Of a stretch of 64,000 nucleotides of DNA, positions 1 to 64,000 are shown piece after piece. The notes below the pieces were generated by a model that was not told where the DNA came from, did not search any database, and saw only the letters and a list, made by a program, of their open reading frames with translations. Made by a program: the position numbers and the translations under genes. The DNA is from Candidatus Micrarchaeota archaeon (lineage in GTDB: Archaea > Micrarchaeota > Micrarchaeia > Anstonellales > J096): NCBI GenBank assembly GCA_015523325.1, contig WAKO01000003.1:77-64076 (forward strand). Direction: 5' to 3'. How positions within the stretch are numbered: position 1 is the stretch's first letter; every line of letters begins with the position of its first letter.

Positions 1-669
1 ACCAATTCCCCTCCTTGCCTTAAAGAGTCAAAAGCACTCACTATCATCCTCTTTTGCACCCTTGAGAGGGATTTTACTTTTTTCTTTGTTATCATTTTTA
101 TAGCACTTAAGGAGCTTCCTAAGTTTGAGCAAGGAGCGTCAACCAAAGCTTTATCAAAGCACTCCTTATAGGGCAATTTCCTAGCATCCCATAATGTTAC
201 TACAACATTTAAGGCCCCTAACCTATTTATGTTTCCCACTAAAGAACTTAATCTTTTCACTTTCACATCATTAGCAACAACAGCTCCTGTATTTCTCATA
301 AGCATACTAATTAATGTTGTTTTTCCTCCAGGAGAGGCACAGCAATCAATAACTTTTGTGTGTGGTTTAGGATTTAAAACAACAGCAGGAAGCATAGAGC
401 TTAGGGTTTGGGTGTGAATATAGCCTAAAAAGAATTCCAAAGTATTCCCTATTGGAAAATCTTTTGGAAGGGAAAATGCAAAAGGCAATGGAGTTTCCTT
501 TAGCTTCAGGCTTGTAAACTCTAAAAAGTTTTGAATACTTATTTTTAGAGTGTTAACTCTAAACACCCTCTCCATATTTAACATTGCTTCTTCCCATTCT
601 TCTAAAGGAGAAAAGCACTCTATATAATTCTTTCCATAATCTCTATCCACAACCTTCTCTAGGAGATGG

Positions 670-681
670 TTTTTAAATAAC
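670..681 (+). promoter_or_regulatory. TATA-like box (TTTTTAAATAAC) about 25-40 nt upstream of the GC-rich leader module of tRNA-Leu(GAG)
   Basis: AT-rich TATA-like hexamer in otherwise coding-like sequence. Its position matches archaeal promoter spacing relative to the start of the conserved module at ~722. Confidence 0.3.
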
Positions 682-721
682 TTGCTCCAAAAACATAACT
701 TAGTGTCTCTAACTTCGGGAA

Positions 722-867
722 CCTTGGAAGACCTCTCTGGAGGGTCTGGGAGTTGGCCCCGTGAAGAAGGCTTAGAGAAGCCTTAGCTCTGGGAACCTCA
801 GAAAGACCTTTCAGGAGGGTCCACGGGGGGCAAGGCCCCGTGAAGGAAGGTTCAGAGAGGGTTCTTG
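722..867 (+). repeat. GC-rich conserved module, 1.5 tandem copies (partial copy 722-775, full copy 776-867), immediately 5-prime of tRNA-Leu(GAG). Positions 776-896 are identical to 5600-5720.
   Basis: A 121-nt block (776-896) is exactly identical to 5600-5720. About 55% GC in a ~30% GC genome. It contains the perfect hairpin CACGGGG-GGCAAGG-CCCCGTG. The partial upstream copy has the GGCCCCGTGAAG core. Confidence 0.8.
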
Positions 868-951
868 GCAGGGGTCGCCCAGTGGTCAACGGCGCCACCT
901 TGAGGGGGTGGTCCCTTAGTGGGTTCGTGGGTTCGAATCCCACCCCCTGCA
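868..951 (+). tRNA. tRNA-Leu (anticodon GAG), type II with long variable arm, no intron
   Basis: Acceptor stem GCAGGGG/CCCCTGC with discriminator A. 3-bp D-stem. Anticodon stem CCACC/GGTGG with loop TTGAGGG. Variable arm CCC-TTAGT-GGG. T-arm GTGGG-TTCGAAT-CCCAC. CCA is not encoded. Confidence 0.8.
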
Positions 952-1040
952 ACTTATGTATCCATTGTAACTAGTTTCTACTAATAGTTTATCTTTAGTT
1001 TTCTGGAAATTAACCTAAATCTTACTAAGGAGGCGATAGT

Positions 1041-1460
1041 ATGGAGCTAAATCAAACAACCTTGATTATAGGAGTTGTAGCTCTTTTGATTATAGGTTTC
1101 TTTATCTTTTCTCAAGCCACAACTCCTATGCAAGAGCAAATGAATGCAATGGAACAAGAAATGGAAGAGATGATGGATGGAGAGGTTAGAGTTATTAATG
1201 TTGATGGAAGTGAGTTTAGATTTAATCCAAGCACTATTAGAGTAACAAAAGGGGAAAGAGTCAGAGTTGTGTTTAGAAATGTTGGAACTTTGCCACATGA
1301 CTTTGTTATTGAGGGAACAAATATAAGGACTAGGATAATATCTCCTGGAGAAACAGATGCAGTAGAGTTTATAGCTGATAGGACTGGGGAGCTTACATTC
1401 TATTGTTCTGTTGGAAATCACAGGGCAAATGGAATGGAAGGAGACTTAGTTATTGAATAA
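1041..1460 (+). CDS. Membrane-anchored cupredoxin-like (type-1 copper) protein
   Basis: N-terminal transmembrane helix followed by a cupredoxin fold. Candidate copper ligands are His (PHDF), and Cys-x3-His-x4-Met (YCSVGNHRANGM). Confidence 0.65.
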   Translation: MELNQTTLIIGVVALLIIGFFIFSQATTPMQEQMNAMEQEMEEMMDGEVRVINVDGSEFRFNPSTIRVTKGERVRVVFRNVGTLPHDFVIEGTNIRTRIISPGETDAVEFIADRTGELTFYCSVGNHRANGMEGDLVIE

Positions 1461-1461
1461 A

Positions 1462-1500
1462 CTTTGTTCTTTTTCTTTTTTGTTTTTTTAGTTTTTTTCT
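1462..1500 (+). terminator. T-rich tract (archaeal oligo-T terminator candidate) after the cupredoxin gene
   Basis: ttctttttcttttttgtttttttagtttttttc lies directly after the stop codon. Confidence 0.35.
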
Positions 1501-1632
1501 AGTAAAAATTAAGCTTATTTTTAAGATTAAATTTTCTGAAATTAATTTCATTTTTGCTTCATATTTTCTTAGAAATATTTTTCAAATCTATTTCTCTTCA
1601 ACTTTTAAAAGCTATTACAGCGCTCCCCAATC

Positions 1633-2103
1633 ATGGTAGGAAATATTAAGGTTTTGCTAGGATTGGCTTTGTTGCTATTATTGGTTGGTTGCACAAGTGT
1701 TGGAGAGGATTATCCAAACTTAAAGAAGTACTTGAACGGGAGGGAAGTTATTCTTTATAAGAGCAATTTCTGTGGATGTTGTGAGGCATATGCTTCCTAT
1801 TTAGAGGAGAATGGAATAAGAGTAAAGGTTGTTTCAATGGAAAACTTAGAGGAATTAAAAAATAGGATAGGTATTCCTATGACTTATTGGAGTTGCCATA
1901 CTGTTGATTTTGGAGATTTTATTGTGGAAGGGCATGTACCTTTAAGAGCTATTGAAATAGCCTTAAGGGAAAACATTGATTTTGATGTAATAGCATTGCC
2001 TGGAATGCCTGCTGGTTCTCCTGGAATGGGAGGAGTTAAACAAGGAAAGTTTGAAATATCCTTACTAAAAAATGGAGAGGCAGTTGATAATATTTTGATT
2101 TAA
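1633..2103 (+). CDS. DUF411 / CopG-like copper-binding lipoprotein
   Basis: Lipobox-like LLVGC signal and the CxCC motif (FCGCCEAY) typical of DUF411 proteins from copper-resistance loci. A conserved His/Met region follows (HVP, GMPAGSPGM). Confidence 0.6.
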   Translation: MVGNIKVLLGLALLLLLVGCTSVGEDYPNLKKYLNGREVILYKSNFCGCCEAYASYLEENGIRVKVVSMENLEELKNRIGIPMTYWSCHTVDFGDFIVEGHVPLRAIEIALRENIDFDVIALPGMPAGSPGMGGVKQGKFEISLLKNGEAVDNILI

Positions 2104-2155
2104 TCTTATTGGTCTTTGCTTTTTTGGAGTTTGACTAAAAAATGGAGGTGAGCAT

Positions 2156-2533
2156 GTGAAAGGTAATTTAGATTTAAGGAGTTTGGACTTAAAGAGCTTT
2201 ATTGGAGGATTTTTGGTTGCTCTTCTTGTTTTTGGAGCATTCTTTTTAGCAAAACCCCAGCAAGAGGTTTCAGTAGTTTCAACAACTAGTTATTTGGAGA
2301 TTAGGGATGCATTAAAAGCAAAGCTTATGGAAGAGGGAAAGTATAGGTGTTGTATAAAAGAGCCTTGTAGTTATTGCTTGGAGGAAGGAGGTTGTGATTG
2401 CATAGACAAAATAATGGAAGGAAGAGCTCCTTGTGGAGAATGCATTGGGGAAATTTTGGAAGGAAATGCAAACCCTTATCTTTCAGATGAACAAATCTCA
2501 AGAGCTCTCTCAGAAGTTAAGGAAGAGATGTGA
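2156..2533 (+). CDS. TM-anchored cysteine-rich protein (9 Cys in ~50 aa), function unknown
   Basis: GTG start preceded by GGAGGTGA. N-terminal TM helix. Motif CCIKEPCSYCLEEGGCDCIDK...PCGEC. Confidence 0.5.
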   Translation: MKGNLDLRSLDLKSFIGGFLVALLVFGAFFLAKPQQEVSVVSTTSYLEIRDALKAKLMEEGKYRCCIKEPCSYCLEEGGCDCIDKIMEGRAPCGECIGEILEGNANPYLSDEQISRALSEVKEEM

Positions 2534-2574
2534 TTTTTTTCCCTTTTCCTTTCTTTTTGTTTTATTTTTTAACC

Positions 2575-3060
2575 CTATTTTTTCATATTTAGCTTTAAAA
2601 CAACCGCATTTGTCATTCCTCTCCTTTTCCTCTCAATAATATCTTTTGATTCTAGCTTATCCAGAATCCTTGTTATTTTCACCCTACTAAACCCAGTTTC
2701 CTTAACCAACTCACTTTGCAGCATAATTCCTTCATTTTTTAGGAGCAACTCTAGGATTAGCTTTTCCTCTCCTTTAAACATTTTTAGCAACTTTTCAGGT
2801 TTTGCTTCTTGCTTTTTTCCTTCATTGTCAAAGAATAATTGCAGGAGTGAAGCTACTATTATTAAAAGAGAAAGGGTTACTCCAACATAAGCTTCTATTG
2901 GATAATAATCTGAGTGGGGGCAATAGCCCAAAGCTTCTATACACTTATTATCATCAACCTCCTTATATTTTAAGCTCATGTATATTACAATTATTAACAA
3001 TAGGAGAGCTGCAAAAACATTTACTAAAGCTAGTGCTTTCTTTTTTCCTATCATTTTCAT
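2575..3060 (-). CDS. Membrane-associated winged-helix (MarR/ArsR-like) transcriptional regulator
   Basis: Two N-terminal TM segments followed by a wHTH (SELVKETGFSRVKITRILDKLESKDIIERK). Transcribed divergently from the KaiC-like operon. Confidence 0.55.
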   Translation of the reverse strand: MKMIGKKKALALVNVFAALLLLIIVIYMSLKYKEVDDNKCIEALGYCPHSDYYPIEAYVGVTLSLLIIVASLLQLFFDNEGKKQEAKPEKLLKMFKGEEKLILELLLKNEGIMLQSELVKETGFSRVKITRILDKLESKDIIERKRRGMTNAVVLKLNMKK

Positions 3061-3080
3061 CTCAATTAACCACTGTTATC

Positions 3081-3090
3081 TATTTAAAGT
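3081..3090 (+). promoter_or_regulatory. TATA-like box (TATTTAAAGT) ~25 nt upstream of the ATG at 3110
   Basis: AT-rich TATA-like element at the canonical distance upstream of the first in-frame ATG of the 3110-3628 ORF. Confidence 0.35.
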
Positions 3091-3109
3091 TAATACTCCT
3101 TATTTGTTT

Positions 3110-3628
3110 ATGAGTGATGAAGCTATTGAGAAAATAAAGCAAAAGAAAAAAGAGATAATAGAGGAAGGAGGAGTTTTTGCTAGGCTCTATTTCCAGCTTT
3201 TTGGAAAGGAGAAGGAGGCTTTGCTAAACCTTGCAAAAGGATTTTCAGCGGCTTTGGTTAAAGCAAAAGGAGTTGAGATTGGAGCAACCGAGATTGCTGA
3301 AGTTGAAAAATTAGAGGATGGATATTTTTCTACTTATTTGATTGCACATCTTGTGTTTTCTTCCCCAAAAGACTTATTTGAGCTTGTTGTTGATACACAT
3401 CCTTTCTCTATTGAGGTTGTTGAACCAGAGGAGCTAACCCTAAACATTGGAAAAATGAATGAAATATTACATAGCCTCTCTTCCTATTCCTTTGAGCTTA
3501 AGAGAGCTATTCTTGAAGCAAATCCAGAAAAAAGGCAATTAATGAAAAGAATTGCAGCCGAAAGAGTTAGGCTAGGAGAAAAGCTTGGAAAAAAGGAAGA
3601 AAGCTCAAAAAAGGAGGAGCAAAAATGA
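3110..3628 (+). CDS. Hypothetical protein (172 aa), overlaps and is co-transcribed with the downstream KaiC-like ATPase
   Basis: The ORF track extends to 2978, but that stretch overlaps the opposite-strand regulator gene. The internal Met at 3110 has a TATA box upstream. The stop overlaps the next start (ATGA). Confidence 0.45.
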   Translation: MSDEAIEKIKQKKKEIIEEGGVFARLYFQLFGKEKEALLNLAKGFSAALVKAKGVEIGATEIAEVEKLEDGYFSTYLIAHLVFSSPKDLFELVVDTHPFSIEVVEPEELTLNIGKMNEILHSLSSYSFELKRAILEANPEKRQLMKRIAAERVRLGEKLGKKEESSKKEEQK

Positions 3629-4311
3629 TAGGTAATGGTATTATAAAAACTTCTATTCCTGGATTTGATGAGATTTTAGGGGGAGGAATTCCGGTTGGAT
3701 CAATAATTTACATTTCTGGCTCTCCAGGAACAGGTAAATCAATACTTTCTACTCAATTTCTTATAGGAGGAATAAATAGAGGAGAGGTTGGGCTCTATTT
3801 AACAATGGAAGAGCCTAGGGAAAAGTTTGTTTCCCATATGGAAAGAGTTGGTTGGAATATTAGGGCTTATGAAGATAGTAATCAAATGATTATAATTGAT
3901 TATCCTCCTCATGAAGTTGATCAGTTAACCTCTCCTTCCAATCCTTTACTTGAGATAATTAAAGATTATAATGTTTCAAGGGTTGTGATAGATTCAATTT
4001 TGCCTTTAGCTATATCCTTTGATACTGATTATTTGAGAAAAAGAGCGTTCTTCCAATTGATTTCAAATATAAGTGAGTGGGAAACAACAACTTTTATTGT
4101 AGGAGAGGAAACATCCTTTAATCCTTCCAATGGAATCCCTGTTCTTAAGTATGGTTTTGAAACAATAGCAGATGGTTGGATACATATGTATTATGTTAGA
4201 AAGAGAATGGAAAGGAAGAGGTATATTGAAGTTATAAAGCTTAAAGGAATGAACCACTCTACAAGGCTTCATGAGTTTACTGTTTCCAAAGGAATAAGTA
4301 TAAAACCTTAG
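3625..4311 (+). CDS. Single-domain KaiC/RadA-like (RecA superfamily) ATPase
   Basis: Walker A GSPGTGKS. KaiC-like N-terminus IPGFDEILGGGIP. ~228 aa, as in archaeal ArlH/KaiC-like single-domain proteins. Confidence 0.75.
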   Translation: MIGNGIIKTSIPGFDEILGGGIPVGSIIYISGSPGTGKSILSTQFLIGGINRGEVGLYLTMEEPREKFVSHMERVGWNIRAYEDSNQMIIIDYPPHEVDQLTSPSNPLLEIIKDYNVSRVVIDSILPLAISFDTDYLRKRAFFQLISNISEWETTTFIVGEETSFNPSNGIPVLKYGFETIADGWIHMYYVRKRMERKRYIEVIKLKGMNHSTRLHEFTVSKGISIKP

Positions 4312-4356
4312 TTGTTAGCTCTACCAATTGTTTCTTAAATTTCTTAAAGTTACAAG

Positions 4357-5484
4357 TTATTCAAAGCTCTTTTCCCACATTTCCCTAGCTAGCTTTCCTT
4401 CATACATCATTTTCCTTATTTTTTTCTCCACTACTTTCTTTTTTCTTCTATGCTCTTTCAAGTAATTATTTATTTTCTCCACCAACAACATCTTTATTTC
4501 TCCACTTAGCATTTCTCCTTTTGTGTAGCTTCTCGCTATTTCTTCCAACCTTTTGTCATCTTCTTCAAAAAATATACTTAGCCATTGGTAAGGAATGTCA
4601 ACGTTTATGTCTCCCCCATATTTTCTATGCTCTTCTATTGTTGGCTTTCCTCCAGAGAAAGCATATTTCATTATTTTTCTCTTTACTTCCTCTTCTCCAT
4701 CATTTAACCATATAGCTGTTCTTGGGTTTGAAGAGCTCATCTTTCCTTCCAATCCTTGGAGAGGAGGGAAAAACTTACTATGTATTGCAGCAGCTTTATA
4801 ATATCCTAAGCTTTCAGCAATATCCCTTTGTATTCTCCAATATGGGTCTTGGTCTATTCCTGCAGGAATTAAAGCTCTCTTTTTTTCAAAAAAAGTAGGA
4901 ATTATTTGATAAATGGGGTAGAAGCTAAGCCCTACATTTGTCTCATTAGTAAAGCCAAAAACAGCTTTTGCTGTGGAAAAAGTTACTTTTCTTGCTGCTT
5001 TCAGCATTAGCTTATAAACTCTCCCTATGTACTCACTATCTCTAAAAATGAATGTTTTATCCTCATCAAAGCCGATGCTAGCAATATCTTCAATATTTCT
5101 TTTAGCATATTTGTCTACTTCCTCCCAACTTAATCTTTTTTGTAGGAACTTCTCATCATCGCTTATTGCTATGTAGAGGTTTACTCCAAACCTTTTTTGA
5201 AACCATTTAACCAACTCAAAGCTTAAAATATGACCTAAATGCATATCTCCAGTAGGCCCTCTTCCAGTATAAAGGAAGAATCCCTTTCCTTTCTCAAAAT
5301 CTTCTAGCACTTTATCCAAATCTCTGTGTGAGAAGAAAAATCCTCTCCTTATTAATACATGAAGCTCTCCTGCAAGCTTTTCCATTCTCTTCAACAATTC
5401 CTCTCCAATTTTTTTTGTTCCAAACTCTTTTATTAGCTTATTATAATCTATTTTTCCTTCTACTTCCCAAGGGGTTACTCTCAT
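4357..5484 (-). CDS. trpS: Tryptophanyl-tRNA synthetase (archaeal/eukaryotic type)
   Basis: Class I HIGH-region TGDMHLGH and KMSKS-like KMSSS. Overall archaeal TrpRS architecture. 375 aa. Confidence 0.9.
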   Translation of the reverse strand: MRVTPWEVEGKIDYNKLIKEFGTKKIGEELLKRMEKLAGELHVLIRRGFFFSHRDLDKVLEDFEKGKGFFLYTGRGPTGDMHLGHILSFELVKWFQKRFGVNLYIAISDDEKFLQKRLSWEEVDKYAKRNIEDIASIGFDEDKTFIFRDSEYIGRVYKLMLKAARKVTFSTAKAVFGFTNETNVGLSFYPIYQIIPTFFEKKRALIPAGIDQDPYWRIQRDIAESLGYYKAAAIHSKFFPPLQGLEGKMSSSNPRTAIWLNDGEEEVKRKIMKYAFSGGKPTIEEHRKYGGDINVDIPYQWLSIFFEEDDKRLEEIARSYTKGEMLSGEIKMLLVEKINNYLKEHRRKKKVVEKKIRKMMYEGKLAREMWEKSFE

Positions 5485-5564
5485 AGCCCTCTACCTATCT
5501 CTTTTTTCCCTTAAAACCTTTTAAATTGTCTCCCTAAACCCTTTCTTCTCAAAGCTTCCTTTTG

Positions 5565-5573
5565 TTTTAAAAA
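5565..5573 (+). promoter_or_regulatory. TATA-like box (TTTTAAAAA) 27 nt upstream of the start of the GC-rich leader module of tRNA-Leu(CAA)
   Basis: Lies in the divergent intergenic region between trpS and tRNA-Leu. The spacing implies that transcription starts at the module boundary (~5600). Confidence 0.35.
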
Positions 5574-5599
5574 CCCTTTCACCACTAAAACTTTACAAT

Positions 5600-5691
5600 A
5601 GAAGCCTTAGCTCTGGGAACCTCAGAAAGACCTTTCAGGAGGGTCCACGGGGGGCAAGGCCCCGTGAAGGAAGGTTCAGAGAGGGTTCTTG
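5600..5691 (+). repeat. GC-rich conserved module (second copy) immediately 5-prime of tRNA-Leu(CAA)
   Basis: Identical to 776-867. Same hairpin CACGGGG-GGCAAGG-CCCCGTG. Confidence 0.8.
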
Positions 5692-5787
5692 GCAGGGGTC
5701 GCCCAGTGGTCAACGGCGCCGGACTCAAGATAGGATAAGAAATCCGGTCCCTTAGTGGGTTCGTGGGTTCGAATCCCACCCCCTGCA
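5692..5787 (+). tRNA. tRNA-Leu (anticodon CAA) with a ~12-nt anticodon-loop intron
   Basis: Same body as the 868-951 tRNA (D-arm, variable arm, T-arm and acceptor identical). Anticodon stem CCGGA...TCCGG. Loop CTCAAGA after removal of the insert (A)TAGGATAAGAA at the canonical 37/38 position. Confidence 0.7.
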
Positions 5788-5798
5788 ACTTTGGTGGA

Positions 5799-6758
5799 AA
5801 AATGAAAAAGCTGGTTGCTTTGCTTTCTTTAGCTTTCTTGTTGGTGTTGTATTATTTTGCAATATCCTTCTCCTCCTCATTGGAGGAGGTAGGGGTTTTG
5901 CTAGCTTATATAGCAGGCCTTACTATGATTGTTTTGCCTTGCACATTTCCTTTGGTTTTCGTAATAGTTCCTTTGACTTTGGGAAAAGAGTATAAGAAAG
6001 GAATTATTATGGCTATTTTGTTTGGTTTAGGATTAACAATAACTATAAGTATTTATGGAATCCTAACTGCAAAAGTTGGAGAGTTTCTTGGTTTAGATGA
6101 GTTTACAAGGGTTATGTTCTCTTTTGCAGGAATATTGTCTTATGCTTTTGGATTTTCTATGCTCGGTTTGGTTCCCTCTAACCTAATACCCTCTTTGAAT
6201 GTAGGGACTCCTTCCTTTATTTTGAAACAAAAGGATTACATAAGGGCTTTTTTAATGGGGCTATTTTTAGGAAATGCAGGAGTGGGTTGCCCTAACCCAG
6301 CCTTTTATGTTTTACTAACTTATATAGCCTCAACAGGAAGTGTTGTGGAAGGGTTTTTCCTTGGATTTATTCATGGTTTGGGAAGAGCAACTCCCCTCAT
6401 AATATTAGCGGTTTTAGGAGTTTTAGGGTATAATGCTTTAGACTTTTTAAAGAACAATAGGGAGAAGATAGAATCTATAACAGGCTGGATTCTTATTTTA
6501 TTTGGAGCTTTTGTATTAAATTATGGTTTATTTGGAATGTCCTTTTGGGAGGAAAGCTTTATCCATCAAGGCTGGAATGATTTTGTTAGAGATGTTTTTC
6601 CTTCTATAGCTGAGGAAGAAGGGCATGAGGTATTTGAGGGAGCAATTGAAACAGATACTTTAACCCCTTGGATAATAATAGCTATAATGTTTCTGATACC
6701 ATTAATTATAAGAGGAATTAAAGGAATTAAAGCCGAGAGTAAAGAAAAAGAACCGTAA
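5799..6758 (+). CDS. Polytopic membrane protein, CcdA/DsbD-like thiol-disulfide transporter candidate
   Basis: RBS GGTGG before the ATG at 5799. The ORF-track start at 5763 lies inside the tRNA. Multiple TM helices with membrane-embedded Cys (LPCTFP, GVGCPNP). Confidence 0.45.
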   Translation, partial: KMKKLVALLSLAFLLVLYYFAISFSSSLEEVGVLLAYIAGLTMIVLPCTFPLVFVIVPLTLGKEYKKGIIMAILFGLGLTITISIYGILTAKVGEFLGLDEFTRVMFSFAGILSYAFGFSMLGLVPSNLIPSLNVGTPSFILKQKDYIRAFLMGLFLGNAGVGCPNPAFYVLLTYIASTGSVVEGFFLGFIHGLGRATPLIILAVLGVLGYNALDFLKNNREKIESITGWILILFGAFVLNYGLFGMSFWEESFIHQGWNDFVRDVFPSIAEEEGHEVFEGAIETDTLTPWIIIAIMFLIPLIIRGIKGIKAESKEKEP

Positions 6759-6852
6759 TTTTTTAATATTAGCTCTACATACTTTTTCTTTGAAACTAGT
6801 TTCTCCAAATTCTTTAAGTAGGGATGTGGAGTTTTTTGTAGGAGGTGTAAAG

Positions 6853-7065
6853 ATGGAAATGAAAAGCGCATTGCTTTTAGGTGTGGTAGTGATATTGTTT
6901 GTGGTATCCATAGTTCAAACAATGCAACTTATGGAGTTAAAAGATAAAGTGAATAGCGGAGTTGCTTTATCTCAACAATCTCCTTCAGTTCCTCAAAACA
7001 CAGGAAACCCAGGAACACTAAGCCAAAACATAAATAACTTACCAACAATGGTTGGAGGTTGTTAG
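6853..7065 (+). CDS. Small TM protein (70 aa) ending in LPTMVGGC, a mini-paralog of the 7194-8570 protein
   Basis: Start context GGAGGTGTAAAGATGGA is identical to that of the next gene. One TM helix, a QLME motif, an S/Q/N-rich linker, and a C-terminal LPTMVGGC-stop. Confidence 0.45.
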   Translation: MEMKSALLLGVVVILFVVSIVQTMQLMELKDKVNSGVALSQQSPSVPQNTGNPGTLSQNINNLPTMVGGC

Positions 7066-7193
7066 AGTTATAAACTAAGAGTTATATTAGCTAATCAATT
7101 GGTTTTGATTTTTTATTCGTACTTACCTTTAAGATAAGCTAGGCCTTTATGATAGGTAGAGATTATTGGTGTTATTTAAATGGAGGTGTAAAG

Positions 7194-8570
7194 ATGGATA
7201 AAGGAAGTATTTTCCTTACAGGATTAGTTATGTTTTTCTTTTTAACATTTATCCCTAACTTTATTGATCCTTATTCCACTCAACTAACTTTTAGTTATTA
7301 TATGGTTAATACTCCATTTTATGTTTGGGGAGGAATAGCAACTCTTATTATTTCCGCTCTTGCTTTTGCTGGAACTGCTTATTATTTGAGAGCTTACCTT
7401 CCAACATTTTTTGGAGGTAATAGGGCTAAGATTTATTTAGCCATTTCAGCAGTGCTTGCTCTTGCATTTTATTACTTCACATTTGCTACAACATCCTTGA
7501 ACTTGTTTGCATACATTGAGATGAATGGCTTTCTCTACACATTCTTTTCAATGCTTCTTAATGCATTTATAATAGCTCTCTCCTCCATCCTTTTCATTGA
7601 TTTGGGAAATTTCTTGAGAAACTTAACAAAGGCAGAAACCTCTACATCTCTAGGAGGGTCTTTAGCTTCTCTTTTCTCCTTAGGTTGTCCTACCTGTGGA
7701 TCAATTATTTATTCAATGCTTGGAATAGTTGGAGGGCTTACAATATTGCCTTTAAAAGGATTAGAAGTAAAGTTACTTTCTTTAGCTTTGTTAATGTATG
7801 GAACTTATTTACTTTATAAGAGATTTTTCCCTGATGTAAAGATTAACCTTGTCCCTTCAGCTAACACCGCCTTAATTGCTTTGCTGGTCTTGGCCTTACC
7901 TATATTTGCTTATGGCCAATTCCAGCTAATGGAGATCTCCTCTTCTTTGGGGGGATCTCAAGTAGGAGGAAGCTCTTCTCCTGCTTTAGGACCTGCAAGC
8001 TCCTTTTCTTCAGCAAATTTGGAAGGAGTGGATGTTTATTCTGTTTCCTCCACTCCTGAAGCTTTAATTACAGTATTCCCAGAGCTTAAAAATGCTAAAA
8101 CAGAGCAAGACGTTATAGGCATTCTTTATCCGAGAGGAGCTCCAACCTATTCACAAGTTTTAGGAGGAATAAACTATGATGATCCGGTTAACTCAATGGA
8201 GTACTTATCCAGGTATTACTTTGCAGTAAGGGAAGATATAAGGAAAAACAAACCAGAGGTTTGGAACAGATATATTAATTTAGCTGCAGCTCCAAGAGGG
8301 ATTAGCTGTGAATTCTGTTGTGGAGTTGGGCCACAAGGAATAGATTCTCAAGGAAACCTAAGGTGTGGCTGTAAACACAATGTAGCATTACAAGGATTAG
8401 TTTTGGGATTAATGTCAAATACTGATTTGAGTGATGCAGAAATACTTAGGGAAGTTATGAAATGGAAAACTCTATTCTTCCCACGAAACATGGTTGCTTT
8501 AGGAGTTCAACTAGCTGGAAATGATGCCTCCTCCCTCTCCTCTCTTCCAGGAATGGTTGGAGGTTGTTAA
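7194..8570 (+). CDS. Polytopic membrane protein with intramembrane CPTC motif and a Cys-rich extracytoplasmic domain, ending in LPGMVGGC
   Basis: About 6 TM helices. GCPTCG lies in a TM segment. The C-terminal domain carries CEFCCGVG...CGCKH. The C-terminus is SLPGMVGGC-stop. The ORF-track start at 7149 is replaced by the ATG at 7194, which has an RBS. Confidence 0.6.
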   Translation: MDKGSIFLTGLVMFFFLTFIPNFIDPYSTQLTFSYYMVNTPFYVWGGIATLIISALAFAGTAYYLRAYLPTFFGGNRAKIYLAISAVLALAFYYFTFATTSLNLFAYIEMNGFLYTFFSMLLNAFIIALSSILFIDLGNFLRNLTKAETSTSLGGSLASLFSLGCPTCGSIIYSMLGIVGGLTILPLKGLEVKLLSLALLMYGTYLLYKRFFPDVKINLVPSANTALIALLVLALPIFAYGQFQLMEISSSLGGSQVGGSSSPALGPASSFSSANLEGVDVYSVSSTPEALITVFPELKNAKTEQDVIGILYPRGAPTYSQVLGGINYDDPVNSMEYLSRYYFAVREDIRKNKPEVWNRYINLAAAPRGISCEFCCGVGPQGIDSQGNLRCGCKHNVALQGLVLGLMSNTDLSDAEILREVMKWKTLFFPRNMVALGVQLAGNDASSLSSLPGMVGGC

Positions 8571-8685
8571 TTGAATTAACGCAAAAAACAAAAAATTCAG
8601 CGGTTGATTTAAATACTTTCTTATGTTTTTTCTTATACTTTTGTTTTTTAGGTTTTAGAGGTTTTTTAGAAAGGAGGTTGATTAA

Positions 8686-9837
8686 ATGGAACTTAGTAAT
8701 GAGAAAATAGATATTATTGTAGCTGTTTTAGTTGCTCTTACTTTTTTAGTTGTAATATTTAATTTTTATACTTCTCTAACCTTAAGCGAACAAATTGATA
8801 AGAAAATTGAGGAACTTTCTAATGTTAATGTTCCTAAAATAAATATTTATTTGATTAAAGAGTCTTCTTGTAATGAATGTTTGGATTTGCAAGGAGTTGC
8901 AAGCTCTCTTGCTTCTTCATTTCCTGGAGAAGCTAATTTAGAGGTTTTGAATAGAGAGGAGGGAAATTCATTTATAAGGAAGTATTTGATAAATAGGCTT
9001 CCTGCAATAGTTATTGAAGGAGATATCTCCTCCTTTAACGTTCCTCCCCAGCTAAACTTTGTTGAAAAAAATGGAGCTCTTGTTTTTGAAGGAGCAGTTC
9101 CTTACTTCTCATTAGAGGATAATTCTGTTAAGGGAGTTGTTGAGTTCATATTAATAAATCATAAAGGATGTGAGGTTTGTAAGGATATGAAAGTTGTTTA
9201 TGATTCCCTAACTTCAACAGGTATAGTTGGAAATCTTAAAGAGCTAGAACATCCGTCTGAAGAAGCAAATGAATTTGCTAATAATTATTCAATAACAAAA
9301 TATCCTACAATGCTTATAAGTAAGGATATTGATGAATATGGAATTCCAATAGGAGATTCAAATTTGGTTAGAACTTATGATAATTATTATGTTTTAGATC
9401 CCATTCCTCCTTACTTTGATTTAGAAGAAAAGAGGATAAGAGGAGAGTTGGAAGTAATTTACTTATTCTCACAAGACTGTGAGGATTGCATAAATATAAG
9501 TACTTTCTCAAGCGCTTTGAGGGATATCGGGCTTTACTTAAAGAATGAAACAGAGGTTGAAATAAACTCTCCTCAAGGAGAGGAGTTAATTTCAATTTAT
9601 AACATAACAAAGGTTCCAACGTTTATTCTAAAAGGAGATATAGAGGCTTATCCTGGTTTAAGAGGAAGTTTAGAAGAGATAGGATATTTTGTTAATGAGA
9701 GTTTCGTTTTCTCTGATTTGGAAAGAGTAGGTAAATATATAGCGGTTGGAGAAGAGCTTGAGAATGAAAGTGTTAATACAGGGAATGAAACTCTAGATGA
9801 AGGTTTGGTGAATGAAACAATGAATGAGACAGTATAA
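8686..9837 (+). CDS. Membrane-anchored protein with three thioredoxin-fold domains, each carrying a CxxC motif
   Basis: N-terminal TM helix. CxxC motifs CNEC, CEVC and CEDC. Trx-like cis-Pro contexts (ITKYPTMLI, ITKVPTFIL). RBS AAGGAGG. Confidence 0.65.
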   Translation: MELSNEKIDIIVAVLVALTFLVVIFNFYTSLTLSEQIDKKIEELSNVNVPKINIYLIKESSCNECLDLQGVASSLASSFPGEANLEVLNREEGNSFIRKYLINRLPAIVIEGDISSFNVPPQLNFVEKNGALVFEGAVPYFSLEDNSVKGVVEFILINHKGCEVCKDMKVVYDSLTSTGIVGNLKELEHPSEEANEFANNYSITKYPTMLISKDIDEYGIPIGDSNLVRTYDNYYVLDPIPPYFDLEEKRIRGELEVIYLFSQDCEDCINISTFSSALRDIGLYLKNETEVEINSPQGEELISIYNITKVPTFILKGDIEAYPGLRGSLEEIGYFVNESFVFSDLERVGKYIAVGEELENESVNTGNETLDEGLVNETMNETV

Positions 9838-9839
9838 AT

Positions 9840-10292
9840 TTGGTTGAGGATAGTATGGGAAAGCTAAAAGAGCCCTCTTTTCCAACAAAAAAAGTGGTTA
9901 TTGCTTTTGTTATTGCTCTTTTGTTTCTTTTTGTGCTATCACTTTTGTTCAAGAAGAACCTCCCTCCCACTGATATAAGAGGGCATATAGAATCCTATCC
10001 TCCTTCTAGGATAATGGAAGAGCCAATAAGTGTTGCTGTTCATAAGCATATTTTAGAGCATACTCCTTCTGGGAGGAGAGGAGTAATAATAAATTATAAC
10101 TGTGTTAAGTTTAGTTGTGAAGAGGGATTGCTAGAAAAGCTTGAGGAAATAGCACTTTCTGATGATAGGACTTATTTAATACCAAACAATGAAATGGATG
10201 CAAAGATAGTTGTTTCAGCAATAGGAAATCAATTGGTTTTGGATGAGTTTGATGAAGCAAAGATAAGAGAATTCATTCAACAAGTTCCTTAA
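9840..10292 (+). CDS. TM-anchored hypothetical protein (~150 aa) with CxxxxC
   Basis: N-terminal TM helix. NCVKFSCEEG. Last gene of the redox/copper island. Confidence 0.4.
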   Translation: MVEDSMGKLKEPSFPTKKVVIAFVIALLFLFVLSLLFKKNLPPTDIRGHIESYPPSRIMEEPISVAVHKHILEHTPSGRRGVIINYNCVKFSCEEGLLEKLEEIALSDDRTYLIPNNEMDAKIVVSAIGNQLVLDEFDEAKIREFIQQVP

Positions 10293-10329
10293 CTTAAATT
10301 AAGTTTAAATTTTGATGAAACCCTAGCAC

Positions 10330-10932
10330 TTAGAGCACAACCCTAACCTTATCCCCATCCTTTAGCTTTAACTTTTCTCTTAAAAAGTATGGGCTTACAA
10401 CCTCAAGCACATTATAACCATACCTACTCTTTATAGGTATTATTATTCCTCCTTCAACTCCATTTATAAAGCATTTTTTTAAGTATGTTCCTCCATATTC
10501 TTTTCCATCTTTTTTAAAGCCTTTTAGGTATTCAAAGGATAGACTACTTAGAAATGCTCTTTTTTTAGTATTTTTTTCATCAAGCCTTATGTTTAGTGTC
10601 CCTTCAAAAGGAGAAAATCCTAGCTTTTTCTTTATCCCCTCTTTATAATTTCTTATACTTAGGAACTTTTTTCCTTCTCCAACACCACTAAAAACAACTC
10701 CTTCTATTTCCATTCTTTTTCTTTCTAATAAGGAGTTAGAGAGTTCTTTATGGAGTTTTAATAAAAATTCCTGTCCTTTTGCTGTTAATTTTTTTCCTTT
10801 CACTAATCCTTCTTTCTCCAACTTCCTTAAATTATACGACACCCTTTGTTGTGAAACTTTTAATGAATCAGCTATTTCAATTTGTGTGTTTTTTCCCCTT
10901 AATAACTCAATAAGGATAAGTAGTCTTAGCAT
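10330..10932 (-). CDS. ribK: CTP-dependent riboflavin kinase (archaeal RibK) fused to an N-terminal wHTH domain
   Basis: N-terminal HTH (IADSLKVSQQRVSYNLRKLEKEGLV). The C-terminal domain has the archaeal RibK core motif GTLNIRL and the beta-barrel fold signature. Confidence 0.7.
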   Translation of the reverse strand: MLRLLILIELLRGKNTQIEIADSLKVSQQRVSYNLRKLEKEGLVKGKKLTAKGQEFLLKLHKELSNSLLERKRMEIEGVVFSGVGEGKKFLSIRNYKEGIKKKLGFSPFEGTLNIRLDEKNTKKRAFLSSLSFEYLKGFKKDGKEYGGTYLKKCFINGVEGGIIIPIKSRYGYNVLEVVSPYFLREKLKLKDGDKVRVVL

Positions 10933-11002
10933 TTTATCCTTCCGATTTAGTTATTTCAGTTTATTTTTTAAGCCCTTTCTCTTTCTCTTCTTTATATTTA
11001 AT

Positions 11003-12199
11003 CTAATTCATATTAAGGGTTTTTAAGCTCTTCAAGTCTTCTATAAGCTTTGAGGAAGCATCTTTCCCTTCTTCCTTATATTTCTCATAAAGCTCTACCA
11101 ATAGAGATAGGTAGTTCTTTTTTATTGGATTTCCAAATACTTCTCTTAATTCTTTTATTTTATCAAAGAACAAGCTAACTCTTTCCTTCCCTCCTTCCTC
11201 ATTTATTTGGTGGATTAAGAAAATTAATTCTTTATTCTCCCTATTTTTTAGCTTTGTTTTAGCCAAGTAGCTTAATAATTCAATTCCTTCTTCTCTAAGG
11301 CTTAGAATTAATGAGTGTATATTTTCCATTATTGGATAGGGAATTATTTCTTTAATTGCATATTCTCCTTTCATCATTGTTGGAATAAAAGCGGTATTAT
11401 AATCCAGTATTATTTTTCCAACTTTGTTGGGAGGAATTAGTTTTTTTGTTGAGTTTGGAAAGGTAATTTTTATTGTTGTGAGCTCAACCAAAAAACTTAG
11501 GCTTTCTAAAAAATAGGAGGAGGTTGTTTTTGAGCTAAGCATATCTTTTGAAAGAAGAAGGACCCTTATTATTTCATTTCCTTCAAAAATCCCTTCATCA
11601 GCTATTTCTTTTATTAGGTTTAAATGTTGGGGTTTGAAGTATTTAGCACTAACAAGTCCTGTTAAGTCTAAATATAGGCTTTTTGTCTCTATATTTTGTT
11701 TATTTTCTAGACTTTTTGCTTGAATAATTAGGTCTTTTATTTCCTCTTTCTTTAATTCTTCTCTCTTTTGAAGCAGGGCTTTTAGGAATTTTAGCTTTTG
11801 TTCTTGATCCTCCTCCTTAGAAAGCCCTATATTACTGAAGAAATAGCTAATTATTTCTTTTTCTTCTTTACTCAACTCTTTTTTTTCTTTTAGTAGTTCT
11901 TCGTAGATTAAGGACAACATCCTATAATACCTTTCTTTATAAGTTTCTCTAAGTTTGCTTATAAGAGGAATTTTTTGAAATTCTCCTTTTATGTTTACTT
12001 CTTCTATTTTTATCCCTATTAGCATATTTTCGTATTTCTCATAAGTTGGGAAGCTAAAGTTATGATTTATCTTAATTGGACCTTCCTCCATTATATTTTC
12101 TTTTATATTTTTCTTAAGTTTATCTTTATTCTCTCCGTTTTTCAAATCATTTTCTAGCTTGCTATGTTTTTTCCTTTTTTCTCTCATTATACCCACCAA
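11003..12199 (-). CDS. Hypothetical K/E-rich protein (398 aa)
   Basis: Long ORF with coding-like composition and predicted coiled-coil/helical repeats. No recognisable motif. Confidence 0.45.
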   Translation of the reverse strand: MVGIMREKRKKHSKLENDLKNGENKDKLKKNIKENIMEEGPIKINHNFSFPTYEKYENMLIGIKIEEVNIKGEFQKIPLISKLRETYKERYYRMLSLIYEELLKEKKELSKEEKEIISYFFSNIGLSKEEDQEQKLKFLKALLQKREELKKEEIKDLIIQAKSLENKQNIETKSLYLDLTGLVSAKYFKPQHLNLIKEIADEGIFEGNEIIRVLLLSKDMLSSKTTSSYFLESLSFLVELTTIKITFPNSTKKLIPPNKVGKIILDYNTAFIPTMMKGEYAIKEIIPYPIMENIHSLILSLREEGIELLSYLAKTKLKNRENKELIFLIHQINEEGGKERVSLFFDKIKELREVFGNPIKKNYLSLLVELYEKYKEEGKDASSKLIEDLKSLKTLNMN

Positions 12200-12219
12200 T
12201 TCTCTAGCTATTCTGATTT

Positions 12220-12504
12220 CTAAAATTTCTTTTCAATCTCCCTTAGCTTTTCTTCAAGCTCTTCAAGAGAAACCTTTCTTTTGTATGACTCTTTTTCTGC
12301 CCATTTAAAAAGAGCTTTTACTTCTCTTTCCAACATTTTAATCTCTTCACAACTTAGTATTTCATTTGCTTTTTCTCTTTTTTTAGCTTGATTTTTAGAA
12401 GGGATTGTTTTAATTATTCCTTCTTCAAGAATAGAGGAATAAATTCTTTTTGCTCTCCAGGCATCCTTTTCTTCTTTTATTTTCCTGTAGCTATAACTTT
12501 TCAT
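12220..12504 (-). CDS. Hypothetical K/E-rich small protein (94 aa)
   Basis: ORF immediately upstream, on the same strand, of the 398-aa ORF. Confidence 0.35.
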   Translation of the reverse strand: MKSYSYRKIKEEKDAWRAKRIYSSILEEGIIKTIPSKNQAKKREKANEILSCEEIKMLEREVKALFKWAEKESYKRKVSLEELEEKLREIEKKF

Positions 12505-12663
12505 AATATTAATTTAATGTGAATATTTGTGTTTAAAAATGTTTGTTTTCTTTTCTTAACCACTCTTTTCAACCCTCCCATCCCTTACCTTTTAATTGGT
12601 TTTTATAGTAATAATTTTGTGTGTGTTTTAAGAAGAGAGTCTCCATCACAAGAAAAAAACTTA

Positions 12664-14058
12664 ATGAGAGATTTGGAGAGAGGAATTAGGATTTCTCTGA
12701 ATCCTCAAAACTGGAATAAAAAAAGAAGAGGAAGGATGGAAAGAGCATTTCAGAATTTAAAAAAGTCTGGATATTTGAGAGAAAGAAGGAAATGGGTTAT
12801 TTCCTTTAATAAGTCAAAAGCGTTGGGAATAAAGGGATGGAGTAATGTTGTTCTAAAAGTTAGAAATTCCCTTCCTTTAGAAGCTGTAGGAGATTTTTTG
12901 GAAGAATTACCTACCCTTTTTCCTTTACTTATAACTTTGAGGGAAATGGTTCCAACAAATATTATAAGAGATTATAGACCTTCCTTACAATATAAAGCTT
13001 GGGAGTACATTTTAGATAATGTTCCTATAAATGCAGTTGTCTCAACAGATAGGTTTAGCTCCTTTGGCTTTTCTCAAATGCTTGCCTCTACTTATGATGG
13101 TTTAAGGAGAGCTTTTGGAAAGGAGTTGTTAAGTGAGAGTTATGAGGAATGTGTTTCTCCTCTCTGCCAAGTTAAGGCTCTTTACCTTTTGGTTTATACT
13201 GATTTGAGGAATGCTTACTTCTTTTTTAAGAAGACAAGCCCTAAAAAATTCCAAAAAATTTGGGATTCTTCCTCTAAAGAAGAGAAAAGAGAGTTTGTCG
13301 TTTTTTTAGGAGCCTTACTTGTAAATACTGGATGGACTAGGAAAGTTAGGCAAAATGTGATTGCTCCTGCATTAAAAAACTCTAATAGCTTAAAGGAATT
13401 AATGGCTGAGATTGCTGTTAGGGCGAATAGGATTATGAAGAATAATGATAGTGGAGATTATGCTTTAGACGTTTTGAAGTTTTATAGGTATTTAAGAAAT
13501 AGGGTTAGTCCTTCTTTGCTCTCTCCAGCTTTCTCTGAAAGTGTTAGGGAAACCCAACCCTTGGAGGAAATGGATAGTTTTGTTTATGCTGGAAGGCTTA
13601 AAAAAGTGAGGAGGAAGAGTAAAAGAACTGGAAATGAATATGATTGTTATATCTTTACAATAAATAGTGATGAAGAAGAATATGAAAGCTTTTGGAATTT
13701 TAACATGATTAGGGCTTTGCTTAGAGATCCTACTCCTGAGGATTTAGATGAAAATTATGATTTAGTGCTTGGTTTTAATGGATTGAAGGATGTTACAAAG
13801 GAAGAGATGGAAAGGGTTGGGGGGATAGTTGCTATTCCTGAGCATTTGTTTGATAAAGAAGGGATAGGAGAGGAGTTTGTTGTTGTTGAGGGAAAATGGG
13901 ATAGTTATGGAGATATAGTAAAAAAATATATAGATGACAACCCTTCCTCTAGCAATTCTATTAGATATCGTGCAATACTCTATGCTTTTAACAACTCCAA
14001 GAAAGCCTCAGAGCTAACAAGGGTTAGAATTCCCTTAAAGCTGTTGAGAAGAGAGTAG
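12664..14058 (+). CDS. Hypothetical protein (~465 aa) upstream of the ribonucleotide reductase
   Basis: Long ORF. The ORF-track start at 12529 gives a hydrophobic low-complexity N-terminus, so the internal Met at 12664 is more plausible. The start is uncertain. Confidence 0.45.
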   Translation: MRDLERGIRISLNPQNWNKKRRGRMERAFQNLKKSGYLRERRKWVISFNKSKALGIKGWSNVVLKVRNSLPLEAVGDFLEELPTLFPLLITLREMVPTNIIRDYRPSLQYKAWEYILDNVPINAVVSTDRFSSFGFSQMLASTYDGLRRAFGKELLSESYEECVSPLCQVKALYLLVYTDLRNAYFFFKKTSPKKFQKIWDSSSKEEKREFVVFLGALLVNTGWTRKVRQNVIAPALKNSNSLKELMAEIAVRANRIMKNNDSGDYALDVLKFYRYLRNRVSPSLLSPAFSESVRETQPLEEMDSFVYAGRLKKVRRKSKRTGNEYDCYIFTINSDEEEYESFWNFNMIRALLRDPTPEDLDENYDLVLGFNGLKDVTKEEMERVGGIVAIPEHLFDKEGIGEEFVVVEGKWDSYGDIVKKYIDDNPSSSNSIRYRAILYAFNNSKKASELTRVRIPLKLLRRE

Positions 14059-14188
14059 CATTGTGGGTTAAAATAAACTTAAGGTAAAGCTAAGGTTAAT
14101 ATTGAACGATTAATTTTAAATCTTTCCCGGAGTATAGGCTATAGTTAATTTTTTGCGTTTTTTAACCACTTTGCTTATGAGGGGTAAA

Positions 14189-16681
14189 ATGGAGGTTGTA
14201 AAAGAATTAGATGTTTTTAGTGAAGAAATGGAGAGGATGTTTTCCTATAAGCATAAACTTCTTTCTAGAGTTCCTGAAGATTATTTGAAGAGATATAAAA
14301 CTCTTTATTATTTTTTACTTGAGAAACAACAAGAAGGAGAACTCCCTGTCCATCCAAACTATTGGGGAGATAATGAGTTGGTTAAAAACATATATGAGAA
14401 AAAATACTTTCTAAAAAATCTAGATGGAAAGTGCATTGAGAGAAAGCCAGAGGATTTGTTTATTAGGGTTGCTGCTTTTATTGCTGCTGTAGAGGAGGAT
14501 TTGGAAATAGCGAAAAAGACAGCTATTCAATACTATAAGGATATGTATTATGGTTTATGGATTCCAGGAGGAAGAGTGATTACAGGGGCAGGAGATCTTT
14601 ATAGAATAAAAACTTTAGCAAATTGCTTTGTTTCTCTTATAGAGGAGGATAGTATTGAAGGAATTTATAAGGCTGCTTATGAGGCTGCAAGAACTTATAG
14701 TTATGGAGGAGGAATTGGAATTGATATCTCTCCTTTAAGGCCTGCTGGTTCTGTTGTGCATAATGCTGCAAACAACTCCACAGGAGCTGTAAGCTTTATG
14801 GAGCTTTATAGTTTAACAACTGGTTTGATAGGGCAAAGTGGAAGGAGAGGAGCTTTGATGTTAACAATTGATGTTAAACATCCAGATGTAAAGAGGTTCA
14901 TAAAGATTAAGAAAACCCCTAATTGGATAACTTCACAAATAACAAATTATTTGAAGTGGAGTAATATGTTTAATGAAAAACAATTGAGGAAGATTCAAGA
15001 GGTTGTTATGGAGAATACTCAAGTGAGGTTTGCAAACATAAGCATAAAAGCTACTGATGAGTTTATGTATGCTGTTGAGGAACAAAACCGTTATGGAAGA
15101 GCTCTTCTAGTTTATCGTAAAATGGTAAAAGGAAAGAAGATGGAGGAGAAACAAACAAAGGATAACAACTATTCTTATGGAATGCCTCGCAAAGATATTA
15201 AGAAGTATGAGTTTATAGGAAGCTTTTCCAACATGGTTGAGCTTAACTCTTTCCTAAGCAAAACTTTCTCTCTAACTATTGAGGAGAAAGAGCTAGATGA
15301 TCCTTATAAAAGAGATGTTTATGGGGATTATGTTATTGAGCTAGAAGGAAAAGATTATGATTTGGCAATAAGGAGGGCTGGCGACTTTTTGCTTTACTTC
15401 TCTAGTGAGGAAACTGGAACAATAAAGGAGCTAGTTCCTGCTAGGGAAATATGGAATATGTTTTTGGAAGGAAACTACAAAACAGCAGAGCCAGGAATAA
15501 TGTTTTGGGATAGAATTGTAGAGTATAGCCCAAGCAATTATGTGGGAAGGCCAATATGCTCAACAAATCCTTGTGGAGAAGTGCCTTTAGAGGATGGAGG
15601 AGCTTGCAATTTGGGAAGCTTAAACCTATCCGCTTATGTTAAAAATCCTTTTAAGACAAATGCAGAGATTGATTGGAAAAAGCTTGGAAAAGCTATAGAA
15701 CATTTAGTTAGGTTTTTGGATAATGTTGTGGAGTGGAATATCTACTTAAACCCTCTAGAAAAACAAAGGATTGCTGCAAAAGAAACAAGGAGAGTTGGTT
15801 TAGGAGTAATGGGAATAGCGGATATGTTCTTAAAGCTAGGTTTGGCTTATGATGAGGATAGGGCTTTAGAAGTTTTTGAAGAAGTAATGAAGTTTATAGC
15901 AAATAAAGCTTATGAAACAAGCGCAAAGCTTGCAAAAGAAAAAGGGCCTTCTCCAATTTATAATTATGAAAATTACTCAAAAGGAAAGTTCTTTAGAGAA
16001 GTTTTAGAGGAAAATGTAAAGAAGCTAATAAAGAGGAATGGAATTAGGAATATAGCACTCCTAAGCATAGCTCCTACAGGGACTATTTCTCAAATTCCTC
16101 TAACCTATTCTTTAAACGGAAAGAACTATTTAGGAGTTAGCAGTGGTATAGAGCCCATTTTTGCTCTTTATTATACTAGGAGGAGCGAAAGCTTTGGGAA
16201 CAAGAGGTTTTTGGTTTTCCATTCCACAGTTCAAGCATATTTGGATGAGAATGGGCTTAGTGATATTGATGAAGCAAGACTTAAAGAATTCCTCCCTCCC
16301 CACTTCTTTAAAACAGCCCACCACATTGATCCAAAGAAAAGAGTTCAAATTCAAGGGATAGCTCAAAAATATGTTGACCATAGCATAAGCTCTACAATAA
16401 ATCTTCCTGAAGACATACATCCAGAGGTTATTTCAGAGATATATTTGGAAGCTTGGAGAAATGGGTTGAAGGGGGTTACTGTTTATAGAGATGGAAGCAG
16501 GTATCCTATTTTGAGTGTAGAGGGAAAGAAAACAGAGTTCCAAGAATTTAAGGATAAAAAGTTTAGAGTTATTGTTGATGGAAAGGAGTATGTTGTTAAT
16601 GGGGATGAGATAATTGTCCTTCCTAACGGTAGGTTAACTACCGTTTATCATGGAATTAAGGAAGGAATTTTCTCTATGTGA
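14189..16681 (+). CDS. nrdJ: Adenosylcobalamin-dependent (class II) ribonucleotide reductase, catalytic part
   Basis: Active-site region NPCGEVPLEDGGACNLGSLNL. RBS GAGGGGT before the ATG at 14189. Confidence 0.9.
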   Translation: MEVVKELDVFSEEMERMFSYKHKLLSRVPEDYLKRYKTLYYFLLEKQQEGELPVHPNYWGDNELVKNIYEKKYFLKNLDGKCIERKPEDLFIRVAAFIAAVEEDLEIAKKTAIQYYKDMYYGLWIPGGRVITGAGDLYRIKTLANCFVSLIEEDSIEGIYKAAYEAARTYSYGGGIGIDISPLRPAGSVVHNAANNSTGAVSFMELYSLTTGLIGQSGRRGALMLTIDVKHPDVKRFIKIKKTPNWITSQITNYLKWSNMFNEKQLRKIQEVVMENTQVRFANISIKATDEFMYAVEEQNRYGRALLVYRKMVKGKKMEEKQTKDNNYSYGMPRKDIKKYEFIGSFSNMVELNSFLSKTFSLTIEEKELDDPYKRDVYGDYVIELEGKDYDLAIRRAGDFLLYFSSEETGTIKELVPAREIWNMFLEGNYKTAEPGIMFWDRIVEYSPSNYVGRPICSTNPCGEVPLEDGGACNLGSLNLSAYVKNPFKTNAEIDWKKLGKAIEHLVRFLDNVVEWNIYLNPLEKQRIAAKETRRVGLGVMGIADMFLKLGLAYDEDRALEVFEEVMKFIANKAYETSAKLAKEKGPSPIYNYENYSKGKFFREVLEENVKKLIKRNGIRNIALLSIAPTGTISQIPLTYSLNGKNYLGVSSGIEPIFALYYTRRSESFGNKRFLVFHSTVQAYLDENGLSDIDEARLKEFLPPHFFKTAHHIDPKKRVQIQGIAQKYVDHSISSTINLPEDIHPEVISEIYLEAWRNGLKGVTVYRDGSRYPILSVEGKKTEFQEFKDKKFRVIVDGKEYVVNGDEIIVLPNGRLTTVYHGIKEGIFSM

Positions 16682-17292
16682 GGGATAATATGATAGTTTT
16701 AGGTAATGAGAAGGTTAAGGTTGAGGAGGTTTTGGTTAAGGAGGCTGAGATAAAAGCAAAGAAGCTTGAGAGGCCAAATGTTTTGAACGCTTTTGTTTAT
16801 AAGCTTAAGAGTGGATTTGTTGACTATGCTATTTATATAACTTTGACCTATATTGAAGAGAATGGAAGAAAAAGGCCTTTTGAGATTTTTATTAACAGTA
16901 AAGACCTAACAAGAGCTGCAGAATATGCTGTTTTAACAAGGCTTATCTCTGCAATTTTTAGAAGAAGTGAGGATCCTTCCTTTATCTTAGAGGAGCTTAA
17001 GAGCATTTATGATCCTAATGGAGGGTATTTTAAGGATGGAAAATACATTCCCTCTCTTTATGCTGAGTTGGCTGAGGTGTTGGAAGAGTTTTTTGCTGAG
17101 ATAGGCTTGATAAAAAAGAAACCAAAAAAGGAGTTAGGCCTTAACAACTTCTCCTCTCTTAAGATTGATGATTCTTTAAAGGCAGAATCCTCTCTTAAAA
17201 TTTGCCCTAAGTGTAATCAAAAGACACTAAAACTTGAGAGCGGCTGTATTACTTGCGTAAACCCTGATTGTAACTATAGCAAGTGTGATTGA
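16678..17292 (+). CDS. Class II RNR C-terminal segment with zinc-ribbon (NrdJ-b-like), split from the catalytic ORF
   Basis: Overlaps the nrdJ stop (ATGA). Conserved RNR C-terminal region (PFEIFINSKD). Four-Cys ribbon CPKC...CITCVNPDC. Confidence 0.65.
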   Translation: MRDNMIVLGNEKVKVEEVLVKEAEIKAKKLERPNVLNAFVYKLKSGFVDYAIYITLTYIEENGRKRPFEIFINSKDLTRAAEYAVLTRLISAIFRRSEDPSFILEELKSIYDPNGGYFKDGKYIPSLYAELAEVLEEFFAEIGLIKKKPKKELGLNNFSSLKIDDSLKAESSLKICPKCNQKTLKLESGCITCVNPDCNYSKCD

Positions 17293-17365
17293 GTAAATGA
17301 TTTAAGGGGTAAGATTAAGGGATAGGAGTTAAATTAATCCCTATTTTATTAATTCCTTTTTTATT

Positions 17366-17785
17366 TTATATTTTCAAGCTCTCTCTAAAAGCCTTTGTTA
17401 ATGCCCTTCTCTTTGCCTTTCTTTCAATAAAGAGGAGAAGGTTAACAAAGCTAGAGATATTGAAGGATTTCCTAAGCCTTATTAATATATACTTTGATCT
17501 TATTTTTTCTTTTATTACATCCATAAAGAAAAACCCTTCTTTTACTTCCTCTCTTATATTTTTTGGAAAATAGGAGAGAAGAAATTCTATATTTCTGTTT
17601 ACCAGGCTTAAAGTAATTAAAAGGCTAAACGCATAGGAAAAATAGTAGGGAAAATAGAAAATTCCTTTAACTAAGGAGGGAAAGATAGCTAAAATAAGTG
17701 AGAGATTTAAGTGCCTCTCATAATTTCCTCTCTTTTTCTCTTCAAGAATAGCAAGCAAAAGCAAAAGAGCTGGGAATAATTCCAA
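17366..17785 (-). CDS. Hypothetical small membrane protein
   Basis: Hydrophobic ORF immediately downstream of GGGP synthase on the same strand. Confidence 0.3.
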   Translation of the reverse strand: MELFPALLLLLAILEEKKRGNYERHLNLSLILAIFPSLVKGIFYFPYYFSYAFSLLITLSLVNRNIEFLLSYFPKNIREEVKEGFFFMDVIKEKIRSKYILIRLRKSFNISSFVNLLLFIERKAKRRALTKAFRESLKI

Positions 17786-17843
17786 AGGTATAAAAGGAAA
17801 TATTAAAATAAGGGCTAGAGGAAGTGCTTTAAGGACCTTTATT

Positions 17844-18626
17844 TTAATTACCTCCTCTTCTTTTTCTTCCTTCCTCTCTTATAGCTTTGAGGAGGGCTTC
17901 AATCTTCCTCTTTGAATTATCTTCTTCAAACGCAGTCCCTATCTGCAAAATATCTGCCCCTGCTTTTACAGCATTTTTAGCTTGTTCAGGGGTTTTTATT
18001 CCTCCTGCAACAATATAAGGAAGGTTAATGCTTTTCCTAACCTCTCTTATAAATTCAGGAGGAATAGGCCCCAAACTTGGGTTACTTCCAGCATCATTTA
18101 TGTAAAGTTTAAATCCTATTATCTCTGCCACTTCTCCAAAATAAGCAGCTATTTTTGCTTTATTCCTTGGGATTAAATCTACGTCCCCAACCCATCCTAC
18201 AGTTCCTCCGGGCTCTACAACAACATAGGCTGTGCTTAGGGGCTCTACCCCTATCCTTTTTATGTAGGAAGCAGCCAACATTTGTGCTCTTGTTATCCAA
18301 TAAGGATTTCTTGAGTTTAGTAAGCTCATAAAATATATGGCATCAGCATATTTGCTAACTGTCCCTATATTTCCGGGAAAAAGAACGATAGGAAGGCTTA
18401 CTTCTTGTTTTATACTTTTTATAACATTGTCTAAAAATTCTCCTTGAACCCCTGTGGAGCCTCCAACTAATATTAAATCTCCTCCTACTTCCTCAACGTT
18501 TTTTGTTGTTTTTATTATCTCCTCAATTCCTTTATGGTCTAGAGGATCTATTAGAGAAAAGAGAAGAGCTCCTTTTTTTTCTAAGCTTTCTAAGATATAA
18601 TTGTAAATTCTTTCTTGGTTTTTCAT
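17844..18626 (-). CDS. Geranylgeranylglyceryl phosphate synthase (PcrB/GGGPS family)
   Basis: TIM-barrel GGGPS motifs (LILVGGSTG, YIVAGGGIKT-like YIVAGGIKTPEQA). 260 aa. Confidence 0.85.
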   Translation of the reverse strand: MKNQERIYNYILESLEKKGALLFSLIDPLDHKGIEEIIKTTKNVEEVGGDLILVGGSTGVQGEFLDNVIKSIKQEVSLPIVLFPGNIGTVSKYADAIYFMSLLNSRNPYWITRAQMLAASYIKRIGVEPLSTAYVVVEPGGTVGWVGDVDLIPRNKAKIAAYFGEVAEIIGFKLYINDAGSNPSLGPIPPEFIREVRKSINLPYIVAGGIKTPEQAKNAVKAGADILQIGTAFEEDNSKRKIEALLKAIREEGRKRRGGN

Positions 18627-18756
18627 GTTTCCCTCTCATTTCAGCTTTTATTTTTATTGTGAATCTATCCTTATTGTGTTTATTTTGTGTATACAATACT
18701 TTAAATTAGTTACTTTTTATGATTATACTAATTATCAACCTTATAAATGAGAGTTA

Positions 18757-21700
18757 TTGAGGAGAATGGTTATGCAAATCCTTTCTTTTTTTAATCTTAA
18801 TGGAGAGAAAGCAAGCATTAATTCCAGCTTATTTTACATTTTTCTTTTCTCTTTATATTTGCTTTTAATCTCTCCTTCTTTTTCCCTAATTTTGACTACT
18901 TGCTCAAACATAAGCTATTCTGGAAATTATTCTCTTGGTCAAAATATCAGTATTTCTCTAAACTCTTCTCAAGCTTGTTTTAGCATAGAAGCTCCCAATG
19001 TTTATTTTGATTGTAACGGCAATTCAGTAACCAGTACTTCTCCTTATTCTGGTTTTGCTTTCTCTTTATTAAATGTTTCTAATGTAACACTAAAGAATTG
19101 TAGAGCTTCTTTATTCAATGCATCCTTAATTTTAATCAACTCATCTTCCAATTACCTTTCTGCAAATTCTTTAATAAACAATACTTATGGACTTTATTTT
19201 TCTTCCTCTCCATTTAATCAAGTTAATGACACTAATTCTTCTCTTAATTCCATAGGGATTTTTCTTGATTCTTCTTCCCCCTCAAACCTAATCTTCAATA
19301 ACTTTTTTTCAAATACAATTAATGTTCAAGCAAATTCAGCCTCTTTTTGGAATACTTCGAAAGTAATATCAAAGAATATTCTAGGAGGGGCTTTTATAGG
19401 AGGAAACTTTTACTCCAATTACTCAGGATTTGATGGAGATGGGGATGGAATAGGGGAGAGCCCTTACTTATTTAATAATGGTGTTGATTTCCTTCCATTA
19501 ACAACAAACCTTTCCTTAAATAATTGTTTTTATGCTGGTTATGATAATTTTGTTTATAACATAAATTTTTCAATGAACTTGAATAAATCTGATGGAGCTT
19601 GTATAACTGTTTTGGGAGAGAATGTAAGCATTTATTGTAATGGTTTTGATTTGGTTGGAAATGCTTTGGAGAGTGAGCAATTAAAAGGGATTCTAGTTTT
19701 ATCAAATAATTTTAGTCTTTTTGATTGTTCTGTAATAAATTACTCCTATGGTTTATTTGCTGAGAATGTTTCTTCTCTTAGAGTGGAAAATTCAAGCTTC
19801 TTTAATAGCTCTTTTGGGATTTATCTCTATAATGTTAGCAATTCTTTATTAGAGAACAATTCCTTAATTGGTTTTTATCAAGACTATGTTGGGGACCAAG
19901 ATTATTCTATATTTTCTTTCGCTTCAAGCTTTGAAAGTAGTAACGTGATAAACTCTTCTTTTATTGGTATCTATGCTAATTCTTCTTCCATATCTTCAAA
20001 GGACATATTCTATAATTGTAGCTCTTCTTGTTTTATTTTAGTTAATTCAACAGCAAATTTGTCATCTTTTTCCTATTCCTCAACAACCTATGCTAATTTT
20101 AGTTCTTCAAATATAACCTTGAGAGATTTTGCTGTTGGTTTTTCTAATGAGTTTGGAATCATAAATTGGTCTTATGTTGGACTTTCTCAACTTTTGCTTC
20201 AAGAAGGAAAGAATATAAGGTTAGAAAGGGATTTTGTTTCACTTAACTCCTCTGATCCTTTAGCTTCTCCTCTAAACAAATCTGCAAATGTTACTCTCTT
20301 TATAGAGTATTGCACTTACGATATTTATAAAAAAGTTGGATTTCCTCTCTACAAATTAGATGTTTTGGAAAATGGAAGTGTTTATGAAGATGTTCCTTCT
20401 TGTGCTTTTAACAAAGCTAGGTTTGAGGCGGATTCTTTTTCTGGATTTGCTGCAGGAGTTTCTTTAAACAGTTGGTGGAATTGCTCATTTGCTTATAGGA
20501 TAGTTTATGAAATTAATAATAGCTTTGCAAACGTTTCTGGGGCTATTTTAAGTATTTATATAAACCACTCTATTTATCCTTCTTATTTATTCAAAGAAAA
20601 CGGAGAGGATATAAGGGTTGTTGACAAAAACCTCCAAGAAGTTCCTTTTTATATCTCCTACTTTAATGTTAATTCAACAACGCTGATTTATGCAAAGATT
20701 AACACTACCTTTAATTCTACTGAATATTTGTATGTATATTTTGGAAATGAGGAAGCTTCTTCAAAAAGCAACTTAAGTGCTGTTTTTGATTCTGTTCTGG
20801 AAGTAGGAAGAATAATTTTACCAGCACAAACCTATGCAGGGCAATGGGTGTTGAATGTTAGCTTTAACAATACAATACAAAACCCAGTTCTTGTTTTAGG
20901 TCCAGACGTAACCTATTCTGGAGTTCAAGAGTTTTATCCAAGGGTGAGAAACTTAACTCCTTATGGTTTTGAAATAAGACAACAAGAGCCTTCAAATAGG
21001 GATGACATACATATTAGTGAAACCCTCTATTATTTTGCAATGCCTCAGGGAGTGTATTTAACTGAAGATGGAAAGTTAATTGAGGGAAGAACTCAAATAC
21101 TTTCTATAGCAAAGAATGGTAGGGGGCAACCTCCAACAACTTCCTTAATTTATTTCACTTTACCTTTAAATAACCCTATTGTTGTTTCCTCAGTTGTTGA
21201 TTTTTCTTCTACAAACTATGTGCATACTAGGCAAAGAAACATACAAAGCACTTCCTTTGAACTTTATTTGGAGCCTGAAGAAAATCAAAATGCTGGTTCA
21301 GTTTCCCCAAGCCTAGTCAGTTGGATTGCATTAGAGAATTCTTCAGGAAGTTGGGATGGAAAGCTTTATGAAACCTCTCTTCTCACAACAAACCAGAACT
21401 TTGGAGTGTTAAGCTTTTTGAATAATTATAGCTATCCAGCAGTAGTTGCCAGTATGCAAACATTGAATGGAGGTGATTCAGCGGTTTTGAGGGGAAGAAA
21501 CTTACAAAGCAATTCTGTTGAATTAAGAGTTCAAGAAGATACAACTAGAGATGCAGAAACAAACCATGTTAATGAGGTTATAGGGGTTTTTGTTTTTGAA
21601 GAAGGTGTTTATCCTCTAAGACCTTACACTCCAAACATATCTATAAATGAATCATTTGCAAATATAACTAAGAGGGTTAACCTAACCTATCCAAATACCG

Positions 21701-24700
21701 GTCTTAAAGTTGATAAAGGGGAGGAGTTTACTGTTTCCTGTGAAATAAAAGCTAATGAATGTTTTGGTTGTTCAACATCTGGGTTTACTTATCTACAATT
21801 CTTTAATGGAAGTGATTGGATAACAGCAAATTCAACAACCTTACTTTCAACCCCCCTCAATGGAATTTCAACAACTCTTTCCTGTCCTTCTAGCCAAACA
21901 GTGAACTTTACGGCAAAAATAAATGAGTTGAATCAAACACTTAGGATTAGGTGTTTAACTACTTCCTCCTCAAATGCTAGTTATAGGTCAAACCAAGTTG
22001 TTGTTATAGCCCCTTACTATGAAATTGAGATAACAAACCCTGAAAACTATGAGATAGTTTACAAAGGCTCTTCTGTTCCAATAAATGTTAAAGAGTTATT
22101 TGGAAAGGACGATATAATTTATGTTAATATTTCAATAGATGGGGTTAACTACACAGCAATAGAAATATTCCCTGATGTTTGGGAGTATGTTTGGAACATT
22201 CCTCCAACACAACCAGAGGGTTTTGTTAAAATAATTGCTTATGCTTTCAACTCCACCTCTTTAGTAGCTACAAAAGAAATAGAGGTTTATGTTAGAGAAC
22301 AAGTTGTTTGTGAGTGGGTTAATACAACTTTTAAGTATAAAATAGCTGCTTTAATAAGAAATACTGAGAACTATGATATTGGAGAGGTTATGGTTCCTCT
22401 AACCTTGAAAGATTTGAACTTTTCTCTCTTCCAACCTAATGGAGAAGACCTCTACATTGTTGATTTAAATAATAATGAGATTCCATTTTGGATAGAGCAA
22501 TGGAACTTTAACAACCAAAGCATAGTTTGGGTAAGGCTTAACTTTACAGGAGGAGAGACTAAGATAATAAATATTTATTTTGGAAATGAAAGTGGAGTAG
22601 TTCCTTTAAGCAATAGAACCAACACATTCTTCAGACCTTTTGGAAAGCCCTATTATGTTGCTTTTCATGCTTCTCTTTCTGGGGCTCTAAACCTAACAAG
22701 CTATGTTGACAACAACTATTTGGTTAGTAGCTCATTAAATCAAATTGTGAATGAAAAGCAAGTTGTTGCAACTTCTTTCAATAAAGGGGAGTTAATAAAC
22801 TCCACTTATCCTATTGCTTCAACAATAACCCAAAACGCTGGGGATAGTGTTATTCCTATTGCCTTTGCAGGAACGACTTTTGTTTATCCATTTGGGGCTA
22901 GGACAGGAAGTACAGATAGCTTTTCCTTTTATGCTGTGTTTAATGACTCTTTTGTAGAGGTTTTTAGTGATGGAACTTTGGTTAATTCTGTTAATGTTCC
23001 TCAAGGCAGTTGGGTAACAATAACTGCTGATATTGCAAATAATCAAAATGCTATAATAAAGGCCTCTTCCCCAATCATTGCTTATCATGACGGAGGGAAT
23101 AGGGATTCAGTAATAATGGTTCCAGCATCTACTGAGCTCTATGGAATCTCCTCCTCTGCCTTTGTTTCAGCTCTTCAAGACAACACTTTGGTTACTATTT
23201 ATGATAGCAGTGGAGCTGTTTATTCAACAATTCTTTCTTCAAATGGATTCTTTAATATTGGAGGAGGAGGTTCTCAAGGAACAGGGGTTGCAGTTAGGCT
23301 TGTTGCAGACAAACCTATAGGAGCTATTCAAAGAGCTGATGGGGATGGAGTGGAGGAGAGCACCTTTCTCCCTCTTTCTGAGCTTGATAACTATTATGTG
23401 CTTCCAACAACTGCTGAATATGTAGCAATAGCCTGTCCTTATCCAACAGCAATTGACATTTACTCCCCTTCAGGGGTTTTAATAACCACCTTAAATTGTA
23501 ATGCTCTTCCCCCAAACCCTGGGAAAGCCTATTATTCAGCAACAAACCTTGTTGCAGGGACTTCCTTAAATTCCTCTTTGCCTTTCTATTTGTATTATGA
23601 GAGCATCCATCCAGGGGAGAATTCAGGAGGAGAAACAAATATTCTCTCCTTTAAGCAATTTAGAGGTTACACCTCTCCTTTAGCTGTTTATGTTGGAAAA
23701 GTTGAAAACAGAACTTCTGATTTGGAGGTGTTGCCTTTTATTCTCCCTACAGAAAAGAAAGAATTTGAGGATATAAACTTTTCTTCTATAATAGTTAATA
23801 ATAGAGTAGCCACCCCTTCTCCATTCAACGTTTCCTTTATTGTTGAATTCAATTCAATTAATTACACAATAGATAAGGTTGAGGTCCCTTCTTTAGCTTG
23901 TGGAGCTAATGTTTCCTTAAACTTCTCTCTCAACCATTCTAATTTGGCAGGAGGAGTTGGAATAAAGAAGCTAATAGTTTTTGCTGATGAGGATAATGTT
24001 GTTAATGAAGTTGATGAAAATAACAATATTTATTCCAGAGATGTTTCCTATTCAAAAGCTCTTTTGACAACTTGTAGGAATGCCTTGGCCGTGAATAGAA
24101 ATATAACTAAGGGAGCTATTTTAACTTTAAGAGCTATTGATGATTCTATTTATCCAATTTACAATGTTTCTTTGAGCTATTCCCCTAGCTCTCCTCCTCT
24201 TCCTTCTAGTTGTGTTTTATTTTCCCCTTCTTTCTTCTCTTCAATTCCAGCTTTAGGTTATTATAATTATTCCTTTATCGTTAACGTTTCTTGTGCTCCT
24301 ATTGGAACTAGCTTAGGATTAATAAAGTTGGATGGATTAGATTATTATCAAGACCACAACCTTTCTCAGGAGGTTTGCCAAATATCCTTAACAAAAGATT
24401 CAAATGGAGTTGTTGTTGGATCTAGCCTAATAGATTTCTCTGTTGTTGAGCCATTCTCTTATAATCAAATTAATTTCACAATTCAAAACAACGATGAGGG
24501 AAACATAACTAACTTATCCTTTACTTTCTCCAACATGCTAGCTAATCCTTCCTCGAACATTATTCCTTCCTCTTCTCTCTCCTACATTTCTGTTTTACCT
24601 ATTGAGAATGGCTCTTCAAAAGACCAGCTTATTTCTATAAACTTATCAAACACTATGCCAGGACTTTATTTGGGAAATGCAAATTCCTCCTTTTATTTCA

Positions 24701-26016
24701 ATGATAACTACTCTTTAGTTATAGAAGCTAATTTCACAACAAGGGTTAGGGTTCCATTTATTTATGATTTAGATGGAGATGGCTCTAATGAGTGGGTTTT
24801 TGATGATAATAATAATTATAATCCTGATGCTGATAGCTTTGTTGATTATGGAGATCCAACTCCTTCAGTCTTAATTTATAACAGCACTACTCTAACCTCT
24901 TCTTCTAAAAGAGGATTCTTAATAGATACTAATGGAGATAACCTTCCAGATAAGTTTTGGGATCCTACTTTTTATGGAAATCAAAGTGGTTTGGTTACAA
25001 ATGTAAATCAAACAGATTCAAACAATGATGGTGTTTTGGATTTCTTGATAGATAATGATGGAGATGGTATTTATGAGAGGGTTTTTGATGGAAAAAGGGA
25101 TTATGAACTTCCTGATTTGGTTATGGAGGCTATAAACGTTTATCCTAAGTTTAGCTCAAAGAGGATTAACATAACAATAAATGTTACAGTAAACAATTCA
25201 GGAGGCTTTAATGCAAGTAATTTTGAAGTGGGGCTTTATGTTAATGGAAATTATATATCAAACCAATCTGTTGCATTTTTGGGGGCTGGAGATAAAATAA
25301 ACTTGACTTTCTTATATGAGAATTCTTTTAGAGGTAATTCTACTGTTCTTGTTAGGGCAGACATCTTAAATGTTATTTATGAAAGTAATGACACAAGGCA
25401 GGGTTGGAACCTCTCTAATAACCAAATAAGTGATTGGTTTTACTCCAATCTATCTCATTGGGCTTATATTTATGGAAAGATAAACACTTCTCTAATATTA
25501 TCTGATTCTACCAATGTTTTTTATAAGTGGATTTGGAATGGAACAGGAAATGTTTATGTTGTTCCTCAAAACTCTTTTCCTTCTCTCTCCTCTTTAGTTG
25601 CTTTAGGAAGAACCCCTTCTTTAACTCCTTCTCTTTCTGATTTTGATGAGTTTGATAGCTTAGTTGGGCTTTCTGGATATAGTGATAGCTCAAGAAATCT
25701 CTATACAATTGGGGATGGTTCAACACCAAAGGAAACTCTAAATATTACTTTCTTTGATTACACCATTTATTACTCTCCAATCTATAATAGCTCTGACTAC
25801 TACACTGAATTTGTTACAGCTATAGCTTGGGATAGTAGTGATGACACAAACGGAGAATTTGATATTTCTGATAATGAAGATGTTGTATTAATATCACCTA
25901 TAAAATTAAATTCTACTGGAAGTTTTGGCGTTTATGATTATGAGATTAGAGTCCCAGAGTTTTTTGATACTTATAAAGGAGGTAGTTATGTTGAGATCTG
26001 GATGGAGATTAGATAG
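18757..26016 (+). CDS. Giant (2,419 aa) secreted or surface protein with parallel beta-helix repeats, dockerin/EF-hand-like Ca-binding repeats and a CARDB-like domain. Heavily N-glycosylation-sequon rich.
   Basis: N-terminal signal/anchor. Extreme N/S/T content with hundreds of N-x-S/T sequons. Beta-helix-type repeats (NSS.FN.S.GIYLYN.SNS). DxDGDG Ca-binding motifs near 24,770-25,100. A CARDB-like segment near the C-terminus. No C-terminal TM. Confidence 0.8.
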   Translation: MRRMVMQILSFFNLNGEKASINSSLFYIFLFSLYLLLISPSFSLILTTCSNISYSGNYSLGQNISISLNSSQACFSIEAPNVYFDCNGNSVTSTSPYSGFAFSLLNVSNVTLKNCRASLFNASLILINSSSNYLSANSLINNTYGLYFSSSPFNQVNDTNSSLNSIGIFLDSSSPSNLIFNNFFSNTINVQANSASFWNTSKVISKNILGGAFIGGNFYSNYSGFDGDGDGIGESPYLFNNGVDFLPLTTNLSLNNCFYAGYDNFVYNINFSMNLNKSDGACITVLGENVSIYCNGFDLVGNALESEQLKGILVLSNNFSLFDCSVINYSYGLFAENVSSLRVENSSFFNSSFGIYLYNVSNSLLENNSLIGFYQDYVGDQDYSIFSFASSFESSNVINSSFIGIYANSSSISSKDIFYNCSSSCFILVNSTANLSSFSYSSTTYANFSSSNITLRDFAVGFSNEFGIINWSYVGLSQLLLQEGKNIRLERDFVSLNSSDPLASPLNKSANVTLFIEYCTYDIYKKVGFPLYKLDVLENGSVYEDVPSCAFNKARFEADSFSGFAAGVSLNSWWNCSFAYRIVYEINNSFANVSGAILSIYINHSIYPSYLFKENGEDIRVVDKNLQEVPFYISYFNVNSTTLIYAKINTTFNSTEYLYVYFGNEEASSKSNLSAVFDSVLEVGRIILPAQTYAGQWVLNVSFNNTIQNPVLVLGPDVTYSGVQEFYPRVRNLTPYGFEIRQQEPSNRDDIHISETLYYFAMPQGVYLTEDGKLIEGRTQILSIAKNGRGQPPTTSLIYFTLPLNNPIVVSSVVDFSSTNYVHTRQRNIQSTSFELYLEPEENQNAGSVSPSLVSWIALENSSGSWDGKLYETSLLTTNQNFGVLSFLNNYSYPAVVASMQTLNGGDSAVLRGRNLQSNSVELRVQEDTTRDAETNHVNEVIGVFVFEEGVYPLRPYTPNISINESFANITKRVNLTYPNTGLKVDKGEEFTVSCEIKANECFGCSTSGFTYLQFFNGSDWITANSTTLLSTPLNGISTTLSCPSSQTVNFTAKINELNQTLRIRCLTTSSSNASYRSNQVVVIAPYYEIEITNPENYEIVYKGSSVPINVKELFGKDDIIYVNISIDGVNYTAIEIFPDVWEYVWNIPPTQPEGFVKIIAYAFNSTSLVATKEIEVYVREQVVCEWVNTTFKYKIAALIRNTENYDIGEVMVPLTLKDLNFSLFQPNGEDLYIVDLNNNEIPFWIEQWNFNNQSIVWVRLNFTGGETKIINIYFGNESGVVPLSNRTNTFFRPFGKPYYVAFHASLSGALNLTSYVDNNYLVSSSLNQIVNEKQVVATSFNKGELINSTYPIASTITQNAGDSVIPIAFAGTTFVYPFGARTGSTDSFSFYAVFNDSFVEVFSDGTLVNSVNVPQGSWVTITADIANNQNAIIKASSPIIAYHDGGNRDSVIMVPASTELYGISSSAFVSALQDNTLVTIYDSSGAVYSTILSSNGFFNIGGGGSQGTGVAVRLVADKPIGAIQRADGDGVEESTFLPLSELDNYYVLPTTAEYVAIACPYPTAIDIYSPSGVLITTLNCNALPPNPGKAYYSATNLVAGTSLNSSLPFYLYYESIHPGENSGGETNILSFKQFRGYTSPLAVYVGKVENRTSDLEVLPFILPTEKKEFEDINFSSIIVNNRVATPSPFNVSFIVEFNSINYTIDKVEVPSLACGANVSLNFSLNHSNLAGGVGIKKLIVFADEDNVVNEVDENNNIYSRDVSYSKALLTTCRNALAVNRNITKGAILTLRAIDDSIYPIYNVSLSYSPSSPPLPSSCVLFSPSFFSSIPALGYYNYSFIVNVSCAPIGTSLGLIKLDGLDYYQDHNLSQEVCQISLTKDSNGVVVGSSLIDFSVVEPFSYNQINFTIQNNDEGNITNLSFTFSNMLANPSSNIIPSSSLSYISVLPIENGSSKDQLISINLSNTMPGLYLGNANSSFYFNDNYSLVIEANFTTRVRVPFIYDLDGDGSNEWVFDDNNNYNPDADSFVDYGDPTPSVLIYNSTTLTSSSKRGFLIDTNGDNLPDKFWDPTFYGNQSGLVTNVNQTDSNNDGVLDFLIDNDGDGIYERVFDGKRDYELPDLVMEAINVYPKFSSKRINITINVTVNNSGGFNASNFEVGLYVNGNYISNQSVAFLGAGDKINLTFLYENSFRGNSTVLVRADILNVIYESNDTRQGWNLSNNQISDWFYSNLSHWAYIYGKINTSLILSDSTNVFYKWIWNGTGNVYVVPQNSFPSLSSLVALGRTPSLTPSLSDFDEFDSLVGLSGYSDSSRNLYTIGDGSTPKETLNITFFDYTIYYSPIYNSSDYYTEFVTAIAWDSSDDTNGEFDISDNEDVVLISPIKLNSTGSFGVYDYEIRVPEFFDTYKGGSYVEIWMEIR

Positions 26017-26102
26017 TAATTTAATATTACTAGTTTTTAAACTTTCCCGTATTAAAAATTTCTATAAATTAAATTAAAATTATTAGAGAGAGGTAAACGG
26101 AA

Positions 26103-27761
26103 ATGAGAATTTCTATTCTTGTTTTGATTTTGTTTCTTATTTCCTATTCGTTCTCAGTTATTATAGTTAACTCCTATGATGGGAGAGATGTGGTTGTTGG
26201 AACGTATTATGCAGCTGCTTTAGGAGAGGAGGTGTTTTTTGTTCCTCAAGAAAGCTCAGTAGAGATGGTAACTTCAAAGATAGGGGGGTTTGACGAGGAA
26301 GTTGTGTTAATAGAAGGAAAGAGAAAGGTTTTTCCAGGGCTTGAGCTTTCTTTAAGGAATAGAGGATATAAAATAAAGGAGATAATTAACTCTTCTGATC
26401 CTTATACACTAAACTTTGAATTAGCTTCAAGAGTAAATCCAAATGGTTTTGTTATAGCTTCTCCTGATTTTGGTTATAATACTGTTGCCCCTATTCCTTT
26501 TGCTAGAAAAAATAGGTATTTTTTTATATTTGATATAGAAGGAAAAGAGCAGGAAATTGCTTCTATTGTTGATTCAAAGCCTGTATTGGTTTATGGAGAT
26601 GTGAGAGAAGAGCTACTAGAAAAACTTAGTGAGAATCCAAATTTAATTGTAATAAATAATGGAGATAAGTATTTGGATAGTATTGAATTAGCAGACCTTC
26701 TTTTAGAGGGCCAGAAAAACACCCAAGTTATTCTTTCTGATGGGAACTTTTTGGAGAGTACAATAATGAATAGTCCCTATCCAATAGTTTATGTCTCAAC
26801 ACTAACTCCTAGGGTTGTTATTGATTTTTTATACAATAAAACATTATCAAACCAAATAAGTACTTTATTAGTTGTTGGAGAAGAATACACTAATGTTGCA
26901 TATAATATAAGGAGAGAGATAAATGAGAAGATTGGAGAGGATAGATTAAGCACTTTTGTAAAGCTAGGAGAAGCAATTCCTCCTCTTTCCCAACCTGTCC
27001 CTTCCCCTATTTTTCCACTTCCTTCTCCTTTTTCTTCTATTGTTGTAGAAGAGGTTGTGTTTAATAATAATACCAATACTTTAACAATATCATTTAGAAA
27101 TAAAGGAAATAGTATTGGTTACTTTACTTATTCAATAACTGTTTATGATGAGAATAATAATGCTTTATTCACTTTTTCTTCTGATGAAATTTTAGAGTTA
27201 AAAGAAGGGGATAGCTATGTTTTTAGGAAGCAGTTGGATTTAGGAAATTTAGAAGGATATTTGGAAGCAGATGTTAGAGTTGAGTATGGAACCTCTAAAA
27301 CATTACTTGATAATGGTTATGTAGAGAGGTTTGTATTGACTTTTCTTTCGCTAGAGGAGAAAACATCTTTGGTAATAGAGGATGCAAAATATGATAAAGA
27401 AAGTAAGACTTTGACACTCTCTCTTAGAAACACAGGGGAGGTGGATGCTTTCTATAAGGTTTTTCTTTACTACAAAGACAAGGATGGTAAAGATGTAGAG
27501 GTTGAAGAACAACTTTCTGTTATAGAGGCAGGAAGAAATAGAATTATTTTGTTGAGAGGAGTTGATCTACCTTATTCAGATATTTTAATAGAAGTTAAGT
27601 ATGGTTATAAGGAGAACTTGTTAGTTAAAAGTGCTTACTATACGTTAAGAATTGAAGAGGAAGATCTACTTAAGACTATTGCTGTGATTGTTTTAATTAT
27701 TTATGTAATAGTTCTTCTTAAGAAGCTGTTAATGCTAAAAACTAAAAAAGTAGAAAAATGA
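26103..27761 (+). CDS. Surface protein: N-terminal signal, cell-wall-binding-like N-domain, two CARDB-like domains, C-terminal TM anchor with basic tail
   Basis: CARDB-like repeats (LTISFRNKGNSIGY, LTLSLRNTGEVDA). C-terminal TM helix IAVIVLIIYVIVLL followed by KKLLMLKTKK. Confidence 0.65.
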   Translation: MRISILVLILFLISYSFSVIIVNSYDGRDVVVGTYYAAALGEEVFFVPQESSVEMVTSKIGGFDEEVVLIEGKRKVFPGLELSLRNRGYKIKEIINSSDPYTLNFELASRVNPNGFVIASPDFGYNTVAPIPFARKNRYFFIFDIEGKEQEIASIVDSKPVLVYGDVREELLEKLSENPNLIVINNGDKYLDSIELADLLLEGQKNTQVILSDGNFLESTIMNSPYPIVYVSTLTPRVVIDFLYNKTLSNQISTLLVVGEEYTNVAYNIRREINEKIGEDRLSTFVKLGEAIPPLSQPVPSPIFPLPSPFSSIVVEEVVFNNNTNTLTISFRNKGNSIGYFTYSITVYDENNNALFTFSSDEILELKEGDSYVFRKQLDLGNLEGYLEADVRVEYGTSKTLLDNGYVERFVLTFLSLEEKTSLVIEDAKYDKESKTLTLSLRNTGEVDAFYKVFLYYKDKDGKDVEVEEQLSVIEAGRNRIILLRGVDLPYSDILIEVKYGYKENLLVKSAYYTLRIEEEDLLKTIAVIVLIIYVIVLLKKLLMLKTKKVEK

Positions 27762-27815
27762 TTAGTATTTTCTTATATCATGTTGGTTTAAAATTGTTAA
27801 TTTTCTAATTTTATT

Positions 27816-29132
27816 ATGGATTTTGATTATAAGAAAGCAGAAGAAGTAATAGAAAGGGCAAAAGCTCTATTTTCTCCTTCAAAAGAGGAAAGAGAGGAGC
27901 TCCTTTCTATGTTTGAGAGTTTTAGAGTTGAGCTTTCCCCATACTTTAAAGATATCAGGTTGTTGGGAAGTGTTGCAAAAGGTACTTTTTTGAAAGGAAG
28001 TAAAGAGTTAGATGTTTTTGTTTTTTTTGATAAGGATGTGAGTAAGGAGGAAATGGGGGAAAAGATATTTCAGGTTTTGAGGAAATTAAACATAAACTTT
28101 GAGATTAGATATGCAGAGCATCCCTATGCAAAGGTATTTTATAAGGGCTTTGAAATAGATTTAGTTCCTTGTTACAAAATAAAGCAAGAGGAAAGGATAA
28201 GAAGTGCTGTTGATAGAAGCCCTTTTCATTATGAGTTTGTCTCAAAAAATCTAAAAGAACATCAAAAAGCAGATGTCAGGGTTTTAAAAAAACTCCTGAA
28301 AAATTTTGGATTGTATGGAGCTGAAGTAGGAGTAAGAGGATTTTCAGGATACTTATGTGAGCTCTTAATAATTTATTATGGAAGCCTCTTAGAGCTAATG
28401 AAATCTTCCTTAAAGTGGAAAAGGCCAAAACTTTCTCTAAATAAAGAAACAACTTTAGATTTGTTTGATGAGCCTTTTGTTTTCATAGACCCAACTGATG
28501 AATATAGGAATGTTGCTTCTTCCCTATCTTTAGAAAACCTTTCAAAGTTTATTCTCCTCTCTTCTTCATTTTTGAGGTCACCATCCTTAGAGTTCTTTGA
28601 GTTTTCATCCTTAGATTTGAGCTTTAGCAAATTAAAGGAAGTTTTGGGAGAAGCTGTTGTTGTTAAACTTAAATCCCCTGATGTTGTTAGAGAAACCAAG
28701 ATGGGTCAACTTAAGAGGATTGAGAGGTATTTGAAAAGCTTTTTGATAAAAAATGGTTTTCTTATTTCATCGAGCTTTGTTGAGGATAGGGAGTTTTCTT
28801 ACATATTCATAAGTTCTCTGTTCTCTCCTCCTAATTTTATTATAAAAGAGGGCCCTTTTGTTTGGATGAATAAAAATGCAGAAAACTTTATGGAGAAAAA
28901 CAAAGCTGTTTTGCTTGGAGATAGGCTTTTTACAATAAAGGAATACAAATTTAAAAGGCTTAAAGAAGCTGTTGAAAAGGCTTTGGTTTCTTATGATTTT
29001 CCCTCTCACTATAAAGGGAGTTTGGTTGATGTAATTTCTCTCAATCCTTCCGAGATTGATAAATTGTCGTTAAAAAATAGAATTTTTGTAGAGGTTAGGA
29101 GGAACGAATTTTTGTTTAGAAGAAAAGTTTAG
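27816..29132 (+). CDS. cca: CCA-adding tRNA nucleotidyltransferase, archaeal class I
   Basis: Motifs GSVAKGTFLKGSKELDVFVFF, DRSPFHYEF and GVRGFSGYLCELLIIYY. Consistent with the tRNA genes lacking an encoded CCA. Confidence 0.85.
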   Translation: MDFDYKKAEEVIERAKALFSPSKEEREELLSMFESFRVELSPYFKDIRLLGSVAKGTFLKGSKELDVFVFFDKDVSKEEMGEKIFQVLRKLNINFEIRYAEHPYAKVFYKGFEIDLVPCYKIKQEERIRSAVDRSPFHYEFVSKNLKEHQKADVRVLKKLLKNFGLYGAEVGVRGFSGYLCELLIIYYGSLLELMKSSLKWKRPKLSLNKETTLDLFDEPFVFIDPTDEYRNVASSLSLENLSKFILLSSSFLRSPSLEFFEFSSLDLSFSKLKEVLGEAVVVKLKSPDVVRETKMGQLKRIERYLKSFLIKNGFLISSSFVEDREFSYIFISSLFSPPNFIIKEGPFVWMNKNAENFMEKNKAVLLGDRLFTIKEYKFKRLKEAVEKALVSYDFPSHYKGSLVDVISLNPSEIDKLSLKNRIFVEVRRNEFLFRRKV

Positions 29133-29182
29133 AGGAAAAATTGGAGGTAATCCTTATAATAATTTCTTTAGCTAACTTTTTC

Positions 29183-30445
29183 ATGGGAAAAAATTTGGAT
29201 TGGAAAATTCCTATTTTGTTTTTAGTAACTTGGATTTTGGTTTATCTTTCTTATATAGCTTCTGTATCTAATTTTATTAAGGTATCTTTTGTTTTAATTA
29301 TTCTCTATCTCTCTGGAGAATATTTGTTTAGAAAGCTTGGTTTAGGGAAGGAACTCATATTTTTGCTTTGGAGGAGTAAGAGGTACTTAAATGTTTTGAA
29401 GGATATGTCAATTAAGTATAAACATATCTTTAGTTTTTTGGCAGATTCTGCAATTTTTGTTGCGTTTGGTTTGTTTGGATTTCTAGTAATCTCTTGGAAG
29501 AGCTTAAAAGAGAAGCTAAAAAATTTTGTTTTTGGATATCTTGTTTTGTATCTAATAACTTATGTCTATGGAAGTGTTGTACCTCTCTTCATGATAATGC
29601 TTGGAATAGGGTTTGAGGGAGGAGCCTCTTCTTTTTTAGGTTACTTAGTTTATATATTTGGTTTAGCTCCTTTGGTATTTTTTTCTCTACTCTATACCTC
29701 CTTAAATATTTTGATTTCTTTGATATCAATCTTATTTGGAGAACAAAGAACTGTTTCTCAAGCAGTTGCTTTGCTTTTGCCAGGAATAAACCTTCCATTT
29801 TTAGAGGGAATTTTGGCTTTAGCTATTGTTTTGATAGTCCATGAATTTTCTCATGGAATTGTAGCTATAGGAGAGAGAATAAAGGTTAGGAGTATGGGAA
29901 TAGTTACTTTTGGAACTATTCCTGTGGGTGCTTTTGTTGAGCCGGATGAAAAGGGACTTTTTGCTTCTTCAAAAAAATCTTTTGTTAGGACAATCATTTC
30001 AGGAGTTTCTTCAAACTTCTTGACAGCTATAATAGTTTTTGGGTTCTTCCTTATTTTCCTCTCCCTAACTCAACAATTTTCTTCTCCTTCTTGCCTTTTA
30101 GTTGTTGAAAACAAGCTTTATCATGTCTTTTCCTGTCATGAAAAAGCTTTAACATTTGAAGGAGAAGTGATTGAGTTTAAACCAGACCAGATAAAAAACA
30201 AAATAATTTTGGAAGGAGATGAGATGCTTAGGTATTATGAGTCCCCACTCCTTAGATTTATATATAATTTTTTCCTTTTAACTATCTCACTTAACTTGGT
30301 TGTGGGAGTTATAAACTTACTTCCTGTTCCATTTTTTGACGGAAATCTAATAAGTTCCAGGGTTCTTCCAAAAAAGGCTCATGATTTGGTTTCATTTTTA
30401 GCTTTACTTTCATTGTTGATTAGCTTTTTACCATCTTTAATTTAG
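29183..30445 (+). CDS. Site-2 protease (M50 family intramembrane metalloprotease)
   Basis: HEFSHG (HExxH) within a TM segment and the LDG-type motif FFDGN. Polytopic. The start is uncertain (the ORF track gives a TTG at 29141). Confidence 0.75.
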   Translation: MGKNLDWKIPILFLVTWILVYLSYIASVSNFIKVSFVLIILYLSGEYLFRKLGLGKELIFLLWRSKRYLNVLKDMSIKYKHIFSFLADSAIFVAFGLFGFLVISWKSLKEKLKNFVFGYLVLYLITYVYGSVVPLFMIMLGIGFEGGASSFLGYLVYIFGLAPLVFFSLLYTSLNILISLISILFGEQRTVSQAVALLLPGINLPFLEGILALAIVLIVHEFSHGIVAIGERIKVRSMGIVTFGTIPVGAFVEPDEKGLFASSKKSFVRTIISGVSSNFLTAIIVFGFFLIFLSLTQQFSSPSCLLVVENKLYHVFSCHEKALTFEGEVIEFKPDQIKNKIILEGDEMLRYYESPLLRFIYNFFLLTISLNLVVGVINLLPVPFFDGNLISSRVLPKKAHDLVSFLALLSLLISFLPSLI

Positions 30446-30495
30446 TTTAGGGGGTTAGGAGAAACGTTATAAAAACCTCCTTTCATAGCAACAAT

Positions 30496-31749
30496 ATGCT
30501 AGATATTTCTTTAATAAGAAATAATAAGGAATTTGTTAAAAATGAGCTTTCAAAGAGGTCTTTGAGTTATAAGGAGTTAGTAGACAAGGTTTTTGAACTT
30601 GACTTGGAATGGAGGGCATTAAAGAAAGAACTTGACTCTTTTAGAGCTAAGAAGAATGAAATCTCAAAGCAAATTTCAAAAACAAAAGATGAAGAGTTAA
30701 TTCTTAGAAGTAAAGAGATTGGGAAGAAAATTAAAGAACTAGAGAAAAAAGAAAAGGAGTTGTTAGAAAAAAGAGATTTGCTTTTGTTAGAGCTTCCCAA
30801 TATTCCTTCTCCTTCTTGTCCAATTGGAGAGGGAGAGGAGGAAAACAGAGTTGTTTTTGAAGTTAAACCAAAGAAGCTTAGTGCCATTCCCCATTATGAA
30901 TTAGGGGTTGAAGAAGGAGTTTTGGACTTTGAGAGAGGCTCTTTAATCTCTGGTCATAGGTTTGTTGTGATGAGGAAGTGGTTAGTAAAGTTAAATAGAG
31001 CTTTAATCAATTTTATGTTGGACTTTGCTTCTTCTCATGGATATGAAGAGGTTTGGGTCCCACATTTAGTTAGAAGCTCCTCATTAATAGGGACAGGACA
31101 GTTACCTAAATTTAAGGAAGACTTATATAGAACTCAAGATGACCTTTGGCTAATCCCAACTGCTGAGGTTCCTTTGGTGAATTTAGTTAGGGATAGTTTT
31201 ATTGAGGAAAAGGATTTACCGCTAAGATTTTCTAGCTTTACTCCCTGCTATAGGAGGGAAGCAGGAGCTTATGGAAGAGATATAAAAGGAATTATAAGGC
31301 AACATCAATTTGATAAGGTTGAGTTAGTCTCAATAACATCTCCAGAAGAGAGCTATAAGGAGTTGGAAAGGAAAAGAGGTATTGTTGAAGAACTATTAAA
31401 GAGATTGGAATTACCTTATAGGGTTGTTGAACTTTGTACAGGAGATTTGCCATTTAGCTCAGCAAAAACTTATGATTTGGAGGTTTGGATTCCTTCACAG
31501 AAAAAGTATAGGGAAATCTCCTCAATTAGTAATTGCACTGATTTTCAAGCTAGAAGGATAAAAGCAAGGATTAGGAGAGGAAACGAGCTTATTTATCCCC
31601 ACACATTAAATGGCTCTTCTCTAGCTCTAGGAAGAACCTTAGTCGCTATAATGGAAAACTTTCAGGAAGAGGATGGAATAGCCCTTCCAAGGGCTCTTTG
31701 GGATTACTCAAAAACAGAGTTTATAGAATTCAAGAGAACTTCAAAATAA
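30496..31749 (+). CDS. serS: Seryl-tRNA synthetase
   Basis: N-terminal coiled-coil arm. Class II motifs (FRRE-like CYRREAG, GSSLALGRTLVAIMEN). Confidence 0.9.
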   Translation: MLDISLIRNNKEFVKNELSKRSLSYKELVDKVFELDLEWRALKKELDSFRAKKNEISKQISKTKDEELILRSKEIGKKIKELEKKEKELLEKRDLLLLELPNIPSPSCPIGEGEEENRVVFEVKPKKLSAIPHYELGVEEGVLDFERGSLISGHRFVVMRKWLVKLNRALINFMLDFASSHGYEEVWVPHLVRSSSLIGTGQLPKFKEDLYRTQDDLWLIPTAEVPLVNLVRDSFIEEKDLPLRFSSFTPCYRREAGAYGRDIKGIIRQHQFDKVELVSITSPEESYKELERKRGIVEELLKRLELPYRVVELCTGDLPFSSAKTYDLEVWIPSQKKYREISSISNCTDFQARRIKARIRRGNELIYPHTLNGSSLALGRTLVAIMENFQEEDGIALPRALWDYSKTEFIEFKRTSK

Positions 31750-31791
31750 TTGATAACTGTTAGCCTGTTAGCACCACTACTCATAACTAAG

Positions 31792-32406
31792 TTAATATTC
31801 TATTTCCCACCAATAAGGCTTTGCCATTTCCTCCTTTATCTTCTTTCCATAATATAGGCCTAGAAACAACCCTCCTAAGTGTGCTGCTGATGCAATTCCG
31901 GAAGAGGGGTTAAATACTCCTAAAAACTCTATGACTATCCAAATAACACTAGCAGTTCTTAGGCTTACTGGAAAGAAAACTGGAAACATTATTATTTTTG
32001 AGTTTGGAAATAGCATGCTTGCAACTCCCATTATTCCAAATATAGCTCCACTAGCGCCTAAAGCTGGATTTGTTGTTAACCCTAATAAAAAAGTTATGTA
32101 ATATCCAATACTACCACTCAACCCTGTTAGTATGAATATCTTTAGAAACTCCTTTTCCCCTATTTCTCTAACTACTGGCTTTCCAAAGAGGTAGAGTGCA
32201 TAAGCATTAAAGAAAAGATGAGTAAGATTTGCGTGTAAGAATATGCTAGTTAAGAACCTCCAAGGTTGTTGAAGAGCTAGGTAAGGGTCAAAATAAAATA
32301 GAGGTGTTAGTTCCTCTATAAATGTTTGAAGTAAAAAAACAATTCCTATTGTTATAAGCAAGTAATCTACTATATCCATCTTTTCAGCCTGCCTATCATT
32401 CATCAC
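31792..32406 (-). CDS. Rhomboid family intramembrane serine protease
   Basis: GASGAIFG (GxSG) and the downstream AHLGG His, within a 6-TM core. Confidence 0.8.
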   Translation of the reverse strand: MMNDRQAEKMDIVDYLLITIGIVFLLQTFIEELTPLFYFDPYLALQQPWRFLTSIFLHANLTHLFFNAYALYLFGKPVVREIGEKEFLKIFILTGLSGSIGYYITFLLGLTTNPALGASGAIFGIMGVASMLFPNSKIIMFPVFFPVSLRTASVIWIVIEFLGVFNPSSGIASAAHLGGLFLGLYYGKKIKEEMAKPYWWEIEY

Positions 32407-32531
32407 TGTTCAGAGATCACCTTTTTCATCACAAAGCTAAAGCTCACTTACTTTAAATTTTTAAGTTTTTTTAAAATTTTTTATGGTGAGAAGTAGCTAG
32501 AGTTAAAAAATGTTTTGTGCTATGGTAATTT

Positions 32532-32921
32532 ATGAGCATTTCAGAGATAACAATGTTATTATTTTATGGTTCTTCTTTAGTTTTTCTTCTCAGCTTTTTT
32601 GTTTACGCTTTCTCTTCAAAAGTAGAAAGAAAGGAAGATGCTAAAAAAGAGGAAAAAGAGGAAAGAAGCGCGATTGTTGAAGAGAGGGTTTATGTTAAGC
32701 CTTTGATTAGAAAAGAAGATGTAATTTATAATGCTCTTGTAGTTTACCCAGAATTGGAAGATTATTTATTTTACAAAGGAGCCAAAGCAATAAAAAACCC
32801 AATAGTGAAAAAGGCCTTTACAAAAAAGACTACTTTCTCTTCTCTTGCAAAAGCACTGGGAAAGGAAGAAGATGAATTTGTGAATGAGATAAATGAGTTT
32901 CTTTCAAGAAAGTTGAACTAA
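32532..32921 (+). CDS. Hypothetical protein with N-terminal TM helix, possibly DUF1858-like C-terminal domain
   Basis: Pattern VIYNALVVYPELEDYL...SLAKALGKEEDEFVNEINEFL resembles Cys-less DUF1858 domains. The match is weak. Confidence 0.3.
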   Translation: MSISEITMLLFYGSSLVFLLSFFVYAFSSKVERKEDAKKEEKEERSAIVEERVYVKPLIRKEDVIYNALVVYPELEDYLFYKGAKAIKNPIVKKAFTKKTTFSSLAKALGKEEDEFVNEINEFLSRKLN

Positions 32922-32938
32922 AAGATTTGATAAGTTTT

Positions 32939-33451
32939 TCAAATCTTTTTATATTCTTTCCATTTTGGCCAAGGAAAGATGGAGAAAGGAAAAGATCTTT
33001 TTAGTTTATTAAACTCCTCTCTCATTTTTAGATAATTCTTTACAGCTATTTTTATTTTTGTGTTTAGGTTTTCTATTTCTTGAAGTGTTTCTCTATAGCT
33101 TTCCAAGACTAAAAGGTCTTTATTCCCCTCTGTTTCCTTGGCTATTCTGATCAGCTCTTCATTTATTTCCTCATCTTTTATTATTTTTTCATCAACATTT
33201 AATGAAACCAATTCCTCTGTTAGTTTTTCTATGTTTTTAAAAAGAGGTAGGAGGTAGTTTAAACCCTCCTTTTCTATAGAGGCTTTTAGTTTAATCAATA
33301 GCCTAACCTTTTCCTTAAGAAGCTCATCAACCTTTTCTTGTGAGCTTTTAACTTCAGCCAATATCTCCTTTACTTTGAGGTTCAAAAATATTAAGTATGC
33401 TCCTATTAAACCAAGGATTGTTATTACTCCATCTAGAGGTATTTGAAGCAT
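32939..33451 (-). CDS. LemA-like membrane-anchored protein
   Basis: N-terminal TM helix, helical core, and C-terminal FPxxIFP motif (RSFPFSIFPWP) characteristic of the LemA family. Confidence 0.5.
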   Translation of the reverse strand: MLQIPLDGVITILGLIGAYLIFLNLKVKEILAEVKSSQEKVDELLKEKVRLLIKLKASIEKEGLNYLLPLFKNIEKLTEELVSLNVDEKIIKDEEINEELIRIAKETEGNKDLLVLESYRETLQEIENLNTKIKIAVKNYLKMREEFNKLKRSFPFSIFPWPKWKEYKKI

Positions 33452-33503
33452 ATTCTCCTAACTTAGAAAATCTTTAAAAAGATGTAGAAGCTTTAGCATA
33501 TCT

Positions 33504-34715
33504 ATGATTATTGAAGAGTTGAAATCCCATTGGATAGTTGACTCACGAGGAAACCCAACCATAGAAGTTTTTATGAGAAGTGGGGAGTTTTCTTCTTTTG
33601 GAGCCTCTCCTTCTGGAGCTTCCACAGGAAAAAGGGAAGCTATTGAGCTTAGAGATAATGAATTTTTTGGAAAAGGAGTTTCCAGAGCTATTGAAAAGGT
33701 TAAGGAGATAGAATCAAAAATAATAGGAAAGGATTTTGAGCCTTTTTCTTTTGATGAGTTTTTAATAGAGCTTGATGGAACACCTAACAAATCAAACTTA
33801 GGGGGAAACACTACTACTGCTTTAAGTGTTGCGTTCTATAAATTGTATTCAAAAGTTCATGGGATTCCTCTTTGGAAATTGTTCTCTAATTTAATAAAGA
33901 GAGATCCTTCTTTTCCTAAGTGTATGTTTAATGTGATAAATGGAGGGAAACACGCTGGGAATCCTCTTGCAATTCAAGAGTTTATGATTGTTCCCTCTTT
34001 ACCAACTATAAAAGAGAGAATTGAAGCAGCTCTTGAGATTTACCATGTCTTAAGAAAAAAAATAGGTTCAAAATATGGGGCTGTTTTTACCTCTGTAGGG
34101 GATGAAGGTGGGTTTTCTCCTCCTATCTCTTCTTCTCATGAAGCCCTATCTCTTTTAGAAAGCTGTATTGAAGAGCTTGGTTATGGAGGAAGAGTTTTGT
34201 TAAGCTTAGACTGTGCTGCGGATTCATTTTATAAGGATGGCTATTATTTTGTTGATGAAAAAAAGCTTTCTCCAGAAGAGCTTGTGGATTTTTATTTGGA
34301 ACTTGTGAAATCATATAAAATTCTTTCTTTAGAAGACCCATTTTTTGAAGAGCATGGGAATTGGTTCTCAAAATTAAGGAAAAAGCTCTTAGGAAAAAGC
34401 TTGGTTATAGGAGATGATTTGACTGTAACAAATAAGGCTTTAATAGAAAAAGCGGCTAATAATTCTGAAATTGATGGTTGTATAATAAAAGTTAATCAAG
34501 TTGGAACATTAAAGGAGGCTTTGGAGGCACTCTCCTTTAGTTTTTCCTCTGATTTAAAGACAATAGTTAGCCACCGCTCTGGAGAGGTGGAGGATAACTT
34601 TATTTCCCATCTAGCTTATGGAGTTGGAAGTGAGTTTATAAAAGCAGGAGCTCCTGCAAGAGGAGAGAGGACTTCTAAATATAATGAGTTGTTGAGGTTG
34701 GAAAATGTTGTTTAA
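33504..34715 (+). CDS. eno: Enolase (phosphopyruvate hydratase)
   Basis: N-terminal IVDSRGNPTIEV. Active-site SHRSGE. 403 aa. Confidence 0.9.
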   Translation: MIIEELKSHWIVDSRGNPTIEVFMRSGEFSSFGASPSGASTGKREAIELRDNEFFGKGVSRAIEKVKEIESKIIGKDFEPFSFDEFLIELDGTPNKSNLGGNTTTALSVAFYKLYSKVHGIPLWKLFSNLIKRDPSFPKCMFNVINGGKHAGNPLAIQEFMIVPSLPTIKERIEAALEIYHVLRKKIGSKYGAVFTSVGDEGGFSPPISSSHEALSLLESCIEELGYGGRVLLSLDCAADSFYKDGYYFVDEKKLSPEELVDFYLELVKSYKILSLEDPFFEEHGNWFSKLRKKLLGKSLVIGDDLTVTNKALIEKAANNSEIDGCIIKVNQVGTLKEALEALSFSFSSDLKTIVSHRSGEVEDNFISHLAYGVGSEFIKAGAPARGERTSKYNELLRLENVV

Positions 34716-35100
34716 GAGAGTCCCTTTTGTTAATGTTGGAGATAAAAATAGGAATGAAGAGGAGAATTCAATTGTGCTTTCCTCTATTCTTGAAACACTA
34801 GAGAGCATAACACTCTTTTTGGCTATATTTGATTTGTTTGAGATTGCTTTGGTTACTTTTTCTTTAAGCTCTTTAATGTTGTTGTTTGATTTAAAAATGA
34901 ATTTAATCTCTAAGGAAGAGAATTTAGTAGAAATGTTTAAGAAGTATTTTTCTTTTCCTTTGCTTTTTTTAGCTTTCTCTTTTATTTTCCCTTTAGGTGA
35001 ATCAGGAAAAAAGTTTTTAATTATCATAAGTAGCTATGCCTTTTTGAGAGTTCTCTATACTTTCTTAAAAGCTTCATTACAAAAAAAGCAGCCCTCCTAA
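34705..35100 (+). CDS. Hypothetical small membrane protein (uncertain)
   Basis: Hydrophobic ORF overlapping the end of enolase. Could be spurious. Confidence 0.2.
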   Translation: MLFKRVPFVNVGDKNRNEEENSIVLSSILETLESITLFLAIFDLFEIALVTFSLSSLMLLFDLKMNLISKEENLVEMFKKYFSFPLLFLAFSFIFPLGESGKKFLIIISSYAFLRVLYTFLKASLQKKQPS

Positions 35101-35152
35101 ATTGGTTAAGCTTTAAATAGTTTTTTGTGCATCTACCTACTGAGGTGGGCAA

Positions 35153-35362
35153 ATGTTAGTAAAATGTGAAAGATGTTCAAAAAAAACTCCTAAAATTGAG
35201 CTTTGTAACTATTGCAATAGGCATGTTTGCTTAAGATGCGTAAAGGCTTCAAAAAGAACCAAAAGAAGAGATGTGTTTAGAATAATAATATGTAAAGATT
35301 GTTGGACCAATACAGAAACAAGGAAAAAATACAAGAGGTCAGAACCAATATATTACATCTAG
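35153..35362 (+). CDS. Small double zinc-ribbon protein (69 aa)
   Basis: Four CxxC pairs (CERC, CNYC, CLRC, CKDC) and a basic tail. Confidence 0.45.
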   Translation: MLVKCERCSKKTPKIELCNYCNRHVCLRCVKASKRTKRRDVFRIIICKDCWTNTETRKKYKRSEPIYYI

Positions 35363-35391
35363 CTTTGACTTATTAATTTTCTTCTTAACTT

Positions 35392-38175
35392 TTAGCTTTT
35401 TCTTATTTTAACTTCAACTTCTTCTCCCTCTATTTTCCATTTCTTAGTTAGTCCTTCACTAACTTTTCCTTCTTTTCCATTAACTCTCTTAAGCAATTCT
35501 ACTTTGTATTTTTCTATGACTTCTTTTATCTTTCCTTTAGCTTTTATCTCTAGGATTATTTCATCTCTTTCAATTAGTTTTAGCTCTTTTCTTGTGGCTT
35601 GGATTCTCCTTACTACTTCATTTAATAGCCCCTCTTCCTTTAGCTCTTCACTTAATTCTTTTGGTATTCCCACCACTAATCCTTCTAGCTCTTCTTTAAT
35701 TAATCCCTCCCCAACTTCTCCAACTTCAATTGCTTTTGAGTTTGTTAATAATTTTAATGCCCTCTCATATCTTAAAGGTTTATTAACCACTACTTTTTCA
35801 ATAGGCCACCTTAATTTTATTCCTAGCTCATTTCTTAGCTTTAATACAGCAGACACAACTTCTTTTATCTCTTCCATCTCATCTTTTTCCATGTCTTTTC
35901 CTTCTCCTAGCTCAAACATGTGAATACTCTCTTCTCCTTCAAACTTTCTGAAGAACTTTTGGTAAACATACTCGGAAGTGTAGGGAGTTATGATAGCAAA
36001 CATCTTTAGCATTTCAAAAACTATATGGTAAAGGAGAGCTTTTGTTTCTTCTTGCCTTTTTTTTGCTATTTTCATGTAAAATTGGCTTAAATCCTCAATA
36101 AGCAGCTTTCTTAATTCCCTAACTCCTTCAAAAGGTTTGAGTTCTTTCATTGATTTATTAAATTTGTATATTGTTTCTTCTAACCTATCCATTATCCACT
36201 TATCTTCTTCTTTTAACTCTCCCAGTTTTTCTCTTTTTGCCCCAACCCTCTCCAAGTAAGAGGCCAGATTTATTAGCACATTTAGATCTCTTGAGGCTAG
36301 CCTTAAATCATCCCAGACAAATTTAACTTCTTCCCATGTTGTTGAACTAGCTCCCCATAGCCTAAATGAATCTGCTCCTACCTTACTTAATATTTCTTCA
36401 ACAGGAACAAAGTTTCCAATGCTCTTGCTCATTTTCTCTCCTTTTTCGTCAACAAAAAATCCATGCATAAGTAATCTTTTGTAAGGAGAGCTCCCATTCC
36501 TTACCATGCCACTTCCCAATAAGGAGTAGAACCATCCTCTTATTTGGTCTTGTCCTTCAAATATCAAGTCAGCTTTGTTTCCCCAATATTCCTCTTCTTC
36601 TTTTGTTAGAGGAGCCCACACAGCATTTCCAGAATCAAACCAAACATCTAACACATCCTTAACTCTCTCCATCTTTTCTCCGCAATGACATTCCAACACT
36701 ACCTCATCAACATAAGGCCTATGCAATTCTTTAACTTCTTTTCCCAATTCTTTTTTGCTCCCAACTACTTTCAAGTGACCTTTTTTACATTTCCAAATTG
36801 GTAAAGGAATCCCCCAATACCTTTGCCTACTTATACACCAATCAGGGGCCTCTTTAACAAATGATGAGAACCTTTCTTTAACAAAGCTTGGAGAGAACTC
36901 TATGTTATCTATTTCCTTTAACATTTCTTCCTTTAGCTTTGTTATTTTTATGAACCATTGTTTTGTAACTAAATAAATTAGAGGTGTTTTACATCTCCAA
37001 CATATAGGATAGCGGTGCCTTATTTTTTCTTTTAACACAAGATTTCCTTTTTCTTCTAGAAGCTTTATTATTTCCTCATTAGCTTCCCTTACATTTTTTC
37101 CCTTAAATTCTCCTCCAAGTTCATTATAATCTCCATTTTCATTTACAGGAGAATAAATTGGAATGTTATTTTCTTTTCCTACTAAGTAATCTTGAGGACC
37201 ATGTGCTGGAGCCATATGCACAAGTCCAGTTCCTTCCTCAACTCCAACAAACTCCTCACTCAGTACTACTTTTCTTTCAAATTCTATTCTTATTTTTTCC
37301 TGGAAAGGATGTTCATAGTTAATTCCCTTCAATTCTTTTCCTGGAATTTCCCTTAATACAGAATAACTTTTATCTAGCTTTTCCATAACTTCTTCAACAA
37401 GTTCTTTTGCTATTATCCATCTCTCTCCTTCCACTTCAATCTCTACATAATTAACATTTGGATTAACCATAACCCCCATATTCCCTATTAATGTCCAAGG
37501 TGTTGTTGTCCATATTATTAGGTAAAGATTGTCTTCTCCCTTTACTTTAAATTTCACATATACGCTTGGATCTGTTAGCTCTTTGTATTCAAGCTCATAA
37601 TTTGCTAGAGAGGTTTCACATCTAAAGCAATAAGGAACTACATAATCCCCTTCTTCAAGCAAATTTTTTTCAAATGCTCTCTTAAAGGTCTCCCAAGATC
37701 TTTCAATATAATTGTCATAATAAGTAACATATGGATTTTCCCAATCCATCCAAACTCCAAAAGCTTTCATTTGTTTTGTCATTATCTCAATGTATTTGTC
37801 TACAAACTCTTTGCATTTTTTTATGAATACATCTATTCCTAGCTTTTCAATCTCGTGTTTTTTGTTTATTTTTAGGAGTTTTTCTACTTTAACCTCTATA
37901 GGCAATCCATGAGTATCAAATCCTGGTTGGTCTCTTACATCAAATCCCTTAGCCCTATAATATCTTATGTAGATATCTTTCATTACTTTGTTCCAAGCTG
38001 TTCCTGGATGTATTTCTCCTGTTGCAAAAGGCGGCCCATCAACAAAAAAGAACTTTTTTTTATTTTTTAACCCTCTTTTTTTTGTTAGCTCTTTTACTTT
38101 TTCATATATTTTGTTCTTCTCCCAAAACTCTTCTATTTCTTTTTCTATTTTTTTGAAATCATACATTTTTACCAC
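35392..38175 (-). CDS. ileS: Isoleucyl-tRNA synthetase
   Basis: Class I. HIGH-region variant EIHPGTAW. GFDTHGLPIE. WCISRQRYWGIPLPIW. KMSKS. Confidence 0.85.
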   Translation of the reverse strand: MVKMYDFKKIEKEIEEFWEKNKIYEKVKELTKKRGLKNKKKFFFVDGPPFATGEIHPGTAWNKVMKDIYIRYYRAKGFDVRDQPGFDTHGLPIEVKVEKLLKINKKHEIEKLGIDVFIKKCKEFVDKYIEIMTKQMKAFGVWMDWENPYVTYYDNYIERSWETFKRAFEKNLLEEGDYVVPYCFRCETSLANYELEYKELTDPSVYVKFKVKGEDNLYLIIWTTTPWTLIGNMGVMVNPNVNYVEIEVEGERWIIAKELVEEVMEKLDKSYSVLREIPGKELKGINYEHPFQEKIRIEFERKVVLSEEFVGVEEGTGLVHMAPAHGPQDYLVGKENNIPIYSPVNENGDYNELGGEFKGKNVREANEEIIKLLEEKGNLVLKEKIRHRYPICWRCKTPLIYLVTKQWFIKITKLKEEMLKEIDNIEFSPSFVKERFSSFVKEAPDWCISRQRYWGIPLPIWKCKKGHLKVVGSKKELGKEVKELHRPYVDEVVLECHCGEKMERVKDVLDVWFDSGNAVWAPLTKEEEEYWGNKADLIFEGQDQIRGWFYSLLGSGMVRNGSSPYKRLLMHGFFVDEKGEKMSKSIGNFVPVEEILSKVGADSFRLWGASSTTWEEVKFVWDDLRLASRDLNVLINLASYLERVGAKREKLGELKEEDKWIMDRLEETIYKFNKSMKELKPFEGVRELRKLLIEDLSQFYMKIAKKRQEETKALLYHIVFEMLKMFAIITPYTSEYVYQKFFRKFEGEESIHMFELGEGKDMEKDEMEEIKEVVSAVLKLRNELGIKLRWPIEKVVVNKPLRYERALKLLTNSKAIEVGEVGEGLIKEELEGLVVGIPKELSEELKEEGLLNEVVRRIQATRKELKLIERDEIILEIKAKGKIKEVIEKYKVELLKRVNGKEGKVSEGLTKKWKIEGEEVEVKIRKS

Positions 38176-38198
38176 TTCATAGATTTATTTAGATATTC

Positions 38199-38882
38199 TC
38201 AAAATACTTTTTCTCCTACAAATACCTTTATGCCGTTTGGCTCTACTCTGAATGGAACAAGATCCCTTGAGTGGTTTGTTCCCCTCATTTTAAATATTTC
38301 CAATGCCCTAACTCTATTTCCTCCTCTATCCAAATTGTAAAGATTTATTATTCCATCAGCTATATAATGCTCAATTTCAAACTTAACCCCTCTGTCCCCA
38401 CTTTCAGCTTCAACTATTATGAATACATTACACTCTAATGTTTTTAAGAGATTAAAGAATTCAACTATTGTTCTCCTATATTCATTCTCGTTATCAAACA
38501 TAGCTCTAAGCATTGTTGAAGAATCAATTACAGCTCTTTTAGCATTGTTTTTTACTATGCTATTTTCAAGTATCTCTATTACTGAATCTATGCTAAACTT
38601 CTCTGGCTCGCTAACAGTTATTTTATTAGAGTTTACCAACTCCCTTATATCTTTAAATTCTGTGAATTGAGCTTCCATGTTCTCTATAATACTCTCAGGA
38701 CTCTCTTCAAGAGTTATATAAACTCCATTTTGTCCTTCTTTTGCTCCTTTGTAGAGATATTCAAAGCTAAATGATGTTTTTCCCGTTCCTGGCCCTCCAA
38801 AAATTGCAACATGTCTTTTCAGAGGTATTCCTCCATTAAGCATCTCATCTAGCCCAGATATTCCTGTCTTTATTCTTTCCAT
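38199..38882 (-). CDS. Single-domain KaiC/RadA-like ATPase (second copy)
   Basis: GISGLDEMLNGGIP and Walker A GGPGTGKT. 227 aa. Confidence 0.75.
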   Translation of the reverse strand: MERIKTGISGLDEMLNGGIPLKRHVAIFGGPGTGKTSFSFEYLYKGAKEGQNGVYITLEESPESIIENMEAQFTEFKDIRELVNSNKITVSEPEKFSIDSVIEILENSIVKNNAKRAVIDSSTMLRAMFDNENEYRRTIVEFFNLLKTLECNVFIIVEAESGDRGVKFEIEHYIADGIINLYNLDRGGNRVRALEIFKMRGTNHSRDLVPFRVEPNGIKVFVGEKVF

Positions 38883-38914
38883 AGCATCACATTCATAAAA
38901 CAGTGGAGAATTTT

Positions 38915-39244
38915 TTAAATCTTTTTAAAGTAACTCTTCTCTAGTCGTTGTAGGATTAAGAGGAGTTTTTTGAGTTTTTCAACCTTTTCACTGTAGAGTT
39001 CTTTTCCTACATTTAGGAACCATTCCACATATTTTGGGAAACTTGTTAGCTTTGCATCCTCCTTGCTCATTTGTTCAATTATTATGAGCAGGATTTCTCT
39101 ACTTTTATCATCATCCTTAAGGATGCTTATGAATAAGCTAATCATATCCAAAAAGAGTTCTTTTTCACTCTCATCCAAAGCCAACCATTCCTTAGCCAAA
39201 TAATTTTTTGTCTCTCTATTAAGTTCTTCAAAAAATTTTTTCAT
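38915..39244 (-). CDS. Hypothetical small helical protein, immediately upstream of and co-oriented with the KaiC-like ATPase
   Basis: ORF of 109 aa. 33-nt gap to the KaiC-like gene. Confidence 0.4.
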   Translation of the reverse strand: MKKFFEELNRETKNYLAKEWLALDESEKELFLDMISLFISILKDDDKSREILLIIIEQMSKEDAKLTSFPKYVEWFLNVGKELYSEKVEKLKKLLLILQRLEKSYFKKI

Positions 39245-39272
39245 ATTTTTAACTTTTAGTTAATCCTTTATA

Positions 39273-40016
39273 TTGTTTTTTGTTTCTTTTTTATTTGCTA
39301 TGGAGGAAAAAAAGGAAAGATGGAAAATTGAGGAGTTGGTTTTTGATAAGCAAACTCTTCTCTCTCTAAATAGGATTGTTAAGAAGGGATTGATAGAGGA
39401 GATAAATTACGTTGTTTCCACAGGAAAAGAAGCAAATGTTTATAGGGCTAAAGCCCCTAGAGGATATTTGGCTGTTAAAATATATAAAATAGAGACTTCA
39501 AAGTTTTTTAGAAGAAAAAAATATCTTTTTAGCGATCCTCGCTTCAACTTCTCCGTGAGAAATGAGAGAGAGCTTGTTTACATTTTCTCATCCAAGGAGT
39601 TTAAGAATTTACTTTTAGCAAAAAAAGCAGGGGTAAGGGTTCCTTCTCCTATTTATTATGAAAAGAACATAATAGTTATGAAGTTTTTGGGAAGAAAGGG
39701 AGTTCCATTCCCTCTTCTCATAGATTCTTTTAGGATGGTTGAAGATAAAGAAGAGTTGTTTTTTTCAATTCTTAATGATATAAGGAGAATGCATAAGAAA
39801 GGTTTTGTTCATGGAGATATTAGTGAGTTCAATATAATGTTTGATCCTGAAAAACAAAGACATTTTTTGATTGACTTTGGCCAAGGAACGGTTAGGAACA
39901 ACCCTATTTATGTGGAATTGGTTGAGAGAGATGTTAGGAATGTGGTTAGGTTTTTTTCAAAATTAATTGGAAAAAAGCTCTCTTTTGAAGAGGCTTTATC
40001 TTATGTTTATGATTAG
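39273..40016 (+). CDS. RIO-type serine/threonine protein kinase
   Basis: ATP-binding STGKEANVY...AVKIY. Catalytic FVHGDISEFNIMF. Metal-binding IDFGQG. Confidence 0.85.
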   Translation: MFFVSFLFAMEEKKERWKIEELVFDKQTLLSLNRIVKKGLIEEINYVVSTGKEANVYRAKAPRGYLAVKIYKIETSKFFRRKKYLFSDPRFNFSVRNERELVYIFSSKEFKNLLLAKKAGVRVPSPIYYEKNIIVMKFLGRKGVPFPLLIDSFRMVEDKEELFFSILNDIRRMHKKGFVHGDISEFNIMFDPEKQRHFLIDFGQGTVRNNPIYVELVERDVRNVVRFFSKLIGKKLSFEEALSYVYD

Positions 40017-40052
40017 TTTCTGTGGTTTATGTTGTTAGGAATGAAGTAATAG

Positions 40053-40736
40053 CTAATAGTAATAGCTTTCACTCCCTTTTTTCTCTGTCCTGATTAGCTT
40101 TTCAAGCCTTTTCACCTTTTCCTTCCCAACCTTCAGACTTTTTGCTTTTCCCATCCATTTTTCTAATGCGTTGTTTATTGAAAACCTATTTGGAAAGCTT
40201 TCTGCAAAATCTAATAAAACTTCTAAGGAAAAGGGATTTTTTGAATCCCCTAGGAGCTCTATACAATAATCTGCAAGTGCGTTATAGAATTGGTTTTGTT
40301 GTGCCAAATATTTAGAGAGGAAGTGAGACAATATCCTTATGCTGTAATTGTCATCAATATCTCCAAGCATTTTCAGTAGAAATTTTTGGCCTGAAAAGGA
40401 ATTATAGTAATCCAAGCTTATTAATAGAGGATGATTGTTTTCTGTTTTTTGGGAGAAAAAGTTTTTTATGTTGTTGTTGCTTGAGAGTTCAATTATTATT
40501 CCAAACAAAATCGCTCCTTTAATTTTATCGTTCTCTTTTTTATAAGTCTTTAGTAATTTTTCTTTTATTTCTTCTTTCTTTTTTTCATCTATTGGGTAGG
40601 GATAGTTTTTTAACATCTTTATTAGGTTTGCAACTTCCATTATCTTCTTTTTTGTTTCCTCCTCATGGCTTTGTTTGTTTTCCTTTAAGCTTTTATTTTT
40701 TTGGCTATTCTTGTTACTTTTTTTTCTTTTTTCCAT
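40053..40736 (-). CDS. Hypothetical helical-repeat protein (227 aa)
   Basis: ORF overlapping the topoisomerase start by 23 nt. K/E-rich termini. Confidence 0.35.
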   Translation of the reverse strand: MEKRKKSNKNSQKNKSLKENKQSHEEETKKKIMEVANLIKMLKNYPYPIDEKKKEEIKEKLLKTYKKENDKIKGAILFGIIIELSSNNNIKNFFSQKTENNHPLLISLDYYNSFSGQKFLLKMLGDIDDNYSIRILSHFLSKYLAQQNQFYNALADYCIELLGDSKNPFSLEVLLDFAESFPNRFSINNALEKWMGKAKSLKVGKEKVKRLEKLIRTEKKGSESYYY

Positions 40737-42465
40737 AATAAAACCTCTTCTTTGGAAGGTTTTTTAGTAGTTCTTCTCCTATCTTCTCTTCATTCTCTTT
40801 AAATTCTTTTAATATTTCCTCCAATGTTTTTTTACCTTTTTCAAAAACAACATTTGCATTTAACTTTAGATTGCTCACTTTCTCCATATCTTCCTCAATT
40901 TCTCTTGTTAATTTTTCATCTAATATTTTTGGGACATATTTTTTTAGAGTTCTGTAAACAGCTCCTCCAAATTCAGTGAGTTTTATTGACCCTCCTTCAA
41001 AGTATTGCCTCCTAAATAGGGTGTCTATTATATGACTTCTCGTTGCTTTTGTTCCTAGGCTTTTTCTCTCTAACTCTGTTATTAAGGAGGAGGAAGTATA
41101 TCTTTTTGGAGGTTTTGTTTTTTTCTTTTTTAGCTCAACCTTTGAAATCTTTTCTAATTCTCCTTCTTTAAATTCATCTATTTCCTTTTCTTCAAACTTG
41201 TAATAATTGTAGACTTCAAGCCATCCTTTGCTTTTTATTTTTTGCCCTTTTGCTTTGAATAGGAGGTCATTGCTTTCAACCTTTGCCCTTATTTCTTCTT
41301 TTTCCATAAAATCATAAAACACAGAAATAAATCTTCTAACTATTAACTCAAATAGTTTCTTTTCCTCTTCCTCCATCTTTCCCATATTTCCTGTTGGATA
41401 TATTGCTGGATGAGCTGGATCATCTTTCTTTCCTTCAATTGGCTTTAAGTATGGTTTTTCCAATAGCTTTTCAGCTTCTTTATAGTACTTTGCGAGTTTT
41501 TCTATTATCCTTTTATAGCCAATGCTTGGAGGAAGTTTTTGTGAACTAGTTCTTGGATAAGAAATATATCCAGATTCATAAAGAGATTGTGCAATCTTCA
41601 ACGTTTTTGAAGGAGAAAACCTTAAGTATTTTGCAGCCTCTACCTGAAGGCTAGTTAAATCAAAAGGAGGAAATGGAGGAACTTTCTTTATTTCTTTTGA
41701 GTATTCTATTACTTTTGCCTCTTTTCCCACCTTATCTTTTAGTTTTAGAGCTTCTTCCTCCTCTTCAATAGGGTTTTTTTCATACTCAAAGTTTGTGTTC
41801 TTTATTTTTATCCAAAGTTCAAAATAAGGTTTAGGAACAAACTCTTCTATTTCCTTCTCTTTTTTAGCAACTAGTGCTAGAGTAGGACCTTGAACCCTTC
41901 CTATGCTCATGACCCTCCTTATATTTTGGGTTGCAAGGCTTTTCATTAAAGCCCTACTAAGGTTTATTCCATATATCCAATCTAGCTTGTGCCTTAACTC
42001 TCCTGCATAAGCATTGCCCTTATCAAAATCAATTAAGTTTTCATAGGCTTGTTGCAACTCCTTTGATGTTAATGTTGAGAATTTCATTCTTTTTACTTCA
42101 TTCTCAGAGAATTCTGATAAAAATCTAAAGATGTTATATCCTATGAGGGTTCCTTCAGTATCAAAATCAGTAGCAACTATTAGCTCTTCTGCTTCTTTTA
42201 GAATGTTTTTTATTACAGCAAAGTAAGGTTTTGCAAAGTAAGAGGTCTTATTAACTTCAAAAACAGGTTTCCATTCTATATCAAATACGGGATAGTCAAA
42301 GCTTTGGTTTTTTTCGGCTAATGTAAATATATGCCCTACAGAGGGAACAATGATTAGCTTTTCTCCTTCAAATATTGTGACTTTCCCTTTTCTCTTTGGT
42401 TTTGCTTTTAGTGCATACGCTATTTTGCTGGCTGCTTTTGGCTTTTCTGCTATTATTACTTTCAT
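40714..42465 (-). CDS. Type IA DNA topoisomerase (topoisomerase III-like)
   Basis: N-terminal Toprim (VIIAEKPKAASKIA), catalytic Tyr region (YISYPRTSS) and a GxxxG DNA-gate helix region. Confidence 0.8.
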   Translation of the reverse strand: MKVIIAEKPKAASKIAYALKAKPKRKGKVTIFEGEKLIIVPSVGHIFTLAEKNQSFDYPVFDIEWKPVFEVNKTSYFAKPYFAVIKNILKEAEELIVATDFDTEGTLIGYNIFRFLSEFSENEVKRMKFSTLTSKELQQAYENLIDFDKGNAYAGELRHKLDWIYGINLSRALMKSLATQNIRRVMSIGRVQGPTLALVAKKEKEIEEFVPKPYFELWIKIKNTNFEYEKNPIEEEEEALKLKDKVGKEAKVIEYSKEIKKVPPFPPFDLTSLQVEAAKYLRFSPSKTLKIAQSLYESGYISYPRTSSQKLPPSIGYKRIIEKLAKYYKEAEKLLEKPYLKPIEGKKDDPAHPAIYPTGNMGKMEEEEKKLFELIVRRFISVFYDFMEKEEIRAKVESNDLLFKAKGQKIKSKGWLEVYNYYKFEEKEIDEFKEGELEKISKVELKKKKTKPPKRYTSSSLITELERKSLGTKATRSHIIDTLFRRQYFEGGSIKLTEFGGAVYRTLKKYVPKILDEKLTREIEEDMEKVSNLKLNANVVFEKGKKTLEEILKEFKENEEKIGEELLKNLPKKRFYYGKKKKK

Positions 42466-42525
42466 TATAGCTTTTTCCTTTAGATTTATTTTTAAACTTG
42501 CCGTACTGAACTTGTTTCATTTATT

Positions 42526-42918
42526 TTAGGAGCTCTCTTTTTTTCTTCTCAAGCTCAACCTTGGTGGAATGAAGTGAGGAGGGTAGTTTAGCACTCTCGC
42601 TATTATTATTGCATGAGAGGTTGCAGCGTAATTTATTACATTCAATAACCTTTCCATATAGCTGTCTTCTATTTTTTTGTTTTTCTTCCATCCCTCAAGG
42701 ATCTTTTCTTTTTCCTCTTTTTCTTCTTGAGCAAACACAACTCCTCTAATTTTTATTGCTCCAACTTCCACATAATCCACAATATACTCATATTCAAACA
42801 AAAGATTATCTTGGTCCTCTCTAACATTTATTATGTTTATTCTAACTTTTATCCCTTTGTGTGGTTTTCTCTCTTTTAATTCAGCTTCAATCTTATCAAC
42901 CCTATCTCCTATAAACAC
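42526..42918 (-). CDS. Hypothetical protein (130 aa)
   Basis: ORF with coding-like composition. No recognisable motif. Confidence 0.35.
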   Translation of the reverse strand: MFIGDRVDKIEAELKERKPHKGIKVRINIINVREDQDNLLFEYEYIVDYVEVGAIKIRGVVFAQEEKEEKEKILEGWKKNKKIEDSYMERLLNVINYAATSHAIIIARVLNYPPHFIPPRLSLRRKKESS

Positions 42919-43027
42919 ATCAATCCCTCCATTTTAAGTAGCTAATTTAAACAACCTCAAAAAGCTTAAAAATACACTCCTAATATTTTAGGAAACATTT
43001 AAAACACTTCCTAGTTAAATCTCAAAC

Positions 43028-43858
43028 GTGTATTCAAGAAGGCTAATTGTAATTATATTATTTATCCTGTTCTTTGTTAAACTCCAGTTCTCTGAATTTA
43101 TAATAACTAAGAATGAGATAACAATTAATATAGATAGAGAAGGAAATGCTCAAGTGGTGGAGAGGGTAATGATTTCTATAAGTGGAAGGGGATCTATTTC
43201 TAGTTATGTTAAGGCTTTAGAAAACCCAACTTTGGCGGATTGGCAAAAGTTGCTAGGAGAGGATGTGAGAGTTCATTTAAACCCCAGTGTTGTTAAAATA
43301 GAGGATTTAACAGTTAGACCTCAACCTCTCTATGATTATAATGCTTTGTATGACACTGCAAAAGGAGAAATAATAATAAAGTATAGGGCTATTCCTTATG
43401 ATAATAGCTCTGGTTTATTTGAGCTTGTGAATGTTAAACCTAGAACTTATAGGCTAATTTTAAATGAAGAAGCCCTATCTTTTAAGAGGAGCGTTATAGG
43501 AAACTTGGTAATAGATAAAAAAACAATTCTAAAATTCATTCCTCCAAAAGGAGCAAAGCTTATTGACATTAATCCTATTCCAGAGGAATTAAGGGAAGAG
43601 AAGTTTCCAATTTATATTGAGAGTGTTGAGTGGAATGATGTTGTTTTAGTAGAGCCTGTTTTAGTTTTTGAGTATGAGGAAACAATTGGAGAAGAGATTT
43701 ATAGATTTTTTGAAGAATACAGCTATCAACTCATTAATTTCTTCACAACCCCAGAGGGAATATTTGTTGTTTTGTTCTTTGTTCTTCTATCATTATTTTA
43801 CTCTAAACTCAACTATTCTTTGACATTGCTTAGGAGGAGAGGTAAAAATGTTAAGTAA
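43028..43858 (+). CDS. Hypothetical protein with N- and C-terminal TM helices
   Basis: Signal/anchor at the N-terminus and a TM helix near the C-terminus. Precedes and overlaps pheS. Confidence 0.4.
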   Translation: MYSRRLIVIILFILFFVKLQFSEFIITKNEITINIDREGNAQVVERVMISISGRGSISSYVKALENPTLADWQKLLGEDVRVHLNPSVVKIEDLTVRPQPLYDYNALYDTAKGEIIIKYRAIPYDNSSGLFELVNVKPRTYRLILNEEALSFKRSVIGNLVIDKKTILKFIPPKGAKLIDINPIPEELREEKFPIYIESVEWNDVVLVEPVLVFEYEETIGEEIYRFFEEYSYQLINFFTTPEGIFVVLFFVLLSLFYSKLNYSLTLLRRRGKNVK

Positions 43859-45263
43859 AAATGAGAAAGTTATACTTAAAGAACTTAAAAAAGAGAGAAG
43901 CCTGGATTTGGAAAGCTTAATGAAGAGGACTGGTTTAGGAAAAGATGCTATAAAGAGAGGAGGTTACTTTTTATCTCAAAAGGGATTGGCTAAGATGAAT
44001 TATAGGAAGGAGAATTTGTTTAGCTTAACTCATAAAGGAAAGGAGGTATTGCTTAAGGGATTTGAGGAAGAGAGCATAGATAACTTGAGTGTTAAAGACT
44101 TGCCTGAAGAAGTTAGAGAGAGGTTATGGATTGCTAGGGAAACTTCTTTCTTTTCAATAGAAAAAGGAGTGGTTAGGAAAAATAAGGACAAGTTTATATT
44201 AAGAGAAGTTTTAGAGGCAATTTCATCAAATACTTTAGAAGAAGGTAAGTACAGCAAATACCTTCCTTATTTGGAAAAAAAGGGATTGATTAAAAAAATT
44301 GAAGAGGAGAAGATTAGTTTTGAGATAACTCCTGAGGGAGAAGCTTATGTTTTAGAGGAAAAAGAGGGATTAGATGAGCTTAGTGAGGAGGTTATTAAAA
44401 GTCTAGATTGGAAGAAAAAAGAGTTTAAGCCATACTACATAGATTACTCTTCTATAAAAAAAGCTACATCTGGAAAACTGCATCCCTTTACTTTAGCAAT
44501 TAACAAAATAAGAAGTGTTTTTCTTTCTCTTGGTTTTAAGGAGTTGCAAGGAGATTATGTGGAGAGCTCTTTTTGGGTTTTTGATGCCCTCTTTCAACCT
44601 CAAGACCACCCTTCCAGGGAGTTGGCTGATACGTTCTTTTTGAATAAAAAGGAAAGAGTGGATGTTGATGATATAACTTTAAATAGAGTTAAAGAAGAAC
44701 ATCAAAGGTATTGGAAATATCCTTGGAAAAAGGAGATTGCAGAAAAGCTTGTTCTTAGAACACACACGACAGTTTTAAGTGCTAGAGCCCTCTATGAATT
44801 CAAAAAGGGGAAGTTCTTTGCTATTGGAAGAGTATTTAGGAATGAAGCAATTGATTATAAGCATTTAGCAGAGTTTCATCAAATAGAAGGAATCATAGCT
44901 TGGAGAGGGGCAAATTTCAGAAACCTTTTGTGGATTTTAAAGAAGTTTTTCACTAAGCTTGGCTTTGAGAAAATAAGGTTTAGACCAAGCTATTTCCCTT
45001 ACACAGAACCCAGCTTAGAGGTAGAATATTATTTTGAGGAAAAAAATGAGTGGATGGAGATCGGAGGAGCAGGAATTTTTAGAAAACAAGTTTCCTCTCC
45101 TCTGTTGGCAGAGTATCCTGTTTTAGCTTGGGGATTAAGCTTAGAGAGATTGTTAATGCTTATATTGGATTTAAGTGATATCAGAGAGTTTTATAAAAAT
45201 AAAAAACCTTGGTTAGATAACATATCATCAAATAAAATTAAGAGGATAGAGATAAAGGGTTAG
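43848..45263 (+). CDS. pheS: Phenylalanyl-tRNA synthetase alpha subunit (archaeal type, with N-terminal winged-helix domains)
   Basis: Class II motifs (HPSRELADTFF, FRNEAIDYKHLAEFHQIEG, GAGIFR). Confidence 0.9.
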   Translation: MLSKNEKVILKELKKERSLDLESLMKRTGLGKDAIKRGGYFLSQKGLAKMNYRKENLFSLTHKGKEVLLKGFEEESIDNLSVKDLPEEVRERLWIARETSFFSIEKGVVRKNKDKFILREVLEAISSNTLEEGKYSKYLPYLEKKGLIKKIEEEKISFEITPEGEAYVLEEKEGLDELSEEVIKSLDWKKKEFKPYYIDYSSIKKATSGKLHPFTLAINKIRSVFLSLGFKELQGDYVESSFWVFDALFQPQDHPSRELADTFFLNKKERVDVDDITLNRVKEEHQRYWKYPWKKEIAEKLVLRTHTTVLSARALYEFKKGKFFAIGRVFRNEAIDYKHLAEFHQIEGIIAWRGANFRNLLWILKKFFTKLGFEKIRFRPSYFPYTEPSLEVEYYFEEKNEWMEIGGAGIFRKQVSSPLLAEYPVLAWGLSLERLLMLILDLSDIREFYKNKKPWLDNISSNKIKRIEIKG

Positions 45264-45270
45264 GGAGACC

Positions 45271-45771
45271 ATGGAGGGTTATAAAGAGATTTTGGAATTA
45301 ATTAATAAGCAAAAGCTAAAGGAAGCAGAATCCCTTTTACTGGAAAAAAAAGAGAGGGATGGACAATTCTATTATCTACTTGGGCTAGTTAGCTTTTTTA
45401 AGGGAAATGAAGAGGATGCATTAGGGTTTTTTTCACATGCTTTGAAAAAAGGCATAGTTGATAGCTCTAAAAGGTCTTTTTCCTATGTTTTGTTTTCAAG
45501 AGGAAGGTATGAGAAGGCAAAGGAAATTTTAGAGAGTATTGAAAACAAGAGAGTAGAGGATTATTTTGTTTTGTTTTCTTGTTATTTAATGCTAAAGGAT
45601 TATGAAAAAGCAAAGCTAAACCTTGAAAAGGCCTATATTGAAGATAAGAAGAAGACAAAAGAATTGCTTATGAAGTTTTATAAGGCATTTTTTGAAGACT
45701 CCTCTTTAGCAACAGAGGAAGAAAAGGAGAGATTAAAGTCACTTATTAGCTCTCTTAAGGAGAATAATTGA
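45271..45771 (+). CDS. TPR-like helical repeat protein
   Basis: Helical-hairpin periodicity. Lies 8 nt downstream of pheS. Confidence 0.45.
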   Translation: MEGYKEILELINKQKLKEAESLLLEKKERDGQFYYLLGLVSFFKGNEEDALGFFSHALKKGIVDSSKRSFSYVLFSRGRYEKAKEILESIENKRVEDYFVLFSCYLMLKDYEKAKLNLEKAYIEDKKKTKELLMKFYKAFFEDSSLATEEEKERLKSLISSLKENN

Positions 45772-45876
45772 AGAGCCACTACAACCAACTGCTACAGCCT
45801 AAATAATAAAAAAAGAAAAAAGAGAAACAAGTATAATGATCTAAACGAATATCAAAAAAAGAAAAAAGAAAATGAA

Positions 45877-46245
45877 TTATCTCCTCCTTCTTCTGGAGGA
45901 TTTAGATCTCTTTTTACTCCTACTGCTCTTTTTCTTACTCCTACTACTTCTCTTCTTTTTTGAGGAAGCCTTTTTCTTCTTTTTTGAGGAAGATCTTCTT
46001 CTCTTTCTTCTTGCTCCTTTCTTTCCTCCTCTGTTCATTTTTGTTTTATATACATATCCATCACTGCCTACAAAATAAAGGTATCCTTCCTCTTTCTTTA
46101 TTTTTTCACTTCCAACTTTTTTCCTTCTTCCTCTCTTGTTGTGCTTCATTGGTGTTGCCCAGACATAGCCGTCTTTACCTACAAAATAAAGGTATCCAGG
46201 CTCCCTCTTAATTCTTTCCTTGGAAACCTTTACGTGTCTTCCCAT
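45877..46245 (-). CDS. Small protein with duplicated IK(R/K)EPGYLYFVGxDGYV motif and a poly-S/K/R basic tail
   Basis: Two ~33-aa repeats followed by ~55 residues of SK/RR low complexity. RBS AGGTGAA. Confidence 0.5.
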   Translation of the reverse strand: MGRHVKVSKERIKREPGYLYFVGKDGYVWATPMKHNKRGRRKKVGSEKIKKEEGYLYFVGSDGYVYKTKMNRGGKKGARRKRRRSSSKKKKKASSKKKRSSRSKKKSSRSKKRSKSSRRRRR

Positions 46246-46316
46246 TCATTTCACCTCGTATCCTCGTCGTTGTAATTTACTACCACAAACTTTTTAAGCT
46301 TTTCCCTAAATTTAGA

Positions 46317-48635
46317 TTAGTTTTTCCCAAGCTTCTCCTTTAATTCTCTCAAGCTTTTCATTATTACCTTTCTCTCAGCACTATTTATTATGTGCTTTAC
46401 TCTCTCAACCGCATCAGGGTTTACGCTTACACTAGTTATTCCAAACTCAACGAGCTTCTCTGTTAATTCAGGATAAACACTAGGAGCCTGACCACAAATG
46501 CTTACTGTTACTCCTCTTTTATTACACTCTTCAATAACTATCTTCATAGCTTTAAGAACAGCTTCATTCCTTTCATCAAACTCCCTCCCTAGTATTTGAG
46601 AATCCCTATCTATTCCTAAAATCAATTGTGTTAAATCATTGCTTCCAATACTTACTCCATCTATTCCTTCTTCCAAAAACTTGTCTATTAAGAATACTGT
46701 TGAAGGAACTTCCACCATCATCCAAAGCTTGAAATCCTTTGTTCTATAAAGCCCCACTTCTTCCATTATCTTTTTTATGGCTTTTAGCTCTCCAACCCTC
46801 CTAACAAAAGGAATCATTAGCCATAAATTCTTTAGTTTGAACTCCTCTCTTACTTTTCTTATCGCCTTAAGCTCCATCTTAAAAACTTCTGGCTGTCTTA
46901 TGTAGCGAGAAGCCCCTCTAAACCCTATCATAGGATTTTCTTCTTCAGGCTCGTATTTTTCTCCTCCTTCTAAAACTCTATATTCATTTGACTTAAAATC
47001 AGTTGCTCTGTACACAACAGGTCTTGGATAGAAGGCAGCTGCAATAACTCTTAGTTTTTCAGCCAATTGGTTTATGAATTCCTTCTCTTTTTTCTCTTCT
47101 ATAAATTTTAGAGGGTGTTTTTTCATATCTGCTATTATAAATTCTGCCCTAAGCAACCCAACTCCATCCACACTTAACCTAGCCACTTTTTCAGCAAGCT
47201 CTGGTTGAGCTAGATTTACATAAACCTTTGTGCCAGTAGGAGGAAGCATTTCTTGAATAAAGGCTGGATGAGCTTGAGTTTCTTTTTTTGGTTTTGCCAC
47301 GTTCCCTCTATAAACAACCCCTCTTGTTGCATCAACAGTGATTAGTTCTCCTTCTTTAAGTAGTTGTGTTGCTTTTTGAGTTCCAACAATACAAGGAATT
47401 CCTAGTTCTCTACTAACTATTGCTGCATGAGAAGTCATCCCTCCTTCATCCGTAACTATTGCGCTAGCTTTTTTCATTGCAGGAACCATATCAGGGGTTG
47501 TCATTTTAGTTACTAAAACATCTCCTTGCTTAACCTTTCCCAAATCTTTCATATCAAGAACTAGCTTTACTCTCCCTACTCCAATTCCTGGAGAGGCTGG
47601 AAGCCCACTCAATATCTTTTCTCCTTTTCCCTCACTTCCCTCAATTTTTTCGGCTTCCCCTTCCTTTAGCTCTGAAATTGTAGTTATAGGACGGGATTGC
47701 ACAATATAGAGCTTTCCTTTCTCCAAAGCCCACTCAATATCTTGAGGGTAGTTGTAGTGCTTTTCTATTTCTCTCCCTATTCTTGCCAATTCAACAACAT
47801 ATCTATCCTCTAACTTTTGCTTGTTTCTCTCTTCCATTGGGACTTCAACGCTTACATTTTCTCCTTCTTCATCCCTAACAAGCTTAATCTCTTGAGTGCT
47901 TACTTTTTTGTTTATTATTTTTAAGTCTGATTTTCTAACTTTGTAAGTGTCTGGTGTTACTTTTCCTGAAACTATATATTCTCCAAGTCCATAAATTGCT
48001 TCTATAACTAACTCATCCTTGTTTTGAGTAACAGGATCAACGGTAAACATAACTCCTGAAACCTCTGAATTAACCATCTTTTGCACAACAGCTGCTAGAG
48101 CAACTTTTAGATGGTCAAACCCTTTCTCAGCCCTATAAAATATTGCTCTAGGTTCAAATAGAGAAGCCCAAGCTTCCTTTACCTCTTGCAATAACTCTCC
48201 CACTCCCCTAACATTTAGGAATGTCTTTTGTTGACCTGCAAAGCTGGCTTCTGGCAAATCCTCTGCTGTGGCAGAACTCCTAACCGCTACCCATGGCTCT
48301 TCTCCAATCATCTTTGCTAAATCTTTATATGCTGCTATTATTTCTTCCTTAACATCTTCAGGAAAAGTTCCTCCAAGGATTGAGAGCTTAATCATCTCAG
48401 AGGCTTTATTCAATTCTTCAACATTTGAGGTATCCAATCCATCTAAAAATTCTTTTATACGTGGAACTAGGTTGTTGTATTCTAAATGTCTGTAGTATGC
48501 TTTTGATGTTACAACAAAACCAGGAGGTACAGGAAACCCAGCATTCCTCATCTCTCCTAAGTTTGCTCCCTTTCCCCCAGCAATTGAGACATCCTTCTTA
48601 CTTAATTCTTCAAACCATTTTATGTACTTATACAC
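46317..48635 (-). CDS. ppsA: Phosphoenolpyruvate synthase (pyruvate, water dikinase)
   Basis: PEP-utilizing enzyme mobile domain GGMTSHAAIVSRELGIPCIVG. N-terminal ATP-grasp. 772 aa. Confidence 0.9.
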   Translation of the reverse strand: MYKYIKWFEELSKKDVSIAGGKGANLGEMRNAGFPVPPGFVVTSKAYYRHLEYNNLVPRIKEFLDGLDTSNVEELNKASEMIKLSILGGTFPEDVKEEIIAAYKDLAKMIGEEPWVAVRSSATAEDLPEASFAGQQKTFLNVRGVGELLQEVKEAWASLFEPRAIFYRAEKGFDHLKVALAAVVQKMVNSEVSGVMFTVDPVTQNKDELVIEAIYGLGEYIVSGKVTPDTYKVRKSDLKIINKKVSTQEIKLVRDEEGENVSVEVPMEERNKQKLEDRYVVELARIGREIEKHYNYPQDIEWALEKGKLYIVQSRPITTISELKEGEAEKIEGSEGKGEKILSGLPASPGIGVGRVKLVLDMKDLGKVKQGDVLVTKMTTPDMVPAMKKASAIVTDEGGMTSHAAIVSRELGIPCIVGTQKATQLLKEGELITVDATRGVVYRGNVAKPKKETQAHPAFIQEMLPPTGTKVYVNLAQPELAEKVARLSVDGVGLLRAEFIIADMKKHPLKFIEEKKEKEFINQLAEKLRVIAAAFYPRPVVYRATDFKSNEYRVLEGGEKYEPEEENPMIGFRGASRYIRQPEVFKMELKAIRKVREEFKLKNLWLMIPFVRRVGELKAIKKIMEEVGLYRTKDFKLWMMVEVPSTVFLIDKFLEEGIDGVSIGSNDLTQLILGIDRDSQILGREFDERNEAVLKAMKIVIEECNKRGVTVSICGQAPSVYPELTEKLVEFGITSVSVNPDAVERVKHIINSAERKVIMKSLRELKEKLGKN

Positions 48636-48772
48636 GATACCACCTAAAACATATTAGATTGCCTTAATTTAAAATATTTCTAATTTAATTCACATTTCTT
48701 TATCTCTTTTTAGTAAAAATACAAAAAATTTTTTATCATGTTTTAAAAAACGATCCAAAAATAAGAAGGCTT

Positions 48773-49525
48773 ATGGAATTAAAAGGAAGGGCTGGGGAGC
48801 ATTTTAAGAACATCTTTGCAATTTCACTTGGGGTCTTTTCTTTAATCCTCTCTTTATCTAACTCAATAGTTGGATTTAATACTGGGTTTGGAATGATAGT
48901 AGATATCTCTACTGTTCCAATATTTTTTGCTCTATTCTACCTCTCTTATAAACATGCTATAAAGTCTTTGGTTGTATTTAGCTTTCTCCTCTTATTTTTT
49001 TCTGAAAGTGGGTTTATAGGAGCTTTAATGAAGTTTACAGCGACTCTTCCTTTATTAGCTCTTCCTTATTTTGCAACAAACATGGGTTTTGGCAAGGTTG
49101 GAGGAGCCCTTCTATTGATAGTTATATTGCTTTTATCCTTTGCATTACTCAGTAACGTTTATGTAATAAATGAGTTCTTAAGTTCTATTTTACTTTTCAT
49201 TTTATCCATAATGATTGTTCCTATGATAAAGGAGGAGAGCTATTCCTCCTCCTTCTTCAAAATCCTACCCTTAAGTATAATACTAAGAGGAGTGGTTATG
49301 ATAGTTGCAAACATTTACTTTGCTGGCCCCCTCTTCTTTAAAATGAGTAGTGAAGAGCTTTTTTCTTTTTTTGATAATTTGGAGTTCCCATTTCTTGGAA
49401 GAATAGGTATTTATGGAATAATATTTTTATGGAATGCTATTCAAAGCATTTTGGAGGTTAGTGTTGCATACTTGCTTTACAAGGCATTTTTAAAGGTTAA
49501 AAATTCTTCACTAAAGGGAGGATAA
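48773..49525 (+). CDS. Polytopic membrane protein, candidate substrate-binding (S) component of an ECF/ABC transporter
   Basis: About 6 TM helices. Sits 2 nt upstream of the ABC ATPase gene. Confidence 0.45.
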   Translation: MELKGRAGEHFKNIFAISLGVFSLILSLSNSIVGFNTGFGMIVDISTVPIFFALFYLSYKHAIKSLVVFSFLLLFFSESGFIGALMKFTATLPLLALPYFATNMGFGKVGGALLLIVILLLSFALLSNVYVINEFLSSILLFILSIMIVPMIKEESYSSSFFKILPLSIILRGVVMIVANIYFAGPLFFKMSSEELFSFFDNLEFPFLGRIGIYGIIFLWNAIQSILEVSVAYLLYKAFLKVKNSSLKGG

Positions 49526-49527
49526 TT

Positions 49528-50202
49528 TTGATCTCTATAAAAAATCTCTCCTTATCTTATGGTAAAAGGAAGGTTTTTGAAAACCTAAACTACTTCTATG
49601 GAAAGGAGAATGGATTAATATGTTTGATAGGCCCTAATGGGATTGGAAAAACATCTTTAATGTATTGTATAGCTGGTTTTATCCCTAATTATATAAAGGC
49701 AAGGCTTGAAGGGGAGATTAGGGTTTTTGGAAAAGAACCTACAAAGCTGAAACAAAAATTCTTTGTTTTTCAGGATGTTGAGGATTCATTTCTCTACCCC
49801 AAGGTTGGAGAAGAGGTAGAAAGTGTTTCAAAGGATAGGGAAAAAACAGTTAAAATTCTAAGGGATTTAGGTTTAGAAGGAAAGACAGAGGAATATATAA
49901 CTTCTCTTTCTTTTGGAGAAAAACACAAATTAGCAATTGCTTTAGCGCTTTTAAGTGACTCAAAGATTGTTTTTTTTGACGAGAGCTTTTCCTCCTTAGA
50001 TAGGGAATCAAAGCTTGAGGCTATAAGAGATATAAAGGAGTTAAGTAAAAAAGCTATTGTAATGCTTACAACCCATGATTTGCAGTTGGTTTATGAGATA
50101 GGAGAGGAAGTAGTAGAAATGAAAACCAATTGCTTGGAGATAATTCCTAAAAATAAGCTGGAGCCTTTTGTTTGTAAAGATAAGAAGTTTTATGAGGTTT
50201 AG
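49528..50202 (+). CDS. ABC transporter ATP-binding protein (short, CbiO/EcfA-like)
   Basis: Walker A GPNGIGKTS. Signature LSFGEKHK. Walker B IVFFDES. TTG start with RBS AGGGAGG. Confidence 0.8.
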   Translation: MISIKNLSLSYGKRKVFENLNYFYGKENGLICLIGPNGIGKTSLMYCIAGFIPNYIKARLEGEIRVFGKEPTKLKQKFFVFQDVEDSFLYPKVGEEVESVSKDREKTVKILRDLGLEGKTEEYITSLSFGEKHKLAIALALLSDSKIVFFDESFSSLDRESKLEAIRDIKELSKKAIVMLTTHDLQLVYEIGEEVVEMKTNCLEIIPKNKLEPFVCKDKKFYEV

Positions 50203-50207
50203 GTTTT

Positions 50208-50732
50208 ATGGAATTAGATCTTGAGCAACAACTTATGGAGCTTTCTAAAAGAGAGGGGTTAAATCCCTCTATAATAGAGAGGGCCTTATTAATTGCAAAA
50301 AAGGCCCATTGTTCTAAAAAAAGAGCTACAGGAGAACCTTTCATTAATCATCCTCTTAGAGTTGCTCTAAGAATTGCTAGTTCTAACATTAAGGAAAAAG
50401 AGCCCTTAATAATAATAGCTTTACTCCATGATGTGTTAGAGGAGGTGGAGGAGAATTACAGAGAACCTCTTGAGAGAGAGATACACGTTACTTTTGGAAA
50501 AGAAATTTTTGAAAGGGTTTTACTCCTGACTAGAGAAGAGGGGGAAGATTATTTTGAGTATTTGGATAGAGTTAAAAAAGACAAGCTTGCAGCAATAGTT
50601 AAGTACTTTGATGTTTTGGATAACTTGCAAAGTTTACCAAGTAATTGGAGTAAGGAGAAGATTGAAAAAAAACTTAAAGAATGGAAAACAGCTTTGAGAG
50701 TACTTGGGGAGTTAAGAGAGGAATTGGAGTAA
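50208..50732 (+). CDS. HD-domain phosphohydrolase (RelA/SpoT-type HD_4 family)
   Basis: H...HD motif (NHPLRVA...LLHDVLEE). Confidence 0.65.
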   Translation: MELDLEQQLMELSKREGLNPSIIERALLIAKKAHCSKKRATGEPFINHPLRVALRIASSNIKEKEPLIIIALLHDVLEEVEENYREPLEREIHVTFGKEIFERVLLLTREEGEDYFEYLDRVKKDKLAAIVKYFDVLDNLQSLPSNWSKEKIEKKLKEWKTALRVLGELREELE

Positions 50733-50789
50733 GTGATTAGCTAAGATTAATGAAAAACCTTTAAAAAATATAGTTTTGAATAATCTTGC

Positions 50790-52016
50790 ATGAAAAATTA
50801 TGATGTTATTGTTGTTGGTGGAGGGCCTGGAGGGAGTAGTACTTCCTTATTTTGTGCAAAAAAAGGTTTGAAGGTTCTACTTATTGATAAAGCAACTTTT
50901 CCAAGAGATAAGGTTTGTGGAGATGGAGTAAGTGGAAAATCTGTTAGGGTGTTGAGGGAATTGGACTTAATTAAAGATATAGAGAGCAATGAGCATGCAA
51001 AGATGAATGGAGTTATTTTTTCTTCTCCAAAAGGAGATGTTTTGGAGGTAGAAGCTCCTAAAAAAGACACAAAAGAGCCAGCAGGTTATGTAGTGAGGAG
51101 GTATGTTCTTGATAACTTAATTTTCCAAAAAGCAAAATCCCACAAAAATGTTGATGTAATGGAAGGAACCCCTGTTATTGATGTTTTAAAAGAGAATGGA
51201 AAGGTTGTAGGAGTTGTTGTAAATAGTAAAGGAAATAAAGAGGAAATAAGAGCAAATGTTGTTGTAGGAGCGGATGGAGCTAGCTCAATAATAGCAACAA
51301 AGGTTGGAGCAGAAAAGATTGAAGAAGAACATCATGTTATTGCAGTAAGAACTTATTATGAAGGAGTAGAGGGAATGAAAGATAAAATAGAGCTTCATTT
51401 TATTGATGAGGTTTTGCCAGGATATTTTTGGATATTTCCATTACCAAATAAGAGGGCTAATGTTGGAGTTGGAATGCTAACAAAAGAGTTAAGGAGAAAA
51501 AAAGTTGATTTAAAGAAAGCTGTTGAAAAAGCAATTAATTCAAAGTTACTTAGGGAGAGATTCAAAAACGCAAAGCCTTTGGGAGAGTTAAAAGGTTGGA
51601 GCCTTCCTTTGGGAAGTAAAAGGAGAAGAGGTTATGGAAATGGCTATTTATTGGTAGGAGATGCAGCTTCTTTAATTGATCCGTTTACAGGAGAAGGAAT
51701 TGGAAATGCTTTGTTGAGTGGAAAATTGGCGAGTATTGTTATTGAAAAAGCCTACTCATTAGGAGATTTTTCTGAAAATGTTTTAAAAGAATATGATGAG
51801 TTGTTGAGAAAGGAGATGGATGAAGAGCTAAAGGTAATGTATAACTTACAACGCTTAGGAAGGTTTAAGTTCTTGTTAAATCTTGCAATAGATAAGGCTA
51901 GGAGAAATAGCGAGTTAAGAAGGATTATCTCTTCTACTTTGGTTCAAGAAACTTCAATGCAATATAAGAAGAAGCTTGCAAACCCTCTCTTCTGGCTAAA
52001 GGTTTTGATAAGTTAA
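50790..52016 (+). CDS. Geranylgeranyl reductase family (FAD-dependent digeranylgeranylglycerophospholipid reductase-like)
   Basis: FAD-binding YDVIVVGGGPGGS. Conserved CGD. LVGDAA. Confidence 0.8.
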   Translation: MKNYDVIVVGGGPGGSSTSLFCAKKGLKVLLIDKATFPRDKVCGDGVSGKSVRVLRELDLIKDIESNEHAKMNGVIFSSPKGDVLEVEAPKKDTKEPAGYVVRRYVLDNLIFQKAKSHKNVDVMEGTPVIDVLKENGKVVGVVVNSKGNKEEIRANVVVGADGASSIIATKVGAEKIEEEHHVIAVRTYYEGVEGMKDKIELHFIDEVLPGYFWIFPLPNKRANVGVGMLTKELRRKKVDLKKAVEKAINSKLLRERFKNAKPLGELKGWSLPLGSKRRRGYGNGYLLVGDAASLIDPFTGEGIGNALLSGKLASIVIEKAYSLGDFSENVLKEYDELLRKEMDEELKVMYNLQRLGRFKFLLNLAIDKARRNSELRRIISSTLVQETSMQYKKKLANPLFWLKVLIS

Positions 52017-52852
52017 TTTCTACTGTTTTTTCTTTTTACAAAAAATCCTAATAGCTTTTCATCCCATTCATAAACCAACCCCTTTTCATTAAAGAATTTC
52101 TCCATTATTTCTTTTGCTATTCTGCCAGTATAAAAGTAAAGCTTTCCTTCCTTTTTTAATGATTTGAGGAGAAATGCTAAAAATTTTCTTGAGTAAAAGT
52201 GCCTACTCTCTTTATATCTAAAGGATGGAGGATCACAAACAATATAATCAAATTCTTCCTTATTTTTAGAGAGAATTTCCCAACAATCCCCTTCTTTTAA
52301 TTCAATCTTTTTATTTGCAAAGAACTCTTTGCTATAAGGGTTTATTTTGGCTAATTCAATTACAGCTTTGTTTTTTTCAATTGCAACAACCCTCTCAACC
52401 TCTTTTCTTTTAGTTAGCTCTATGCTTATATAACCAAGCCCTGCAAAACAATCCAAAACTTTTCCTTTAGGAGTTAATTTCCTCACCACTCTGTTTGCAT
52501 AAGCTAGAGGAGAAATGCTAATTAAATGCATCCTAAACCCATCAATAACTAGATAAGGAACTCCATCTTTACCTATTTCTAGCTTGTAAAAATGCTTGTC
52601 AAATATAGCCAATTTATAGAGCTCTTGTTCCTTTTTATTCCAACAATATATGAAGTTCCCTTTCACTTTTTCTAGAGGAATTTCCTCAATTTCCTCTATT
52701 AAGAATTTCCTCCTACTTTTTCCCAAATCTGGGGAGAATTCAATTTCCCTAACTTCCTTTTCTTTCTTCCTTTCTCTCTTAATTTTTTCAAGCTCCTCCT
52801 TCAACCCTTTTGCTATTTTTTCAGTTAGGAAAATGCACTCGTCTTCATTCAT
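52013..52852 (-). CDS. Class I SAM-dependent methyltransferase (likely RNA methyltransferase)
   Basis: Motif I VLDCFAGLGYISIE. Motif IV IVCDPPSF. Confidence 0.6.
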   Translation of the reverse strand: MNEDECIFLTEKIAKGLKEELEKIKRERKKEKEVREIEFSPDLGKSRRKFLIEEIEEIPLEKVKGNFIYCWNKKEQELYKLAIFDKHFYKLEIGKDGVPYLVIDGFRMHLISISPLAYANRVVRKLTPKGKVLDCFAGLGYISIELTKRKEVERVVAIEKNKAVIELAKINPYSKEFFANKKIELKEGDCWEILSKNKEEFDYIVCDPPSFRYKESRHFYSRKFLAFLLKSLKKEGKLYFYTGRIAKEIMEKFFNEKGLVYEWDEKLLGFFVKRKNSRN

Positions 52853-53621
52853 TCTTTTTCCTCTTTTTCATTATTTTTAGGAGTTCTTTGTGAATACCAC
52901 TTCCATATTGGAGTGCTTGTTTCCTCCTATTTATTGCTTTTTCAGGAACTCCTAAAATTTTTGCTGCTTCTCTAAGCAAAAACTTCTTCTTTTCTTTATC
53001 TTTAAACCTAAGCTCTAAAGGAGAGGAAAACGCTATTCCCTCCAAAGCGCAAAAAGGGAAGAGAGGCTTTTTTCCAAAATGCTTTGCAAGTTCTTTTATA
53101 AAATAAATGTCTCCACAGCATATTAAATTTTTGTACTCCTCCTTAAGCATTTCCTCTATCTTTTCTTTTGGCTCTTTTTCCCACCATTCATAATACCTCT
53201 CATAACCTACAAAGAGCTCTTCACTTCCACTACCAAATAGGATTATTTCTTCCTTTGCAACCTCAAATATTTTGGCTATAGGAGCTAAAATCTCGCTTTT
53301 TAAAAATCCCAACGAAAATTTCTCCTCTACAAAGTTATAAAGTCTTAACGCCTCTTCCCTATCAAGGAAATAAATGTTTAATTCTAAATCTAACTCTCTT
53401 GCAATTTCTATTGAGTAAAGAACATCTTTACTCTCAGGAAACCCAACAGTGTAGAGAGAAACCTTACAGTATTTCTTTGCTAATTTGGCTAGAGTTGTGC
53501 TATCCACACCTCCAGAAAAAGCTATTCCAACTTCCTTTCCTTCTAGCTTTTTCAGTTCCTCCTCTAGCTTAGTAGCTATTTTTTTAGAAATGCTTTCTAT
53601 TTTTGACTCCATAAACCCCAA
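52845..53621 (-). CDS. PP-loop ATP pyrophosphatase superfamily protein (NadE / asparagine-synthase-C-like)
   Basis: PP-loop SGGVDS. Confidence 0.6.
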   Translation of the reverse strand: MGFMESKIESISKKIATKLEEELKKLEGKEVGIAFSGGVDSTTLAKLAKKYCKVSLYTVGFPESKDVLYSIEIARELDLELNIYFLDREEALRLYNFVEEKFSLGFLKSEILAPIAKIFEVAKEEIILFGSGSEELFVGYERYYEWWEKEPKEKIEEMLKEEYKNLICCGDIYFIKELAKHFGKKPLFPFCALEGIAFSSPLELRFKDKEKKKFLLREAAKILGVPEKAINRRKQALQYGSGIHKELLKIMKKRKKNE

Positions 53622-53664
53622 AAAGTAAGGAAAAGTTTATATTTCTAAACTTCCACTAAAATTT

Positions 53665-54483
53665 GTGGATAAAGATAGTGCTTTAAGGGAGATTTCAGAT
53701 TATGCAGAGTTTATAATAAAAATTGAAGGTGTTAAGAGCTCTATAGATGCCTTAACCCTAGCCAAAAAAAGGCTTTTTGCGTTAAAGATACTTAAGAACG
53801 TTGATAGCCCTACAAAAAAAGAGTTGATCTCACTTAAAAAGATAGCTGGTTTTTTTGGAGCAATTCCATTCATAATTGGAGAGCAATCAAACAATGGAAG
53901 GCTTAAGGATTATGTCTTGTTTGAGAGGCTTTCTATATTAGTTGGAACTCTAAACACTTTTATTGAATACATGAGAGGAGAGAGCCTACCTATCAAAAAA
54001 CCTCAAGAATTTTATAGCATTGATGGAAAGAGGATGAAGGAGCTTAGAGAAAAAAAGAAACTAAGCCTAAGAGAACTTTCCTTAATAACAGGAATTTCAA
54101 AAGAAACTCTTTATAGATATGAAAATGAGACAATTCTCATAGGAGTTGAGAATTTAAGGAAGCTTGAGAAAGCACTTAATACAACTCTAAGAAAACAAAT
54201 AACTCCAAAGGTTGAGATTAATGAATGGATCTCTTCAGCCAACCCCTTCAGCTATTTGATAAATTTAAGAAAGAAATACTTGATAGGAAAACAAATGTCT
54301 ACCTCTAGTATAACTAAAAGATATATTCTTATATTCGAAGAAATAAGTGAGAAGCTGGAAGTTCCTTACTTTATTCTCTCTAAGAGAAAATCCCACTATC
54401 CTTTCCTTTTAATGTCTGAGTTTTACTCTAAAAAATCAAAAAAGGAAGAGCTACTTGAGTTTTTGGAGAACAGCTCTACTTAA
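53665..54483 (+). CDS. XRE-family HTH domain protein with N-terminal uncharacterised domain
   Basis: HTH segment KKLSLRELSLITGISKETLYRYENE. Confidence 0.45.
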   Translation: MDKDSALREISDYAEFIIKIEGVKSSIDALTLAKKRLFALKILKNVDSPTKKELISLKKIAGFFGAIPFIIGEQSNNGRLKDYVLFERLSILVGTLNTFIEYMRGESLPIKKPQEFYSIDGKRMKELREKKKLSLRELSLITGISKETLYRYENETILIGVENLRKLEKALNTTLRKQITPKVEINEWISSANPFSYLINLRKKYLIGKQMSTSSITKRYILIFEEISEKLEVPYFILSKRKSHYPFLLMSEFYSKKSKKEELLEFLENSST

Positions 54484-55456
54484 CTACTGCATTTCTTAGC
54501 TCTTCTAATTTTTGTTTTATGTTTAATATGGTTTCTTTGTAAATACACTCCAAAGAGCTATGCAAGTACTTTAGAGGATAACCCATCGCTATAGCTTTTC
54601 TCCCCAACCTATAGAGAGTAGTAGCATCTGTAACCTCCCACCTGCTAGATGTTTTTATCTCCTTACAACCAATCTCTCTTAGAAGTTCAATTAGTTCTTT
54701 TGGAGCTATATTTCCTAACCCTTTTCCCTCTACTCCAGCAAATCCTATCTCTCCTTTTCCTAAAGCATTAACAATTCCTTTATAGTGTTCATCCTCTTTA
54801 GAAGGAAAAGAATCTAATATTATGTAGAGAGGGTTTTCAACTTTTTCTTCTATAAATTCTAAGCTTTCTAAAAACCTAGTAGTTCCTTGCTCTTCTCCAT
54901 GAGAAAGGATGAATGAGAACCCTAGCTCTTTAGCCAATAGAAGAATGCTAACAACTCCAGCCCTATCATCTAAGGATTTTGTGAAAATTCTGTCTTTAAA
55001 CTCAATTAGTTTATTTTCAAAGGTAAAAGGATAAAGAGGAGGCAAATCGATTTCTTCTTCTAGTTCTAAGAAAAGCCTGTTCTCTTCTGAGGAGGAATGA
55101 GGGAGGGGAGAGCTTCCTATGGCTTTTATTATTCTTCCCTTAAAGTGTGTTTGAAAGACCTTCCCATACCCTCTTTCCCAACTCATCAATCCAAATGGAA
55201 TAGTTCTATAAAGATTTTTAGCATATTGGTTATCAACAACAAATCCAACCTCATCATAATGAGAAATTAAAACCAAGTTTGAGAGCTCTCCTTCTGAAAT
55301 GTTTAGGATGTTTAACCCTATTCTCTTAGCTTTTTTGTAGTTCCTCCTCGCTATTTTTAAAAGCTCATCCACAAAAAGATGTTCAAAACCAGTAACCAAG
55401 GGATAATTCCCAATCTCTATTAATAGTTTTTTAAAACTCTCCAAGTAGTTGTTCAT
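54476..55456 (-). CDS. M42/FrvX-like aminopeptidase family protein
   Basis: Motifs SLDDRAG and SHGEEQG are reminiscent of M42 peptidases. Confidence 0.45.
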   Translation of the reverse strand: MNNYLESFKKLLIEIGNYPLVTGFEHLFVDELLKIARRNYKKAKRIGLNILNISEGELSNLVLISHYDEVGFVVDNQYAKNLYRTIPFGLMSWERGYGKVFQTHFKGRIIKAIGSSPLPHSSSEENRLFLELEEEIDLPPLYPFTFENKLIEFKDRIFTKSLDDRAGVVSILLLAKELGFSFILSHGEEQGTTRFLESLEFIEEKVENPLYIILDSFPSKEDEHYKGIVNALGKGEIGFAGVEGKGLGNIAPKELIELLREIGCKEIKTSSRWEVTDATTLYRLGRKAIAMGYPLKYLHSSLECIYKETILNIKQKLEELRNAVVK

Positions 55457-55513
55457 AAGCTAATTTAGAAAAGAAAAAATAAAATCCTTACTAAAGCTTT
55501 TCCTTTCCTTTTC

Positions 55514-56902
55514 TCATACTTCAACGGCATTTGTAACTTCTTTAATTTTCCTCCTTTTTAGTTTCCCTTCTTTTCCAACTTCCTTTTCCAAAATACTTCC
55601 CTTTTCCTCATCAATACCTTCAATTACTTCAATCACTTCTCTATATGAAGGTTCTTTTAATCTATCTTCAACTTCTTCTCTTTTGCATGATATCAATCTT
55701 CTATATCCTGCTTCTATATAATTAGCTATTTTCTCTATTATTAACTCAAATACCCCTCCAGTGTTAGGATTTACTCTTCCTTCATCTCCTTCTACAAAAT
55801 AAATTGTTTCTATTCTTTCCTTTACCCCATCAAATAGGTTTGAGATTATTGTTTCTAGTGAGTAATAATCCTCATTTCCATTCTCTTCAACATTTTCCAA
55901 GAATTCTTTTATGAATTTCCTTTCTTCTCTCCTTTCATTTAATACATACCCTTCTTTTCTATTCAGCTCTTCCTCTAATATTTTGCTCATGTTCCATAAA
56001 TGAGAGAGCAGAATCAAAGGATATTTTAGGGAAATAAATTCTGCTTTTTCTACAATTTCTAAGAATTCCTTAAGCTTTACTCTAGCTGTAGTTTCTTCTT
56101 CAAAGCCTTCTACTATTAAAGACCTATTTTTTATACGAACTTTTTTTCCTTTATCCTCTAAGCTATACCAAGAGGGGCTGTTATAGTAACCATTATAATT
56201 AAAGAACACTGGAATATAATTGTTGCTTTTCATTGTTATTTTTTCATGAATCCTTTTTACCTTATTTTTGAAACGCTTTGGTTCATTAGTGAGTAGGGGA
56301 AAAATTACATCTAAAACATTTTCCTTATTTATTATGCTTGGAGAAGGGGCCTCTACAAAATTTACTCTTGGAACTTCTACTTTTTTATTATAGTTAATAA
56401 CATACTCTATAAGCCTGTACGAGGCTTCCCTATCAAAAACCCTCATTGGAGTTCCAGGAGGAATTTGTGAGTAAATCTCCCAACCATCTCCTAAATTTTC
56501 ATTCAATCCCATAAAAACTTCAAGTTGATGGGAAACCAATTCTGAATTCTTTATTCCTTTTCCTCTAGCGCCTTCTTGTATATCTCTTTTAATTGGCATT
56601 ACTTTTTTCCACTCTTCAAATATTTCATTACATTTCTTTTTTTTGTTTTTACTTAAAAACTCTACAAAGCTTGAAGGAAGATTATACTCATAGGTTGAAA
56701 CTAAACTATCAATTACTGGGATTATAATAACTTCTTTTCTAGCTTCTTTTAATTTTGAATAAAGAAGAGAGGAATGTATTAGGTTTAATGCTGGAGAATC
56801 AATAAAGACTCTTTCTTTTTCTTCATATTTATATTTAAATAGGCTCCATGCTCCTCTTCCTTCACATATTATGACATTAACCTTATTTGTTCTTTGTTTC
56901 AT
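55514..56902 (-). CDS. Hypothetical protein (462 aa)
   Basis: Long ORF with coding-like composition. No recognised motif. Confidence 0.45.
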   Translation of the reverse strand: MKQRTNKVNVIICEGRGAWSLFKYKYEEKERVFIDSPALNLIHSSLLYSKLKEARKEVIIIPVIDSLVSTYEYNLPSSFVEFLSKNKKKKCNEIFEEWKKVMPIKRDIQEGARGKGIKNSELVSHQLEVFMGLNENLGDGWEIYSQIPPGTPMRVFDREASYRLIEYVINYNKKVEVPRVNFVEAPSPSIINKENVLDVIFPLLTNEPKRFKNKVKRIHEKITMKSNNYIPVFFNYNGYYNSPSWYSLEDKGKKVRIKNRSLIVEGFEEETTARVKLKEFLEIVEKAEFISLKYPLILLSHLWNMSKILEEELNRKEGYVLNERREERKFIKEFLENVEENGNEDYYSLETIISNLFDGVKERIETIYFVEGDEGRVNPNTGGVFELIIEKIANYIEAGYRRLISCKREEVEDRLKEPSYREVIEVIEGIDEEKGSILEKEVGKEGKLKRRKIKEVTNAVEV

Positions 56903-57082
56903 AAAACTAATGAAGGGAATAGAAAATAATTTAAATTTTATTAACGTTATTTAAGTTTTATTAGTCTTGCTTTTATTTAATTTTTTATCTACTTTCCAAT
57001 TGGACTTTGGATTTTGGGTTTAAACAATTAACGCACTTCCTTGGAGGAGGTTTTTAAACTAATTCCTTGTATGCTTTTGGCT

Positions 57083-58246
57083 ATGAGAAGAGTTGCTATA
57101 ATAGGGGTTGGAATAACAAAATTTGGAGAACATTGGGAAAAAGGATTGAGGGATCTTGCTTTAGAAGCTGGAATAAAAGCTTTGGAAGATGCAAAAATTT
57201 CTGGAGAGAAAATTGATGCTGGTTATGTTGGAAACATGGCTTCAGGAAGCCTAGCTGGACAAGAACATTTAGGAGCTTTGCTAGGAGATTATCTTGGCTT
57301 AAATCCAATTCCAATAACAAGAGTGGAGGCTGCTTGTGCTTCTGGAGGAGTTGCTCTACTCCAAGCTTATCTTGCTGTTGCTTCTGGAATGCATGATATT
57401 GTTGTTGTTGGCGGAGTAGAGAAGATGACGGATTTGAGCACAGAACAAGTAACTGCAATACTTGGAGGAGCCGGGGATCAGGAGTGGGAACTTTTTCATG
57501 GAGCAACCTTTCCTGCTCTTTATGCTTTGATGGCAAGAGCTTACATGAATAAATTTAAGGCTAGAGAGGAGGATTTGGCTAGAGTTGCTGTAAAAAATCA
57601 TAAGCATGCTTCACTTGTCCCTTATGCCCAATTCCCTAAACCAATAACTATTGAGACTGTTATGAACTCAAAATACATTGCTTCCCCTCTGAAGGTTTTT
57701 GACTCCTCCCCAATTACTGATGGGGCTAGTGCATTGGTTTTAGCTCCTTTGGAAATTGCTGAAAGCTACACCAACAAAGTTGTTGAAATAAAAGCAATTG
57801 AACAAGCTAGTGATACAATAGCCCTACATGATAGGAGCTCTTTGGTTGAGATAAATTCCACAAAAGTTGCAAGCAAAAAAGCCTATAAGAAAGCAGGACT
57901 TTCCCCTAAATCCATTGATGTGGCAGAAGTGCATGATTGCTTTACAATAGCTGAATTACTAGCCATAGAGGATTTAGGATTCTTTAAAAAAGGAGAGGGC
58001 TTTAAGGCTGTGGGAGAAGGAAAAACAACATTTGGAGGAGATATTGTAATAAACACTAGTGGTGGTCTAAAGGCAGCTGGCCATCCTGTTGGGGCTACTG
58101 GAATAAAGCAGGCTTATGAAATAACCCTCCAATTAAGAGGAGAAGCTGGAAAAAGACAGGTTAAAAATGCACAGATTGGTTTAACTCATAATGTAGGAGG
58201 TTCTGGAGCCACAGCAGTTGTTGGAATCTATGAGAGAGTTTCTTAG
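57083..58246 (+). CDS. Acetyl-CoA C-acetyltransferase (archaeal thiolase of the mevalonate pathway)
   Basis: N-terminal RRVAIIGVGITKFG. Catalytic Cys region VEAACASG. C-terminal NTSGGLKAAGHPVGATG. Confidence 0.85.
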   Translation: MRRVAIIGVGITKFGEHWEKGLRDLALEAGIKALEDAKISGEKIDAGYVGNMASGSLAGQEHLGALLGDYLGLNPIPITRVEAACASGGVALLQAYLAVASGMHDIVVVGGVEKMTDLSTEQVTAILGGAGDQEWELFHGATFPALYALMARAYMNKFKAREEDLARVAVKNHKHASLVPYAQFPKPITIETVMNSKYIASPLKVFDSSPITDGASALVLAPLEIAESYTNKVVEIKAIEQASDTIALHDRSSLVEINSTKVASKKAYKKAGLSPKSIDVAEVHDCFTIAELLAIEDLGFFKKGEGFKAVGEGKTTFGGDIVINTSGGLKAAGHPVGATGIKQAYEITLQLRGEAGKRQVKNAQIGLTHNVGGSGATAVVGIYERVS

Positions 58247-58260
58247 GTTACTTAAATTCC

Positions 58261-58731
58261 TTAATGTTGGCTCTTTTGAATTTCTTTAAGTGTCTTTAGA
58301 ACTTCTTCAGCATGCCCCTCTGCCTTAACATTTCTCCACTCCTTAACTACTTCTCCCTCTGGGTTTATAAGAAAAGTGCTCCTAATAATTCCCTCAAACT
58401 CTTTTCCATAAAGCTTTTTCTTTCCCCAAACTCCAAACTTATTTATCACTTCTTTATTTGGATCGCTCAATAAAATTACTTTCAATCCATGCTTCAAGTA
58501 AAATTTTTTGTGGGACTCACAGCTATCTGCATTAACTCCAATAACAACAGCATTTAGCTTTTCAAATTCATTTATTATGGAGCTGAACTCTATGGCTTCC
58601 TTAGTACATCCCGGCGTATCATCATGAGGGTAAAAGTAAAGAACAACCCATTTCCCTCTAAACTCTGATAAGCATCTTTCCTTATTTTCCTGGTCTTTTA
58701 AGCAAAATTCCACTTTTTCACCTCCTAGCAA
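58261..58731 (-). CDS. bcp: Peroxiredoxin, Bcp/PrxQ-type
   Basis: Peroxidatic Cys motif DDTPGCTKE. AhpC/TSA fold. 156 aa. Confidence 0.85.
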   Translation of the reverse strand: MLGGEKVEFCLKDQENKERCLSEFRGKWVVLYFYPHDDTPGCTKEAIEFSSIINEFEKLNAVVIGVNADSCESHKKFYLKHGLKVILLSDPNKEVINKFGVWGKKKLYGKEFEGIIRSTFLINPEGEVVKEWRNVKAEGHAEEVLKTLKEIQKSQH

Positions 58732-58975
58732 TTTTTTTGATTTTATTTGATTGGATTACTAATAGGGATAGCTTGTGTAAACACACTAACCACTAGATAG
58801 TTTTTAAACTTTTGTTACTGAATTTAGTGGATTACTTTTATAAATTTAGGATTTAAAACCTAGGTGTTATGAGTAATGAGATTGAAGAAGGAAAAAGTTA
58901 TCTAATAGTTCTTTTCAATAACTTAATCTTATATTCCAAATTTACTATAGAATAAGGGATTATAAAAAATAAGAT

Positions 58976-59076
58976 TGGGCCCGGTGGGATTTGAACCCAC
59001 GACCTACGGCTATCTTAGAATCCATTAGAGCGGGTCTTATAAGACCGTCGCTCTAACCTGGCTGAGCTACGGGCCC
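58976..59076 (-). tRNA. tRNA-Ile with predicted UAU anticodon and a ~26-nt anticodon-loop intron
   Basis: Reverse complement reads GGGCCCGTAGCTCAGCCAGGTTAGAGC-G-ACGGT-CTTATA[A-GACCCGCTCTAATGGATTCTAAGAT]A-GCCGT-AGGTC-GTGGGTTCAAATCCCAC-CGGGCCC-A. The archaeal tRNA-Ile-like acceptor/D-arm GGGCCCGTAGCTCAG is present. Spliced loop CTTATAA. Confidence 0.65.
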
Positions 59077-59098
59077 TTTATACACAAATTAACATTTA

Positions 59099-59113
59099 GG
59101 TAAAATTTAAAAA
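59099..59113 (-). promoter_or_regulatory. TATA-like box ~27 nt upstream of tRNA-Ile 5-prime end
   Basis: The minus-strand sequence reads TTTTTAAATTTTA, centred ~27 nt before the mature 5-prime end. Confidence 0.35.
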
Positions 59114-59256
59114 CACTCCTCTTATGGGCTAGGTTTAGCACTCTTTTTGTTATCTCTTAATAATTCTCTTAATAATTTTAGGAGGTTTTAAATACTTTAG
59201 CACTCTCATAGCTAGCTTATACTAGTTTATAGTTTTTGGTTTTATGAGGTGTTAAA

Positions 59257-60579
59257 ATGAAAGAAAAATTAGAACACATAAAGTTTGATGTTAAAAATAA
59301 GAGATTTATTTCTGAAGGAAAAGGAGAGCTCCTAAGGAAAGTTAAACCTCAAATATTTGAAGAAGGTTTAATTAGGATAGATAACTTTAGAGACTCCTTG
59401 GTTAAAATAAACAATAGAGTAAATAACCAACTAAAGGGTTTATCTCACAAAAACACAAGGGAGTTGGCACTTTTTTTAGCTTTTCTGAATGTTGAGACCT
59501 CAACAGATATTTCTTTGGTTTTCAATGATGGCAGGAATGGAAAGAATATAAGCAAAGAACTTTATCCATACTCGACCATAACTTTCTCTTCTGTTGATGA
59601 GCTAGTTTTAGTTTTGTTAAACCCTTACTTAAACAAAAGGGTTAGAAATGTCTTATTTTTACAACCAGGAAATCTAGAATCCCCAAACCCTGATTTATCA
59701 TTTATGGTGTTAAAAAGAAACGAGTTTTTGAATAGATTTTATAGGATGGGATTTAGAGTTGAAGGTCCAATTCTATTTTTAGATAAAAGAAAAGTTCCTT
59801 TCTTTTCAGGAGTTTTAGCTAAAGGAGAGATTTTTATTGTTGATGAAAAAGAGCTCTACCCATTAAATAATAAGGATTTAAATCTCTATTTTAAAGAAAC
59901 TAGGAAGAGCTTTCTCCTCCTCCAACAGCTTAGAAGGTTTAAAGTTAGAAAGCTGAGTTGTGCAGAGTGTTTTTCCTCCCATTCTCTACTTTCAACCACT
60001 TTTTTTGGTTATCCTGATAAAGAGCTTTTAAGAGAGTTCCTAAAACAAGATTTTTCAATAGGGATTGTGGAATTTCATTACCCTTGCAATTTTATTAGAA
60101 CCTCTTTAGATTTTCATGAGATGTTCTTTAAGATTAGGGATAGTTCAGTAATGAAGGCTATTCTCTCTCAACTTTCATCTTTTTTAAGAGGAGGACTAAT
60201 AGCACTCCATAATTCTTATTTTGATTCAACTTCCTTAAAAACAGATAATCCTCTATTCTTGAGAACATTTAGAGACAACCCTGTTGAGTATCAACCACTG
60301 CTTAGAGCTCTGTTAAATAAGGGGTTGTTAAAGGTAGGAAAGCTAAAGAACTTTAATGGAGGAAAAGAAGCAATATTTTTTGAGGAGGCTGAGGAGGTTC
60401 TAAAAACAACTATTAAATGCCTAACCAGAGAGGAAATGGAGTTAGCTGTTATGGAGAGAATTGCTTTTAAAACTGCTTTGATTTTGAAGGAGCTACTAAA
60501 TGAGCTGCTTGAAGAGGGTCATTTATATCTAAAGGAGAGAGAGTTATTTATCTTAGTTAGAGGGTGTGAAAAAGAATGA
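59257..60579 (+). CDS. Hypothetical protein (440 aa)
   Basis: Long ORF with an AGGAGG-like RBS. Confidence 0.5.
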   Translation: MKEKLEHIKFDVKNKRFISEGKGELLRKVKPQIFEEGLIRIDNFRDSLVKINNRVNNQLKGLSHKNTRELALFLAFLNVETSTDISLVFNDGRNGKNISKELYPYSTITFSSVDELVLVLLNPYLNKRVRNVLFLQPGNLESPNPDLSFMVLKRNEFLNRFYRMGFRVEGPILFLDKRKVPFFSGVLAKGEIFIVDEKELYPLNNKDLNLYFKETRKSFLLLQQLRRFKVRKLSCAECFSSHSLLSTTFFGYPDKELLREFLKQDFSIGIVEFHYPCNFIRTSLDFHEMFFKIRDSSVMKAILSQLSSFLRGGLIALHNSYFDSTSLKTDNPLFLRTFRDNPVEYQPLLRALLNKGLLKVGKLKNFNGGKEAIFFEEAEEVLKTTIKCLTREEMELAVMERIAFKTALILKELLNELLEEGHLYLKERELFILVRGCEKE

Positions 60580-60651
60580 GATTTAAAGCTAGTTTTTTAG
60601 ATGGTTCCCCTCTTAGTATGGATTTTTAAAAAATGAAGTAGTTTATAAGGC

Positions 60652-61488
60652 GTGGGAGACTCTGTGGAAAAATCTAAGAGCAAAAAAAGAGGAGGAACAA
60701 TTTTATCTATCACTTTTGATGGCAAAAGAACAACTCTCGTGTTAAAAGGAAAATTTCTGGCTTTTGAGCTAGGGGATTTATTTATTTTGGTAAGAAAGGG
60801 CAGTGGTTCTCTAAGATTAATTGCTCCATTAGAAAATAAAGAAAGTAGAAAAGAAAAAAGAGAGGAAGAAGTTATTTTTCAAGGAGAAGGAAAAACACAG
60901 CAAACTTCTAAAAGAGCAGGTAAGCCTTACCCTTCCGAGAGCTTGGAGGATTTGGAGGAAAAAGAGTTTGATGTGCTAAACAAGGTTTCTTTAATTCCTT
61001 TTTCGAGAAGAGATTTAAGAAGCGTTTTACTAGAACTTTCTTCAGAAGAGAGAAAAATACTGAAAAGCTTAGCTTCTAGAGGTTTTTTTAAGTTATATGA
61101 AAAAGATGGGAAAATATTCCTTTCTTTTGATGAAAGAGTTTATGAGAAACTTAAGGATTTAAGTAAAATAAAGAGGGAAAACAAAAACTTTATTAGTAAT
61201 GATTTCATGATAGTGGCTCCCGCTTTTGTTAAAAAGTATCTTGCAGAAATTGATAATAGCTTTGTGTTTACCATTGATGCAAAAGGAATTTTATTTGCGG
61301 TTAAAAGAGACAGAGCTAAACAGTTGTATAAAAAAGTAACTTCCATCCTTAAAAAAGGAGAGCTTTCTTTGGAGGAGATAGCAGCAAAGCTAAACCTTAA
61401 GAAAGAAGAGGCCCTCGCAGTTTTAAAATTAATGGGAGAAGAAGGTATTATTTATGAACCTTCTCCAAATAGGTATAGCTTAGCTTAA
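60652..61488 (+). CDS. Hypothetical protein with C-terminal winged-helix domain
   Basis: C-terminal wHTH-like segment LSLEEIAAKLNLKKEEALAVLKLMGEEGIIYE. Basic N-terminus. Confidence 0.45.
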   Translation: MGDSVEKSKSKKRGGTILSITFDGKRTTLVLKGKFLAFELGDLFILVRKGSGSLRLIAPLENKESRKEKREEEVIFQGEGKTQQTSKRAGKPYPSESLEDLEEKEFDVLNKVSLIPFSRRDLRSVLLELSSEERKILKSLASRGFFKLYEKDGKIFLSFDERVYEKLKDLSKIKRENKNFISNDFMIVAPAFVKKYLAEIDNSFVFTIDAKGILFAVKRDRAKQLYKKVTSILKKGELSLEEIAAKLNLKKEEALAVLKLMGEEGIIYEPSPNRYSLA

Positions 61489-61517
61489 ACCTTAACTTTA
61501 ACTTCTAACAAAGGCTA

Positions 61518-62597
61518 ATGATTCTTGGAAAAAGGAGGGAAGCTATGTTTTTAAGAGACCCAATACATGGTTTGATTTCAATTAGCGAAGAGGAAAAGAA
61601 AATAATAGATTCTCCTGTTTTTCAAAGGCTTAGAAGGATAAAGCAACTTTCTCTGGCTTCTCTAGTATACATTGGAGCAAACCATTCCCGTTTTGAGCAT
61701 AGTTTAGGAGCAATGCATGTTGCTGGTCTTATAGCAAAAACCCTAGGATTGGATGTTCAGCTAGCTAGGATTTCCTCTTTAATTCATGATATAGGCCATG
61801 TTAGCTTTTCCCATACAGGAGAGATAATTCTCGAGAAGTTCTCTTTAAACCATGAGGAATTAGGAAAGAAAATGGTGGAAGAACTTAATATTTATGAGAA
61901 TTACTCAAAAGCTGAGCTATTCAACTCCTTGGAGAGCTTTATATGCTCCTTTTCTTTAGGCAGTGATAGGATCGATTATTTGAAAAGAGATTCTTATTAT
62001 ACTGGGGTTTCATTTGGTGTTTTGGAGGAAGATGTTTTAATAAGGAAAATGAAGCTCTCAAGAAATAAGATAGAAGTAGAGGAGAGTGCTTTAGAGGCTT
62101 TAGAGTCTTTTTTTATAAGTAGGTTTATGATGTTTTTTGCTGTTTATATGCACAAAACAGTTAGAATAGCAACTTCAATGCTTGAGAAGGCTTTGTTGGA
62201 TGCTTTTGAAAGAAATAAGCTAAGCCTTGAAGAACTTATTTGGGATGGAGATGATGTTTTGCTTTATAAATTAAGCAAATCTGGGGGAGAAGCTTCTCAT
62301 CTTTCTCAACTTTTATTGAAGAGAAACCTCTACAAAAAGCTTTGCTATTTGGAGAACAATAAATTTGGGGTTGAAGTTGCGAGAGAACTTGAAAAAGAAG
62401 GAGCCTTAATCTCTTATCCAAAAAAAGTAGAAAAAGCTTATGATGCGTATGTTTCAAATAAATCTGTAGAAGAGGTTAGTGAGCTAATTAGTTCTCTAAA
62501 AAAGGCTGAGGAAAAGAAATCCAAGATTTTAGTTAGTTGTGATGCTAAAGAAATTAAAAAATTTGAGAATTTGCTCTCTAAATTGCTTAGAAGATAA
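61518..62597 (+). CDS. HD-domain protein of the dGTPase / dNTP triphosphohydrolase-like family
   Basis: Motifs RLRRIKQL...FEHSLG...HDIGHVSFSH...D. Confidence 0.65.
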   Translation: MILGKRREAMFLRDPIHGLISISEEEKKIIDSPVFQRLRRIKQLSLASLVYIGANHSRFEHSLGAMHVAGLIAKTLGLDVQLARISSLIHDIGHVSFSHTGEIILEKFSLNHEELGKKMVEELNIYENYSKAELFNSLESFICSFSLGSDRIDYLKRDSYYTGVSFGVLEEDVLIRKMKLSRNKIEVEESALEALESFFISRFMMFFAVYMHKTVRIATSMLEKALLDAFERNKLSLEELIWDGDDVLLYKLSKSGGEASHLSQLLLKRNLYKKLCYLENNKFGVEVARELEKEGALISYPKKVEKAYDAYVSNKSVEEVSELISSLKKAEEKKSKILVSCDAKEIKKFENLLSKLLRR

Positions 62598-62702
62598 TAA
62601 TTAATAATAAAATAATTAAGAGATTGAGAGATAAAGAAAGAAGGAATTTCGCAAGGTTTTTAAACCCCCTCTCTGAAATTCTAGTAGGTTTGAGGTGTTA
62701 GT

Positions 62703-63173
62703 ATGAAGGGACAAGGTTCAGTTGAGTATTTAGTTATCTTTGCAGCGGTATTGATTATAGCGGTTATAATAGTGTTCTTGCTAGGGCAATTCGCAGGGTT
62801 TTCTCAACAAAGCTTGGTTGACCAAAGTATAACTTATTGGTCTGGACAAAAGCCAATAGCAATTAGTGATTGGTCATTCTCAGCATCTGGAAATGATAGG
62901 TTTGTTCTTGTAAATAGGGACATAACAAAGATTGAAGTAGTTTCAATTAACACAAGTGAAGCAAACTACTCAGTTTCAGCAACACTTTCTCCAGGAGACT
63001 CATTTGTATTATCAACAGCAACTACAGTTGCAGATTGTGATGCTGCAGGAGATGTAAACCAACCAGTAGAGCAAGATAACGTAGTTATCTACTACAGGAA
63101 ACCAAGTATAGACCCAACAGAGATGTTTACACAAACAGGAACAGTTCCAATAAGAGGTGTTTGCGCTCCATAA
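62703..63173 (+). CDS. Archaeal type IV pilin-like protein with class III (prepilin-peptidase) signal peptide
   Basis: N-terminus MKGQGSVEYLVIFAAVLIIAVIIVFLL, with a KGQ/G cleavage motif and a hydrophobic helix. Ser/Thr-rich beta domain. Confidence 0.65.
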   Translation: MKGQGSVEYLVIFAAVLIIAVIIVFLLGQFAGFSQQSLVDQSITYWSGQKPIAISDWSFSASGNDRFVLVNRDITKIEVVSINTSEANYSVSATLSPGDSFVLSTATTVADCDAAGDVNQPVEQDNVVIYYRKPSIDPTEMFTQTGTVPIRGVCAP

Positions 63174-63194
63174 ATTTAATCTTTTTTCTTCTTT

Positions 63195-63980
63195 TTGTTT
63201 CTTTGCTTGAGAGATTTTATGAAGGAGAAATTCTCTGATAGGTTTATTCAGGATTCCTTAAAAAAGGAGGAAGAATCATTAAAAAAGAAGCTTGAGCTCT
63301 ACTTAACTCTTTACAAAGTTGAAAGAAAGCCAAAGGATATTGTTGAACCTGCAAAACCTATGTTTTCTTCTTCTCCAATTAAAATAAAAACACCTGAGTC
63401 TCCAACCCTCTCTTTAGAGCAAAAAGTAAAAGAAGACAAGTTTGATATAGTTTATTTTAATCCTGTCTTAAAGAAAAAGGAAGTTTTGGAGAGTGTTACA
63501 AAGTTATTTTATAATGACATAAGACAAGAAGTGGTAGATTTGACTCTTTCCTTAAGAGAAGCTCCTATCGCCATAACTCATGTTATTTACTCTCCATTAA
63601 TAGAAAAAGTAAAACAAAATAATTTGAAGTTAGAAGAGCTTCAAAAAATTGAGGTTTCTCCTATCTTAAAGGAAAGGGATGAGGTTGTTAAAGAAATAGA
63701 GGAGCAAAGGAAAGCTATTGAAGAGTTATTAGAGGCTTCAAAATATAATTTTGAGGAACAAAAATTTTTTGAGAAGCTTAATAGGCTTCCTCCATTAACA
63801 AAAAAGAGAATAGAGGCTTTGGTTAAAAGAGGTGTGGATAAAAAAATAATTATAACTCTTTTGCTTGCTGAGGAGTATTTCCTTATAAATTTAAGGAACT
63901 TTTTGCTTTCTTTAACCCCAAAATCTATAAGGTCTATTATAAAAAAGATTTTTAAAGGTGGGAAAAATAACTCATTGTAG
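63195..63980 (+). CDS. Hypothetical K/E-rich protein (261 aa) downstream of the pilin gene
   Basis: ORF with coding-like composition. No recognised motif. Confidence 0.4.
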   Translation: MFLCLRDFMKEKFSDRFIQDSLKKEEESLKKKLELYLTLYKVERKPKDIVEPAKPMFSSSPIKIKTPESPTLSLEQKVKEDKFDIVYFNPVLKKKEVLESVTKLFYNDIRQEVVDLTLSLREAPIAITHVIYSPLIEKVKQNNLKLEELQKIEVSPILKERDEVVKEIEEQRKAIEELLEASKYNFEEQKFFEKLNRLPPLTKKRIEALVKRGVDKKIIITLLLAEEYFLINLRNFLLSLTPKSIRSIIKKIFKGGKNNSL

Positions 63981-64000
63981 GTGTTTTTATGAAATTGCAA

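Follow-up and report, generated by a model that had tools for sequence, protein, structure and literature searches.

A GC-rich structured repeat beside the tRNA-Leu genes of two related archaeal genomes

What is the GC-rich sequence that precedes both tRNA-Leu genes in the window (the whole 64-kb stretch of DNA analyzed here)? The initial annotation had described it as a conserved module of about 90 nt fused to the 5' side of the two genes and had offered three readings of it: a leader-derived sRNA, a protein-binding element, or a tRNA-associated repeat family. The features of the two loci are as follows.

668-681, + strand: TATA/BRE-like promoter box of locus 1, GGTTTTTAAATAAC; 22-24 nt before the GC-rich block, which starts at ~702
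717-790, + strand: unit A, the degenerate copy of the repeat, 74 nt; alignment, nhmmer E = 1.8e-8, CM 48.6 bits
776-867, + strand: the 92-nt module, a 15-nt A-type tail plus unit B; predicted three-way junction closed by 787-798/848-859
791-867, + strand: unit B, 77 nt
805-821, + strand: hairpin 1, GACCTTT-CAG-GAGGGTC, whose 3' arm is the invariant GGAGGGT
822-842 (copy at 5646-5666), + strand: hairpin 2, CACGGGG-GGCAAGG-CCCCGTG, with a perfect 7-bp stem
868-951, + strand: tRNA-Leu(GAG); ARAGORN, Rfam
5565-5576, + strand: promoter of locus 2, TTTTAAAAACCC; consensus as in the tRNA promoters of relatives
5600-5691, + strand: second copy of the 92-nt module, 100% identical to 776-867
5692-5787, + strand: tRNA-Leu(CAA); Rfam; anticodon and 12-nt intron (5730-5741) read by eye

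A repeat finder returned exact identity over 121 nt between 776-896 and 5600-5720, made up of 92 non-tRNA nucleotides and the first 29 nt of the tRNA, as the initial annotation had stated. The 3' portions of both tRNAs lie in a further stretch of perfect identity (910-955 = 5746-5791), and the differences between tRNA-Leu(GAG) and tRNA-Leu(CAA) are confined to the anticodon arm and the intron. The GC content of the 92-nt module is 57.6% compared with 33.7% for the window, which bears out its description as GC-rich; a 60-nt window slid along the 64 kb reached 55% GC or more, outside coding sequence, at the three tRNAs and the modules and nowhere else. The perfect 7-bp stem of hairpin 2 was likewise recovered at both loci. 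An independent assembly of the same organism (Logan SRR10312503, contig L002, 4704 nt) ends at both repeat copies, with one contig end lying within the module and the other within the shared 3' part of the tRNA. Such breaks are as expected if the repeat is genuine and exceeds the k-mer length of the assembler.

The arrangement at locus 1 had been read as 1.5 tandem units; we found instead two full units, 717-790 and 791-867. Both open with GGGAACC (at 717 and 791), which, with the tRNA start at 868, sets their lengths at 74 and 77 nt. With a similarity of only ~70% and indels between the units, the tandem escapes TRF, but profile and CM searches detect it. Hairpin 2 of unit A is truncated through a 4-nt deletion, and the tail of the unit carries an 11-nt duplication, AGAAGGCTTAG/AGAAGCCTTAG. 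The 92-nt module opens with 15 nt, AGAAGCCTTAGCTCT (776-790 = 5600-5614), that correspond to the tail of an A-type unit. The tandem duplication itself occupies 765-786 and can also form a hairpin (767-773/778-784). Its second copy begins at 776, exactly where the 121 nt shared with locus 2 begin.

We then asked how the two genes could be transcribed. TATA-like boxes had been noted upstream of both modules, and we found them 22-26 nt before the GC-rich block, with the core promoter box of locus 1, TTTTTAAATA, at 670-679. At locus 2, the end of the TATA box and the start of the module (5600) are 26 nt apart. The corresponding consensus in front of the tRNA-Leu genes of relatives, TTTAAAAACC, ends 27, 30, and 31 nt before tRNA +1. 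The module had also been said to have no TATA of its own, and indeed it lacks an A/T-rich octamer; no other promoter or TATA was found within the module at either locus. Because the module starts at about the distance from its archaeal TATA box that separates box and tRNA-Leu gene in the relatives (26 nt versus 27-31 nt), the tRNAs could only be made with the module as a 5' leader. From established archaeal promoter geometry, we infer that transcription of both tRNA-Leu genes starts with the first base of the GC-rich block, which would give leaders of 92 nt for tRNA-Leu(CAA) and roughly 165 nt for tRNA-Leu(GAG). The proposal that the module forms a structured leader of the tRNA transcripts is thus supported by promoter geometry. 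The box of locus 1 (668-681) is palindromic enough to serve the divergent RsmB-like gene too.

The predicted folds have the module closing on itself (787-798/848-859) around two internal hairpins, with 2 unpaired nucleotides between it and the acceptor stem, and no bulge-helix-bulge appears at the module/tRNA junction in these folds. Since module and tRNA fold as separate domains, cleavage by RNase P at G+1 is the expected way to remove the leader, and the leader would presumably be released by such an endonucleolytic cut. Archaeal tRNA leaders are expected to be short or absent. Under this model, a small-genome archaeon would produce two of its essential tRNAs solely by way of precursors with long, stably folded leaders, which would imply a competent 5' endonuclease in this DPANN-like lineage.

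Does the module belong to a described class of RNA? Neither CTGA, the sign of a C/D box sRNA, nor ACA, that of an H/ACA sRNA, occurs on the + strand of 700-867, as the initial annotation had reported. GTGAAGA, with 1 mismatch, and GTGAAGG, with 2, come closest to a C box, and Rfam returns no H/ACA match. The Rfam scan assigned the copies of neither genome that carries the family (see below) to a known family, the best non-tRNA scores being 13-20 bits against thresholds of 32-90. With the boxes absent and the Rfam scores below threshold, we rejected a hammerhead or other ribozyme as well as the C/D and H/ACA identities.

The unit is tRNA-sized and has a terminal stem of 7-8 bp, without a T or D arm. 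A tRNA-like element or pseudogene was rejected, as ARAGORN and the Rfam tRNA model match the true tRNAs only. The idea of a decayed tRNA-Leu copy or an acceptor-stem duplicate was dropped as well: the resemblance of TGCGGGGCCTCGCCC to TGCAGGGGTCGCCC is not significant, and local alignments scored z values of -1.1 to 1.4 against shuffles. The hairpin loop GGCAAGG might be taken for an anticodon mimic (CAA), but the loop in the related genome described below is GGCGAGG, and we discarded this idea. A split or permuted tRNA leader was also rejected; the tRNAs are complete, and what follows them on the 3' side is AT-rich and shows no complementarity to the module. The likeness to the split-tRNA leaders and trailers of Nanoarchaeum equitans consists in a GC-rich non-tRNA sequence fused to a tRNA in an AT-rich DPANN-type genome; unlike that system, both tRNA-Leu genes are intact, with no complementary partner and no bulge-helix-bulge. 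For annotation, these results are a caution that GC islands beside tRNAs in AT-rich archaeal genomes do not always belong to a tRNA or a known sRNA.

If the module were a conserved tRNA leader, it should be found in related genomes. The window's TrpRS is ~63-67% identical to proteins named Micrarchaeota, Bilamarchaeaceae, or Aenigmarchaeota, for which reason we class the organism as a DPANN-like archaeon, and three relatives have a TrpRS that is 73-80% identical to it (78-80% for the closest ones). L136 (GCA_053992915.1) keeps the gene order tRNA-Leu / TrpRS / KaiC-like / MJ0538-like / cargo / tRNA-Leu(GAG), and L138 (GCA_015523365.1) keeps tRNA-Leu(TAA) beside TrpRS; more distant TrpRS relatives (65-68% identity) showed no such tRNA-Leu synteny. 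The tRNA-Leu genes of L136 and L138 lack a 5' module and have a plain AT-rich promoter in its place, so in neither of the two closest genomes that share this synteny is the leader conserved. Near the promoter, the sequence of the window (…CCACTAAAACTTTACAAT) can be aligned with that of L136 (…CCACTATTCATTTACTATTGTTT). Because the promoters of the relatives lie directly before the tRNA, without a module, the module in the window is inserted sequence that lies precisely between the transcription start and tRNA +1.

The tRNA-Leu beside TrpRS reads CAA and has a 12-nt intron in the window (5692-5787), but it is an intronless TAA gene in L136 (5216-5303) and L138 (683-767), so that at this conserved locus either the anticodon has switched or the gene has been replaced.

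The sole other genome with the family is L136, and there the units are placed differently. Three homologous units abut the 3' ends of both its tRNA-Leu genes, starting 2-4 nt past the tRNA end and inverted relative to the tRNA.

L136 5086-5215: approximately two units in tandem, following tRNA-Leu(TAA)
L136 9082-9133: a single unit, following tRNA-Leu(GAG)

The homology was found in both directions. A profile built from the window units alone ranked the three L136 units at the top in 898 kb (E = 0.004-0.025), and a profile built from the L136 units alone ranked the three window units at the top (E = 2e-6, 2e-6, and 0.014). The core common to the units of the two genomes is TCNGGAGGGTNNRCGGGGGGCRAGGCCCCG; among the L136 units, a core of 22-29 nt is 100% identical in all three, whereas the flanks have diverged. 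Just upstream of the L136 unit U2, an AT-rich spacer (L136 5046-5104, + strand) gives weak sR11 (13.6 bits) and snoMe28S (18.5 bits) hits, far below threshold; the spacer has AGTGATGT close to its beginning, and CTGA stands where it meets the unit.

These placements bear on the idea that the element is a cis-acting regulatory leader controlling tRNA-Leu maturation or level, be it as a K-turn-like protein-binding junction, an RNA thermometer, or a site for LeuRS or L7Ae. Both pre-tRNA-Leu transcripts would necessarily contain the module, it is confined to Leu isoacceptors, and its junction strands are GA-rich, with GTGAAGG 1-2 mismatches from a C box. However, the module is missing 5' of tRNA-Leu in the closest relatives, the CAA of the loop is not conserved between the genomes (GGCAAGG versus GGCGAGG), nothing links the element to leucine, and the same element stands inverted at 3' ends in L136, where it is unable to serve as a leader. 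We therefore regard a regulatory leader as highly improbable.

To define the distribution of the family, we searched well beyond the two loci. Profile and CM searches revealed no extra copies in the window, in L137-L139, or in the rest of the scaffold part that we inspected, which comprises 76 kb (194-270.7 kb) of the 270.7-kb metagenome scaffold ERZ23495365 (REYS20-1 scaffold_5). The known units thus number six in two genomes, with three in the 76 kb inspected here and another three in 16.7 kb of L136, and all six lie at tRNA-Leu ends. Both tRNA-Leu loci carry units in the window genome and in L136, whereas the single tRNA-Leu locus seen in L138 has none. The element is absent at the tRNA-His, tRNA-Ile, tRNA-Asp, and tRNA-Gly genes of these genomes, which have ordinary flanks. 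Among ~110-120 JGI metagenome tRNA-Leu genes with the same 3' end, none had the module beside it, and the 5' flanks were AT-rich. A degenerate 25-nt core pattern, TCNGGAGGGTNNRCGGGGGGCRAGG, had 0 matches in JGI metagenomes and IMG/VR, and among the matches listed for the 16-nt core GGCCCCGTGAAG(N)AAGG in GTDB genomes there were only chance ones in GC-rich bacteria. blastn against phage and plasmid collections gave nothing relevant. A search for miscalled genes in relatives, in which the peptide of the module's spurious antisense ORF was compared with 5.8 billion proteins, also found nothing.

Taken together, confinement to two sister genomes, an invariable position at a tRNA-Leu gene end, the flipped side and orientation, presence at both tRNA-Leu loci of the two genomes but not at the one seen in L138, and tandem and partial copies fit an inserted repeat rather than a conserved tRNA leader. 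The module matches no described family and behaves like a small structured repeat tied to tRNA-Leu ends, so that of the options in the initial annotation the tRNA-associated repeat family fits best. The explanation we favor, which in our judgment has about an even chance of being correct, is a GC-rich structured repeat restricted to this lineage, which settles at the ends of tRNA-Leu genes and is homogenized by gene conversion. Its mobility is deduced from presence/absence and orientation only, as the six units known from two genomes all lie beside tRNA-Leu. With two genomes only, the family is a lead and not yet a result.

According to this model, the repeat would have been inserted, and once tandemly duplicated, exactly between the transcription start and tRNA +1 in the window genome. 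Gene conversion between the two Leu isoacceptor genes would then have made the copies identical; the genes share identical 5' and 3' parts and so offer ample homology for conversion. The identity may begin at the start site because a conversion tract extending further left would destroy the promoter. It had been suggested that a very recent local duplication of one tRNA-Leu gene with its upstream sequence might explain the identity away. The 100% identity between the loci does speak for recent homogenization, but the family is older than that event. Once transcribed, the leader would fold as an autonomous domain and would have to be cut at G+1, presumably by RNase P, and we propose that excision by the enzymes that process tRNA ends is what makes the element tolerable.

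Short repeats of a similar kind are known. MITE-like sRNA elements are documented in archaea (PMC6009581). Like archaeal MITEs, the MITE-like sRNA element of Pyrobaculum calidifontis, and bacterial REP/Correia-type repeats, our unit is short and non-coding, forms hairpins, and has candidate imperfect inverted repeats near its ends; its presence varies among close relatives, it occurs in partial and tandem copies, and it would be co-transcribed with a neighboring gene. Unlike them, it is found only at tRNA-Leu ends (6/6), without a target-site duplication or a partner transposase being seen, and it is much more GC-rich than its genome. Comparison of filled and empty sites revealed no flanking direct repeat, and the many dispersed copies by which MITEs are recognized were not found, all six units being at tRNA-Leu ends. 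The Pfam lists for the 76 kb inspected contain no transposase or integrase; the genes there include housekeeping genes, such as those for TrpRS, SerRS, IleRS, PheRS, HisRS, the CCA-adding enzyme, and topoisomerase I.

Integrative elements that target tRNA genes offer another way to place such sequences at tRNA ends, and the units could be scars, e.g. att-site remnants, left in tRNA-Leu genes after integration and excision. Like such scars, the units lie within 0-4 nt of the mature tRNA ends, and one of the tRNAs has variable cargo beside it. The genes between MJ0538-like and tRNA-Leu(GAG) differ between the genomes, which makes the 3' side of this tRNA a variable spot: cupredoxin, DUF411, a Cys-rich protein, and a MarR-like protein, a copper-related set, at 1041-3060 in the window versus a GH5 glycosidase at 7939-9066 in L136, where the unit sits between the tRNA and the cargo. 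A precedent for scars comes from an unrelated metagenomic lineage (L197 849-945, L214, and L246), in which GAG, CAG, and TAG tRNA-Leu genes have a near-identical 3' trailer of ~95 nt; two of the three trailers end in a second copy of AATCCCACCCCCTGCA, that is, a duplicated tRNA 3' end, which looks like an att-type duplication. att sites carry a duplicated segment of the target tRNA. Our units have no detectable similarity to tRNA (z about 0) and therefore contain no such segment. The window units, moreover, lie 5', between promoter and tRNA and not on the cargo side, no integrase is encoded within the 76 kb, and the viral, phage, and plasmid collections yielded no matches. On balance, we consider att scars very unlikely.

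How could one repeat come to lie 5' and direct in one genome but 3' and inverted in its sister? In both, the hairpin-2 side of the unit faces GCAGGGG, which is the tRNA 5' end in the window and the complement of the tRNA 3' end in L136. Because the two sides of the acceptor stem are complementary, GCAGGGG marks the 5' end on one strand and the 3' end on the opposite strand. A process that places the hairpin-2 side of the unit next to GCAGGGG might, speculatively, have produced both outcomes, and a single targeting or recombination preference could explain both placements through the symmetry of the acceptor stem. A more specific version, which we think improbable, invokes a miniature element, or the gene of a processed sRNA, homing to tRNA-Leu acceptor-stem ends via GCAGGGG on either strand and relying on RNase P and RNase Z for its excision. 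If true, this would give the tRNA-gene-targeting elements of eukaryotes a counterpart in archaea, or it would define a new kind of sRNA in DPANN that depends on tRNA processing. A flip from 5'-direct to 3'-inverted in sister genomes is unusual and could expose a targeting or recombination mechanism at tRNA gene termini.

Finally, we assessed whether the element is more than a passive repeat by comparing the structures of its copies. The conserved core, ~50 nt of the ~75-nt unit, consists of two adjacent hairpins. The 92-nt module folds at -37.2 kcal/mol (z = -1.55) and its complement at -30.9 kcal/mol; for the L136 units (131 nt), the values are -55.7 kcal/mol (z = -2.8) versus -34 kcal/mol (z = 0.04) for the complement. 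The better-folding strand is sense to the tRNA in the window and antisense in L136, and the gap is clear in L136 and weak in the window; this asymmetry may be partly due to the G-richness of that strand. The arm pair 787-798/848-859, 12 nt long, 83% complementary, and near the ends of the 92-nt module, has no equivalent that we could recognize by eye in the L136 units.

A two-hairpin model of 14 pairs was applied to the five distinct units. Paired states filled 86.6% of the cells, compared with at most 64.6% when the partners were slid by 1-3 columns. Three pairs change on both sides among the five sequences, although shuffles reach the observed values in 56-108 of 500 cases, which is not significant. 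Hairpin 2 has two compensatory pair changes relative to L136, where the C-G/A-U at its base becomes U-A/G-C. Given five sequences and a shuffle control that is not significant, the covariation is suggestive only. GC-richness retained in a 34% GC genome, the invariant L136 core, and the compensatory changes suggest selection on the element itself. These hints are not predicted by a purely selfish or neutral repeat, and we therefore keep a functional sRNA as a serious rival to the favored repeat.

Such an sRNA would be a stable RNA whose gene uses tRNA-Leu as a platform for expression and processing, being released by RNase P in the window genome and independently or convergently transcribed in L136. 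All other non-coding GC islands of this genome are structural RNAs, which is what an sRNA gene would lead one to expect, as are the maintenance of the two-hairpin core through double-sided pair changes, the better folding of the same strand of the unit in both genomes, and a core that stays 100% conserved among L136 units with diverged flanks. Dicistrons of tRNA and sRNA are known in archaea, namely C/D box sRNA-tRNA in Nanoarchaeum equitans and sR44-tRNA-Met in Pyrobaculum (PMC6009581). Our loci resemble them in that a structured non-coding sequence abuts a tRNA gene under a common promoter, that tRNA end processing would separate the two, and that the linkage is evolutionarily fluid among related genomes. 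They differ in that the module has no C/D boxes or guide regions and no Rfam C/D score near threshold, and in that its orientation flips between genomes. The inversion weighs against an sRNA, as the better-folding L136 strand is antisense to the tRNA and would need a putative promoter of its own, and so does the absence of the element at the syntenic tRNA-Leu(TAA) locus of L138. C/D, H/ACA, and Rfam signatures are all missing, the fold z-scores of the window copy are weak for the module (above) and for the whole precursors (-1.16 and -0.71), and the double-sided changes fall within the range of the shuffle control. We consider this reading possible, though unlikely.

Several other features came to our attention during the survey of tRNA genes. 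The window encodes at 58976-59076 (- strand) a tRNA-Ile whose anticodon is TAT and in which ARAGORN, run in intron mode, places an intron of 26 nt (Rfam 63 bits); its flank is an ordinary AT-rich promoter without the module. Isoleucine tRNAs that read UAU are uncommon among archaea, Nanoarchaeum and Korarchaeum being the known cases. The tRNA-Leu(CAA) at L181 3630-3755 (- strand) has an intron of ~40 nt with GTGATGA and GGATGA motifs, which may encode a C/D box sRNA. Outside the tRNA genes, the window contains at 18757-26016 (+ strand) an ORF of 2419 amino acids with NosD, DUF2341, and CARDB domains, presumably a giant surface protein.

What the first reader, a model, noticed from the sequence alone, without database searches (positions are those of the whole stretch)
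1041..10292. Extracytoplasmic copper / thiol-disulfide island
The island contains a cupredoxin, a DUF411/CopG-like CxCC lipoprotein, a TM-anchored 9-Cys protein, a divergent membrane-bound wHTH regulator, a CcdA-like Cys-containing transporter, the MVGGC pair with an intramembrane CPTC, a protein with three CxxC thioredoxin domains, and a TM-anchored CxxxxC protein. Almost every product has a signal sequence or anchor. Such a concentration of envelope redox and copper-handling functions is unexpected in a small-genome AT-rich archaeon. The island is interrupted only by the KaiC operon, trpS and tRNA-Leu.
Basis: partly seen in the sequence, partly recalled or inferred. Interest (0 to 1): 0.55.

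Follow-up and report, generated by a model that had tools for sequence, protein, structure and literature searches.

The report
DPANN envelope cysteine-arm, thioredoxin and copper module
The island is real, but it is not an oddity of this genome: it is a gene module conserved across DPANN archaea, built around two uncharacterised membrane proteins that each end in a cysteine on a flexible tail and sit beside a thioredoxin relay and copper-handling genes.

Summary
Small corrections: the "9-Cys" protein has 8 Cys, and CcdA most likely starts at 5802.

The island is not foreign. Codon usage and GC3 match the rest of the window.

The two "MVGGC" proteins are the core of a conserved operon. Relatives of the 185-aa C-terminal domain ("Cdom") occur in 169 species-level genomes, and the best 80 are all DPANN-type MAGs.
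- 80 of 85 loci encode an adjacent small single-Cys "tail" protein ending LPxMVGGC.
- Among 39 loci with full flanks, 35 have the triple thioredoxin, 28 have CcdA, and 25 have a copper marker.

Cdom has no Pfam, NCBIfam or PDB relative. Its confident model (pLDDT 93.6) matches no solved fold.

Best reading (inferred): CcdA and the triple thioredoxin keep the terminal cysteines reduced. These cysteines act as mobile carriers at the cell surface, most likely for Cu(I). The closest analogues are the Scs system and SoxYZ/SoxS/SoxV. The function is untested.

The parts
1041..1460 (+). TM-anchored cupredoxin (139 aa), possibly CopI-like
   Evidence: PF13473 E=2.4e-11 and PF00127 E=1.5e-9, both above cutoff. 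The best NCBIfam hit is CopI, but it is partial and below cutoff. Ligand pattern H86, C122, H127, M132. A cupredoxin lies within 8 kb of Cdom in 28/85 loci and is fused to Trx3 in L007, L014 and L070.
1633..2103 (+). DUF411/CopG-like lipoprotein (156 aa) with CGCC at 1771-1782
   Evidence: PF04214 E=2.3e-16. CGCC and SCHT are conserved in 25 homologues. It lies near Cdom in 25/85 loci and sits between Cdom and tail in 9 loci.
2156..2533 (+). TM-anchored 8-Cys protein (125 aa): CC-x4-C-x2-C-x5-C-x-C-x10-C-x2-C
   Evidence: No Pfam, NCBIfam or PDB hit. Seven homologues, with all 8 Cys invariant. It follows DUF411 directly in 5 of the 6 loci that have it (WIN, L008, L021, L062, L067); in L070 other genes lie between them. 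It is unrelated to Cdom (hhalign probability 1%).
2575..3060 (-). Membrane-bound wHTH regulator (161 aa). Two TM helices flank a loop carrying C40 and C47 (2920-2943). The DUF7343/MarR domain is cytoplasmic.
   Evidence: PF24034 E=1.3e-12. Present in 20/85 loci, usually at the head of the long-form operon. The loop Cys pair is conserved at 70% or more.
5802..6758 (+). CcdA-type thiol-disulfide transporter (DsbD_TM). TM cysteines lie in LPC (5934-5942) and GCPNP (6285-6299).
   Evidence: PF02683 E=1.8e-10 and PF13386 E=1.5e-7. Both Cys are conserved at 90% or more in 53 homologues. Present in 52/85 loci, and in 28/39 loci with full flanks.
6790..7065 (+). 'Tail' protein: TM helix, VQTMQL (6913-6930), a Ser/Gly/Thr-rich linker, then LPTMVGGC-stop (7039-7062). 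The likely start is the ATG at 6853. It has a single Cys.
   Evidence: No family hit. An equivalent small ORF ending [LP]x[MQ]VGGC is present in 80/85 loci. It is on the same strand as Cdom in 81/81 pairs, with a median gap of 43 nt and one Cys in 78/82 ORFs. The linker has a median length of 38 residues and is 49% S/G/A/T.
7149..8012 (+). N-terminal module of the 473-aa protein, about 7 TM helices (likely start ATG 7194). It carries EMNG (7518-7529), intramembrane GCPTCG (7683-7700), and a last TM helix ending in GQFQL (7914-7928).
   Evidence: Helices come from hydropathy and the AF2 model. G179, C180, C183 and G184 are invariant in 24 long-form homologues. No Pfam or PDB hit. The module is present in 14/85 loci and stands alone next to a cupredoxin or a Cu-ATPase in L032, L065 and L084.
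8013..8570 (+). Cdom: an extracytoplasmic, mostly helical 185-aa domain. It has a Cys knuckle, CEFCC (8307-8321) and CGCKH (8364-8378), and a flexible C-terminal arm ending LPGMVGGC-stop (8544-8567).
   Evidence: 103 homologues. C387, C391, C406, C408 and H410 are invariant; C390 and the tail residues P467 to C473 are 90% or more conserved. The family has 291 representatives at 50% identity. The AF2 model has pLDDT 93.6 and pTM 0.91, falling to about 70 in the last 20 residues. The best Foldseek PDB hit has E=1.3 and TM no higher than 0.21. No Pfam, NCBIfam or PDB sequence hit.
8686..9837 (+). Trx3: a TM-anchored protein with three thioredoxin units. CNEC is at 8869-8880, CEVC at 9169-9180 and CEDC at 9478-9489.
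   Evidence: PF00085 E=1.4e-8; TIGR02187 PDO-like E=2.4e-11, below cutoff. There are exactly three CxxC motifs in 62/63 homologues, each followed by a conserved Pro. Present in 63/85 loci, and in 35/39 loci with full flanks.
9840..10292 (+). TM-anchored DUF3105 protein with CVKFSC (10101-10118). It is a peripheral member.
   Evidence: PF11303 E=5e-7, 30.3 bits against a cutoff of 25. It co-occurs in only 2/85 loci.

Best explanation
The window carries both halves of a module that is typical of DPANN archaea and protects or services the outer face of the cell membrane.

Shown:
- The conserved core is the gene set Cdom, tail, Trx3 and CcdA.
- Cdom and tail are membrane-anchored proteins. Each ends in an invariant ...LPx(M/Q)VGGC-COOH on a low-complexity or low-confidence segment.
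- Tail is essentially the Cdom protein without its globular domain. It has a similar anchor with a polar Q-x-x-Q-L/I end, and the same terminal octapeptide.
- Trx3 carries three conserved CxxC thioredoxin units.
- CcdA keeps both transmembrane cysteines.
- Copper genes are strongly enriched next to the core.

Inferred mechanism:
- CcdA carries reducing equivalents from the cytoplasm to Trx3.
- Trx3 keeps the terminal arm cysteines, and the Cys5-His knuckle of Cdom, in the thiol state, and resolves wrong mixed disulfides.
- The arms act as mobile thiol carriers that pick up a thiophilic cargo at the cell surface and hand it to the Cys knuckle or to neighbouring proteins.
- The most likely cargo is Cu(I), either exported by a CopA-type ATPase or arriving from outside.
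- Cu(I) would then be sequestered in the knuckle or passed to the DUF411/CopG-like protein and the cupredoxin for oxidation to Cu(II).
- The same relay would repair copper-catalysed disulfides.
- The membrane wHTH protein, with its outward-facing Cys pair, is the likely sensor.
- In the window's long form, Cdom is fused to a 7-TM module with an intramembrane GCPxCG motif, which may be a thiol or Cu(I) conduit.
For: Core synteny:
- 85 loci were analysed.
- Tail is present in 80, Trx3 in 63 and CcdA in 52.
- In the 39 loci with at least 5 kb on both sides, the counts are 37, 35 and 28.

Arm features:
- The C-terminal Cys is kept in nearly all complete family members. Among 150 representatives, 71 end in MVGGC and 24 in QVGGC.
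- Tail has a single Cys in 78/82 ORFs, so it can only do one-thiol chemistry.
- The M or Q state of the arm is the same in both partners in 81/81 pairs: 78 M/M, 3 Q/Q, none mixed.
- The arm region has lower model confidence, about 70, against more than 90 for the domain.

Location outside the cell:
- Short forms have a K/R-rich N-terminal tail (18% K+R), then a single TM helix, then the domain.
- There is no twin-arginine motif, so the protein is probably exported unfolded. That favours metal ions or disulfides over flavin or Fe-S cofactors. This step rests on established knowledge of Sec and Tat export.

Copper link:
- At least one of cupredoxin, DUF411, Cu-ATPase or the Met/Gly-rich protein lies within 8 kb in 25/39 full-flank loci.
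- DUF411 sits between Cdom and tail in L003, L011, L012, L023, L025, L026, L027 and L030, and directly follows Cdom in L016, where the contig ends before a tail gene.
- Cupredoxin is fused to Trx3 in three loci.
- The cytoplasmic N-tails of short forms average 12.6% His, and 42 of 76 have at least 10%.
- L003 continues into a rhodanese and a HMA/P-type ATPase, and is preceded by peroxiredoxins, ferritin and Ni-SOD.

Precedents:
- Scs links a DsbD-like reductase, Cu(I)-binding thioredoxin-like proteins and copper stress (PMC10907172).
- SoxYZ carries its substrate on a cysteine arm and is kept active by the thioredoxin-like SoxS. SoxV is a CcdA orthologue that reduces the periplasmic thioredoxin SoxW (PMC5336275; PMC10451225 and the references it cites).
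Against: - No biochemical data exist for any member of the Cdom or tail families.
- Copper markers are absent from 14 of the 39 full-flank loci, whereas a Trx3, CcdA or DsbA-like gene is present in 38 of 39. The redox link is therefore tighter than the copper link.
- The arm Met is replaced by Gln in 24 of the 150 listed representatives, so Met cannot be an obligatory Cu(I) ligand.
- The His-rich tails lie on the cytoplasmic side, not next to the Cys domain.
- I could not read model coordinates, so I do not know whether the arm Cys approaches the knuckle.
- The knuckle could simply hold a structural zinc ion or disulfides.
- The gene sets near the core may reflect a general stress regulon rather than one pathway.
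Confidence: 0.45

Rival explanations
1. The module is oxidative protein-folding machinery. Cdom, with its arm and the tail protein, is a new disulfide-generating or disulfide-shuttling catalyst that plays the role of DsbB, VKOR, Erv or Ero1 in organisms without quinones. Trx3 is a PDI-like carrier or isomerase. CcdA supplies the isomerase branch, as DsbD does for DsbC. The cupredoxin is the electron acceptor.
For: - Trx3 has three active thioredoxin units, like PDI.
- A DsbA-like protein (PF13462 E=6e-26) lies inside the operon in 5 loci.
- One family member (P0246) is fused to an FKBP prolyl isomerase, which is a folding catalyst.
- Cupredoxin-Trx3 fusions would link a one-electron acceptor to thiol chemistry.
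- Flexible shuttle cysteines, including a CGC motif, are known from Erv2 (from memory).
Against: - The tail protein has only one Cys, whereas known shuttle elements in disulfide-generating catalysts are Cys pairs.
- There is no fold or sequence match to Erv, Ero1, DsbB or VKOR.
- There is no obvious cofactor or terminal acceptor, because a Sec-exported domain cannot easily carry FAD.
- DsbA-like genes are rare here (5/85).
- The FKBP fusion is a single case.
Confidence: 0.22
2. The module is a sulfur-carrier system. The terminal Cys of the arms carries sulfane sulfur (persulfide, polysulfide or thiosulfonate) covalently, as SoxY does. Cdom is the enzyme that loads or unloads it. Trx3 and CcdA reactivate the arms, as SoxS/SoxW and SoxV do.
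For: - The architecture is parallel: a Gly-flanked Cys at a flexible C-terminus, together with a thioredoxin and a CcdA (PMC5336275, PMC10451225).
- A rhodanese gene lies in 6/85 loci, inside the long-form operon.
- A few family members end in GGCG or GGCGV-like variants.
Against: - Rhodanese is present in only 7% of loci.
- No Sox, Dsr or other sulfur-oxidation or sulfur-reduction genes were seen in any neighbourhood.
- Copper genes are far more frequent.
- Cdom shows no similarity to SoxY, SoxZ or any other Sox protein.
Confidence: 0.1
3. LPx(M/Q)VGGC is a processing signal rather than a catalytic arm. It could be a C-terminal sorting or lipidation motif, or the small ORF could be a precursor peptide that Cdom modifies.
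For: - The octapeptide is as conserved as a sorting signal and resembles LPxTG superficially.
- The small ORF, with its variable middle and conserved end, sits next to a larger conserved protein, which is reminiscent of a peptide plus a modifying enzyme.
Against: - The motif sits at the extreme C-terminus, with no following TM helix or basic tail. All known sortase, archaeosortase, exosortase and rhombosortase signals have these (established knowledge).
- Only two ORFs in the 64 kb window carry it, and in other genomes the carriers are always the same adjacent pair.
- No candidate transpeptidase, prenyltransferase or protease recurs in the neighbourhoods.
- The small protein has a TM anchor, which is unusual for a precursor peptide.
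Confidence: 0.07
4. The island is a recently acquired foreign block, or a chance juxtaposition of unrelated envelope genes, as the first reader implied by calling it unexpected.
For: Both halves lie directly downstream of tRNA-Leu genes that share an identical 95-nt upstream segment. tRNA genes are common integration sites.
Against: - Codon usage and GC3 cannot be told apart from the rest of the window.
- GC content is within the window's range.
- The same gene sets recur across at least eight DPANN lineages.
- No integrase or other mobile-element gene was seen between 1 and 14000.
Confidence: 0.03

Closest known systems
Scs (suppressor of copper sensitivity) system, ScsABCD of Salmonella and relatives
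   Same: It is an envelope module that links copper stress to thiol-disulfide control. A DsbD-type membrane reductase feeds thioredoxin-like proteins, some of them membrane-bound, and some of them bind Cu(I). A small membrane protein of unclear role is also part of it (PMC10907172).
   Different: There are no orthologues here. The reductase is a minimal CcdA, not ScsB with its periplasmic domains. The thioredoxin partner is a single protein with three units. The central clients, Cdom and tail, have no counterpart in Scs. The host is an archaeon without a periplasm bounded by an outer membrane.
SoxYZ carrier with SoxS/SoxW thioredoxins and SoxV (a CcdA orthologue)
   Same: A reactive cysteine sits in a Gly-flanked peptide at a flexible C-terminus and acts as a carrier. 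A periplasmic thioredoxin-like protein removes wrong mixed disulfides. A CcdA homologue supplies the electrons (PMC5336275, PMC10451225).
   Different: SoxY has a different fold and ends in GGCGG (from memory). It is soluble, pairs with SoxZ, and sits among SoxAX, SoxB and SoxCD. None of these is present here. Cdom and tail are membrane-anchored, and their neighbourhoods are rich in copper genes rather than sulfur genes.
CcdA-dependent reductive pathways (CcdA with ResA, CcmG or TlpA; DsbD with DsbC)
   Same: A six-TM CcdA with two essential cysteines passes electrons to extracytoplasmic thioredoxin-fold proteins. Both Cys and the flanking Pro are conserved here.
   Different: The known clients are apocytochrome c, Sco/CoxB or misfolded proteins. 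No cytochrome c maturation genes were seen near the module. The acceptor is an unusual triple thioredoxin.
Copper resistance proteins CopG (DUF411), CopI-type cupredoxin and CopA
   Same: The window's DUF411 protein has the CxCC motif, and its cupredoxin has type-1 copper ligands. CopA-type ATPases lie in 15/85 related loci.
   Different: In bacteria these genes sit in cop or pco operons with CopB, CopC, CopD or multicopper oxidases. Here they are embedded in a thioredoxin/CcdA operon alongside unknown families. The match to the CopI equivalog model is partial and far below its cutoff (41 against 280 bits).
C-terminal redox arms of DsrC and of high-Mr thioredoxin reductase (GCUG)
   Same: A terminal or penultimate reactive Cys (or Sec) sits on a mobile C-terminal extension that shuttles between active sites (from memory).
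   Different: Those arms carry two redox-active residues and are cytoplasmic. The arms here carry one Cys and face outward.

Membership tests
Cupredoxin / plastocyanin-azurin family (PF13473, PF00127) | Profile score above the curated cutoff | tested here: met
   44 bits against 27, and 38.6 against 21.2.
Cupredoxin / plastocyanin-azurin family (PF13473, PF00127) | Type-1 copper ligands: one His, then Cys, His and Met near the C-terminus | tested here: met
   H86, C122, H127 and M132. The Cys and Met columns are conserved in 32 homologues.
CopI copper-resistance cuproprotein (NF051440 equivalog) | Full-length match above the equivalog cutoff | tested here: not met
   41 bits against a cutoff of 280, and only residues 49-91 align. 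The protein is CopI-like at most.
DUF411 / CopG (PF04214) | Profile score above cutoff and a conserved CxCC motif | tested here: met
   59.7 bits against 27. CGCC is 90% or more conserved in 25 homologues.
CcdA / DsbD transmembrane domain (PF02683) | Profile score above cutoff, and two transmembrane cysteines each next to a Pro | tested here: met
   41 bits against 27.1. LPC and GCPNP are present, and both Cys are 90% or more conserved in 53 homologues.
Thioredoxin fold (PF00085) | CxxC active site followed by a cis-Pro loop, and profile score above cutoff | tested here: met
   35.1 bits against 23.5. There are three CxxC motifs, each with a downstream conserved Pro, and exactly three CxxC in 62/63 homologues.
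Archaeal protein disulfide oxidoreductase PDO (TIGR02187) | Equivalog score, and two thioredoxin units in about 230 aa | tested here: not met
   43.4 bits against a cutoff of 185. The protein has three units plus a TM anchor.
DUF7343 / MarR-type wHTH | Profile score above cutoff | tested here: met
   47.8 bits against 27.6.
DUF3105 (PF11303) | Profile score above cutoff | tested here: met
   30.3 bits against 25.
Scs system | ScsB-type DsbD with N-terminal periplasmic domains, plus ScsC, ScsD and ScsA orthologues | tested here: not met
   Only a bare DsbD_TM domain is present. The NCBIfam DsbD hit is 35 bits against a cutoff of 330, and no Scs models were hit.
SoxY sulfur carrier | SoxY domain, and a SoxZ partner within a sox gene cluster | tested here: not met
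   Cdom and tail hit no Pfam or NCBIfam family. No sox genes occur in the five neighbourhoods that carry Pfam-annotated gene calls (L001, L003-L006); the other 80 loci were screened only with the 17 family queries, which include no sox model.
SoxY sulfur carrier | Reactive Cys in a Gly-flanked peptide at a flexible C-terminus | tested here: met
   The GGC-COOH end is invariant and has low model confidence. This is a resemblance in how it may work, not evidence of homology.
Sortase / archaeosortase-type C-terminal sorting signals | Signature motif followed by a hydrophobic helix and a basic tail | tested here: not met
   The stop codon follows the Cys directly in 80/85 loci.
Disulfide-generating catalysts (DsbB, VKOR, Erv/ALR, Ero1) | Sequence or fold similarity | tested here: not met
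   There is no PDB sequence hit. The best Foldseek result is E=1.3 for the domain and E=0.14 for the full length, and all matches are unrelated proteins.
Cdom family (proposed here) | About 185 aa, mostly helical, with C-x2-C-C ... C-x-C-x-H and a terminal [MQ]VGGC | tested here: met
   The window protein is a typical long-form member.
Copper binding by Cdom or tail | Measured metal content or affinity | not testable with these tools
   This requires purified protein.

The most novel reading that the evidence does not exclude
Cdom and tail define a new class of membrane-tethered 'swinging-arm cysteine' carrier, with a fold not seen in the PDB and confined to DPANN archaea. Together with a triple thioredoxin and CcdA, it forms the main extracytoplasmic thiol system of these ultra-small, quinone-less, host-dependent cells. 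It would stand in for the missing Dsb/VKOR machinery, or act as a surface copper and oxidant shield at the contact face with the host.
Probability: 0.35. Interest if true: 0.8.

Novelty: new variant of a known kind. Interest (0 to 1): 0.6.

Why it matters
DPANN archaea have very small genomes and depend on contact with host cells, so genes they retain widely are likely to matter. This is a 4- to 10-gene envelope module present in at least 169 species-level genomes.

- Its two central proteins have no annotation, no detectable relatives and no known fold.
- Both carry an almost invariant terminal cysteine that points to covalent or metal-carrier chemistry.
- The module gives a concrete, testable entry point into several open questions about these organisms: how they manage disulfides, copper and oxidants at the cell surface without quinones, glutathione or classical Dsb proteins.
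- It also adds candidate families for Pfam-style curation: Cdom, tail, the 7-TM GCPxCG module, the 8-Cys protein, and the HCPLCT and CCKE proteins seen in related loci.

Tried and rejected
1. **Known families for the MVGGC proteins.** Pfam and NCBIfam scans of the whole proteins, and a Pfam scan of the separate halves (the latter at E up to 1), gave nothing. PDB profile searches gave only noise.
2. **Fold recognition.** The full-length model (pLDDT 83.8) and the domain model (pLDDT 93.6) were searched against the PDB with Foldseek. No hit had E below 0.1, and TM-scores were at most 0.29.
3. **Literature.** The string MVGGC appears in 6 papers, none relevant. A search for DPANN plus disulfide and thioredoxin found no description of this module.
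4. **Is the 8-Cys protein a relative of Cdom?** No: hhalign probability 1%.
5. **Horizontal transfer.** Rejected by codon usage and GC3.
6. **Recoding at the Cys knuckle.** Three representatives end exactly after the first knuckle Cys. Two are cut by contig ends. One (L087) has an in-frame TAA in place of the conserved Glu codon. A single case is most simply a pseudogene or a sequencing error.
7. **The GC-rich segment upstream of the tRNA-Leu genes.** There is no Rfam match, and its folding energy is not unusual (z = -1.16).
8. **Cys-Cys distances.** The model coordinates could not be read in the sandbox, so these were not measured.

Full report
**1. What is in the window**

- 1041-1460: a TM-anchored cupredoxin with type-1 copper ligands.
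- 1633-2103: a DUF411/CopG-like lipoprotein with CGCC.
- 2156-2533: a TM-anchored Cys-rich protein. It has 8 Cys, not 9.
- 2575-3060 (minus strand): a two-TM wHTH regulator.
- 3113-4311: an MJ0538-like gene plus KaiC.
- 4357-5484 (minus strand): TrpS.
- 5692-5787: an intron-containing tRNA, found by Rfam only.
- 5802-6758: CcdA.
- 6790-7065: a 91-aa ORF.
- 7149-8570: a 473-aa ORF.
- 8686-9837: a triple-CxxC thioredoxin protein.
- 9840-10292: a DUF3105 protein.

The 91-aa and 473-aa ORFs both end in MVGGC-stop. They are the only ORFs in the 64 kb window that do.

The window is part of a 270.7 kb metagenomic contig. GC is 30-37% throughout.

**2. The island is native**

The nine island genes do not differ from the other 48 long ORFs of the window in codon usage (p = 0.78) or GC3 (p = 0.31). 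No integrase or other mobile-element gene was seen between positions 1 and 14000.

**3. The MVGGC proteins define an unannotated family**

The 473-aa protein has 103 homologues, none with a Pfam domain over the shared region. There are two architectures.
- Long forms are about 450 aa: roughly 7 TM helices with an invariant intramembrane GCPxCG, followed by the C-terminal domain.
- Short forms are about 270 aa: a charged N-terminal tail, one TM helix, then the same domain.

All complete members end in LPGMVGGC or a near variant.

Within the C-terminal domain ("Cdom", window residues 289-473):
- C387, C391, C406, C408 and H410 are invariant.
- C390 and the terminal P-G-M-V-G-G-C are 90% or more conserved.

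A profile search of 1.84 billion representative proteins found 291 family members. Even distant ones (E about 1e-23) keep six Cys and a terminal [MQ]VGGC. Among the 150 listed, 71 end in MVGGC and 24 in QVGGC.

**4. No known fold**

- The AF2 model of the domain is confident: pLDDT 93.6 and pTM 0.91. It shows eight helices plus a short hairpin region that holds CEFCC and CGCxH. The second motif sits at the start of a helix.
- The last roughly 20 residues drop to a pLDDT of about 70.
- Foldseek against the PDB gives nothing better than E = 1.3 and TM 0.21.
- The full-length model gives only transporter noise.
- PDB sequence and profile searches are empty.
- The layout, a knuckle plus a helix start, resembles a treble-clef-type metal site. 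I could not inspect the coordinates, so this remains my inference.

**5. A conserved operon**

A scan of one genome per GTDB species found relatives in 169 genomes. The best 80 are all DPANN-type MAGs: Woese-, Pace-, Micr-, Aenigmat-, Iain-, Alti-, Nano- and Nanohalo-archaeota. Several are labelled 'uncultured Methanosarcinales' by NCBI.

I called ORFs in these 80 loci, four loci fetched by protein identity and the window. I then searched them with the window's proteins and four extra neighbours, using phmmer followed by hmmsearch.

Results for the tail protein:
- 80 of 85 loci encode a small ORF (55-134 aa) with this layout: TM helix, VQAxQL, S/G/T-rich linker, LPxNLQNLPx[MQ]VGGC.
- It is on the same strand as Cdom in 81/81 pairs and downstream in 70, with a median gap of 43 nt.
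- It has a single Cys in 78/82 ORFs.
- Its linker has a median length of 38 residues.

Results for the neighbours:

| Gene family | All 85 loci | 39 loci with at least 5 kb on both sides |
|---|---|---|
| tail | 80 | 37 |
| Trx3 | 63 | 35 |
| CcdA | 52 | 28 |
| cupredoxin | 28 | 14 |
| DUF411 | 25 | 13 |
| membrane wHTH | 20 | 12 |
| Cu-ATPase | 15 | 10 |
| any copper marker | 48 | 25 |
| any of Trx3, CcdA, DsbA-like | 71 | 38 |

- The usual gene order is Cdom, tail, Trx3, CcdA.
- The long-form order is: wHTH, HCPLCT-TM protein, (TM194), CCKE protein, 7TM-Cdom, DUF411, tail, Met/Gly-rich protein, Trx3, rhodanese, Cu-ATPase.
- The window combines elements of both. Like its nearest relative L007, it has tail upstream of Cdom.

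**6. Further features that bear on mechanism**

- Trx3 has exactly three CxxC motifs in 62/63 homologues, each with a conserved downstream Pro. The residues inside the CxxC are often acidic.
- CcdA keeps both Cys.
- The wHTH regulator keeps two Cys in the loop between its TM helices.
- The M or Q state of the arm is identical in Cdom and tail of the same locus in 81/81 pairs. This suggests a shared partner or concerted evolution. The three Q/Q loci may be related to each other.
- All three anchored proteins end their TM helix with a polar motif: FNQxQI in Cdom, VQAxQL in tail, and often FNSF in Trx3. This may mediate assembly; that is my inference.
- Short-form N-tails are K/R-rich (18%) and so probably cytoplasmic. 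They are also His-rich, with a mean of 12.6%.
- One family member is fused to an FKBP domain.

**7. Interpretation**

What is shown:
- The core module is conserved and lies outside the cell.
- Its known parts are a CcdA-thioredoxin electron path.
- Its unknown parts carry an invariant, terminal, Gly-flanked cysteine.

A single-Cys protein on a 38-residue flexible tether can only work as a carrier: as a metal ligand, in a mixed disulfide, or as a persulfide.

The nearest architectural precedent is SoxYZ with SoxS/SoxW and the CcdA orthologue SoxV (PMC5336275, PMC10451225). The nearest functional precedent for the gene company it keeps is the copper-induced Scs system (PMC10907172).

I favour Cu(I) as the cargo for three reasons: copper genes are interleaved with the core, cupredoxin is fused to Trx3, and the tails are His-rich. 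However, the redox link (38/39 loci) is tighter than the copper link (25/39). Oxidative folding and sulfur carriage therefore remain live alternatives. A sorting-signal reading is unlikely, because the motif is at the extreme C-terminus and only the same adjacent pair carries it.

**8. Verdict**

The claim that the island is unexpected or foreign is wrong.
- The interesting content is a pair of protein families that is wide across DPANN, uncharacterised and novel in fold, sitting at the heart of the island.
- The system-level logic is of a known kind: an envelope thiol relay linked to copper. I therefore rate it a new variant of a known kind, with moderate to high interest.

Noticed in passing
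window 712-951 and 5597-5787: Two tRNA-Leu genes are each preceded by an identical GC-rich segment of about 95 nt (774-867 = 5597-5691). A further degenerate copy of the roughly 70-nt unit lies upstream of the first gene (about 712-773). The first gene (868-951) has anticodon GAG. The second (5692-5787) probably has anticodon CAA plus an intron of about 12 nt. The two tRNAs differ only around the anticodon. There is no Rfam match and the folding z-score is -1.16. The motif occurs nowhere else in the window. Each copy sits directly upstream of one half of the island.
   Followed up: partly
window 5692-5787 and 58976-59076 (minus strand): Rfam finds two tRNAs that are longer than usual (96 and 101 nt) and that ARAGORN missed. 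They probably contain introns, which fits an archaeal genome.
   Followed up: no
window 3113-4311: An MJ0538-like gene (PF27325 in the precomputed annotation) overlaps the start of a single-domain KaiC-type ATPase by 4 nt. This is a conserved-looking pair of unknown role that is transcribed divergently from the membrane wHTH regulator.
   Followed up: no
window 11003-14058: Three consecutive ORFs (398 aa and 94 aa on the minus strand, 509 aa on the plus strand) have no Pfam hit above noise. The first two are Lys/Glu-rich and look like coiled coils.
   Followed up: no
L003 5019-5995, L004 874-1964 and 3061-3645, and 13, 9 and 7 other loci respectively: Three more unannotated families travel with the long-form operon but are absent from the window. 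One is a TM protein with an N-terminal HCPLCT motif. One is a soluble protein of about 165 aa ending in DCCKE(W). One is a TM protein of about 194 aa with CCVHH. None has a Pfam hit.
   Followed up: partly
L087 3530-3532 (WAPJ01000128.1; the same contig as L075): One Woesearchaeota Cdom gene has an in-frame TAA exactly where the near-invariant Glu of C-E-F-C-C lies (GAA to TAA). The reading frame continues intact afterwards (FCCGVGPQG...). Two other representatives that end at the same residue are simply cut by contig ends. This is probably a pseudogene or a sequencing error.
   Followed up: yes
P0246 (456 aa; a family representative, not in the window): An FKBP-type prolyl isomerase domain (PF00254, E=3.6e-12) is fused N-terminally to a Cdom that ends in NMVGGC. 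This is the only informative domain fusion found among ten long family members.
   Followed up: partly
L003 144-3294: Directly upstream of one long-form operon lies a stress cluster: VIT1 iron transporter, two peroxiredoxins, ferritin, and Ni-superoxide dismutase with its maturation peptidase. This suggests the module belongs to a wider oxidant and metal defence region in some genomes.
   Followed up: no
window 7149-7193: The first 15 codons of the 473-aa ORF (MIGRDYWCYLNGGVK) have no counterpart in the closest homologues, which start at MDK. The real start is probably the ATG at 7194. Likewise, the 91-aa ORF probably starts at 6853 and CcdA at 5802.
   Followed up: yes

What the first reader, a model, noticed from the sequence alone, without database searches (positions are those of the whole stretch)
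6841..8570. Two adjacent membrane proteins sharing an identical translation-initiation region and a C-terminal LPxMVGGC-stop tail
Genes at 6853 and 7194 start in the identical 17-nt context GGAGGTGTAAAGATGGA. Both end with ...LP(T/G)MVGGC immediately before the stop codon. The 70-aa protein looks like a mini-paralog of the big protein's last TM helix plus tail: TM, then QLMEL, then an S/Q/N-rich linker, then LPTMVGGC, compared with ...LPIFAYGQFQLMEISSSLGG... and ...SLPGMVGGC. The big protein has an intramembrane GCPTCG and an extracytoplasmic Cys-rich domain (CEFCCGVG...CGCKH). An invariant C-terminal Cys after Gly-Gly, with a preceding LPxM, has the look of a processing, sorting or lipid/thioester-attachment tag rather than a chance ending. 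I do not recognise it as PGF-CTERM, GlyGly-CTERM or a sortase signal.
Basis: seen in the sequence. Interest (0 to 1): 0.7.

Follow-up and report, generated by a model that had tools for sequence, protein, structure and literature searches.

The report
Paired cysteine-tailed membrane proteins of DPANN archaea
Two neighbouring genes encode an uncharacterised, widely conserved DPANN-archaeal pair, a cysteine-rich surface domain and its domain-less copy, that both end in ...LPx(M/Q)VGGC and almost always sit beside a membrane electron-transfer (CcdA) and thioredoxin system, so the shared ending is most likely a flexible arm carrying one reactive cysteine rather than a sorting tag.

Summary
Genes 6853-7065 (70 aa) and 7194-8570 (458 aa) share a 17-nt start context and the ending LP(T/G)MVGGC-stop.

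The tail is not a local accident.
- The large protein's C-terminal domain defines an unannotated family: no Pfam or NCBIfam hit, no relative among solved structures, 282 representatives at 50% identity, and 171 species genomes, all but the unspecific labels naming DPANN groups.
- Nearly all members end in (M/Q)VGGC.
- In 75 of 79 loci a small gene lies beside it, encoding a hydrophobic anchor, a VQAxQL motif, a roughly 45-aa Ser/Gly linker, the same tail and a single Cys.
- Position -5 of the two tails co-varies perfectly: 75 M/M, 10 Q/Q, 0 mixed. Synonymous codons differ, which points to selection rather than gene conversion.
- A metagenome scan found the tail only on these two families, which argues against a general sorting signal.

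The usual gene order is domain, small, triple-CxxC thioredoxin, CcdA (92% and 82% of complete loci). Copper genes are often nearby (62%).

Best reading (about 0.45): an extracytoplasmic swinging-arm cysteine relay served by CcdA and thioredoxin, analogous to SoxY with SoxV/SoxW. Rivals are a Cu(I) relay, C-terminal lipidation or processing, and a structural disulfide. The chemistry is inferred, not shown.

The parts
6841..6857 (+). Shine-Dalgarno and start context GGAGGTGTAAAGATGGA of the small gene
   Evidence: Exact 17-mer, one of only two copies in the window. Not conserved in related loci.
6853..7065 (+). Small tail protein (70 aa): short N-terminus, hydrophobic anchor (aa 6-20), VQTMQLMEL motif (aa 21-29), polar Ser/Gln/Asn-rich linker (Ser/Gly/Ala/Thr-rich across the family), LPTMVGGC, stop
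   Evidence: Homologous small genes lie next to the domain gene in 75 of 79 loci, with one Cys in 77 of 81.
7039..7065 (+). Tail LPTMVGGC plus stop of the small protein
   Evidence: Tail logo: L(-8) 80/81, P(-7) 78/81, M(-5) 76/81 (Q in 5), and V, G, G, C invariant.
7182..7198 (+). Second copy of the 17-nt Shine-Dalgarno and start context, for the large gene
7194..8570 (+). Large protein (458 aa): N-terminal multi-helix membrane domain, anchor helix with Q-motif, linker, Cys-rich all-alpha domain, tail
   Evidence: AlphaFold model mean pLDDT 84.5.
7194..7898 (+). Accessory N-terminal membrane domain (aa 1-235) with the only two membrane-domain Cys, in GCPTCG (nt 7683-7700)
   Evidence: Fused in only about 11 related loci and separately encoded once, in L072. 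GCP[TVS]CG is conserved among the fused forms.
7854..7952 (+). Last transmembrane helix running into the juxtamembrane helix GQFQLMEI (aa 221-253). It corresponds to the single anchor plus FNQxQ(I/L) of the short-form homologues and to the anchor plus VQAxQL of the small protein.
   Evidence: Helix 221-253 in the model. Alignment A1. hhalign of small versus domain family E 0.013.
8001..8543 (+). Conserved extracytoplasmic domain (aa 270-450), all-alpha with a two-hairpin Cys knuckle. No relative found among solved structures.
8304..8378 (+). Cys5-His centre S-C372-E-F-C375-C376-G...C391-G-C393-K-H395
   Evidence: Invariant columns in A1 and A2. 226 of 230 family domains, in a set selected for the Cys motifs and a C-terminal Cys, have exactly six Cys including the terminal one.
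8544..8570 (+). Tail LPGMVGGC plus stop of the large protein
   Evidence: Predicted disordered, pLDDT below 50 for the last 4-6 residues.
5925..6758 (+). CcdA/DsbD-type transmembrane thiol-disulfide electron transporter. The start is uncertain: 5802 or 5925. The mechanical ORF start at 5763 overlaps a tRNA.
   Evidence: PF02683 at 41 bits against a cut-off of 27.1. Gene call in L001. A homologue lies within 6 kb in 82% of complete loci.
8686..9837 (+). Membrane-anchored protein with three thioredoxin-like CxxC units (CNEC, CEVC, CEDC)
   Evidence: PF00085 and PF13192. Homologue in 92% of complete loci. Three CxxC in 55 of 78 members.
9840..10292 (+). DUF3105 protein, last gene of the same-strand run
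   Evidence: PF11303 at 30.3 bits.
1041..3060 (.). Upstream copper and thiol genes of the same island: cupredoxin (1041-1460, +), DUF411/CopG-like lipoprotein (1633-2103, +), Cys-rich 125-aa protein (2156-2533, +), membrane-anchored MarR-type regulator (2575-3060, -)
   Evidence: The same families recur near the module in other genomes.

Best explanation
The two genes are one copy of a gene pair conserved across DPANN archaea.

The components:
- The 'domain' protein is anchored N-in/C-out. On the outside of the cell it displays a roughly 180-aa all-alpha domain with a CxxCC...CxCxH centre, followed by a disordered arm of about 18 residues ending in LPx(M/Q)VGGC-COOH.
- The small protein is the same thing without the globular domain: anchor, Q-motif helix, a flexible Ser/Gly linker of about 45 residues, and the same arm. 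Its only cysteine is the terminal one.

Proposed mechanism: each tail is a swinging arm presenting one reactive thiol. The two arms either dock in the same site on the Cys-rich domain or pair with each other. There they exchange a disulfide, or a thiol-bound cargo such as sulfane sulfur or Cu(I), with the Cys5-His centre. The co-encoded CcdA passes electrons from the cytoplasm to the triple-thioredoxin protein, which re-reduces the arm thiols.

The logic resembles SoxY (C-terminal GGCGG carrier arm) recycled by SoxV (a CcdA orthologue) and SoxW, or CcdA to ResA/CcmG to CcmH.

Shown here: conservation, pairing, co-variation, restriction of the tail to two families, operon context, predicted disorder of the tail, and positive-inside topology.

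Inferred: that the Cys is redox-active or cargo-carrying, the direction of electron flow, the identity of any cargo or metal, and contact between the tails and the domain.
For: 1. Tail conservation. 116 of 120 homologues end in MVGGC. Distant representatives keep [MQ]VGGC.
2. A small partner with the same tail and a single Cys occurs in 75 of 79 loci, 72 of them immediately downstream.
3. Position -5 co-varies perfectly between partners: 75 M/M, 10 Q/Q, 0 mixed. The Q state arises in many clades, with at least 13 changes on a neighbour-joining tree. Synonymous codons mostly differ, and only 2 of 81 pairs are fully identical. This indicates selection for matched tails.
4. The tail is confined to these two families in an unbiased DNA-pattern scan.
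5. Gene order is domain, small, triple thioredoxin, CcdA. The thioredoxin protein is present in 92% and CcdA in 82% of loci with complete flanks. In the window they flank the pair directly.
6. The tail is disordered in two confident models.
7. Exactly six Cys per domain in 226 of 230 members of a motif-selected set. A CxxC...CxC knuckle forms beta-hairpins, with weak matches to the YchJ_N zinc-binding domain family in 9 of 54 members. This leaves C376 plus the terminal Cys as an odd pair.
8. Positive-inside rule: 2.32 K+R before the anchor versus 0.64 after it, which puts the domain and tail outside.
9. The distance from the Q-motif to the C-terminus in the small protein (median 52 aa) is similar to the distance from the Q-motif to the start of the globular domain in the domain protein (median 42 aa). 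The small protein's arm could therefore reach the domain.
10. Precedent: the SoxY C-terminal GGCGG carrier cysteine on a swinging arm (PMC6067878, PMC5336275), and SoxV, a CcdA orthologue, reducing SoxW (Appia-Ayme and Berks 2002, cited in PMC10451225).
Against: - There is no experimental or structural evidence that the tail Cys is redox-active.
- CcdA and thioredoxin linkage is guilt by association. It would equally fit a role in keeping metal-binding thiols reduced.
- No substrate or terminal acceptor is identified.
- DPANN genomes are not known for sulfur oxidation or c-type cytochromes.
- No residue in the domain was found to co-vary cleanly with the M/Q state of the tail.
- The small protein's hydrophobic run is short (median 16 residues) and is followed by VQA. 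It may therefore be a cleaved signal peptide rather than an anchor.
Confidence: 0.45

Rival explanations
1. Copper(I) (or other soft-metal) relay. The small protein is a membrane-tethered metallochaperone, and its terminal Cys hands the metal to the identical tail of the domain protein and on to a Cys5-His cluster for storage, detoxification or delivery. Chaperone and target share the same motif, as CopZ/Atx1 do with the N-terminal domains of their ATPases. CcdA and thioredoxin only keep the ligand thiols reduced.
For: - Copper or metal genes lie within 6 kb in 62% of complete loci: DUF411/CopG-like 33%, P1B-type ATPase 21%, BlaI/CopY-like 18%, Met-rich proteins 13%.
- In the window a cupredoxin and a DUF411 protein lie about 5 kb upstream.
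- Further examples: a thioredoxin-cupredoxin fusion follows the module in L003. HMA or YHS ATPases occur in L004, L208 and L209.
- Many family members have His-rich cytoplasmic N-termini.
- The vicinal CC motif recalls the CxCC motif of DUF411, seen as SNFCGCCEAY in the window protein.
- Sharing a motif between chaperone and target is the known logic of copper trafficking (own knowledge).
Against: - The Met at -5 is replaced by Gln in about 12% of family representatives, in both partners at once. Met is therefore not an essential thioether ligand, and one Cys per arm is a poor Cu(I) site on its own.
- Thiol-redox genes are nearly obligatory neighbours (97%), whereas metal genes are not (62%).
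- There is no match to HMA, CopZ, Sco, PCuAC or CopC families.
Confidence: 0.25
2. C-terminal processing or lipid-attachment signal. The terminal Cys is S-lipidated or otherwise covalently modified, or the tail is cleaved or transpeptidated at LPxM, by an enzyme encoded elsewhere.
For: - (M)VGGC matches the last positions of the bacterial lipobox pattern [LVI][ASTVIG][GAS]C (own knowledge of PROSITE PS51257).
- A clear Lgt homologue (PF01790, 268 bits) lies near the module in 5 of 79 loci.
- LPx resembles the start of sortase motifs.
- The Cys is always the very last residue.
Against: - The tail occurs only on two co-encoded families.
- It is not preceded by a hydrophobic segment or followed by a transmembrane helix and basic cluster.
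- Gln at -5 and Lys/Glu/Asp at -6 violate the lipobox pattern.
- The same genomes carry ordinary N-terminal lipoboxes, for example DUF411 at 1633-2103 with LLLVGC.
- Both proteins already carry an N-terminal anchor.
- No sortase-, archaeosortase- or rhomboid-like gene is among the 25 most conserved neighbour clusters. Not all of those clusters were annotated.
Confidence: 0.1
3. Structural role only. The six Cys of the domain form three fixed disulfides, or zinc plus one disulfide that pins the tail to the core. The small protein is an assembly factor, inhibitor or pseudo-substrate that occupies the tail-binding groove. CcdA and thioredoxin act as the folding or isomerisation machinery for this Cys-rich protein.
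For: - An even and fixed number of Cys, six in 226 of 230.
- A triple-CxxC thioredoxin neighbour.
- Tail co-variation fits competition for one groove.
Against: - AlphaFold leaves the tail undocked and disordered although the rest of the domain scores above pLDDT 90.
- A dedicated, near-universal operon partner with a single terminal Cys is hard to explain as a mere folding aid.
- The role of the domain itself would remain unexplained.
Confidence: 0.1
4. Chance similarity, or a recent local duplication of a gene 3' end together with its ribosome-binding site.
For: - Identical 17-nt stretches at both the starts and the ends of the two genes in this genome.
Against: - The pair is conserved across 75 of 79 loci from many DPANN phyla, with divergent DNA.
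- Only 2 of 81 pairs share all tail codons.
Confidence: 0.01

Closest known systems
SoxY carrier protein with SoxV (CcdA orthologue) and SoxW/SoxS thioredoxins of the bacterial Sox sulfur-oxidation system
   Same: - A single reactive Cys flanked by Gly-Gly at the C-terminal end of a flexible arm (SoxY ...GGCGG, here ...VGGC), located outside the cytoplasm.
- The gene cluster includes a CcdA-type membrane electron transporter and thioredoxins (PMC6067878, PMC5336275, reference 11 of PMC10451225).
- Rhodanese and DoxX genes occur in some loci here.
   Different: - SoxY is a soluble protein partnered with SoxZ, and its Cys is followed by GG. By my recollection it is a beta-sandwich exported via Tat.
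- Here the carriers are an all-alpha domain and a domain-less peptide with N-terminal anchors, and the Cys is the last residue.
- No SoxZ, SoxAX, SoxB or SoxCD was seen among the neighbours.
- There is no sequence or fold similarity.
CcmH/CycL/NrfF (PF03918), the helical non-thioredoxin thiol-disulfide oxidoreductase at the end of the CcdA/DsbD to CcmG/ResA pathway
   Same: - A membrane-anchored, extracytoplasmic small helical domain with a CxxC directly after a helix.
- It is fed by CcdA plus a thioredoxin-like protein.
- Local motif echoes: RY..L...C..C and SD.EI...P.
   Different: - No Pfam hit. Profile-profile E-values are 0.11 to 0.29, so homology is not supported.
- The domain here is twice as large. 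It has CxxCC plus CxCxH and the cysteine tail.
- CcmH's substrate, apocytochrome c, is not expected in most DPANN (own knowledge).
Disulfide-generating enzymes with shuttle cysteines on a flexible arm (Erv2 C-terminal CGC tail, Ero1 loop, DsbB/VKOR loops) and mammalian thioredoxin reductase (C-terminal GCUG arm); recalled from knowledge, not tested
   Same: - A rigid helical core with an active-site CxxC, plus a cysteine on a flexible terminal arm that moves between the buried centre and partner proteins.
   Different: - No FAD or quinone-binding features and no homology.
- Only one Cys per arm. A second arm comes from a separate small protein.
Metallochaperone-target pairs (CopZ/Atx1 with P1B-ATPase N-domains) and the copper-linked thiol system ScsABCD; recalled from knowledge
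   Same: - A small protein and a larger partner carry the same Cys motif.
- Frequent neighbourhood of P1B ATPases, DUF411/CopG, cupredoxin and CopY/BlaI-type regulators.
- Scs also combines a DsbD-like protein with thioredoxin-like proteins under copper stress.
   Different: - No ferredoxin-like HMA fold and no MxCxxC motif.
- One Cys per motif.
- Met is exchangeable with Gln.
C-terminal sorting signals (PGF-CTERM/archaeosortase, GlyGly-CTERM/rhombosortase, LPXTG/sortase) and the lipobox/Lgt system
   Same: - A short conserved motif at the C-terminus containing Gly-Gly and LPx.
- VGGC resembles lipobox positions -3 to +1.
   Different: - No transmembrane helix or basic cluster follows the motif.
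- The motif occurs on only two families.
- A lipobox normally follows an N-terminal signal peptide.

Membership tests
PGF-CTERM / archaeosortase and GlyGly-CTERM / rhombosortase sorting signals | Tripartite C-terminus: signature motif, then a hydrophobic transmembrane helix, then a basic cluster | tested here: not met
   Both ORFs stop directly after Cys. The same holds in 116 of 120 homologues and all 81 small proteins.
PGF-CTERM / archaeosortase and GlyGly-CTERM / rhombosortase sorting signals | The signal is shared by many unrelated cargo proteins in a genome | tested here: not met
   Only two ORFs in the 64-kb window carry it. In 120 metagenome loci with PxMVGGC-stop, all credible ORFs belong to the two families. 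No complete genome was scanned.
Sortase LPXTG signal | LPXTG followed by a hydrophobic stretch and a charged tail, with a sortase gene present | tested here: not met
   The motif is LPx[MQ]VGGC-stop with nothing after it. No sortase-like cluster is among the conserved neighbours that were annotated.
Bacterial-type lipobox (Lgt/Lsp substrates) | [LVI][ASTVIG][GAS]C at the end of an N-terminal signal-peptide hydrophobic region | tested here: not met
   VGGC fits the four-residue core. However, it lies at the C-terminus after the polar stretch NLQNLPx, and the Q(-5) and K/E/D(-6) variants break the extended pattern. Lgt lies nearby in only 5 of 79 loci.
CaaX prenylation box | Cys at position -4 from the C-terminus | tested here: not met
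   The Cys is the last residue.
SoxY sulfur-carrier family | C-terminal GGCGG on a SoxY fold, with a SoxZ partner and sox genes | tested here: not met
   The tail is VGGC-COOH. The models are all-alpha or have no domain. There is no Pfam or NCBIfam hit. No Sox genes were seen among the neighbour clusters. The similarity is functional analogy only.
CcmH/CycL/NrfF (PF03918) | Match to the family profile, including the LRCxxC active site in a three-helix bundle | tested here: not met
CcdA/DsbD transmembrane family (neighbour gene 5925-6758) | PF02683 profile match above the gathering score, and two conserved membrane Cys in the motifs PCTFP and GCPNP in the window protein | tested here: met
   41 bits against a cut-off of 27.1. 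The window protein has ...VLPCTFP... and ...GVGCPNP.... Two Cys are present in 36 of 54 neighbour homologues.
Thioredoxin-fold CxxC oxidoreductases (neighbour gene 8686-9837) | Thioredoxin profile match and a CxxC active site | tested here: met
   PF00085 at 35.1 bits against 23.5, and PF13192 at 26.4 against 24.8. Three CxxC motifs here and in 55 of 78 homologues.
HMA/CopZ-type metallochaperones | Ferredoxin-like HMA domain with MxCxxC | tested here: not met
   No PF00403 hit in either protein. Each tail has a single Cys.
Zinc-ribbon or knuckle metal site inside the domain | Four Cys from two knuckles (CxxC and CxC) coordinating zinc | tested here: inconclusive
   The sequence pattern and beta-hairpins are present. 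Weak YchJ_N matches occur in 9 of 54 members, best E 0.015. Model coordinates and metal content were not available.

The most novel reading that the evidence does not exclude
The module is a previously unrecognised, DPANN-specific way of handling extracellular thiol chemistry without quinones. The Cys5-His (metal) domain would generate or accept disulfides, or sulfane sulfur. The reactive unit would be a 'split' redox pair made of two single-cysteine arms contributed by two different polypeptides, the enzyme and its domain-less paralogue. The arms pair tail to tail, which would explain the strict M/M or Q/Q matching. In this reading it is an analogue of DsbB, VKOR or Erv for organisms that lack respiratory quinones, possibly using a cupredoxin or copper as electron acceptor.
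Probability: 0.15. Interest if true: 0.9.

Novelty: new variant of a known kind. Interest (0 to 1): 0.72.

Why it matters
DPANN archaea are small-genome, mostly host-dependent organisms, and their cell-surface biochemistry is largely unknown. This work defines a two-gene module found in at least 171 species-level genomes. It has a fold with no relative among solved structures, no Pfam or NCBIfam model and no literature, and it is tightly wired to the one pathway known to carry reducing power across the membrane (CcdA to thioredoxin).

If the tails are swinging-arm cysteines, the module would be:
- a new solution for extracytoplasmic thiol, copper or sulfur chemistry in organisms that, as far as I know, lack quinones and c-type cytochromes;
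- a clean example of an enzyme paired with a domain-less paralogue that keeps only the anchor and the reactive arm.

The strict M/M or Q/Q matching of the two tails gives a directly testable prediction of physical interaction. The motif LPx[MQ]VGGC-stop is also a simple marker for annotating these genes, most of which carry no name or are named 'hypothetical protein' in the sources searched, or may be missed because they are short.

Tried and rejected
- **Pfam and NCBIfam** on both proteins: no hit. Pfam on 54 family members at E up to 10 gave only scattered weak hits, with YchJ_N in 9.
- **PDB sequence search** with the family profile: nothing relevant.
- **Word-index search with the small protein**: only 2 hits because of low complexity. 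The family had to be found by scanning loci for the tail.
- **Gene conversion as the cause of tail identity**: rejected, because synonymous codons mostly differ.
- **A domain residue that co-varies with the M/Q state of the tail**: none found, only diffuse, probably phylogenetic signal.
- **Separately encoded copies of the GCPxCG membrane domain in short-form loci**: one only, in L072.
- **Promoter and terminator scan around the genes**: not informative for an archaeon.
- **Literature searches** for MVGGC, for DPANN with CcdA or disulfide, and for C-terminal cysteine with archaea: nothing on this family.
- **Cluster-member names**: none.


Full report

Yes. The small ORF runs from ATG 6853 to TAG 7063-7065 (70 aa). 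The large ORF runs from ATG 7194 to TAA 8568-8570 (458 aa).

- The 17-mer GGAGGTGTAAAGATGGA occurs only at 6841 and 7182 in the 64-kb window.
- The two proteins end in NLPTMVGGC and SLPGMVGGC. The last 17 nt, including the first two bases of the stop codon, are identical.
- No other ORF of at least 40 aa in the window ends in GGC.

**2. The tail defines a protein family.**

- Neither protein matches any Pfam or NCBIfam model.
- A search of about 5.8 billion proteins with the large protein gave 138 hits. Of the 120 listed, 116 end in MVGGC, and the rest are a fragment or single substitutions.
- The few hits that carry a source name are labelled Woesearchaeota, Nanoarchaeia or Micrarchaeia.
- There are two architectures. 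About 25 proteins of 400-500 aa have a multi-helix membrane domain in front. Most are 250-290 aa, with a K/R/H-rich N-terminus, one hydrophobic helix ending in FNQxQ(I/L), a linker, and the conserved domain of about 180 aa.
- In the alignment the invariant positions are S371, C372, E373, C375, C376, G377, G379, C391, G392, C393, H395, E420, W424, P430, M433 and the tail M454, G456, C458.
- An exhaustive HMM search of 1.84 billion cluster representatives found only 282 members. The distant ones (E around 1e-20 to 1e-35) still end in [MQ]VGGC.
- In a set selected for the Cys motifs and a terminal Cys, exactly six Cys per domain occur in 226 of 230 sequences.
- A scan of one genome per GTDB species found relatives in 171 genomes. 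All 80 listed are labelled as DPANN lineages (Woese-, Pace-, Nano-, Micr-, Aenigm-, Iain-, Altiarchaeota), as unspecified 'archaeon', or, in automatically labelled bins, as 'uncultured Methanosarcinales'.

**3. The small protein is a conserved partner, not a local duplication.**

I scanned the fetched loci for ORFs with the tail.

- 75 of 79 loci with the domain gene also have a small tail gene. It is immediately downstream in 72 and upstream in 3: this window and its two closest relatives, L003 and L005.
- Its design is constant:
  - an optional His/Lys-rich N-terminus;
  - a hydrophobic run of 15-20 residues;
  - VQA(F/V)QL (70 of 81);
  - a Ser/Gly/Ala/Thr-rich linker;
  - the ending L(P/S)x(N/S)L(Q)NLPx(M/Q)VGGC.
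- There are 44-58 residues from the motif to the end, and one Cys in 77 of 81 proteins.
- Profile-profile comparison of the small family with the domain family aligns the last 18 columns at E 2.6e-9 (probability 96%). As a second hit it aligns the anchor, Q-motif and linker at E 0.013.
The small protein is the domain protein with the globular domain removed, and this arrangement is old.

**4. The two tails co-evolve.**

- In 81 pairs the residue at -5 was M/M in 75 and Q/Q in 6, never mixed.
- I looked up five more Q-type domain genes from different clades. The four with enough flanking DNA all have a Q-type small partner. The total is 75 M/M, 10 Q/Q and 0 mixed.
- On a rough neighbour-joining tree of the domain with the tail excluded, M/Q changes at least 13 times.
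- Gene conversion is not a sufficient explanation. Within a genome the VGGC codons of the two genes are identical in only 47% of cases, against 35% for shuffled pairs (a difference that shared codon usage could account for). Only 2 of 81 pairs are fully identical.
- The DNA identity seen in this window is therefore the exception. The protein-level match is maintained by selection.
- Matched tails imply either one shared binding site or direct tail-to-tail contact.

**5. The tail is confined to these two families.**

The in-frame ORFs were:
- 71 small-family;
- 43 domain-family;
- 20 'other'.

The 'other' group consists of ORFs of 5-80 aa with no features, out-of-frame matches, or fragments and variants of the two families. 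This is not what a general sorting or anchoring signal looks like.

**6. Structure.**

- AlphaFold2 with the family alignment gave a confident full-length model (pLDDT 84.5).
- The C-terminal domain alone gave a very confident model (pLDDT 92.5, pTM 0.90). It has nine helices plus a two-hairpin knuckle carrying CxxCC and CxCxH.
- The last 4-6 residues are disordered in both models.
- The anchor helix continues through the Q-motif (helix 221-253).
- Charge bias places the domain and tail outside the cell: 2.32 K+R in the 15 residues before the anchor against 0.64 after it.

**7. Genomic context.**

I clustered the neighbours within 6 kb in 79 loci and annotated them with Pfam.

- The canonical order is domain, small, triple-CxxC thioredoxin protein, CcdA.
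- In the 39 loci with at least 4 kb on both sides:

| Neighbour | Loci |
|---|---|
| Any thiol-redox gene | 97% |
| Triple thioredoxin protein | 92% |
| CcdA | 82% |
| At least one copper or metal-type gene | 62% |
| DUF411/CopG-like | 33% |
| P1B ATPase | 21% |
| BlaI/CopY-like | 18% |
| Met-rich protein | 13% |

- Membrane-anchored MarR-type regulators (36%), DoxX, rhodanese and Lgt also recur.
- In the window the order is CcdA (5925-6758), small, large, thioredoxin x3 (8686-9837), DUF3105 (9840-10292).
- A cupredoxin, a DUF411 lipoprotein, a Cys-rich protein and a membrane MarR lie at 1041-3060.
- The N-terminal GCPTCG membrane domain of the window protein is an accessory fusion, present in about 11 loci.

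**8. Interpretation.**

The features that need explaining are:
- an invariant last-residue Cys after Gly-Gly on a disordered arm;
- the same arm on a domain-less, single-Cys paralogue whose linker is about as long as the domain protein's own stalk (median 52 versus 42 residues);
- strict matching of the two arms;
- a Cys5-His centre with one Cys more than a four-ligand knuckle needs;
- near-obligate linkage to the CcdA and thioredoxin electron supply.

The simplest model is a swinging-arm cysteine relay outside the membrane. The arms exchange a disulfide, or a thiol-bound cargo, with the domain's centre, and the thioredoxin protein re-reduces them using electrons imported by CcdA.

The closest working precedent is SoxY. 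Its C-terminal GGCGG cysteine carries sulfur intermediates on a swinging arm (PMC6067878, PMC5336275), and its gene clusters include SoxV, a CcdA orthologue that reduces the thioredoxin SoxW (reference 11 in PMC10451225). Another is the CcdA to ResA/CcmG to CcmH chain. I give this reading about 0.45.

The rivals:
- A copper(I) relay of chaperone-target type (about 0.25) is the main rival because of the copper genes and His-rich N-termini. The M-to-Q exchange and the single Cys per arm weaken it.
- C-terminal lipidation or processing is about 0.1. VGGC resembles a lipobox core and Lgt is sometimes nearby. The restriction to two families and the polar context argue against it.
- A purely structural disulfide is about 0.1.
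- Chance or recent duplication is excluded.

**9. What is not known.**

- The chemistry, any cargo or metal, and the direction of electron flow.
- Whether the small protein stays anchored. Its short hydrophobic run followed by VQA could be a signal-peptidase site.
- Whether the tails contact the domain.

None of these could be tested with the tools available. Complex prediction was not possible, model coordinates were not returned, and the AlphaFold-database fold library was offline.

**10. Novelty and verdict.**

The two families have no annotation, no relative among solved structures, and no paper in the searched library. Their partners are well known.

I therefore rate the module as a new variant of a known kind of system, namely an extracytoplasmic thiol or metal relay fed by CcdA and thioredoxin. 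It is built from new protein families and has an unusual design, an enzyme plus a domain-less paralogue with co-evolving cysteine arms.

Interest is 0.72. A specialist would find the motif, the pairing and the co-variation surprising, and the predictions are directly testable.

Noticed in passing
window 768-951 and 5590-5787 (+): Two tRNA genes: tRNA-Leu(GAG) at 868-951, and a second tRNA at 5692-5787. The second is found by Rfam but missed by ARAGORN, and it has about 12 extra nt after the anticodon region, so it probably contains an intron. Each is preceded by a near-identical G+C-rich stretch of about 100 nt in an otherwise 34% G+C genome. No Rfam family matches this leader.
   Followed up: partly
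window 5763-5925: The mechanical ORF start of the CcdA-like gene (GTG 5763) overlaps the tRNA at 5692-5787. The real start is more likely 5802 (MKKLV) or 5925, as called on the public contig.
   Followed up: partly
window 2156-2533 (+); also L021 8567-9037 and 4 other loci: A Cys-rich protein of 125-156 aa (CCxxxPCxYC...CDC...CGEC...NPYL) with no Pfam hit recurs near the module in 5 other loci, next to DUF411 and cupredoxin here.
   Followed up: no
L020 635-1405 and 4 other loci: A clear bacterial-type prolipoprotein diacylglyceryl transferase (Lgt, PF01790, 268 bits) is encoded in DPANN contigs near the module. Canonical N-terminal lipoboxes also occur, for example in the window DUF411 protein, LLLLVGC.
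   Followed up: partly
L003 5145-6488: In the closest relatives, the gene after the module fuses thioredoxin-like domains to a cupredoxin domain (Thioredoxin_3, PedC-like, Cupredoxin_1). This hints at coupling between thiol chemistry and a copper electron carrier.
   Followed up: no
L023 3711-3971 (-), L072 5670-5906 (+), L189: Some loci carry a second, more divergent small tail protein, for example ...NPRDLPQMVGGC and ...SSSGMVGGC, without the VQAxQL motif.
   Followed up: no
L049 2309-2446, L067 10894-11085: Small lipoprotein-like ORFs (signal peptide plus ...SAC(T/S)...) ending in GGGC lie directly beside the module. They are possibly a third kind of Gly-Gly-Cys-terminated protein.
   Followed up: no
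L014, L015, L018-L021, L025 small genes; many P00xx domain proteins: Long His/Lys-rich N-terminal extensions, such as HEHKPHEHKP repeats, precede the anchor of both the small and the domain proteins in many lineages. They are absent in the window proteins.
   Followed up: no
L068 5818-6342 (-) and 9 other loci: A multi-pass membrane protein with an N-terminal HCPLC motif and no Pfam hit recurs next to membrane-anchored MarR regulators near the module.
   Followed up: no
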